The notes beneath the pieces were generated by a model. That model had not been told where the DNA came from and did no database searches. It was given only the letters and a program-made list of their open reading frames with translations. From Pseudomonadota bacterium (GTDB lineage: Bacteria; Bdellovibrionota_B; Oligoflexia; Oligoflexales; RGVZ01), in NCBI GenBank assembly GCA_041178085.1, contig JBEGVZ010000023.1, positions 1-39,429 on the forward strand: a DNA stretch of 39,429 bases, written 5' to 3'. Below are positions 1 through 39,429 of this stretch, piece by piece (within the stretch, counting starts at the first letter, position 1; every line of letters begins with the position of its first letter). Both the position numbers and the translations under genes were made by a program.

Positions 1-97
1 CCCACGGGCCCCTCAGGCCGCCTAAAACTGTATCGGAGGGGAACAAATTGATAGAATCTTTGAGAAAACACGACTTTCATCTGCAGGCAACGGGAAA

Positions 98-1267
98 ATG
101 GCTTCAACGCATCTTTCATGTCTGGTCGTTACAACGTTGCTGGCATCAGCAATGGCGACTGGCTGCAAACTGGGGAGCCAGGAAAGCCGCATCAGCAGGC
201 GTAGCGAGTACAAGATCCTCAATCCAGACCCGGTTTCGGTAGACCGCATCGCCGACGGGACGTCGATCCAAATCCGCTTCACCACCAAGACACCGGCCCT
301 CTGCGAGCTATTTTATTTTTCCCAGGACCCGGAAGGAACGCCCCCCGAATCAAAACCCACCCGCATCAGCTGCAGCAAGAGCGAAGAGTCGCGCACCGAA
401 TTCAACGAGACGGTCACCGGCCTGGACGCCGAGACCCTTTACAATTTCGGTATTTACGTGTGGAGCGATGGGAGTCCCAGGGAAAAAGGCGAGGCGCTCA
501 TTGTCCGCGAGAAAAGCAACAACAGTGGGGCAATTCGTCTCAAGGATGGAACGTTTTCTCAAATCCTTGTTGCGCGATTCAACAGCACACTCAGGACGGT
601 TGCATTCCAGCGGATCGGCCTCGAGCCCCCGCTCAAGGCGGATGCCATCATGGCGAAGTCCCTGATGGCAACGGGCTGCACCCCGCTTCTTGACCAACCC
701 AATTGGACAGGACGGGCAAACCAGTTACCCGTGGGCCTGACAGCCTTCGCCAGCCGGGGGTTCGCAACAGCAGAAGGGGCCTCGTCCGAAAAGAGGATCA
801 TAGCCGTTTTCAATACCCTGCAATACGGCAATCCAGAGTGGGAGTGGACCTACCAAACCCCGGAAAGAAGCAATGTGCTGGTCAAGGCCAGGCCACCAGG
901 AAGGCTCACTGCGGTAGAAGTCTTCCAGTCCCAGAGGGCCGCGATCCCCGAGGTCAAACTGTCGGATGCAGAGACAACAATCCGGCTTGAAACAAACGCG
1001 CCGCTGAATGTGTCCTGGCAGTGGGATAACCTGCCAGCGCATGCGCGGGTTCACCTTTCTCTGGGCAGGCCGGGTGATACGGGCGCCGTCCGCTGTACTT
1101 TTGACCCCAAAAGCGGCCGGGGCGCAATCCCGGTGGAAAACCTTGCTGGCCTGAGCCCAGGGAAACAAACCCTCATGGTTGAGCTGGAATCCATTAGCTT
1201 CCAGGCATTTACGGGGTGGCTTGCGCGGTCGATTGACTGGCGTTCCATCCGCGTCGAGAAATCATGA
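98..1267 (+). CDS. Hypothetical lipoprotein with a fibronectin type III-like N-terminal domain and an Ig-like C-terminal domain
   Basis: 389-aa ORF. Hydrophobic N-terminus ends in a lipobox-like AMATG-C. Fn3-like motif 'TVTGLDAETLYNFGIYV'. C-terminal beta-rich segment 'PLNVSWQW...VRCTFDPKSGRGAIP..L..LSPG'. Stop overlaps the next start (ATGA, 1264-1267). Confidence 0.75.
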   Translation: MASTHLSCLVVTTLLASAMATGCKLGSQESRISRRSEYKILNPDPVSVDRIADGTSIQIRFTTKTPALCELFYFSQDPEGTPPESKPTRISCSKSEESRTEFNETVTGLDAETLYNFGIYVWSDGSPREKGEALIVREKSNNSGAIRLKDGTFSQILVARFNSTLRTVAFQRIGLEPPLKADAIMAKSLMATGCTPLLDQPNWTGRANQLPVGLTAFASRGFATAEGASSEKRIIAVFNTLQYGNPEWEWTYQTPERSNVLVKARPPGRLTAVEVFQSQRAAIPEVKLSDAETTIRLETNAPLNVSWQWDNLPAHARVHLSLGRPGDTGAVRCTFDPKSGRGAIPVENLAGLSPGKQTLMVELESISFQAFTGWLARSIDWRSIRVEKS

Positions 1268-2415
1268 AACGATTGAAAGGCGACCTCAAGATGTTCCGAT
1301 ACTCGACAACTTTCCTCGCCAAAGCTGGCCTTGCTTGCTTCTCGTTCATTTTGCTGTTGTCCAACCCAGCCTATGCACAAAACGTCTCCAAGATCATCGC
1401 CGACAAGGGCTGGGTACTCGCATCTTTCAAGGATGCGTCCGTGTTATCGGTTGGCCAGAGCGCTTGCCTGCTCGATACGGCGGGGACCACTGTCGCCTGC
1501 GGCAAGGTGATCAAGGTCGCCAAAACGGTCGTCGTCATCAAAACGTCGCCCATCAGCGCCGCTGCGCAGGTAAAGCCGGGCTTCAAGGTGGAGGCGGGTG
1601 AGGGCGACAGCGCCGCCAAGGCTGATGCAGCGTCAGCGGCAGGTGGCAAAAAAACTGCGAAAACATCAAAGACTGCGACCACCAGTAAATCCGCGGGGCG
1701 AAGCAGGATCCGCTTTTATTCCGGCATGGGCCTTGGCGTCGCGTCGATTTCAAAAGTTGGTTACAAGGCGCCTGGTTCTGGCGAAACAGGAGTCAAGTTG
1801 TGGGAATCGCAAAGCACACCAGTCAATTTTGAAAAAATTGGCTTTGGTGCCGAGTTTGAAACCTCCCGTGCGGGCACTTTCGGTTTTCGGCTTGCCGTGA
1901 TGGGAGATGCGAAGCCCCAATTCGCAAGCACACTCATCCTGGAGACCGACTATGACCAGACCAACCGCCAAAAATATGTCTCGAGTGAACACACGCACAC
2001 CGTCATGGGCATTTATTACGACTATGCATTTCTGCAACCTGCGCCATCAAAGAGCGGCCTGAGGATCTTCAGCGGTCTTGACCTGGTAAATTCCGTTGCG
2101 AAATTCACCGGTATTCTGAAGAACGAAGCTGATTCCAGCGATACTGAAATCGCCACACTTGATTCAACCTTGTCCGTCATCTCACTCAGGACCGGGCTGG
2201 AATTTCTGCTTCGATTTGGCAGGACATTTGAAATGGGACTGGGACTGCGACTCGCCGTCCCGCTAGCTGGAATCGGCTTGAAGCAGGAAACAACCATCAA
2301 CGACCCGAACATCGCCAAATCAAGCGATGAACAAAAAGACTTGAAAGACGCCCTGACTCACAAGAAGAACACCTTTGGCGCGGTGATCCCGCTGTCGATG
2401 TCGATTGCCTTCTAA
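1264..2415 (+). CDS. Hypothetical secreted protein, probable outer-membrane beta-barrel with a small N-terminal domain
   Basis: 383-aa ORF (alternative ATG at 1291). Signal peptide ending 'PAYA|Q', a Cys-pair domain, an Ala/Lys/Thr/Ser-rich linker, alternating amphipathic beta-strands, and a C-terminal Phe ('IPLSMSIAF') typical of BAM substrates. Confidence 0.75.
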   Translation: MKRLKGDLKMFRYSTTFLAKAGLACFSFILLLSNPAYAQNVSKIIADKGWVLASFKDASVLSVGQSACLLDTAGTTVACGKVIKVAKTVVVIKTSPISAAAQVKPGFKVEAGEGDSAAKADAASAAGGKKTAKTSKTATTSKSAGRSRIRFYSGMGLGVASISKVGYKAPGSGETGVKLWESQSTPVNFEKIGFGAEFETSRAGTFGFRLAVMGDAKPQFASTLILETDYDQTNRQKYVSSEHTHTVMGIYYDYAFLQPAPSKSGLRIFSGLDLVNSVAKFTGILKNEADSSDTEIATLDSTLSVISLRTGLEFLLRFGRTFEMGLGLRLAVPLAGIGLKQETTINDPNIAKSSDEQKDLKDALTHKKNTFGAVIPLSMSIAF

Positions 2416-3563
2416 AAAAACCTGCAGGTTGAGAAAGAGACGGGAATACCGTCTGGGTTTCCGGCGAGCAGGGCGTCTGCGACCCGCCCCGCCAACCAGG
2501 GGGCCAACTGCAGGCCATTCTTGTAGAAGCCCGTAAAAAGCCATATACCTTTCCGCCCATCTGGGCTGACCGGACCACAGACGGGCGCCCGGTCTTTGCA
2601 TCGCAACCGGATTCCTGACCTTGTCACCGACGCCCCCACAGACGAATTCTGCAGATCTGCGGCTGGAAGAAATAAACTAGCTTCTTGCGCAACACCTGGC
2701 AGAAAATCCTGTTCATCTCCTTCCCAAGACCCCGCGAAAATATTGCCAGCCGGCGTGAGTGTGACGGATTTTGTGCCGCGCACAAAAGACGAAACCAACC
2801 TTTCGCCCGGTTGGAAATACGGAGCGACAAAAGTTCTTCCTGAAGGAGGAGCCCACTCAATCGTTTGACCGGGCACTTCCTTCCAGCCCGGGATGGTGAG
2901 CAATCTGACTGACGCAGGGGCGGAGGCGAGCAGCTGGGGTGCTTGCCAGCCATTGGCCAGGACAACATGCCGGGCAAAGATGCTCGAGCCGTCATCCAGC
3001 TTTGCCTGCGTTGGTTCTCCCGAAGACAGGGATACAACCCGTGCACGGATTCGTGTTACCTGCTCCCCACGGGTTCTGCAGAGAGCCTCTTCCAGCGCAT
3101 CGAGCAGACCGCGAGGGTCAAACCAGAAATCCCCTGGATAGAGCAGACCGTTTATCTTTGCCTCGCCGAACGTGCCAGCAAGCACTCCAAAAGCACCGTG
3201 GAACCTTCGCTGAAAAATCCTGCCGGCAACACCCTGATACGCTGGCAGGTCGGGACACAGTTCGCCAACACCGCAATGATTCTGAGCTATCGACAAGCCT
3301 GCGGAGGCGGAAACCTCCGCCAACCAGGCCGGCAAAAACCGGTGCGCAGAAAGCTTCGCATGAAACAATGGTTCGCGGGCAAGCAGAAGGCCTTTGATGG
3401 CACTGATGCCCTGTGCAACCGGTGTAGCGGATCCCGCCACATGTTCTGACGGGGCAATCACGGCGACCCTGATGGAACTTCTGCGGGTCAGCTCAAACGC
3501 AAGTGAAAGACCAGCGATACCTGCGCCGACAATCACAACATCCAGGGGATCACTTGCGCTCAC
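2412..3563 (-). CDS. FAD-dependent oxidoreductase, DAO / glycine oxidase (ThiO) / MnmC1-like family
   Basis: Rossmann motif 'DVVIVGAGIAG', plus 'VVLANGW', 'SGIRLRCKDRAPVCG' and 'GFYKNGLQLAP'. Start re-called to GTG at 3563, which overlaps the upstream stop (GTGA); the ORF track start at 3701 overlaps the upstream gene by 142 nt. Confidence 0.85.
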   Translation of the reverse strand: MSASDPLDVVIVGAGIAGLSLAFELTRRSSIRVAVIAPSEHVAGSATPVAQGISAIKGLLLAREPLFHAKLSAHRFLPAWLAEVSASAGLSIAQNHCGVGELCPDLPAYQGVAGRIFQRRFHGAFGVLAGTFGEAKINGLLYPGDFWFDPRGLLDALEEALCRTRGEQVTRIRARVVSLSSGEPTQAKLDDGSSIFARHVVLANGWQAPQLLASAPASVRLLTIPGWKEVPGQTIEWAPPSGRTFVAPYFQPGERLVSSFVRGTKSVTLTPAGNIFAGSWEGDEQDFLPGVAQEASLFLPAADLQNSSVGASVTRSGIRLRCKDRAPVCGPVSPDGRKGIWLFTGFYKNGLQLAPWLAGRVADALLAGNPDGIPVSFSTCRFF

Positions 3564-4651
3564 AATGCCCGCCAGAGGATATCCAGAATCTCCCTCCGGA
3601 ACTCCCTGATCAGCGGATTGACGCGTCCGCTGCAGGTCCGGTTGGTCAAAACAACGGCATAGTGGTCGGGATGTTCTGCTGCAGAGGCACTTGTCACCCA
3701 AAATGCTGTCCCGGTAAAACCAAGATGCCCCATGGCCGCGCCACCACCAAATGGCCGCGCTGCGGGATCATTGCCCTGCCTCCAGCCAAGGAGGCTTTCA
3801 TTTTTGAGGTCCCCGAGCTCGGCAGCCTGCAGGTCAAGCATGCGCCGCCCCGCCGCTGAGAAGTGCATGGCGCGAAGAAAAGTCACCAGCGCCCGCCCGG
3901 AACCAAAAAGCCCTGCGTGAGCGCAGCGACCGCCCAGTGACCAGGCATTTTCGTCATACACTTCGCCAACCAAATCCCTTTGGCGAACCGGGCACCAACC
4001 CGTAGGGATGCAACGTTCCCGGCGCGTTTCTTCGTTGAAGTCCGGGGCAAAACCGAGGTGTTGAGAAGCTGGGGACAAGTAATTGAAATCGCCACAAATA
4101 ATCTTAAAAATATCAGTTAAATTAGCCCGATATGTCCTTTCCAGAAATACCCCCAACACCAGGAACCCGATATCCGAGTACCGGTTTGTGGGTTGGCCGG
4201 AAATCGCCGCGGCAGCGCCGTCCAGATTTTCAAACACCGGCTGTTTCTCAAACGAGCCGTCGTCCCGTTGACACTGGACGTAAAAATTCCGCCACGCTGG
4301 AAGACCTGATTCGTGCCGCAAGAGAGCGCGGGGTGTGAACTCAAAAAGGCGCGAGGGAACACCAGCAAACCATCCTGGATTGCCGACCACAACGGGCGCC
4401 GTCGCAAGGGGCTCATCCAGGAGCCATTGGCCCTCTGCCACAAGTTTCAAAACCGCCGGCGTCGTCACCAGCGCCTTGGTCAGGGAGGCTAGATCAAATA
4501 CATCGCGGTGGTCTGGAAGAAGAGTTGCCAAAACATTCGGCTCGGGCTTTGCCAGCTGACCCGTTGCGACAAAGGCATGAGTGAACAAGCCGCGCTTTCG
4601 CCAGCTGTCAAGAAAGGACTCCAACTGCAATTCACCTGCTGCGCCGGGCAT
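3560..4651 (-). CDS. Serine hydrolase of the beta-lactamase class C / YfeW-AmiE(YbbE)-like family
   Basis: SxxK 'FDLASLTK', 'YSDIGF', 'GEVYDENAWSLGG..HAGLF', 'GHLGFTGT' and 'LTNR'. ATG at 4651 (TTG 4654 alternative). No signal peptide evident. Confidence 0.85.
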   Translation of the reverse strand: MPGAAGELQLESFLDSWRKRGLFTHAFVATGQLAKPEPNVLATLLPDHRDVFDLASLTKALVTTPAVLKLVAEGQWLLDEPLATAPVVVGNPGWFAGVPSRLFEFTPRALLRHESGLPAWRNFYVQCQRDDGSFEKQPVFENLDGAAAAISGQPTNRYSDIGFLVLGVFLERTYRANLTDIFKIICGDFNYLSPASQHLGFAPDFNEETRRERCIPTGWCPVRQRDLVGEVYDENAWSLGGRCAHAGLFGSGRALVTFLRAMHFSAAGRRMLDLQAAELGDLKNESLLGWRQGNDPAARPFGGGAAMGHLGFTGTAFWVTSASAAEHPDHYAVVLTNRTCSGRVNPLIREFRREILDILWRAL

Positions 4652-6131
4652 CAAGCTCTTCTTTCAAAATCTCGTTCATCAACTGGGGGTTCATCTTGCC
4701 ACCGCAAAGTCTCATTGCCTGACCCACGAAGAACCCAAAAACTTTCTCCCGCCCCCCAAGATATTCGCCGACCTGGCCGGGATTGGCATCGAGGACCTGT
4801 TTGATGGTCTTGCGGATCTCCGCGGTGTCGGACACTTGGACCAGACCCTGAGCTTCCACCATGGCTTTTGGCCCCTTGCCAGGACCATTCTCTGCCATTT
4901 CTTCAAACAATTTCTTGGCAATCTTGCCAGACACAACACCCTTGCCAATAAGCTCGATCAGTTCACCCAGTTCATTCGCTGTAACGGGCGGGTTGCCAAG
5001 GTCCCACTCGCGGCTGTTCACCTCACGCAAATATTCCGTGGTGACCCAGTTGGCGACAATCTTCTCCGGGACAGTCCCACCCACACGCCGCAAGACTGCT
5101 TCGTAAAAGTTTGCCAGGTCGCGGTCTGCTGTCAAAACAGCTGCATCATAAAAAGAGAGCCCATGTTTTTCCTGAAATCGCCTGGCCATTGCCTCGGGCA
5201 ATTCCGGGAGGACTTTCCTCTGCGATTCAATGCGCTCTACCGGAATTCTCAGGGGGAGCAAGTCTGGATCGGGAAAATAGCGGTAATCTTCGCTTTCTTC
5301 TTTTGATCGCATGGCCTGAGTCTTGCCGCTGGCGGCATCAAAAAGCATCGTCTGCTGAACAACCTTCTGACCGTGATCAAGCAAGTCCGCCTGACGCAAA
5401 ATCTCGTACTTTATGGCACGCTCGATATTGCGGAAAGAGTTCAGATTTTTTATTTCGCAGCGCGTGCCATATTTTTCTTCACCCCGCGGACGAATCGAAA
5501 CGTTCGCGTCACAGCGAAAGGATCCCTCCTCAAGGTTGCCATCACAGATATCAAGAGAACGCACGATGGAGCGCAAGCGCCGCAGATAATCGGCTGCATC
5601 TTCCGGACTGCGAATATCGGCGTGACTGACGATCTCGATCAACGGAACCCCGGCGCGGTTCAAGTCGATGTAACTGGATTCATCGCCGTGGATGTTCTTA
5701 CCGGCGTCCTCCTCCAGATGGGCCCGCATGATCCGGATCACCTTGCCGCTGGCAAGGGCGAGCCTTCCGTCCGAGCAGTAGGGTCGATCGTACTGGGTGA
5801 TCTGGTATCCCTTGGGCAAGTCAGGATAAAAATATTGTTTCCGCGCAAAAATGCTCGTCTCATGAACCTTCGCGTCCACGGCCAAGGCGAAACGAACTGC
5901 AAAATTAACCGCTTGTTCATTCAATGCGGGAAGCACGCCTGGATGACCCAGGCATACGGGACAGGTGTTGTGATTCGGTAGCGAACCAAATTCGGTGGAG
6001 CAGCCACAGAAAAGCTTCGACCTGGTTTTCAGCTGGCAGTGGACCTCAAGCCCAATGACCGGCTCATAACGGTCGAGTACCGTCTGCTCAGAGGCACGGG
6101 CGGGCTTTGTGCCAATCGGTTGCGCGTTCAT
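4632..6131 (-). CDS. gatB: Asp/Glu-tRNA(Asn/Gln) amidotransferase subunit B
   Basis: 'YEPVIGLEVHCQL', 'RKQYFYPDLPKGYQITQ', 'HLEEDAGK', 'EGSFRCDANVS', 'DYRYFPDPDL'. ATG at 6131 has GGAG about 10 nt upstream. Confidence 0.97.
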   Translation of the reverse strand: MNAQPIGTKPARASEQTVLDRYEPVIGLEVHCQLKTRSKLFCGCSTEFGSLPNHNTCPVCLGHPGVLPALNEQAVNFAVRFALAVDAKVHETSIFARKQYFYPDLPKGYQITQYDRPYCSDGRLALASGKVIRIMRAHLEEDAGKNIHGDESSYIDLNRAGVPLIEIVSHADIRSPEDAADYLRRLRSIVRSLDICDGNLEEGSFRCDANVSIRPRGEEKYGTRCEIKNLNSFRNIERAIKYEILRQADLLDHGQKVVQQTMLFDAASGKTQAMRSKEESEDYRYFPDPDLLPLRIPVERIESQRKVLPELPEAMARRFQEKHGLSFYDAAVLTADRDLANFYEAVLRRVGGTVPEKIVANWVTTEYLREVNSREWDLGNPPVTANELGELIELIGKGVVSGKIAKKLFEEMAENGPGKGPKAMVEAQGLVQVSDTAEIRKTIKQVLDANPGQVGEYLGGREKVFGFFVGQAMRLCGGKMNPQLMNEILKEELDARRSR

Positions 6132-7578
6132 AGGCGTAGGCTCCAGTGAGCAAGGACTTTTCGTTGAACTTCCTGGCAATAAGTTGCATGCCGACCGGCA
6201 AACCGGATGTGGTCAAACCGCAAGGAACAGAAATTGCGGGAAGGCCGGCAAGGTTTACGCCTATCGTACAAACATCCGAAAGATACATGGCGACAGGATC
6301 TGACAATTTTTCGCCGAGCTTGAAGGGCGGAGTCGGTGAGGTAGGCGTCAGGATCAAGTCGCAGCCAGAATCAAATACGGCCGAAAAATCCCGGGTAATC
6401 AATTCACGCGCCTTGTTTGCCTTGGCATAAAAGGCATCGTAATACCCAGACGACAAAACGAAAGTGCCTAGCATGATCCTCTGCTTGACCTCGCGCCCAA
6501 ATCCCTGGCTTCGGCTTGTCCGGTAAAGTTCTTTCAGAGTTTTCCTGCCTGCACCTTCCGCGCGGTATCCGTAACGGACTCCGTCAAAGCGGGCAAGGTT
6601 GGCCGACGCTTCGGCCGTCGCGATGACATAGTATGCAGCCACGCTGCTGGCGATGTTGGGCAAGCGCACCTTTTTTACGGTTGCCCCCGCCGCCTGCACT
6701 TCACCGATGGCCCGCTCAAGGCAGCGCGCGACCTCGGGGTCTACGCCCTTGTCCAAAAGTTCGTCCGGCACGCCTATTGTCCGCCCCTTGAGCGATGCCG
6801 TCGAGAGCGCCGCGGCAAAACCCGACTGGGGATGGTTCACAGAAGTGGAATCACGCGGATCAAGCCCGGCAAGGACATCGTAGACCATAGCCGCATCTTC
6901 GACCGTGGTCGTCATGGGGCCAATCTGATCCAGCGAGGATCCAAAAGCCACCAGGCCGAATCTGCTGACCGAACCGTAAGTTGGCTTCAGTCCAGTGATA
7001 CCGCAAAAGCTGGCCGGCTGGCGGATGGACCCACCTGTATCCGAACCAAGTGCGACTGGCGCCAATCCCGCTGCGACTGCAGCACCTGACCCCCCCGATG
7101 AGCCGCCTGGGACATGATCCAAATGCCAGGGGTTTCGTACTGGGCCAAAGGCGGAGTTCTCGCTCGAACTCCCCATGGCAAATTCGTCCATGTTGGTTTT
7201 GCCGAGGACAAAGGCCCCGGCTGCACGCAGGCGGGATATTACTGTCGCATCATACGGGGCGACGTAGTTCCCAAGCATGCGGGAACCACAGGTGGTCTTC
7301 GATCCCCTGACGCAAATGTTGTCCTTGATCAGAACTGGAACACCAGCCAGCGGCAATTCACTGACGCCCTTTTCCCGGATCAGCCGGTCGGCCGCACGAG
7401 CCTCTGCGATGGCTGCATTTTCATCAAAGTGAAGGTGGCTGTTCAGCTGTTGATGGGTTTGCCTGGTCCGCTCAAGGAAAGACTTTGCGACCTCTTCGGC
7501 ACTTGCTTGACCCGCCTGAAGCAGGCCAACGATTTTTTTTGCCGTCAGTTCGCTGCAAGGAGTTTGGGTCGCCGCCAT
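6088..7578 (-). CDS. gatA: Asp/Glu-tRNA(Asn/Gln) amidotransferase subunit A
   Basis: Amidase signature 'IKDNI', '[13 protein letters not shown]', 'PGGSSGGS', '[12 protein letters not shown]', plus '[11 protein letters not shown]'. Lies between gatC and gatB. Confidence 0.97.
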
Positions 7579-7595
7579 GATTGACTCTATGTGGT

Positions 7596-7901
7596 TTATT
7601 CGATGATTCGCGGTACCTGAAACGCCGTGCCGCTGTGCGCGGGAGCCTGGGACATGGCCTCTTCGACTGGCAGGGAAGGGGTCACGACATCCGACCTTTC
7701 CGGAGTCTCCGGGGTTTCGCCGCGCAAGATGTCACCCCGCCAATCCTTGCCAAGAGCTTGCGCCGTGTCTAGCTGGTCAACGTAGTCCAGGATCCTCGCA
7801 AGCCGCCCTTGGTAAAAGCAAACTTCCTCTTCCGACAAATAAAGATTCGCAAGGTCAGAGACCTTGCGAACCAGTGATTCATCGACGTTGATCCTGGTCA
7901 T
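7596..7901 (-). CDS. gatC: Asp/Glu-tRNA(Asn/Gln) amidotransferase subunit C
   Basis: 101 aa with 'VRKVSDLANL', 'ILDYVDQL' and C-terminal 'AP....AFQVPRII'. Immediately upstream of gatA. Confidence 0.93.
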   Translation of the reverse strand: MTRINVDESLVRKVSDLANLYLSEEEVCFYQGRLARILDYVDQLDTAQALGKDWRGDILRGETPETPERSDVVTPSLPVEEAMSQAPAHSGTAFQVPRIIE

Positions 7902-7917
7902 GAAGACCGTGCCTTCC

Positions 7918-10368
7918 TTATACCTCTTCGCCCTCGAACTGCATCACTTTGCAACAACTGATGATTCGTTCACCATCTTCTACGTTCATCAGACGGACCC
8001 CCTGGGTCAAGCGACCGATGACGCCGATCTCGCCCACGGTGAAGCGCATGACTTTCCCAACAGATGTCATGATCATCAGGTCGTCTGTTTCTGCCACCTG
8101 AACGATGCCAACAACGGGTCCGTTCCGGTCAGTAACCTTGATGGTGTAGATGCCCTTACCACCGCGCGACTGGACACGGTATTCCTCAAGCGGCGAGCGT
8201 TTTCCGTAACCATTCTCGCAGATCGAAAGAATCGTTGAGTCGCCGGTGATAACTTCCATGCCAATCACTGAATCATTATCTTCTGAGAAACGGATGCCTG
8301 TCACGCCGCGAGATGCGCGCCCCATCGGACGGGCTTCGTCCTCATTGAAGCGGATTGCTTTGCCCAGACGGGTTGCAATCAAGACGTCACTCTTTCCGTC
8401 CGTGATCGCGCAGGCGACGAGCGTATCGTTGTCCTCGAGCTTCAAACCAATGATGCCGCTTGAGCGGATGTTGGCATAGGCCATGAGCTCAGTCTTTTTG
8501 ATGAAGCCTTGCGCCGTCACCGACACAATGAATTTCCCTTCCGAAAATTCCTTGACCGGGAGAACAGAAACAACCCGCTCTTGCTCCTCGAGCTTGATAA
8601 TGTTCGCGAAGTGCTTGCCGCGGGCCCGAAGAGGCGCTTCCGGGATCTGGTAAACCTTGATGTCGTATACGCGTCCTTTGTTTGTGAAACAGAGGAGAGA
8701 CTGGTGGTTACTCGAAATGTAGAGGTCTTTGACGACATCTTCTTCTTTCGTAAGCATCCCGCTCTTGCCCTTGCCGCCACGTTTCTGAGCTCGGAACTGA
8801 CTGAGTGGCGTCCGTTTGGCGTATCCCCCGTGGGTGATCGTCACGGCCACTTCCTCATCCGCGACAAGGTGCTCCATCCTGAGTTCGTCAGCTTCGGATG
8901 GGATGATTTCGGTACGACGACCGTCGCCATGAGACTCTTTTAACTCGAGCAAGTCAGCCTTGATGATGGCTGTGACTCGTTCCGGGCGATCAAGGATGTC
9001 ACGAAGGTCGGCGATGAGCGCCATTGTCTCATTGTATTCCTGAACGATTTTTTCACGCTCCAGGCCCGTCAACTTGGCAAGACGCATGTCCAGAATGGCT
9101 TTGGTCTGGATATCGGTCAGTCCGAAGCGCGCAACCAACTGTGCATGGGCAGCCTGGCTGTCCTCGGCAGCGCGGATGATGGCAACCATTTCATCGATAT
9201 TCTCAACGGCGGTCTTCAAGCCAAGAAGGATGTGGCCGCGCGCCTCTGCTTCGCGAAGCTCAAAAGCTGTGCGGCGGAGGATCACCTCACGACGATGCTT
9301 ATAGAACAGTTCCAGGAGTTGTTTGAGGTTCAAGATCCTCGGCGCGCCGTTGACGAGGGCCACCGTATTGACACCAAAGCTGCTTTGCATCGGAGTCATC
9401 TTGTACAAATTGTTCAGGACAATGTCGGCGACTTCCCCGCGCTTGAGTTCGATGACCACGCGGATCTCATCTGCCGCGGACTCGTCCCGAAGGTCCGAAA
9501 TCCCTTCGAGCTTTTTGTCACGAACCAGCTCAGCGATGCGTTCGATAAGGCGCGCTTTATTCACCTGGTAGGGAATTTCCGTGATCACAATCCGTTCACG
9601 GCCTTGTGATTTTGGAACTTCTTCAATCTTCGTGCGCGCGCGGATCACAATTGACCCGCGGCCTGTCATGAATGCTTCCTTGATCCCGGCCATGCCGTGA
9701 ATCTGTCCCCGAGTCGGAAAATCTGGACCCTTTATGTAGTTCATCAACTCGTCAATGGTGATGTCCGGATTTTCAATCAGTGCCTCGAGGCCTTCGACCA
9801 CTTCACGCAAGTTGTGTGGAGGTATATTAGTGGCCATGCCGACTGCAATCCCCGCAGCGCCATTAACAAGTAATTGCGGCAGCTTGGTCGGGAGAACGAG
9901 GGGCTCTGTTTCTTTGTTGTCGTAGTTGGGTCCGAAATCGACCGTCTCCTTTTCGATATCGGAAAGAAGGAGTTCAGCCATCTTGGCCAGCCGCGATTCG
10001 GTGTAACGCATCGCTGCTGCAGAGTCGCCGTCGATAGAACCAAAGTTACCCTGGCCATCGACCAAGGGGTAACGCATTGCGAAATCCTGAGCCAGACGTA
10101 CGAGTGCCTCATAGACCGCGGAGTCGCCGTGCGGATGGTACTTACCGATCACATCACCGACGATACGTGCTGACTTCAAGTAGGGCCGGTTGTGGAAGTT
10201 CTTCAGGCCGTACATCGCATAAAGGATCCGGCGATGAACTGGCTTGAGTCCGTCCCTGACGTCCGGCAATGCGCGAGAAACGATGACGCTCATCGAATAA
10301 TCGAGGAAGGAGGTTCTCATCTCCTCTTCGATATTGATCGGCTTTACGTTCTTGACTGCTACTTCCAT
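7918..10368 (-). CDS. gyrA: DNA gyrase subunit A
   Basis: '[19 protein letters not shown]', '[12 protein letters not shown]', catalytic 'AAMRYTE', GyrA-box 'QKRGGKG', and C-terminal beta-pinwheel repeats. Confidence 0.98.
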
Positions 10369-10410
10369 CTGGATCCTCTTGGTGCAGCTTCAACGCCGCA
10401 CGTCATTTGA

Positions 10411-13026
<2,616 letters not shown>

Positions 13027-13036
13027 TTAACCAGCA

Positions 13037-14173
13037 CTACTGAGCCCTGGTTTCGCGGATCGGAACCAGAATATGCTTTGACTTGCAATCCACCGGCTCT
13101 TCCCGCGGCACCACAACGATCGGGTCTTCCGCGTCCTTGAACTGCAAGGTCACTTTCTCACTTGGTGTGGTGGCGAAAATTTCCGCTAGGAACTTGCCAT
13201 TCACAACCATGTCGCACTTGGGACCGAAAAACTCTTCGAGCTGGACCGTTTCCTTGCTTTCGGAACTGCCCATGGTCCGAGAGCTTAGGGTAAGAGATGA
13301 CTCGGAAAAGCTCAACTGCAAAGCCCGGCTTTTGTCTGCTGCCAGAAGAACGCGCTTGGCAACGTGCTGGAGCTGGTTTCTGGACACAAGGACTTTGGGG
13401 TTTTTGTTATCCGGGATGACGCCTGCGTATTTTGGGTACTTGACTGCCGAGAGGCGGACAAAGACCTGGTGGTCGGGCACTTCAAGAAGGAGGGTTGTCT
13501 GGTCCTGGGAAATGGATAACCGGATCTTGTCAAAACCCTCGGAGCCAAGGCGAGCAATCTCACCCAGCGCTTTTTTGGACAAACAAATGCCGTTGGCAAG
13601 AAACTCGTCTGGAAGGGGTAAGTCTACTTCGCAATAAGACAAGCGGAATCCATCCGAACCCACCAGTCTGATGCCAGCCCCCTTGCCAGGCCGATGGAGG
13701 TAGCCCACGGTGCCATAGTTCCTTGGGGAGTCGTGGCTGACACAAAATTGGACCTGATCGATCATGTAGACCAGCTTTACCGCCGGAAGTTCAGCCGAGT
13801 TATTCGTGTCAAAGGAAGGCGGATCACGCCAGACGGCCTCATCGACGAGTGGAATCTTCATCATGAACTCTTTGCGCTCACCAGCGGTGATACAAAGCTG
13901 ACGCTCTACGGTCTCAAGGGTGATGTTGCCCTCCGGCAATTCACGGACGACATCCGAAAAGATTTTGGCCGGGACGAAGACAACTCCCTCCTGCTTTGCG
14001 GCGGCAGGAAAGGTGCTGAAAATGGCAAGCATCCGGTCAGCCGCCGTAACTTGCAGGCCTGCATTGGTCACCTTGAGCCCGATGTGTGCCAAGGCTCGTT
14101 CTGTGATCGCTCCTTGGACGCGCTGGATGGCGAGATTGAGAAGTGGTTTTGAAATGGTGACAGAGATGCTCAT
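13037..14173 (-). CDS. dnaN: DNA polymerase III beta sliding clamp
   Basis: 378 aa between dnaA and gyrB. Divergent but recognisable motifs: 'VFVPAKIFSDVVRELP', 'LVGSDGFRLS', 'KYPKY..VIP', 'NGKFL', C-terminal 'LVPIR'. GGAGGG SD upstream. Confidence 0.93.
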   Translation of the reverse strand: MSISVTISKPLLNLAIQRVQGAITERALAHIGLKVTNAGLQVTAADRMLAIFSTFPAAAKQEGVVFVPAKIFSDVVRELPEGNITLETVERQLCITAGERKEFMMKIPLVDEAVWRDPPSFDTNNSAELPAVKLVYMIDQVQFCVSHDSPRNYGTVGYLHRPGKGAGIRLVGSDGFRLSYCEVDLPLPDEFLANGICLSKKALGEIARLGSEGFDKIRLSISQDQTTLLLEVPDHQVFVRLSAVKYPKYAGVIPDNKNPKVLVSRNQLQHVAKRVLLAADKSRALQLSFSESSLTLSSRTMGSSESKETVQLEEFFGPKCDMVVNGKFLAEIFATTPSEKVTLQFKDAEDPIVVVPREEPVDCKSKHILVPIRETRAQ

Positions 14174-14233
14174 GACATTACCCTCCGAAAGTGGGGCTTT
14201 CCCCCACTGTATTAAGTAAGAATGTTTTTCTCT

Positions 14234-14251
14234 TAACAGTCGAAGAAGTAG
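14234..14251 (+). promoter_or_regulatory. DnaA-trio-like repeats (unwinding element)
   Basis: TAA CAG TCG AAG AAG TAG (5 of 6 triplets NAN; minus strand CTACTTCTTCGACTGTTA). Flanked by AT-rich DNA on one side and a degenerate DnaA box on the other. Confidence 0.6.
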
Positions 14252-14265
14252 AGAGCGTCAACGAC

Positions 14266-14274
14266 TGGGGAGAA
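14266..14274 (-). promoter_or_regulatory. Degenerate DnaA box adjacent to the trios
   Basis: TTCTCCCCA on the minus strand, 7/9 match to TTATCCACA, 14 nt from the trios. Confidence 0.5.
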
Positions 14275-14340
14275 CTTTTTAAGTATCTGTTATTAAACAT
14301 GAAATAGGTGTTTATTTGGCCGGCAATCCTGCCGCGAAAC

Positions 14341-14349
14341 TGTGGATAA
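14341..14349 (-). promoter_or_regulatory. DnaA box (perfect)
   Basis: TGTGGATAA = TTATCCACA on the minus strand. Confidence 0.9.
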
Positions 14350-14389
14350 GTTGGGGTCGGGGAGTGGGTGAAGGGGACGTGGTCCGCCC

Positions 14390-14398
14390 TTGTCCACG
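14390..14398 (+). promoter_or_regulatory. DnaA box (2 mismatches)
   Basis: TTGTCCACG within oriC. Confidence 0.5.
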
Positions 14399-14457
14399 GT
14401 TTACCAATAGGCAATCCCTCTGGCTGCCAAGAGGTTTTACCATGATTGGCCAACATG

Positions 14458-14478
14458 TTACCCACACCTTTATCCACC
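14458..14478 (+). promoter_or_regulatory. Tandem DnaA boxes (1 mismatch each)
   Basis: TTACCCACA (14458-14466) and TTATCCACC (14470-14478), 3 nt apart. Confidence 0.75.
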
Positions 14479-14495
14479 GGTTTTTGTCCTGTTTG

Positions 14496-15956
14496 TCAGT
14501 GAACCTGTTCGAGCTGGCGTTCCAGGGATTCCACGTGCGCCTTGAGGTCAAGATCCCGCGCCAGTGATTCTTCGATCTTTTTAACATTGTGCATGACCGT
14601 TGTGTGGTCCTTGCCACCGAATTTCTCGCCGATCTCAGGGAACGAAGCGCCGGTCATTTTTCTTGCAAGGTACATTGCGATTTGACGTGGATGAGCAAAG
14701 GCCCTTTGGCGGCGTTTGGACTTCAGGTCGGCAACTTTGAGCTTGAAATGGTCGGCGACGGTTTTGAGCACGTGCTCAACAGTTAGCCGTTTCGGTGGTT
14801 CACCGAGCACGTCCTTAAAGGTCTCGAGCGCTAGTTCCATGTTTAGCGGGCGAGCGTGCAGGTTTGAGAAGGCATGAAGCCGGTGCAGCGCACCTTCGAG
14901 TTCACGGATATTCCTCTTGGCGTGGCGGGCGATGTATTCGGCGACATCTGCGGCCAGGGTGACACCGATTTGTTCGGCTTTTTTGTTCAAGATCGCGATG
15001 CGGTGTTCCAGGTCCGGCGGTTGGATGTCGGCGATGAGTCCCCACTGGAAGCGGTTGCGAAGCCTGTCCTCGATGTCCGGAATATCTTGCGGGAAAAGGT
15101 CAGAGGTAAGGACAATTTGTTTTTTCGCTGCATAAAGCGTGTTGAACGTGTGGAAAAATTCTTCCTGTGTGGTCTTTTTGTTTGCGATGAATTGGATGTC
15201 GTCGATCATGAGAATGTCACAGAACCGGTATTTTTGCCGGAAATCCCACATTTTGTTGTGACGCAGGCAATGAATCATCTCGTTCATGAAGTTTTCGCTG
15301 CTGATGTAGGTGACTACAGCGCGTGGATTTTTTTGTAGCACGCGGTTGCCTACGGCATGCAGAAGGTGTGTCTTGCCGAGGCCGGTGCTCCCGTAAATGA
15401 ATAGCGGGTTGTAGGCGGCGCCCGGGTTATCGGCAACGCTCATGCACGTTGCCATGGCGAACTGGTTGCTGGTACCGCGAACGAAATTGTCAAATGTGTA
15501 ATCGGTTTTTAGTCCGACATCCCGCGATAGCGCGCGGGAGAACGCCGAGTTGGCACCTTGCATTGGCTGTTGGTTCGTGGTCGGGACGGAGGCTCCGTCG
15601 TCGAGAAGTTGCTTGCGGGGCGCGTCCGCTTCGTCGGGGAAGATGTCACACTCGGGAATTTCCATTCCTCCAGGACCGTCGAGGCTGATCAGATTCTCGA
15701 CAGATTCTCCTACCTCAAATCGAAGGTCTATTTGAGTGAGGCCCAATGCCGATTTGGCTTTATTGAAATGGTCTGCGAATTCGTTAATGAGTCCTTGGTA
15801 GTAGACTGGGTTTGGCAGTGCAACAGTCAGAGCGCTGGCCGAGGAGCGGGAGTTGTCGATGGATAAAGGTTCGATCCATTGCGTAAAACGCGCCTGGTCG
15901 ATGTTGCCTTTGAGGTACGTTTTGATGGATTGCCAGATTTGATCGGTGCTATTCAC
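14496..15956 (-). CDS. dnaA: Chromosomal replication initiator DnaA
   Basis: 'YTFDNFV', 'YNPLFIYGSTGLGKTHLL', 'IDDIQF', 'QEEFFHTFN', 'RELEGAL', and domain IV 'EIGEKFGGKDHTTVMH'. GTG start. Confidence 0.98.
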   Translation of the reverse strand: MNSTDQIWQSIKTYLKGNIDQARFTQWIEPLSIDNSRSSASALTVALPNPVYYQGLINEFADHFNKAKSALGLTQIDLRFEVGESVENLISLDGPGGMEIPECDIFPDEADAPRKQLLDDGASVPTTNQQPMQGANSAFSRALSRDVGLKTDYTFDNFVRGTSNQFAMATCMSVADNPGAAYNPLFIYGSTGLGKTHLLHAVGNRVLQKNPRAVVTYISSENFMNEMIHCLRHNKMWDFRQKYRFCDILMIDDIQFIANKKTTQEEFFHTFNTLYAAKKQIVLTSDLFPQDIPDIEDRLRNRFQWGLIADIQPPDLEHRIAILNKKAEQIGVTLAADVAEYIARHAKRNIRELEGALHRLHAFSNLHARPLNMELALETFKDVLGEPPKRLTVEHVLKTVADHFKLKVADLKSKRRQRAFAHPRQIAMYLARKMTGASFPEIGEKFGGKDHTTVMHNVKKIEESLARDLDLKAHVESLERQLEQVH

Positions 15957-16070
15957 AAATACATTCCCGTCTGAGACGTGGATTCAACGACTTGCAGGAT
16001 GAAACTGGATCATCCGGCGCTGTGCCAGTGACAAGTTCGTGTCATGTGGTGTCAGTCAAAAACTGGTGGC

Positions 16071-16100
16071 AAGTTAGCACGTCGTTGTTTTTTTGTGCAA
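16071..16100 (-). promoter_or_regulatory. Candidate sigma70 promoter for dnaA
   Basis: Minus strand TTGCAC-N18-TAACTT with extended -10 TGn, about 115 nt upstream of the dnaA start. Confidence 0.5.
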
Positions 16101-16171
16101 GGTTCCTTTGGAAAAGAATTTCCCTGCAAAAACGGGTATTTGCAATACATTAGTTCGGCTTAAAATGGATT

Positions 16172-16180
16172 TTATCCACA
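16172..16180 (+). promoter_or_regulatory. DnaA box (perfect) in the dnaA/atp divergent intergenic region
   Basis: TTATCCACA exact match in an AT-rich context. Confidence 0.85.
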
Positions 16181-16236
16181 GGTGATTTTATGTTGATCTC
16201 ATTAAAAATAAGTTTGTCGATGGCTGCGGGGGTGGG

Positions 16237-16512
16237 ATGTCAATGAACAAGATGACGCGCGGGTTTAGTTACCTGCTCGCTGTTAACTTCGAAGTTCTGG
16301 TGGTTATTTTTGGCGCCTGGGGTGCTGCGAAATGGCTTGATGCCGAATATCCCCAAAGCTTCCGGTGGTTGATGGTGACTGTGCCGCTGGCTTTCATTGT
16401 GATCGCTCACAGCTTCTATGCAGTTATTCGTGCGCTGATGAGGCTGGATTCGCAAAGCAAATCCGGCGACGAAATTGAGAAAACACCAAAGTCTTCTGGG
16501 AACAATCCTTAA
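16237..16512 (+). CDS. AtpZ/AtpI-family (ATPase gene 1) small membrane protein
   Basis: 91 aa, two hydrophobic segments around 'KWLD..YP..W'. First gene ahead of atpB. Alternative ATG at 16243. Confidence 0.75.
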   Translation: MSMNKMTRGFSYLLAVNFEVLVVIFGAWGAAKWLDAEYPQSFRWLMVTVPLAFIVIAHSFYAVIRALMRLDSQSKSGDEIEKTPKSSGNNP

Positions 16513-16523
16513 ATGCGAAGGGA

Positions 16524-16901
16524 TTGGCAGTGATTCTGGCGACATCCCGGTCCGGGGCGGAGTCTTTTTTGGGTGGTGTAGGCGTATTCGTGCTGCTCGG
16601 GCTGACCGTGGCCGTGCAGGTTTGGTTTCTTTTTGGGAGGGTGCCGGTTGTTGCGGTAGACGGGAGCAATGGCGAAGGCCAGACAGTGCCAGTACGCAGG
16701 GTTTGGTGGCGAGCTCTGGCTCTGTTCCTGCTGATGGCAGCCAAGACCGCAATTGTTGGTGGAAGTGTTTATTGGTGTTTGTGGGTGAGGAAGATGACGT
16801 TGTTTCCCTTTGCTGGTGGCTTAGTGGTTGGGCTTTTTATTTTTCTTTCAATCTCGCTACTATCCCGTTCCAGGCTTGCAAAAATGCGAAAATACCACTA
16901 G
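16524..16901 (+). CDS. ATP synthase protein I-like membrane protein
   Basis: About 125 aa, hydrophobic, with 'SFLGG', a Lys within a TM segment ('AAKTAIV') and 'FAGGL'. Position between atpZ and atpB. Start TTG 16524 or GTG 16530. Confidence 0.65.
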   Translation: MAVILATSRSGAESFLGGVGVFVLLGLTVAVQVWFLFGRVPVVAVDGSNGEGQTVPVRRVWWRALALFLLMAAKTAIVGGSVYWCLWVRKMTLFPFAGGLVVGLFIFLSISLLSRSRLAKMRKYH

Positions 16902-16993
16902 GCAGCGGTCGGCGTTTGATTTATCGTCCCGGGCCGAAAGAGTTTTGATTGGTGGCCTTCTCGGCAAATAATAGCGCAGGTGGGGTATCCTTT

Positions 16994-17770
16994 GTGCGTC
17001 GGCTGATGGCAATCGTTGCAGGCACTTTGTTGGGATCGTTGCCCGCCGTGGCGGCTTCCGGCGGTATCGTCGACTGGTACCCCGTAACCCTTGCTGCTCT
17101 TGGCTTCAGTGATCATGGCAGTCACGTATTTGCGCCGGTCGCAAGTTCGGTTCTGGTTACGCTGCTCATCCTTGGGATGGGTATCCGTTTTTCATCTAGT
17201 GTCAATTCTTCCGGTGATGACGTCATTCCCCAGTCCCGCTTTGGCTTGCGGAGCCTGGTGGAGATGATTCTTGATTTCGTTTACGGTCTTGCCAAGGACA
17301 ATTGTGGTCACGAGTACCGCCGCTTTTTGACTCTCCTCGCGACGATTTTCATTTTCATTCTGGCTACTAACCTCAGCGGTCTTGTTCCTGGCTTTACCCC
17401 AGCGACGGTCGATATAAGCACCAATTTGGCGATGGGTTTGACGGTGTTCCTGACATACAACATCGCGGGCTTCCGCGAGCACGGGCCAGGGTACCTTAAG
17501 CAGTTCTGGGGTCCGGTGTGGTGGATTGGTCCATTGTTTGTTTTCATTGAACTCGTCAGTCACATGTCGCGGCCGTTCTCTCTTAGCCTGCGCCTGTCCG
17601 GAAATATTTTCGCCGATCACTTGATTCTTAGTGTTTTCACGGGGTTGACGTACGTTATTGCTCCTTCGTTGCTAATGTTCTTCGGGTTGATCGTGGCAGG
17701 AATGCAAAGTTTCGTGTTTACGCTTTTGACGAGCATTTATGTATCCATGGCGATTTCACACGACCACTGA
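16994..17770 (+). CDS. atpB: ATP synthase Fo subunit a
   Basis: 'NLSGLVPG', 'ELVSHMSRPFSLSLRLSGNIFADH' (essential Arg), 'QSFVFTLLTSIY'. GTG at 16994 chosen for the GGTGGGG SD; ORF track start is 16949. Confidence 0.95.
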   Translation: MRRLMAIVAGTLLGSLPAVAASGGIVDWYPVTLAALGFSDHGSHVFAPVASSVLVTLLILGMGIRFSSSVNSSGDDVIPQSRFGLRSLVEMILDFVYGLAKDNCGHEYRRFLTLLATIFIFILATNLSGLVPGFTPATVDISTNLAMGLTVFLTYNIAGFREHGPGYLKQFWGPVWWIGPLFVFIELVSHMSRPFSLSLRLSGNIFADHLILSVFTGLTYVIAPSLLMFFGLIVAGMQSFVFTLLTSIYVSMAISHDH

Positions 17771-17815
17771 TGTGTCGTGCAGTGTGGTTCGCATTTTTTT
17801 ATTGAGGGTTGAGTT

Positions 17816-18136
17816 ATGAAAAAGATCGTTTCAGCAGCAACTGTGGTTGGAAGCATGTTGGCAGCCACCTCTGCTTTTGCAGAAGGTGCAGAGGCGGCAG
17901 CGGCTTCTACGGGTTCAAATGGCCTCGTGGCCCTTGCCTCCTGTTTGGCGATTGGTGTTGCGGCCTTTGGCGCAGCGACTAGCCAAGGTAAGGCTGTGGC
18001 AGCGGCTCTTGAGGGTATCGGACGCAATCCGAACGCTCGCGACCAGCTTTTCATGCCGATGATTCTCGGTTTGGTTTTCATGGAATTCCAGGCACTCATG
18101 GGTTTCATCGTCGCGTTCCTCTGGTACAGCAAGTAA
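17816..18136 (+). CDS. atpE: ATP synthase Fo subunit c with N-terminal signal-like extension
   Basis: Hairpin with loop 'GIGRNP' and carboxylate Glu in 'LVFMEFQAL'. GAGGG SD upstream. Confidence 0.95.
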   Translation: MKKIVSAATVVGSMLAATSAFAEGAEAAAASTGSNGLVALASCLAIGVAAFGAATSQGKAVAAALEGIGRNPNARDQLFMPMILGLVFMEFQALMGFIVAFLWYSK

Positions 18137-18156
18137 TCCTGAACTGTTTTGAGAGT

Positions 18157-18189
18157 AAAAGACCGCCCTGTTTGGGGCGGTTTTTTTTT
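18157..18189 (+). terminator. Rho-independent terminator after atpE
   Basis: AAAA-GACCGCCC-tgtttg-GGGCGGTT followed by a T tract (9 T in total). Confidence 0.9.
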
Positions 18190-18192
18190 GAC

Positions 18193-18208
18193 TGTTCCAC
18201 GTGGAACA
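18193..18208. promoter_or_regulatory. parS: parS site 1
   Basis: Perfect palindrome TGTTCCACGTGGAACA. Confidence 0.95.
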
Positions 18209-18254
18209 ATGCGCGACACTAGAGTGGGTTGGGGGGGGTGCTTTTATTTCCGAA

Positions 18255-18270
18255 TGTTCCACGTGGAACA
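18255..18270. promoter_or_regulatory. parS: parS site 2
   Basis: Perfect palindrome TGTTCCACGTGGAACA. Confidence 0.95.
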
Positions 18271-18302
18271 ATGGGTTCCATAACCTCTCGAAGGTTGTGC
18301 AA

Positions 18303-18318
18303 CGTTCCACGTGGAACA
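18303..18318. promoter_or_regulatory. parS: parS site 3
   Basis: CGTTCCACGTGGAACA, one terminal mismatch. Confidence 0.92.
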
Positions 18319-18341
18319 TCGCATTTCAGCGAATGATGATC

Positions 18342-18370
18342 TTGCCTCAGTTGAGCGCCTGCGGTAATGT
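18342..18370 (+). promoter_or_regulatory. Candidate sigma70 promoter for parAB
   Basis: TTGCCT-N17-TAATGT, 39 nt upstream of the parA ATG and downstream of the atpE terminator. Confidence 0.5.
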
Positions 18371-18409
18371 CCCGGTCAATTCTTCCTGTTACGAGTTGAG
18401 GCTCTATCG

Positions 18410-19240
18410 ATGGCGCGAATCATTGCCGTTTCAAATCAAAAGGGTGGTGTGGGCAAGACAACTACGGCTGTTAACATAGCCGCCTGTCTAGCTGCCGCCG
18501 AAAAAAAGGTGTTATTAGTCGACCTCGACCCCCAGGCCAACGCAGCAAGCGGCCTCGGTTTTGCTGCCGGAGAAATCTCCGAAAGCATGTACTCCGTCTT
18601 GGTCGATGAAATGCCCATCAAGAAAATCATCCTAAGCACGGAACTAAAGTGCCTCGATTTGGCCCCCGCCAACCAGGATTTGATTGGCGCCGAGATTGAG
18701 CTTGTAACCGCTATTGGCAGAGAAGTTCGTCTGAAGGACGCTCTGACTCAAGTCAAAGACCAGTATGATTTCGTTGTGATCGATTGTCCGCCAGCATTGG
18801 GTATACTTACCGTAAATGCACTGACCGCGGCCGATTCAGTGCTCATCCCACTCCAATGCGAGTATTACGCGATGGAGGGGCTATCCCAGCTGTTAAAGAC
18901 AATTACCTTGATTAAAAAACGCCTGAACCCGGAATTGCAGAAGGAGGGGATCCTTCTCACTATGTACGACCGCCGCAACAACCTTAGCTTCCAGGTCGAA
19001 CAAGATATTCGTAGTCATTTCGGTGACGAAGTTTTCAAAACCGTGATTCCCCGGAATGTGAAGCTTTCCGAGGCGCCGTCCCATGGCAAGCCAGTGATTC
19101 TCTACGATATCGGAAGTTCGGGGGCAGCCGCCTACATGGAGGTAGCCGCTGAACTGATAAAACGGCACCACTCTTCCGATGATAGCCAGCAAGTTATTCC
19201 ATCCAACCGCGGGCAAGAATACCCGCATCTCGGGGGCTGA
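18410..19240 (+). CDS. parA: Chromosome partitioning ATPase ParA/Soj
   Basis: Deviant Walker A 'NQKGGVGKTTT', 'DLDPQAN', 'IDCPP', 'QCEYYAMEG', 'IPRNVKLSEAPSHG'. Confidence 0.97.
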   Translation: MARIIAVSNQKGGVGKTTTAVNIAACLAAAEKKVLLVDLDPQANAASGLGFAAGEISESMYSVLVDEMPIKKIILSTELKCLDLAPANQDLIGAEIELVTAIGREVRLKDALTQVKDQYDFVVIDCPPALGILTVNALTAADSVLIPLQCEYYAMEGLSQLLKTITLIKKRLNPELQKEGILLTMYDRRNNLSFQVEQDIRSHFGDEVFKTVIPRNVKLSEAPSHGKPVILYDIGSSGAAAYMEVAAELIKRHHSSDDSQQVIPSNRGQEYPHLGG

Positions 19241-19242
19241 TC

Positions 19243-20187
19243 ATGACAATGAACGACAGGACAACCCGCCGGGGCGCACTAGGTAAAGGAATCACTTCGC
19301 TTTTGGGCGATTTTTCTGAAAATACAGCAGCGCCTGTTGCCAGCCGACCAGATGCTGCTGAGACTCTTCGGGAACGGCCGTCCGTCAAGGACGGATACGG
19401 TGCTTTGTTGATTGATGTGACCAGCATCGAGCCGAATCCCCAACAGCCCCGAAAGCTGTTTGACGACAAGGCGCTAGGTGAGTTGGCGGCTAGCCTTCGC
19501 CAGGACGGCTTTCTTCAGCCCATCGTCGTCAGTCGCATGCAAGATAAACCCGGCAAATTCATGATTGTTGCCGGGGAACGCCGCTGGCGCGCTTCCCAGT
19601 TGGCGGGGTTGCAATCGGTTCCGGTAATTGTCAAAGAAGGGGCGGAGGACGACCTTCTACGCCTTGCGCTGATCGAGAATATTCAGAGGCAAGACCTTAA
19701 TATTATTGAGGAAGCTGAGGCTTATCAGGCCTTGATCAAGGATTACGGCCTGACCCAGGAACAGTGCGCGGACCGTGTTGGAAAGGATCGTACGTCGGTC
19801 ACCAATGCGCTGCGATTGTTGTCTCTGCCCAAGGAGCTGCAAGACGACCTGCTGGAGGACCGGTTGACCATGGGGCATGGCAAGGCGCTTTTGTCTCTCG
19901 AAGATAAAAAGCTGATCCTGCGTGCCCGCGACATGGTTATCAAAAAGCAGATGAGTGTCCGCCAGACGGAACAGCTGTGCCGCGGCCTCAAGCGTGGCGG
20001 CGACCTGTCAGACAAGCCGCGCGGCCCCAAAAACCAGGCCGATCTTGAATACCTGTCAGAAAATCTCAAGTCGAGGTTGCGCACCAAAGTAAAAATTCTG
20101 GGCAATGGGGTCCGCGGGAAAATCGAAATTTCCTATTTCTCTGCCCAGGAGCTGGAACGACTGCTCGCGGTCCTTGGCGAAAAGTAG
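19243..20187 (+). CDS. parB: Chromosome partitioning protein ParB/Spo0J
   Basis: N-terminal 'LGKGI..L', 'PNPQQPRK', CTP-binding 'AGERRWRA', 'ENIQRQDL', HTH 'LTQEQCADRVGKDRTSVTN'. Confidence 0.97.
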   Translation: MTMNDRTTRRGALGKGITSLLGDFSENTAAPVASRPDAAETLRERPSVKDGYGALLIDVTSIEPNPQQPRKLFDDKALGELAASLRQDGFLQPIVVSRMQDKPGKFMIVAGERRWRASQLAGLQSVPVIVKEGAEDDLLRLALIENIQRQDLNIIEEAEAYQALIKDYGLTQEQCADRVGKDRTSVTNALRLLSLPKELQDDLLEDRLTMGHGKALLSLEDKKLILRARDMVIKKQMSVRQTEQLCRGLKRGGDLSDKPRGPKNQADLEYLSENLKSRLRTKVKILGNGVRGKIEISYFSAQELERLLAVLGEK

Positions 20188-20306
20188 ACGAAAAAACCTG
20201 GCGATTTCTGCAAATACACCTTGAGCCGCCCGATTTTCTTGAGTAAAAATCGCCGGCCACTCTTGGTGGTTTTCGACCATTTGCATCAAGGTAGACAGGT
20301 CCACTC

Positions 20307-20744
20307 ATGGCACAACTGAACCTCGCACCAGTCCCCTCCGTTGTCGCAATCCAAGCTGTTGTTTTTCTCGTCAACATGGTGATCATCCGGAAGCTCTTCC
20401 TTGACCCTTACCTCCGTCTGCGCGCCCGGCGTGACGCGCTGACTGCAGGAAGTAAGGCAGATGCCAATCGCTTGCTTTTTGAATGCGACGAGATTGCTGC
20501 CAAGGTTCAGGAGCAGATTGACACCGCTGCGGCTGTGGCCGCATCTGACCGGGAGCGCATCAAGACAGAGGCGATGAACAAGCGCTCAGGGATCATCAGC
20601 GCTGCTGAAGAAAAAGCAAAAAATGAGTTTGATTCGGTTGCATCGCGGATCAAGCAAGAAGTGATTGAACAACGTCGTTTGCTGCCGCAGGTGATTGAGC
20701 GACTTACAGATGAAGTTTTCAAACTAGCAACGAACAAGCACTAG
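20307..20744 (+). CDS. ATP synthase Fo subunit b'
   Basis: N-terminal TM, 'LF..P......R', then Ala/Glu/Lys-rich coiled coil. First of two b-type genes before atpH. Confidence 0.85.
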   Translation: MAQLNLAPVPSVVAIQAVVFLVNMVIIRKLFLDPYLRLRARRDALTAGSKADANRLLFECDEIAAKVQEQIDTAAAVAASDRERIKTEAMNKRSGIISAAEEKAKNEFDSVASRIKQEVIEQRRLLPQVIERLTDEVFKLATNKH

Positions 20745-20753
20745 GAACCGACC

Positions 20754-21248
20754 ATGGAGAACGTAAATACGCTCACCGGAATCATTCTCCCTTACTTTAA
20801 CTTCGCGGTGTTTATCGCGCTGTGCGTACTCTTTTTTCGCAAGCCACTGCGTCAGATTGCGGAAAAGCGCCGCGCAGATTTTGAAAGCCACCTGCGCGAA
20901 GCAACCAGGGCCAAACAGGAAGCACTGGAAAAAAACCGGGAACTTACGGAGCGCCTGCGCAAGCTCGACGCTGAGATAGAAGACATCAAAAATTCCGTTG
21001 TCGAGGCGGCCCAAAAAGACGCAGACCGGATCGTTCATGATGCGGAAGCCTTCTCGCGCAATCTTCTTGAGGATGCCCGGCGCATGGCGGACGCGGAAAT
21101 CGAGCGCGCACGCGTTCTGCTGACGTCCGAGATTGTCGCTTCGGTCCGCACAGCCGTCGAGGCCAAGATTCGTTCAGATCTGAAACCTGCGGATCACTTG
21201 TCTTTGATCAACCAAAATGTCGGCAGCCTTGGTGAGCTGAACGTTTGA
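20754..21248 (+). CDS. atpF: ATP synthase Fo subunit b
   Basis: 'FNFAVFIALCVLFFRKPL....KR' followed by coiled coil. Confidence 0.9.
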   Translation: MENVNTLTGIILPYFNFAVFIALCVLFFRKPLRQIAEKRRADFESHLREATRAKQEALEKNRELTERLRKLDAEIEDIKNSVVEAAQKDADRIVHDAEAFSRNLLEDARRMADAEIERARVLLTSEIVASVRTAVEAKIRSDLKPADHLSLINQNVGSLGELNV

Positions 21249-21264
21249 ACAAGGGAGTCGAGCC

Positions 21265-21804
21265 GTGAGTGCCATCAGAATCGCGAACCGCTATGCAAAG
21301 GCCCTCTATCGCATCGCAGACGGCGATACCCGTCTTGCCCACGAATTTCTTGGGCATGTGAATGCTGCGCGGGCCTTGTTTGACATCGAACCTGCGGCCA
21401 AGGTGCTTGAAAGCCCAGTGATGCCCCAGGACTTGAAGAAAAAGCTCTTCGCGGCAGCCTTCAATGCTTCTGGCGCCAAGCCTGAGCTCCAGGCCTTTGT
21501 TGGCGCTCTGATCGCCGCAGGCCGCGTGAATCTCTACCCCGCTTTCTGCGAGGCCTATGCCAGGCTGATCAATGAGGCAGAAGGCATTGTGCTTGCTGAT
21601 GTGACGACTGCCGTGGAAGTGGACGCCGCGGTGATCAAAAAACTTTCGGCATCCCTTGAGAAAATCCTTGGAACCAAAATTCAAACCAGTCAGCAAACGG
21701 ACCCCTCGTTGCTGGGTGGATTTGTCGTTCGCCTTGGCAACAAGATGATCGACATGAGTGTGAAGACCAAACTTGAAGCGCTCACCAAAAGCGCCGCTCT
21801 TTAA
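21265..21804 (+). CDS. atpH: ATP synthase F1 subunit delta
   Basis: 'IANRYAKAL', 'DPSLLGGFVVRLG..MIDMS'. GTG start with GGGAG SD. Confidence 0.95.
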   Translation: MSAIRIANRYAKALYRIADGDTRLAHEFLGHVNAARALFDIEPAAKVLESPVMPQDLKKKLFAAAFNASGAKPELQAFVGALIAAGRVNLYPAFCEAYARLINEAEGIVLADVTTAVEVDAAVIKKLSASLEKILGTKIQTSQQTDPSLLGGFVVRLGNKMIDMSVKTKLEALTKSAAL

Positions 21805-21825
21805 GAGAACCAGGAGGCTGTTACC

Positions 21826-23332
<1,507 letters not shown>

Positions 23333-23340
<8 letters not shown>

Positions 23341-24202
23341 TCTGAAGGATACCAAACGACGCATCGTCAGCGTCCGCAACACGCAGAAGATCACGCATGC
23401 CATGAAGTTGGTGTCAGCGGCGAAATTCTCCCGTGCAAATCAGGCGGTTCTGGCAGCGCGCCCGTACGGCACCGCATTTGACCGGATCGTCGGCCGGCTT
23501 GCCGCTGGTGTCGAAAACCTGGACGGAATGGAACTCCTCAGGTTTACCGAGACCCCGCGCAAAGTGCTTGTGGCGATAGTCTCGACTGACCGGGGCCTTT
23601 GCGGCAGCTTGAACACAAACGTATTCAAGACGGCAATGAAGTTTCACCGTGAAAACGAGGTCCAGGGTTGCGAAGTTCACTTTGCCACTCTCGGCAAGCG
23701 GGCCGGCATGTTTTGCCGCAAACTGGGTCTGAAAGTCGTTTTTGAGCGCGAAAAAGTCCTGGAAAGGCCGGGTTATGCGGCCGCCAGGGAAATCTCGGAT
23801 GCGCTGGGAGCCATGTTCACCTCGGGCGAGTATGACCGCGTTTATCTGTGCTTCCCGGAGTTCAAGTCTGTCCTGTCCCAGAACCCACGGATCAAGCAGA
23901 TGTTGCCAGTGGTGACACCTGAAGTCGGTGATGACGAACACGAGACGCTCAATTTCATCATTGAACCCGATACCCGCAGCGTTCTTGAGAGCATGTTACG
24001 CAAACATGTTGTCAACACAGTGTTCCGGGCGCTCCTCGAGGGCAGCGCATCTGAGCACGGTGCCCGCATGACTGCCATGGATTCCGCAACCAAGAACGCA
24101 AAAGAGTACATCCGCAAGTTGACGCTCCAGTACAACAGGGCGCGTCAGGCGGCGATTACCAAAGAGTTGATAGAGATCATCAGCGGCGCAGAGGCGATCT
24201 GA
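23333..24202 (+). CDS. atpG: ATP synthase F1 subunit gamma
   Basis: True start '[22 protein letters not shown]' at ATG 23333 (8-nt overlap with atpA). 'DRGLCG', '[10 protein letters not shown]', '[12 protein letters not shown]'. Confidence 0.97.
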
Positions 24203-24225
24203 TCCCGCAAATGGTTTTGAAATGA

Positions 24226-25683
<1,458 letters not shown>

Positions 25684-25704
25684 AGCAAAGGCGGGGCAGG
25701 GGAC

Positions 25705-26112
25705 ATGAACGCGCAATTGCAAATGAATGTCGAGGTTGTTTCGCCAGCGAAGTCGCTGGCTAAGTTGCCTGCCAGTCTGATCAATGTCGCCGGCAAGGAT
25801 GGCTATCTGGGGATACTCCCCGGACACGCGGCGCTGGTGACGGAGCTTGGTCTTGGTGAACTTCGTATTGAACATGACGGAAAAAATACCCTCAAGATGC
25901 TGGTCAATGGCGGTTACATGGAAGTCGTAAACGACCAGGTGATCGTATTGGTTGACTCGGCCGAGACGCGTGAACAGATTGACGTCGATCGTGCGAAGCG
26001 CGCGCGCGAACGCGCGTTAGAGCGCCTTGCTTCGAAAGATTCTGGCGTTGACGTCGCGAGAGCACAATCTGCACTTGCACGGGCAAATGCACGTCTGACC
26101 TTTGCGGGGTGA
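25705..26112 (+). CDS. atpC: ATP synthase F1 subunit epsilon
   Basis: 'VVSP', 'GYLGILPGHA', 'GGYMEV', 'IDVDRA..A..RA' and C-terminal helices. Confidence 0.96.
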   Translation: MNAQLQMNVEVVSPAKSLAKLPASLINVAGKDGYLGILPGHAALVTELGLGELRIEHDGKNTLKMLVNGGYMEVVNDQVIVLVDSAETREQIDVDRAKRARERALERLASKDSGVDVARAQSALARANARLTFAG

Positions 26113-27178
26113 GACCATCCAGGTCTTCTGGGATAGCTACGGGATTCTCCGTGGTCCTGGTGGGATCCATGTTCACGCGAGCGAGTTGAAAAAAAACTTG
26201 GCGGCGATCGGAACTGAAGTGTTGATCACTTCTCCCGGTGGCCGCCGAGGTGTTTTTGGCAAGTTGATTGATCAGTCGAAGATTCTTGCGCCCCATGCCA
26301 ACTTCAATGAGGCAAAATCGTCTTGTCGTGGACGATTTCTCTACCATGGTCTGAGCAATATCAACCTGCCTGTTTTTTCCGCTGGTGGCAGACGCCGGGC
26401 TTGTTTTGTCCTGACGGTTCACGATCTAATTCCGTTGCTGGTTCGGCCCGGTGACGTATCCCTTGCGTCCCGCGTTCAATTCGCTCTTCTGTTGCCCAAG
26501 GCGTTGAAACTTGCCGATCGGATTGTTGTTGTTTCAAATTGGACCCGCGATACCCTGCTCGAACGTTTCCCTTTTGCAGCCTCTAAAACGCAGGTCATTC
26601 CCAATGGATTTCCGGCTTTTTCATGCGAAACACCAAAGCCAGCAGAGCAACCGGCAGCCGGGCCCCTGCGCCTGCTGACCGTCGGTCGTAGTGAGCCCTA
26701 CAAGCGTCACCGGTTGTTTCTTGAGGTCATCCGCCTTGCTGCGGGCACCTTAAAGGGTGTCCTGGTCACTGCCGGTTTACCGGCGGAGGATCGTGCTCTT
26801 GCCGAGGAACTGGTTGCTCAAGGCTCTCTGGACGTGGTCGTCAATCCGTCTCATGACGCACTTGTCCGTTTGTATCGATCGACCGATATTTATCTGCAGA
26901 CCAGCCTTTTTGAGGGTTTTTGCTTGCCTGCGGCTGAGGCGCAAGCCTTCGGAAATCCAGTGGTTTTTACTTCTGGCAGCGCTGTCGATGAAATCGTCGA
27001 CCCAAAGGGTGGAAAGTCTCTGCCGCCGGCGGCCGACGCTCGAGAATGGCTGGAAGCTGTCCAACATACGGCCGAAAGCCTTCCGGAACGACGTCTCGCG
27101 GCCCTCGCATGGGCAAACTCAAGACCGCATTGGTTGGACGCCGCAAAATCACTGAAAAACTTGTATAATTCTCTCTAG
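26102..27178 (+). CDS. Glycosyltransferase family 4 (GT-B)
   Basis: 'GGI..H', 'TVHDLIP', 'VSNWT', 'VIPNG', 'VGR..PYK', and EX7E motif 'EGFCLPAAEA'. TTG start overlaps the atpC end; exact start uncertain. Confidence 0.9.
   Translation: MRGETIQVFWDSYGILRGPGGIHVHASELKKNLAAIGTEVLITSPGGRRGVFGKLIDQSKILAPHANFNEAKSSCRGRFLYHGLSNINLPVFSAGGRRRACFVLTVHDLIPLLVRPGDVSLASRVQFALLLPKALKLADRIVVVSNWTRDTLLERFPFAASKTQVIPNGFPAFSCETPKPAEQPAAGPLRLLTVGRSEPYKRHRLFLEVIRLAAGTLKGVLVTAGLPAEDRALAEELVAQGSLDVVVNPSHDALVRLYRSTDIYLQTSLFEGFCLPAAEAQAFGNPVVFTSGSAVDEIVDPKGGKSLPPAADAREWLEAVQHTAESLPERRLAALAWANSRPHWLDAAKSLKNLYNSL
27164..27169 (+). promoter_or_regulatory. Possible -10 element for the SDR gene
   Basis: Exact TATAAT about 52 nt upstream of ATG 27222. 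No convincing -35. Confidence 0.25.
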
Positions 27179-27221
27179 GCTCCCGAGATCACTAACCCGG
27201 TGCGCAAAAGAGAGATTCGCA

Positions 27222-28268
27222 ATGCCGCATTCTCATAGAAGCCATGGAAATTCCTCCAGCCATCACGAGCGGATTCGTGGAGGAAAGCCAACGCCAACTG
27301 TCATGGTTACCGGCAGTTCCGGTTTCATCGGACAAAAAGTCATCCGGCTTTTCTCGAACCAGGGAACCAGCACAATTGCGACCTATTATCATAGGCTCCC
27401 CGAGGCCCTGCCGCAGGTTTTCCCTGTGTGCACCGACATGGCTTCGCCGGAACTTCTACTAGCCCCCTTGCGCAATGTGACAACGGTTGTCCACCTTGCC
27501 TGGGACGGTGGCCTTGCGAGTTCTTTGACCGAAGCACAGATGAATGGGGAAGTCCGAGACTTGCTCCGCCCCGAGCGCATGTCCCGTAATCTTGCGATGA
27601 TGGCCAACCTGCTTGCAGCGATGGAAAGAGTCGGTAACCAGCGAATCGTCTTTGTCAGCGCGATGGGCGCGAGCCGTCATGCAGAATCCCCGTTTTTGCG
27701 TGAGAAATACGCAGCAGAACTGATGCTGCTAAATTCCCGCGTGCGGGAAAAGGTCATCTTGCGCCCAACCATCCTTGCTGAACCCGAAAATCCAAATGAC
27801 CGCTTTGTTCGCGCTATACTGCGGACCATGAAGCTACCCCTGCTGTATCCAGTCCCTCGGGTTGCCAATCAGCTGCGCCCCATGCATGTCGATGATTTTG
27901 CCAGGAAGATTGTCTTGGCCACGGAGGCCCATCGCGAAGAACCTTCTCTGGTTGGAGAAGTTTGCGGGGGGGAGATGTTACCCGTTGAAGAAGTGTTCCG
28001 CCTGTTGGCCGATAAGTTTTTCGCTGGCCAGAAAATCGCCATCAAAGGCTGGCTTGGCAATCTTTTGACAGCCCTATTTGAGCGGGTCAGGAAGAACGAG
28101 ATGCAGTACCGGAACCATCGCTTGCGCCAGTTCCTGGCCCTTGCCCAGTTGCCATCGGATTCTCTCATGGATGCTTTGTCAGATGGATCATCGGCGGCGG
28201 CAGGTCGATACATCAGCTTCACTGAATCGGTGCAGGTGGCCGCGCCACCCGCACCGGCATCCAGTTAA
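27222..28268 (+). CDS. Atypical SDR / NAD-dependent epimerase family protein (NDUFA9-like)
   Basis: 'VMVTGSSGFIG', 'VVHLA', 'VFVSAMGA', 'SPFLREKYAAE', 'ILRPT', 'PMHVDD'. Confidence 0.85.
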   Translation: MPHSHRSHGNSSSHHERIRGGKPTPTVMVTGSSGFIGQKVIRLFSNQGTSTIATYYHRLPEALPQVFPVCTDMASPELLLAPLRNVTTVVHLAWDGGLASSLTEAQMNGEVRDLLRPERMSRNLAMMANLLAAMERVGNQRIVFVSAMGASRHAESPFLREKYAAELMLLNSRVREKVILRPTILAEPENPNDRFVRAILRTMKLPLLYPVPRVANQLRPMHVDDFARKIVLATEAHREEPSLVGEVCGGEMLPVEEVFRLLADKFFAGQKIAIKGWLGNLLTALFERVRKNEMQYRNHRLRQFLALAQLPSDSLMDALSDGSSAAAGRYISFTESVQVAAPPAPASS

Positions 28269-30076
28269 TCGAGCGAAATATCCTGATTTGCATTACGCAG
28301 GAAGGCTGGGACGTCGAGGTCATCGAGGCCCTCGTTTGCCGTATGCGGTGAGGCCACCTGAGGTTTCGCCGAAGCGCCGCCAGCCGGATGAATGGCCTTC
28401 GCTGTCGCCCCTGCCGCACGAAGCTTCTGTGCCAGAGCAAGCGCCTCGTCAATCTTACGGTCAATGTCACCAGTGAGGTCCATGTTATTCATTTCCAGGC
28501 TGTGAGCCCGGTTAACCGGCGCTTCCTGTGCGGCTACCGATGCAGACAGACCAGCTTCGAAGAATGATTCAATCGGCGCATCCGCCGTAGCAGCCAAGTC
28601 TTGCAGATCATCATCCGCAAAGCTGTCGTCGAAGATGCTTGAAGCCACGTCAGCCCCGTGAACGTTGACAGCAGTTGTTTCTTCTTCCGTTACCGCCTCA
28701 AATTCCTCTTCAAAGGCGCGGTTGGGCTCACCGGTCGAGGCATCATCCAAGCTCGTTTCAAATTCTGTCAGCTCGCTGGCGTGAGCGGAAGGCGCACCCT
28801 GCTGTGCAGGAATAATCTCCTCGTCGATTGGGAGATCTTCACCAGCCGTCGTTTGGTCGATCGTCCAGCGGGCAAGCTCCTGGGCTTCTGCAATGGCTTC
28901 GATTTTTTGCTGCGAGATTGTATCCGGCTGCATTGCCGCCATTGGCTGGCTATGCCGTTCGGGCGATGTCGCCGTCAGGGCAACTGGCTTTGCGGGTGTC
29001 ACGTTTGTCGTAGACGCCCTTTGCCCGGTGATCACATCGGCGCCAGTGGCGTAATTGGGCGAATAGATGGCGGTATGGGCGGGCCGCAGGATTTCGTTAC
29101 TGGTCGTGGCACCAGAGTCAACGGGAAATCCAGTTGCGATCACAGTCACGCGGATGGCGTCTCCCAGGCTTTCGTCAATGACGGCGCCCCAAATGCTGGT
29201 CGCGTCCTCATGAGCTGACTCCTGGACGATCGTACAGATTTCATCGACTTCCATCAGGCCCAGTGAAGATCCGGCGGTGATGCTGATCAGGACGCCGGTA
29301 GCTCCCTGGATATCAAGGTCGTCAAGCAGCGGCGACGAGATTGCCATGCGGGCGGCTTCGGCTGCGCGCTTGGGACCCGTTGCATGACCGATCCCCATGA
29401 GGCTGTGCCCCATGTTTGACATGACCGTCTTGACGTCGGCAAAGTCCGCGTTGATCAGGCCAGGAACGTTGATGATGTCGCTGATCCCGCGGACTGCATT
29501 GACTACGACGTTGTCTGCCATCTTGAATGCATCGATCATGCTGAGGTCTGGCGTTGCGATCTGCAGCAGGCGCTGATTCGGGATTGTGATCAGGGTGTCG
29601 ACGGCTTCGCGAAGTCTGGCGATTCCAGCTTCGGCATACTTGCGTCGTCTTTTGCCTTCAAAGTTAAAAGGCTTGGTCACGACAGCCACGGTCAGGGCAC
29701 CAAGCTCCCGGGCAATCTGGGCAATGACAGCGGCACCGCCAGTGCCTGTGCCTCCACCCATACCGGCCGTAATGAAGACCATGTCTGCACCCTTGAGGGC
29801 GGCTTCGATATCTTTACGGTCTTCCAGTGCAGATTCACGACCAACGTCAGGATCAGCCCCGGCACCGAGCCCCTTGGTCAGTTCCTTGCCAATCTGGATG
29901 TGCGTTGCCGCCATGGAGAACCTCAGCGCCTGCACGTCAGTGTTCGCGCTGATGAACTCAACGCAATCGAGGCCCGCCCGGATCATGGTGTTCACGGCGT
30001 TGCCGCCGCCTCCGCCCACCCCTATGACTTTGATTTTAGCTCCCGGCGGATTGATCAATTCCGGTTCAAATCCCAT
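28265..30076 (-). CDS. ftsZ: Cell division protein FtsZ with very long C-terminal linker (603 aa)
   Basis: 'IKVIGVGGGGGNAVN', tubulin signature 'GGGTGTG', T7 loop 'INADFADV', C-terminal peptide 'DDLDVPAFLR'. ATG 30076 is preceded by GAGGAGG. Confidence 0.97.
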   Translation of the reverse strand: MGFEPELINPPGAKIKVIGVGGGGGNAVNTMIRAGLDCVEFISANTDVQALRFSMAATHIQIGKELTKGLGAGADPDVGRESALEDRKDIEAALKGADMVFITAGMGGGTGTGGAAVIAQIARELGALTVAVVTKPFNFEGKRRRKYAEAGIARLREAVDTLITIPNQRLLQIATPDLSMIDAFKMADNVVVNAVRGISDIINVPGLINADFADVKTVMSNMGHSLMGIGHATGPKRAAEAARMAISSPLLDDLDIQGATGVLISITAGSSLGLMEVDEICTIVQESAHEDATSIWGAVIDESLGDAIRVTVIATGFPVDSGATTSNEILRPAHTAIYSPNYATGADVITGQRASTTNVTPAKPVALTATSPERHSQPMAAMQPDTISQQKIEAIAEAQELARWTIDQTTAGEDLPIDEEIIPAQQGAPSAHASELTEFETSLDDASTGEPNRAFEEEFEAVTEEETTAVNVHGADVASSIFDDSFADDDLQDLAATADAPIESFFEAGLSASVAAQEAPVNRAHSLEMNNMDLTGDIDRKIDEALALAQKLRAAGATAKAIHPAGGASAKPQVASPHTANEGLDDLDVPAFLRNANQDISLD

Positions 30077-30157
30077 GGGACCTCCTCGATCGGTTTTGGC
30101 ATGCATGTAAAAGCCAAAAAGAAACAAAAATGAATAAAATTGGTTCTTTGTTTAATT

Positions 30158-30187
30158 AGTATAGGTAGGGCGAAAGAAAAGTGTCAA
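30158..30187 (-). promoter_or_regulatory. Near-consensus sigma70 promoter upstream of ftsZ
   Basis: Minus strand TTGACA-N18-TATACT in the AT-rich ftsA-ftsZ spacer. Confidence 0.75.
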
Positions 30188-30232
30188 TGATCTGCCGGAA
30201 ATCACATAGATAGCTTCCCGACATTTCGACTG

Positions 30233-31504
30233 CTAGCTCATGTCCTTGAGCCAGTCGCGCAATCGCGTGATCAGCGACGGGGCGGGCAGGGCCGCGCCGG
30301 TAAAGTTACCATCCGCGGATTCGCCTTTGGATTGCGCCAGATTCTCGTCCATGGATAGTACGAGAAGCCCAAGCGCGGTCGCAAATTTTGGTGCTAACCG
30401 TGTCGTCACCAGCGATCCAGGGGCCGGGTCGACAAACTTCGGATTGATCGCCTTAACCGGGACCTTCATGCTGGCAGACATCAATTCAGGCAGTCCCTGC
30501 AACTGGCTTCCGCCTCCGGTCAGCAAAATGCCGCCGCCAAGCTTGCCTTTGAACGGCACCAGTTGTTTGGCCACAGCGATCGTGAGTTCCTTGCACCTTG
30601 CCTCAATGATCCGTGCGACCAGCTCTCCGGAAACTTGCTTCTGTGCGCCATGAATGGATTCAACGGTAATCGACTCAGCCGCCGACGCGGAGAGACCATA
30701 AATTGTCTTGATCCGCTCAGCCTCCCGATGGGGGATGTTGAGGGCAACAGAAAGGTCTGCCGTCATGGAAAAACCGGCCATGGGCACCGAGAATGCGAGG
30801 GCCGGCTTGCCGTTGACAAATACCAGCCCATCACTGGTACCGCCGCCGATATCAACCACGCAGCAGCCGAGAGACCTGAATTCGGTTCCAGCACAGACAT
30901 GGGCCGAGGCAAGGGGCTCTGAAACGAGCCGGGTCACGCGGATACCGGCCCCGTTGACCAGACGCACCACGTCGCGCAGATACCCCTTGTCGGCATCGAT
31001 CATCAAGAAGTCGGCAGACAAGGTCGAACCGGAAAAACCAGTCGGGTCGTCGACCGGATCTCTCTGGTCGACTTGCCAGCCTGTAGCGACAGCATCGAGT
31101 AAATCGCGCTGGCTGGCGGCATTGCTCGTCGAAAAAGAAGACACCATTTGTTCATTGAGCTTGCGCAGAGCCTCGCCCGTGATCGGCTGATCTGCCCGGA
31201 GGGCGATGGAACCCTTTGCCACATGACTGCGGAGGTGGCTGCCGGCGATTCCAACGACGGCGTGTTCAATGTCGCAGTCCCACCGGGACTCGGCTTGTTC
31301 GACAAGTCCTGCCAGGCATTCCAGCGCACTGTTGAATTCAACGATCATGCCCCGGCGCGTACCGCGTGCGGGCACCGCAAGGCTGTCGATTACTTGCGCA
31401 GACGGGTTCAATCCATTTGCGCCGAAAGCAGCGGGGTTGACGCGAGCAATGCAGAACTTGCTCGTGCCAAGGTCGATCGCATAAATTTGGTGGTTCTGCT
31501 TCAC
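30233..31504 (-). CDS. ftsA: Cell division protein FtsA (divergent)
   Basis: Actin-fold motifs 'AIDLGTSK', 'VVDIGGGTSD', 'AERIK', 'LTGGGSQL', and C-terminal amphipathic helix 'LITRLRDWLKDM'. GTG 31504 (TTG 31507 alternative). Confidence 0.92.
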   Translation of the reverse strand: MKQNHQIYAIDLGTSKFCIARVNPAAFGANGLNPSAQVIDSLAVPARGTRRGMIVEFNSALECLAGLVEQAESRWDCDIEHAVVGIAGSHLRSHVAKGSIALRADQPITGEALRKLNEQMVSSFSTSNAASQRDLLDAVATGWQVDQRDPVDDPTGFSGSTLSADFLMIDADKGYLRDVVRLVNGAGIRVTRLVSEPLASAHVCAGTEFRSLGCCVVDIGGGTSDGLVFVNGKPALAFSVPMAGFSMTADLSVALNIPHREAERIKTIYGLSASAAESITVESIHGAQKQVSGELVARIIEARCKELTIAVAKQLVPFKGKLGGGILLTGGGSQLQGLPELMSASMKVPVKAINPKFVDPAPGSLVTTRLAPKFATALGLLVLSMDENLAQSKGESADGNFTGAALPAPSLITRLRDWLKDMS

Positions 31505-31541
31505 CAAAAAACCCCCTCATGGCGGAAACAACCAGAGCCGC

Positions 31542-32357
31542 TCAAATCTTTCGTTCCTTGATGAACGCTTTGCCGTGATAGTCGAGTTCGATCCTGCTCA
31601 CACGATGGCGTTCGATCCTTCCAAGCACTTCGGAAAGCCTTGAAATCTTATCAGCAAAAGGCGCACGCCCCATGGCCACTTCGAGCATGTCTGGCTTCAT
31701 GATCACCATGTAGCCCCGGTGGGCATGGTATCGCAGAGCGGCGGGCTCTAGCCCCTCACTGCTGAGCTTGCCTTTAAGGTCAATTGCCTCGCCAACCACT
31801 GAGTCTGTCGCCCCCTGTGCAACAGAAACTCCTTCAAGAAGGGGGAGCGCAGCTTCCTCCTCCTGCCCTGGCAGTACACAGCATGATCCGTAGGCGAAAC
31901 CGTCGTTATCCACCAATAGATTGCCCCCAGGCCCTGCGCGCAAGGCCGGTGTCCGTTTTTCAAAAGCGACCAGCAGGCGACCCGGCGAGGTGCGCATGAT
32001 GTTGACACGGGCAAGTGGAGCGACGCTTGCGGCGATGTGCGCGAGCTCCTTCAGATCACGTCCGCCATTTGCGGCCGTAATCAAACGGTCAGACAGTGCT
32101 GCGCGGTCAAAGTCTCGCAGTTCACCAGTTTGTCCACCGACAAACTCAATGGCCCGCACGGGGCGCACGACAAACTGCTTGAAGCCATGGGATATCCGTC
32201 CAGCCACATAGGACGGTAGAAAATAAAAGACAGCGCAAATTCCGCACGCAATGGCAAGACGCGCCGCAGATCCCAGAATTTTCCGGCGCGTGACGCCAGC
32301 GTGTTTGCGGCGTTTTCTTGCAAGTTTTTGCCCAGCAATTGCGGACGGTCTAGCCAA
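31542..32357 (-). CDS. ftsQ: Cell division protein FtsQ/DivIB-like
   Basis: Basic N-terminus, single TM, POTRA-like 'V.IMR..PGRLLV.FE.RTP', 'LLVDNDG', 'LPLLEG', C-terminal 'RIELDY'. Between murC and ftsA. TTG 32357 has a GGGAG SD. Confidence 0.8.
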   Translation of the reverse strand: MARPSAIAGQKLARKRRKHAGVTRRKILGSAARLAIACGICAVFYFLPSYVAGRISHGFKQFVVRPVRAIEFVGGQTGELRDFDRAALSDRLITAANGGRDLKELAHIAASVAPLARVNIMRTSPGRLLVAFEKRTPALRAGPGGNLLVDNDGFAYGSCCVLPGQEEEAALPLLEGVSVAQGATDSVVGEAIDLKGKLSSEGLEPAALRYHAHRGYMVIMKPDMLEVAMGRAPFADKISRLSEVLGRIERHRVSRIELDYHGKAFIKERKI

Positions 32358-33741
32358 CCAGGTTCTCCCGCAGGATGTTCGCGACTTTCCAGACGTCTCC
32401 AGCACCTACAGTTAAAATTATCGCTGGACGGGAGGAAAGTTGCAAAGCCATGCGGGAAGCTTCTGATTTGTCCGAACAAAGGACAGCATTTGTTGAAGAA
32501 GCCAAGGAGATATCCTTGGCCAGACCGGCAAGATCGGGGGTCGAAACGGGGGATTCACCGGCAGCGTAGACCGGCAACAAGATGACATTTGTGGCTCCCC
32601 GAAAGGAAGACACGGTCAGGTCGTACATGGTTTCAAGGCGTGAATAACGGTGCGGCTGATGAATGACAGTGATGTGATGAGACGGCCAGGCACTTCTCAC
32701 TGCTGCGATGCAGGCCTGGATTTTTCCGGGGTTGTGGGCATAGTCATCGATGACCTTGACTTGCTCATCGTCGACAACAACCTCCATGCGCCGACTAACA
32801 CCGGCGAAAGTTTCCAGTGACTGTGCTGCAATCCTGACATCCAGTCCAAAGGCCCTGGCCACAGACAGACCGGCCAGCGCATTCAGGACATTATGGCGCC
32901 CGGCAAGGGGCAGCTTGCATCGTAAACGGTCTCGTTCCACGACGGCAGTAAAGGTCGTCTCGAAACCCCTCGTCTGGATGTCAATTGCCCTGACTTCGCA
33001 GCCAAGAAGAAAGCCGTAGGTCAGCCTGGGGCGGTTGATGCCTTCAGAAACCTCACGGACGACCGGGTCATCCCAGCAGCAGACGACGCCGGCATCGGGG
33101 TCAGATGTCTTCAAGTAATCATGGAACGCTGCCTTGATGTTTTCAAATGAACCATAAAAGTCCAGGTGATCACGGTCGACGTTGGTCAGCACAGCAAGCG
33201 TCGGCTCGTATTTCAAAAAAGTGCCGTCCGACTCGTCGGCCTCCGCAACAAAGAACCTGCCATCACCAACTCTTGTGCTTGAGTGGACGTCCAGCATGAC
33301 GCCGCCAACGACCGCGCCTGGTGCAGCCCCGCAGGAAGTGAGCACGTGGGTGATCAGCGCTGTGGTCGTCGTCTTGCCGTGGGTTCCTGCCACAGTGACG
33401 GAGTTTGCGCCGCGCATCAGCCGGGCAAGAAAATCAGAGCGATGGAGGACCGGGATACCGCGCGCGCGAGCTTCGAGCAGCTCTGGATTGTCCGGCTTGA
33501 TCGCAGATGAGACGATCACCTCATCGATATCGCCAAGGTTTGTGGCCCCGTGATCAAGGAAAACCTTCGCCCCGAGCAATTCGATGCGACGCAGGCTGTC
33601 ATTGTCGGCAACGTCACTCCCGGTCACATCCCAGCCCATGCCGAGAGCATATTCGGCAAGGCCTGACATGCCGCTACCGCCGATGCCAATGAAGTGGCAT
33701 TTGATTTTTTTAGGTGGAGGGGGCTTCAAGCCGGCGACCAT
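32350..33741 (-). CDS. murC: UDP-N-acetylmuramate--L-alanine ligase
   Basis: 'HFIGIGGSGMSGLA', 'VAGTHGKTTTT', 'EADESDGTF', 'DDYAHNP', 'QPHRYSR', 'GAGDV'. ATG 33741. Confidence 0.96.
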   Translation of the reverse strand: MVAGLKPPPPKKIKCHFIGIGGSGMSGLAEYALGMGWDVTGSDVADNDSLRRIELLGAKVFLDHGATNLGDIDEVIVSSAIKPDNPELLEARARGIPVLHRSDFLARLMRGANSVTVAGTHGKTTTTALITHVLTSCGAAPGAVVGGVMLDVHSSTRVGDGRFFVAEADESDGTFLKYEPTLAVLTNVDRDHLDFYGSFENIKAAFHDYLKTSDPDAGVVCCWDDPVVREVSEGINRPRLTYGFLLGCEVRAIDIQTRGFETTFTAVVERDRLRCKLPLAGRHNVLNALAGLSVARAFGLDVRIAAQSLETFAGVSRRMEVVVDDEQVKVIDDYAHNPGKIQACIAAVRSAWPSHHITVIHQPHRYSRLETMYDLTVSSFRGATNVILLPVYAAGESPVSTPDLAGLAKDISLASSTNAVLCSDKSEASRMALQLSSRPAIILTVGAGDVWKVANILRENLVG

Positions 33742-34924
33742 CGCGGAGCATTGTCTCCTGGCCCTCAGGGATCGTGGACTCGCGGGCCAGGCGCGAGAGT
33801 ACACCAGTCACGGCCAGGAAGACCAGCAAACTGCTAGCTCCACTGCTTACAAACGGAAGGGGCATGCCCTTGGTTGGGAGCAGACCCATCGTGACTCCCA
33901 TGTTCAGGGCCGACTGGCCAAAGATGAGCACGCTGCAGCCAAAGGCCAGCAGGGCCCGGTATCGGCTGGTTTGCCGGGCCGCTACCGCAAGGCCAACCCA
34001 GGTCATGAAGCAAAAAGCCATGGCGACAAGGAGTATCCCGATCAGACCAAGCTCCTCACCAATCACAGACAGAATGAAATCTGTGTGGGCCTCTGGCAGG
34101 AAAAAAAGCTTTTGCCTGGATTCGCCCAGACCAGTTCCCCAGAACCCACCATTCTTGAAGGCAAGATAGCTTTGGATGATTTGGAAACCTTTGCCGCGGA
34201 CTTCCGCCCAAGGATCGAGAAAGCTCATCAGGCGGGCCATGCGGTAGGGTGCCGCCACCACGGCTGCAACCATCCCGCCGACGCCCACAAGGGCCATCCC
34301 GGCAAGGTATTTAAAAGGCAGCCCGGCCGCGAAAAGCATTGAGACCGTCAGGAAACCCAGGAGTACGGTCGAGCCAAAGTCAGGTTGCCTCATGAGACAA
34401 ACGGCTAGCAGTCCAAAGGCGATTAAATTGGGAAGTATGCCCCGCATGAAACTCGAGACATCGGCGAGGGGGCGGCCCAGATTTCGTGCGAGGAACATGA
34501 TCAGGGCCAGCTTTGCCACTTCAGCCGGCTGAAAGGTGATCCCACCGAGATGAAGCCAGCGTGCGGCTCCGCCGCCAACCGTGTATACGCCGGGAATAAA
34601 AACGAGAGCCAGAGTACCAAGTGAAAACACATATGCTGGCAACGTAAGTCGCTCAATCCAGCGCCAAGGTACCTGCTGCATCACCAGGATTGCTACGAAG
34701 CCAGCGATTGCAACCAGGGCTTGCTTGCGGAAAAAAACCAAAGAGTCGCCAAATTGCTGGGCACCTTTCATGCTGGACGAGGCATAGATAGCAAGCAACC
34801 CAAGGCCCGTGAGCATGGCGGCACTAGAAACAATGGCCAGCGCAGCGTCCACGCGCCATTGCTTTGCCGGGCTAGTTCCCGTTGCGTTGGTCAGGGCTGC
34901 TGTCGAGCCATTGGTAGACCGCAT
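33710..34924 (-). CDS. ftsW: SEDS peptidoglycan polymerase FtsW
   Basis: 'GAARW', 'QPAEVAK', 'QPDFG', 'GFQIIQS', 'LPEAHTDFI', 'PTKGMPLPFVS.G'. ATG 34924 with AGGA SD. Confidence 0.95.
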   Translation of the reverse strand: MRSTNGSTAALTNATGTSPAKQWRVDAALAIVSSAAMLTGLGLLAIYASSSMKGAQQFGDSLVFFRKQALVAIAGFVAILVMQQVPWRWIERLTLPAYVFSLGTLALVFIPGVYTVGGGAARWLHLGGITFQPAEVAKLALIMFLARNLGRPLADVSSFMRGILPNLIAFGLLAVCLMRQPDFGSTVLLGFLTVSMLFAAGLPFKYLAGMALVGVGGMVAAVVAAPYRMARLMSFLDPWAEVRGKGFQIIQSYLAFKNGGFWGTGLGESRQKLFFLPEAHTDFILSVIGEELGLIGILLVAMAFCFMTWVGLAVAARQTSRYRALLAFGCSVLIFGQSALNMGVTMGLLPTKGMPLPFVSSGASSLLVFLAVTGVLSRLARESTIPEGQETMLRDGRRLEAPST

Positions 34925-37823
34925 GGTTGAATTCCTGTCCGCGGTGTTCAAAATTCCGGAACTCATCAAAACTTGCGCATCCCGGTGAGAACAGCAGCCC
35001 GCATCCTGCGCTACGGGCAGATTTTGCAGCAAAGGCAACGGCTTCCCTCATGCCCGGGAATACCTTTGTCTTCATTACTGAGGATAACTCATCAGCTATG
35101 ATTTGTCCTGATGCCCCGAAACAGATCAGAAGGTTAATTTTATCCTTGCTGGCAAGGATATCCCGGTAACTTTCACCTTTGCCCTTGCCGCCCATCATCA
35201 AGATTATTTGTGTTCCGGTGGCGATCCCGGCCAGTGCGGCGCAGGTCGATTCGCAGTTGGTGGATTTGCTGTCATTGATGACAGAGTGTCCTTCAATTTG
35301 TCCAATCCGTTCGCACCGGTATGGCAGGCCCCGAAAATCAGCCAGTGTGGCCAGCAACTCTTCTTCCTCAAACTGGGACTCCAGGTGTTTCGCAGCAAGG
35401 ATGGCCAGCCGCGAATTGATCTCCGCGGTGCTGGCGGATCGGATCCCAGGGATGACGATTTGGTGACTGTATGCCGGGATGCGAAGATTGAACTTCTCCG
35501 CGACCTCGGCCACGTCCGCCGTCATCAAGCAGAGGCCCCCTGGCTTGATTCCATCAAAGAGGCGCCATTTTGCCTGGAAATAAGCCTGCACGCTGCCGTG
35601 ACGCTCAAGGTGGTCGTGGGAAAAACTCGAGAATATGGCGACGTCACTCCTCAATGTCCGGCTTTGTTCCAGCTGGTATGAAGATAATTCCAGGACGACG
35701 TTTGACTTCAGTTCACCGCGCATCACCATGTCACTTGGTGGATCGCCGATGTTTCCGCCGACCGACACCGGTATGGCAAGCTTCCCAAGCAGATGGCCAA
35801 GCATCGAGACCGTGGTTGATTTACCATTTGTGCCAGTGACGCCAATCAGTCGCCCCGAAAAACCCTGCAACGCGAAATCAATTTCAGAACGGACAGGCAA
35901 CAGGCGTTTTTTGGCCTCGAGCAGGAGTGGATGATCGGCGCGGACTCCGGGTGAGAGCAAGACAAGCTCTGCGCCGTCCAGATGATTGGATGAGTGACCG
36001 CCATCGAAGCAGCTGATGCCGGCGGCCTCAAGCTGCGATTTTAATGCAGGATCCATGTCAGTCCGGTCACTGATGGCGACCTTCATTCCGCGAGATGCAG
36101 CAAGTCGCGCCGCGGCGATGCCACTCACGCCACCGCCGATAACCACAGCGCTGGTTGTGCCGGCGCGGACTGAAAGAGCCGAACGAGCCTCAGCGCGGTC
36201 GTCAAAGTGGTGACGAACTCCAGAAATTTCCTGATAATCCTCATGCCCCTTGCCTGCCACCAGGATCAAGTCTGAAGGTCCTGCATCACGGATTGCTACC
36301 GCAATTGCATCCGCGCGATCAGCAAGCCTGATCACGGGATTTGTCGACGGGCCACCAGCAAAACCGGCATCGATCTCGTTAAGGATAGCAGCGGGATCCT
36401 CTGACCTTGGATTGTCCGAGGTGATGATCACCTGGTCCGCGCCCTGGGCGGCAACGCGGGCCATCTCTGGCCGCTTGCCCCGATCCCGGTCCCCACCGCA
36501 GCCAAAGACACACCAAATCCTTGACTTGGAATCAGGTCGAATTTGCCGGACGATGGCGAGTGCTTTATCAAGCGCATCAGGTGTGTGGGCATAGTCCACG
36601 AATACAGCTGGAAGGTCCGCTTTGAATTTCTGCCCCGCCAACGCAACCCGCTCCATCCGCCCAGGCACAGGAAGGATGTCTTGCAGGTGGGAGGGAGACG
36701 GCCAGGTTTTAGTGATTTTTTCTGCCGCAAGAATTGCAGCAGTGGCATTTTCAACGAACACATCGCCAAAAACAGGCAACTCGACCTCAAGTCCCAGGTG
36801 CTTTCCGGTGCGGGCGTCGAACACAGAAAGACTCATCCGTGTACCTTCAGGCCGGGATGAAATGATCCTTGCGCTGGCACAGCTAAGGCCCGGCCAATCG
36901 GCCTGGTCAAGGCCGATTCCGTATATCCAGGTGTCGTCATGCCCCGATGCATGGTTGAACCCGGGTGTTGCCATTGCCCGATGCGCGACAGAAGCATGCA
37001 GGATCCTTCGACCGCCCGGAACCATGCGTTCGCTGAAAAGTCGCATCTTGGTCGCGAAGTAGTTTTCTTCGGTCCCATGAAAATCAAGATGATCGCGGGA
37101 GAAACTTGTGAATACGGCAGCGTCGAAAGTAAGGGGAACCACTTTTTCCTGGGCCAGGCTATGGGACGACACTTCCATGGCGCAGACTTTTGCACCAAGA
37201 CTTTTATATCCGGCAAGGTGCGGGTAGAGGAAATCTGGATCCGGGCTGGTGTGGCTGGTGGCGTTATGGGTATTGCGAAAATAAAGGCCCAGAGTGCCAA
37301 TGGAGACTGTCGGTTGGCCCATCGCATCTAAAATACCGCGCAGTAACCAGACCGTGCTCGTCTTGCCGTTGGTGCCTGTCACGCCAATTAACGATCCCGG
37401 GGTTGCGGCAGCGGTGTTTTCGGGATCACGGGCAGCTTCTACTTCCAGGACTGCCCAAGCAGCACGGGCACTGCTTACACAAAAGACGACCAAAGTTGCC
37501 CTGATTTCCTCTGGTAGCGCAGCCATCAAGCGCGTCAGCTTCGCTTCGTTATCGCCAACCAGGGTCCGGCAGCCCGCTTCGATGGCGCGTTCAGCAAAGT
37601 CATGGCTGTCCGCCCTGGTGCCGGAGAACATGAGAAAGATCGAATTTTTTCCCGCGGATCGACTGGAAACAGAAATCCCAAGCGGCTTAGCGTCGTCTGC
37701 CGTGCCGCTAGCCCACAGTAAAAGACCGGCTTTTTCCAGGGCGCTGCGTGCCTTCGATCCTGAGATCGGCCTTCTTGACCATGGACCTTTTTCTTGAACC
37801 AAGCTCTTAGAGTCTCCCGGCAC
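34872..37823 (-). CDS. murE-murD: Bifunctional MurE-MurD fusion (mDAP ligase N-terminal, D-Glu ligase C-terminal)
   Basis: One uninterrupted frame. MurE half: 'GVTGTNGKTS', 'MEVSSH', 'VDYAHTPDAL', 'FGCGGDRD.GKR', 'SDNPRSE', 'AGKGHE.YQ'. MurD half from about 36160: 'VIGGGVSG', 'SPG', 'TGTNGKSTT', 'ELSSYQL', 'NDSKSTN', 'SPGCASFDEF.NFEHRG'. Start uncertain (ATG 37880, GTG 37823, TTG 37802). Confidence 0.92.
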   Translation of the reverse strand: MPGDSKSLVQEKGPWSRRPISGSKARSALEKAGLLLWASGTADDAKPLGISVSSRSAGKNSIFLMFSGTRADSHDFAERAIEAGCRTLVGDNEAKLTRLMAALPEEIRATLVVFCVSSARAAWAVLEVEAARDPENTAAATPGSLIGVTGTNGKTSTVWLLRGILDAMGQPTVSIGTLGLYFRNTHNATSHTSPDPDFLYPHLAGYKSLGAKVCAMEVSSHSLAQEKVVPLTFDAAVFTSFSRDHLDFHGTEENYFATKMRLFSERMVPGGRRILHASVAHRAMATPGFNHASGHDDTWIYGIGLDQADWPGLSCASARIISSRPEGTRMSLSVFDARTGKHLGLEVELPVFGDVFVENATAAILAAEKITKTWPSPSHLQDILPVPGRMERVALAGQKFKADLPAVFVDYAHTPDALDKALAIVRQIRPDSKSRIWCVFGCGGDRDRGKRPEMARVAAQGADQVIITSDNPRSEDPAAILNEIDAGFAGGPSTNPVIRLADRADAIAVAIRDAGPSDLILVAGKGHEDYQEISGVRHHFDDRAEARSALSVRAGTTSAVVIGGGVSGIAAARLAASRGMKVAISDRTDMDPALKSQLEAAGISCFDGGHSSNHLDGAELVLLSPGVRADHPLLLEAKKRLLPVRSEIDFALQGFSGRLIGVTGTNGKSTTVSMLGHLLGKLAIPVSVGGNIGDPPSDMVMRGELKSNVVLELSSYQLEQSRTLRSDVAIFSSFSHDHLERHGSVQAYFQAKWRLFDGIKPGGLCLMTADVAEVAEKFNLRIPAYSHQIVIPGIRSASTAEINSRLAILAAKHLESQFEEEELLATLADFRGLPYRCERIGQIEGHSVINDSKSTNCESTCAALAGIATGTQIILMMGGKGKGESYRDILASKDKINLLICFGASGQIIADELSSVMKTKVFPGMREAVAFAAKSARSAGCGLLFSPGCASFDEFRNFEHRGQEFNHAVYQWLDSSPDQRNGN

Positions 37824-39429
37824 TGTGATCCCCGGCTTTGGAGAGGGACAAGCGCCCTTCCTCAAGGTCAGCCGCAACATTCAGGTACTTCAACGATTTC
37901 TGTGCAATTTCCGAAAAAACCGGTGCCGCCCACAAGCCGCCATATGCCGGTTTTTCTTGCGGCTCGTCTATCACAACAAGGATCACCAGGTAAGGATCCT
38001 CAACCGGGGCAAATCCGACAAATGAGGCAATCCGCTTATCCGCCGAGTATATCTTCCGGACCGGGTCAACTTTTTGGGCGGTGCCGGTCTTGCCGCCAAC
38101 AGAATAAGAGGTAGTGCCAGCCTTCGAACCTGTGCCGTGCGGATCCGTGACGACTCGCGACAGCATTTTTCTCATTGTGTGGGCAACCTCTGGCGAGACA
38201 ACGCGGCGGACTACCTCGGGATGAAACGAGGCAAGGACGCTCCCATCGGCCGCTTCAATCCGGTCGACAAGGGTAGGTCGCATGAGGTTACCGCCATTGG
38301 CAAGGGCTCCATAGGCCTGGACAACCTCGAGTCCGGTGGTGGTCATCCCTTGACCAAAAGCAATGTTCGCAAAACGGATCGGAAGCCAGGACGCAAAGTG
38401 GCTGACTCGCCCGGATGGCCATGGTGGAGCGCGCAGGTTGAGATCACCCGACTCCCCGCTGTTGGCACTTCCAGGCAGGTTTCCGTTGAAGCCAAAAGCC
38501 ATGTAAGTGTTGAAAAATGTCTCTTTACCGAGTCGTTCGGCGATCTTATAGGTGCAAATGTTACTGGACCGGATCAGGGTGCCGGCGACGTCAAGAACCT
38601 TGGCCGGATGGTCGTCGCGGAAGGTGACGCCACCAACACGGTATGCGCCGTTTTCGCAATCAAAGGTTTCCTCGGCGCGGACTTTTTTCTTTTCCAGTGC
38701 GCCTGCGATCACAAACGGCTTGATGATGGAACCTGGTTCAAACTGGTCAAGAAGGGCGGAGTTCCTGGTTTGTTCGACCTTGAGTTGACGGACGTCATTG
38801 GGATCAAACGAAGGATGATTGGCAACCGCAAGGATTTTTCCTGTGTGCGGATCGGAGACCAAAGCAAAGGCTCCCTTTGCCCGGGCTTTTTCGGCGCCCT
38901 TTTTCAGGGCCTCTTCGGCAATTTCCTGGATCACGCGATCGAGGGTCAAGTGGAGCGAGTGGCCTGGTGCCTCCGGCTCGGCCTGGTCATCACCAGTAAA
39001 AATACGTCGCCCCTTTGCGTCGCGGGCCCCCTTGATCCGCTGTGATTGGCCGCGCAGTTCCCGGTCGTAGAAAAGTTCAAGGCCGTGGAGCCCTTTGTTG
39101 TCGAGTCCAACATAACCCAGCAGCTGCGCAGCGGCAGGCCCCGCGGGATAAAATCGGGCGGATTCGGTGATCTCGTAGATACCCGAAATCCCCATCGCCA
39201 TGATTCGTTCGGCGACCCTGTGGTGTACCTGGCGTGCAAGCCACGCGAAGTAGCCGGATCTGTCGGCGACCTGCTGGATTTCGCGCGCCGGGATTTCAAG
39301 TATGCGCGACAGGTTTTTTACCTGGCGATGGTCTGGATTGAATACACGTGGATTGACTGCGAGAGATGGTGTCCGGATGCTGATCGCCAGAGGCTCTTCC
39401 CTGCGATCGAACACACCCCCTCGATACGG
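37807..39429 (-). CDS. ftsI: Class B penicillin-binding protein FtsI/PBP3 (5' end beyond the window)
   Basis: 'RG.VFDR...LA', 'RFYP', 'GLE', SxxK 'EPGSIIKP', SxN 'RSSN', 'FGQG', 'GKTGTAQK'. Frame is open to the window edge. Confidence 0.95.
   Translation of the reverse strand, partial: PYRGGVFDRREEPLAISIRTPSLAVNPRVFNPDHRQVKNLSRILEIPAREIQQVADRSGYFAWLARQVHHRVAERIMAMGISGIYEITESARFYPAGPAAAQLLGYVGLDNKGLHGLELFYDRELRGQSQRIKGARDAKGRRIFTGDDQAEPEAPGHSLHLTLDRVIQEIAEEALKKGAEKARAKGAFALVSDPHTGKILAVANHPSFDPNDVRQLKVEQTRNSALLDQFEPGSIIKPFVIAGALEKKKVRAEETFDCENGAYRVGGVTFRDDHPAKVLDVAGTLIRSSNICTYKIAERLGKETFFNTYMAFGFNGNLPGSANSGESGDLNLRAPPWPSGRVSHFASWLPIRFANIAFGQGMTTTGLEVVQAYGALANGGNLMRPTLVDRIEAADGSVLASFHPEVVRRVVSPEVAHTMRKMLSRVVTDPHGTGSKAGTTSYSVGGKTGTAQKVDPVRKIYSADKRIASFVGFAPVEDPYLVILVVIDEPQEKPAYGGLWAAPVFSEIAQKSLKYLNVAADLEEGRLSLSKAGDHSAGRL

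Follow-up and report, generated by a model that had tools for sequence, protein, structure and literature searches.

The window, i.e., the whole stretch of 39,429 nucleotides that was analyzed, carries a compact dcw cluster on its minus strand, in which a complete murE and a complete murD form one gene in a single reading frame (34872..37823, minus strand; 983 aa from GTG 37823). This frame is free of stops over 34872-37880 (1002 codons) and open from ATG 37880 (1002 aa), from which residues are numbered here; GTG 37823, the in-frame start given by the first-pass annotation and the point at which the ESM Atlas entry of the fused protein begins, is residue 20. A plus-strand reading of 34872-37823 was rejected because of many stops in that frame. 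Upstream lies an ftsI-type class B PBP gene (37807..39429, minus strand), truncated by the contig end, whose stop overlaps the start of the fused gene. Directly downstream is ftsW (33710..35038 as the longest frame, minus strand; TIGR02614, 363.8 bits, above cut-off), the true start of which is probably nearer 34900, followed by murC (32350..33804, minus strand; TIGR01082, 440.4 bits, above cut-off), with no murG found between these two genes at this locus. An ftsQ-like gene, ftsA and ftsZ (28265..32405, minus strand) make up the remainder of the cluster.

The MurE half is a three-domain Mur ligase of the meso-DAP type (36174..37679, minus strand; residues 68-569), scoring 443.9 bits against TIGR01085 (cut-off 257.3; profile positions 6-471 of 472). 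It also passes NF001126 (428.9 bits, cut-off 373) and falls below the cut-off of the Lys-type profile NF010628 (244 bits vs. 536). In an alignment of 65 MurE-MurD fusions, the P-loop GTNGKT (37359..37376, minus strand; residues 169-174) is invariant at G169, T170, G172, K173, and T174, as is the DNPR motif (36405..36416, minus strand; residues 489-492), while the DHLDxH motif (D263-H268) and K278 are also present and invariant or nearly so; GKGHEDYQ occupies residues 543-550. We take DNPR to be the meso-DAP motif, and the P-loop, DHLDxH, and conserved lysine presumably have the functional roles assigned to these motifs. The half resembles Escherichia coli MurE (1E8C; TM to target about 0.8, sequence E 4e-67) and is predicted from its sequence to add meso-DAP, the third amino acid of the cell-wall peptide, to UDP-MurNAc-L-Ala-D-Glu.

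The MurD half (34917..36146, minus strand; residues 579-988) scores 367.4 bits against TIGR01087 (cut-off 211.95; profile positions 3-439 of 441), with Pfam MurD-like_N at residues 577-661. It has an N-terminal GxG strand, SPG, the P-loop GTNGKST (35814..35834, minus strand; residues 683-689), ExSSYQ, DHL, DSKxTN, and a C-terminal SPxxxSxD, to which we assume the functional roles assigned to these motifs apply. In all 65 aligned fusions G683, N685, G686, K687, and T689 are invariant, and across both halves the P-loops, DHL motifs, DNPR, DSK, and SPxxxSxD are invariant or nearly so. Stand-alone MurD enzymes (E. coli 2UAG; Acinetobacter baumannii 7TI7) are similar in structure (TM about 0.8; best sequence E 3e-48), and the half is predicted to add D-Glu, the second amino acid, to UDP-MurNAc-L-Ala. 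A MurF identity was rejected for the C-terminal half (TIGR01143, 104.5 vs. 288.6 bits). The first-pass annotation had proposed an in-frame MurE-MurD fusion without a stop and called for TIGRFAM profiles on each half; with an open minus frame and both curated profiles passed above cut-off and over their full length, this proposal is borne out. Two peptidoglycan enzymes in a single reading frame, with no assembly error, mark the gene as a natural Mur chimera, predicted to yield one polypeptide with both halves active.

The structure prediction that had also been called for places a continuous junction without a linker at 36138..36200 (minus strand), the last MurE helix (residues 561-575) leading into the first MurD strand (577-581) with an AlphaFold2 pLDDT of 90-96 across residues 561-600. 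The peptide originally quoted for the junction corresponds to residues 557-587 (window positions 36120-36212). Whole-chain pTM was 0.81 for AlphaFold2 and 0.66 for the less sure ESM Atlas model, and on the AlphaFold2 model the halves may pack rigidly against each other. Across fusions the junction measures 41 to 57 residues and has no common motif besides each enzyme's own; it is 46 residues in the type found in the present genome (G000) and 43 in the sister genus g3. All 28 aligned proteins of the g3 clade have this same 43-residue junction, a uniformity that suggests a constrained interface once fused.

A search of G000 for a second murE or murD found none, the three matches being the fused gene, murC, and one weak match, and the fused gene would therefore have to supply both steps. 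The first-pass annotation attributed the fusion to loss of murF and mraY from this position. Both are indeed absent from the locus, but not lost from the genome: murF lies on contig C85, and mraY-like and murG-like genes likewise lie on other contigs.

The architecture was also put forward as possibly undescribed. Uniqueness does not hold, as 65 of the 120 matches listed in a database search share the MurE-MurD arrangement, Pseudomonadales- and Planctomycetota-labelled clusters among them. The other 55 comprise 46 MurE-MurF proteins, two partial MurE-MurD (P0016, P0049), one reverse-order MurD-MurE (P0063), three MurE-MurE-like proteins (P0020, P0034, P0039), and three others (P0062, P0084, P0088). 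Reverse-order (P0063) and MurE-MurE (P0034) fusions also exist. Elsewhere the arrangement was not encountered: among at least 80 distant loci listed from genome contigs, none had murE adjoining or fused to murD; no fusion was found in 401 genomes around G131 (query P0058 at E 1e-140, a search without a positive control); none of the loci listed in a metagenome scan with P0053 (at least 80, 32-42% identity) was fused; an ESM Atlas feature search returned single MurD clusters only among the matches listed; and of the 24 solved sequences with matches at E 1e-20, none carries the name of a MurE-MurD fusion. A Bacillus SpoVD paper (PMC3906833) reportedly contains the term "MurE-MurD." A search of the freely accessible literature listed no description of such a fusion, and the accessible part of PMC8067016 contains nothing on murE, murD, or fusions. 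In support of the original suggestion, MurE-MurD is absent from the chimera types named in the available portions of the 2023 Mur-chimera survey, including its Discussion and Fig. S1 legend. According to its Methods, that survey excluded chimeras from unidentified species, the group in which the MurE-MurD fusions lie.

The search for same-architecture proteins in related genomes, likewise proposed at the outset, showed the gene fused in 14/14 genomes of g3 and split in 6/6 genomes of the same genus as G000. The split congeners are about 50% identical to G000 in MurE and 54-57% in MurD, and their separate genes meet in an ATGA stop-start overlap at the place of the junction; the same overlap separates murE and murD in a genome of another family (G031). 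Among 40 hand-picked loci of the order, 13 have murE-murF-mraY-murD, seven lack mraY (E-F-D), three lack murF (E-Y-D), nine have murE and murD adjacent but split, one has an insert between them, and seven are fused. Because murE and murD are not neighbors in the canonical cluster, murF and mraY must have relocated beforehand, and every stage from the canonical order through adjacency to fusion is represented among these loci. We therefore consider it probable that the fusion is a recurrent merge of neighboring genes after murF and mraY moved away, yielding a tethered 1:1 bifunctional ligase, as predicted from both halves. In this sequence of events, departure of murF and mraY from the dcw cluster would have left translation of murE and murD coupled; a small indel in their overlap would then have deleted the stop and start to give one frame.

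G000 is sister to the split congeners both on a tree of the other dcw genes and on a MurE+MurD tree (100 SH-aLRT). A single clade of G000-type and g3 fusions was rejected (p-AU 0.0005), as was a clade uniting every one of the 13 fused rows in this class (p-AU 2e-70), in tests run under LG+G4 on a quick tree with groups named after earlier trees had been seen. Both rejections are compatible with a single ancestral fusion followed by fission, and the two fused groups do fall within one family (f1), with the six split congeners and genome G007 then representing later fissions. The position of G007 is unstable, being sister to g3 on the dcw-gene tree (support 0.989) and elsewhere on the MurE+MurD tree; if it lies outside, one fusion and one fission tie with two fusions, whereas if it is sister to g3 the ancestral fusion requires three events against two. 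The occurrence in another family of neighboring but separate genes with this ATGA overlap and the differing junction lengths (46 vs. 43 residues) also speak against one origin, which we regard as unlikely. The MurD central segment spans 113 residues in both P0001 and P0002 and 109-127 in the split congeners, while proteins of the g3 clade have 144-155, apart from the partial P0011 with 110. These lengths fit the tree, but alone do not fix the direction of change.

Under the favored reading of recurrent merging, Mur ligase chemistry implies that the C-terminal MurD half would add D-Glu to UDP-MurNAc-L-Ala and release the product, to which the MurE half at the N-terminus, on the same chain or a different one, would then add meso-DAP. 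The effect is likely a fixed 1:1 stoichiometry and co-localization with no closed channel, and the fusion likely persists through low cost and hard reversal. Retention in every g3 genome and the uniform junction of that clade speak against this reading, and repeated origins may reflect selection instead. A rival proposal is that selection favored the fusion for substrate hand-over, with a rigid interface that would let UDP-MurNAc-Ala-Glu reach MurE from MurD almost without release. MurD and MurE catalyze consecutive steps, the linker-less junction is confidently modelled (pTM 0.81), the architecture arose several times and is fixed in g3, and Bordetella pertussis MurD binds the MurE-MurF chimera with a KD near 0.8 uM through a region including the MurE C-terminus (PMC10214165). 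Against this, six congeners manage with separate genes, junction length and sequence vary between lineages, and a reverse-order fusion exists. Mur ligases moreover have open clefts, and the dipeptide intermediate is stable. The substrate channelling suggested in the first-pass annotation is so far unsupported and less likely than tethering as an explanation, and selection for it is unlikely. We would give similarly little credence to the broadest interpretation, in which the MurE-MurD chimeras of uncultured bacteria from several phyla form a class that evolved repeatedly and has been overlooked, with a rigid junction that preserves the true docking surface between MurD and MurE in the long-proposed cytoplasmic Mur complex and lets the dipeptide intermediate move directly between active sites.

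It is highly improbable that an assembly or consensus error produced the single frame, or that cells make the chain as two proteins or cleave it into two, even though the source assembly of G000 comprises 136 contigs and all six congeners are split: single contigs (not raw reads) from two other studies, one of run X2 (study P2) and one of run X5 (study P3), cross 35950-36450 with no gaps, covering the 36100-36250 interval singled out for checking, and P0002, which shares 62% identity over the searched region, is likewise fused, with an equal junction length. The 13 variant sites listed across those contigs are 11 synonymous and two missense, with no stops. Upstream of the MurD GxG motif the sole in-frame start is GTG 579, which reads GTA in run X5. 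Its ribosome-site score is weak (-1.7 kcal/mol), a value that alone proves little since split relatives show weak scores too. A 487-aa protein (P0148, 100% identical) was rejected as a split form: it comes from a short contig and starts within MurE, at residue 517.

Fusions are the main structural handle on a question in the field, namely whether Mur ligases assemble into a complex that hands intermediates along. No new chemistry is shown for MurE-MurD; it adds a consecutive-ligase pair to the types named in the available text of the 2023 survey, the matched fused and split congeners offer a direct comparison of whether fusion exceeds tethering, and the order preserves each stage of dcw erosion preceding fusion. 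Like the natural Mur chimeras described in that text, it joins peptidoglycan genes neighboring in a dcw cluster. The closest known system is the B. pertussis MurE-MurF chimera (PDB 8F5D; NF008896; PMC10214165, PMC6420597), which also has an N-terminal MurE, no linker, and as its second half a complete Mur ligase acting at an adjoining pathway step. In that chimera each half works independently (PMC10214165, Discussion) and a SAXS fit gives a distance of about 35 A between the sites (PMC6420597). It is the top Foldseek match, although whole-chain geometry differs (TM 0.39/0.49, rmsd 21.6 A). The second half is MurD here, NF008896 reaching 462 bits (cut-off 1023) over residues 69-576 only, and the MurE-MurD domain order opposes the pathway order. 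Compared with stand-alone MurE and MurD (1E8C, 2UAG, 7TI7), the present gene carries both enzymes on one chain.

The minus-strand interval 34872-37880 holds one open frame of 1002 codons (residues are numbered here from the ATG at 37880); a plus-strand reading of the same coordinates was ruled out by its many stops. The in-frame GTG at 37823, given as the start in the first-pass annotation, encodes the residue at which the ESM Atlas protein also begins. The annotation's claim that MurE runs into MurD in one frame is borne out by this frame and by both curated models, each half exceeding its cut-off: TIGR01085 (murE) matches residues 68-569 with 443.9 bits (cut-off 257.3) and TIGR01087 (murD) residues 579-988 with 367.4 bits (cut-off 211.95). 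A MurE-MurF identity was rejected, NF008896 scoring only 462 against a cut-off of 1023 and the murF model TIGR01143 104.5 against 288.6. The surrounding gene order is ftsI, murE-murD, ftsW, murC, ftsQ-like, ftsA and ftsZ. FtsZ (28265-30127) has an acidic C-terminal extension of ~280 residues past its TIGR00065 match. Elsewhere in the window, 7918-25700, which from translations we take to carry gyrA, gyrB, dnaN, dnaA, parA, parB and a split ATP synthase operon, is likely the replication origin region; GC skew changes near 14-18 kb.

There is no sign of an assembly artefact. Judged from assembled contigs of the sequencing runs, the junction looks intact, with no sign of a stop, frameshift, or misassembly: one contig each from X2 and X5 (studies P2 and P3) spans 35950-36450 without gaps, and contigs of X9 and X10 cover that interval partially. 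The 13 listed variant sites comprise 11 synonymous and two missense changes and no stops. P0002, a separate record, is fused likewise, with 62% identity over the searched region and a junction of equal length. The annotation had seen no obvious internal ribosome-binding site and start; one in-frame start codon does exist just ahead of the MurD GxG motif (GTG 579), but its ribosome-site score is weak and it reads GTA in X5.

Both halves look intact from their residues. Across the 65 fusions of alignment A1 (the window protein plus 64 matches, without P0004), the following are invariant or nearly so: both P-loops, both DHL motifs, K278, K771, DNPR, DSKxTN, and the C-terminal SPxxxSxD, whose functional roles are presumed. 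AlphaFold2 run on A1 gave a pLDDT of 91.3 and pTM of 0.81, the final MurE helix (561-575) passing directly into the first MurD strand (577-581); confidence is lower in the ESM Atlas model (pTM 0.66). By Foldseek, each half matches solved MurE or MurD with a TM of ~0.8 to the target.

Proteins of the same architecture, which the annotation had proposed seeking in related genomes, were found close by. Searched across 95 genomes of the order, the junction gave a stop-free single frame in the window genome and in all 14 genomes of the sister genus g3, with the match in G017 of that genus cut by a contig end. The other 80 genomes yielded no in-frame junction among the matches listed, 22 weaker matches lying outside that list, and three of these genomes gave no match to the query; 36 further genomes of the phylum likewise yielded none among the matches listed, with 69 matches outside the list. 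In all six other genomes of the window genome's own genus, murE and murD are separate genes whose stop and start overlap at ATGA; G031, from another family, shows the same arrangement. Across 40 loci hand-picked over the order, the arrangements were murE-murF-mraY-murD (13), murE-murF-murD (7), murE-mraY-murD (3), murE and murD adjacent but split (9), split by an insert (1, G007), and fused (7). The G007 insert (L124:7852-8567) encodes a DUF6036 nucleotidyltransferase and a BrnA/CopG-like antitoxin, and its dcw cluster also lacks murC. Locus L128 (G013) has both the fused gene and ftsW interrupted, each into two frames, probably through assembly errors. Because none of the 40 dcw loci (L118-L157) has a murG match, murG seems to have departed from the cluster early.

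The annotation inferred loss of murF-mraY from the fusion site; both are indeed absent there, but neither is lost from the genome. A whole-protein search of the genome (96% complete) returned three matches: the fusion itself, murC, and a weak match on contig C114. A murF over the curated cut-off lies on contig C85 (37416-39221, L033) in a 601-codon frame, with a Lys/Ala/Thr-rich stretch ahead of the ligase domains and what we take to be a ddl-like frame ~1.4 kb downstream. Divergent mraY-like (C110:3542-4615; 138 bits, cut-off 192) and murG-like (C46:9527-10780; 237 bits, cut-off 250) genes also lie outside the dcw cluster, the former preceded by a presumed recA-like frame. These matches on other contigs indicate that the three genes are relocated rather than lost.

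In a tree of ftsI, ftsW, ftsA, murC, and ftsZ, the sister group of the window genome consists of five split congeners, and that of g3 is the split G007. A MurE+MurD tree of 34 chosen rows places the window-type fusions (P0001 and P0002) with the split congeners (100 SH-aLRT). AU tests (LG+G4, quick tree, groups named after earlier trees were seen) rejected a single clade of P0001, P0002, and g3 (p-AU 0.0005) and, more strongly, one uniting the 13 fused rows of this class. Two origins within the family are the simpler reading, which hinges on the placement of G007; one fusion followed by fission in the split members is unlikely. Separate MurE and MurD trees set Pseudomonadales-type and other fusions apart from this class, and several origins overall are well supported by these phylogenies.

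Querying the database with residues 400-800 gave 2379 matches; 120 of them were listed, and in 65 of these MurE precedes MurD by position. Both models match at E 1e-62 or better in all 34 fused proteins of set A2 (window protein included) and all 32 of A3. Among the source labels within the fusion clusters are Pseudomonadales, for the P0058 cluster, and Planctomycetota, for a 453-aa member of the P0056 cluster. Related MurD proteins carry labels such as Oligoflexales, Pseudobdellovibrionaceae, Deltaproteobacteria, and Zetaproteobacteria, which makes 'Oligoflexia-like' a tentative name for the window's lineage. The fusion is recurrent in uncultured bacteria, and databases annotate it as plain MurE or MurD. 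Also among the matches listed are a reverse-order fusion, P0063 (MurD 18-447, MurE 458-926, both over cut-off), and tandem MurE-MurE proteins of ~980 aa (P0034, P0020, P0039); in P0034 (18 members), TIGR01085 matches in full twice.

We infer that murF and mraY departed from the dcw cluster, that murE and murD then became coupled, and that a small indel deleted the stop and start at their overlap. By established Mur chemistry, MurD would add D-Glu and MurE next meso-DAP, so that flux would start in the C-terminal half and end in the N-terminal one. A tethered bifunctional ligase with 1:1 stoichiometry is the probable outcome, since congeners manage unfused, junctions are 41-57 residues long and have no motif in common, and the reverse order exists. 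The same points make selection for substrate channelling improbable, although the halves have no linker between them, the predicted whole chain is confident, all 28 aligned g3-clade proteins share a 43-residue junction, and MurD is reported to bind MurE-MurF central domains (PMC10214165). The main value of the finding lies in the matched fused and split congeners.

The MurE-MurD fusion is real and intact, and the annotation's suggestion that it may be undescribed still holds: it is apparently undescribed in the searchable literature, our search, with most subscription journals outside its reach, having found no published description. The available text of the 2023 Mur-chimera survey names MurE-MurF, MurC-Ddl, MurC-MurB, MurG-MurC, MurD-FtsW, and MraY-MurG chimeras and four rare types, with neither MurE-MurD nor MurD-MurE in its main text, figure images apart, and it left out chimeras of unidentified species (PMC10214165). 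Passages of PMC8067016 proved not relevant. Compared as a whole chain with the MurE-MurF chimera 8F5D by Foldseek, the fusion reaches a TM of just 0.39/0.49 (rmsd 21.6 Å); it belongs to the known kind of Mur chimeras, and the pairing itself is a new variant.
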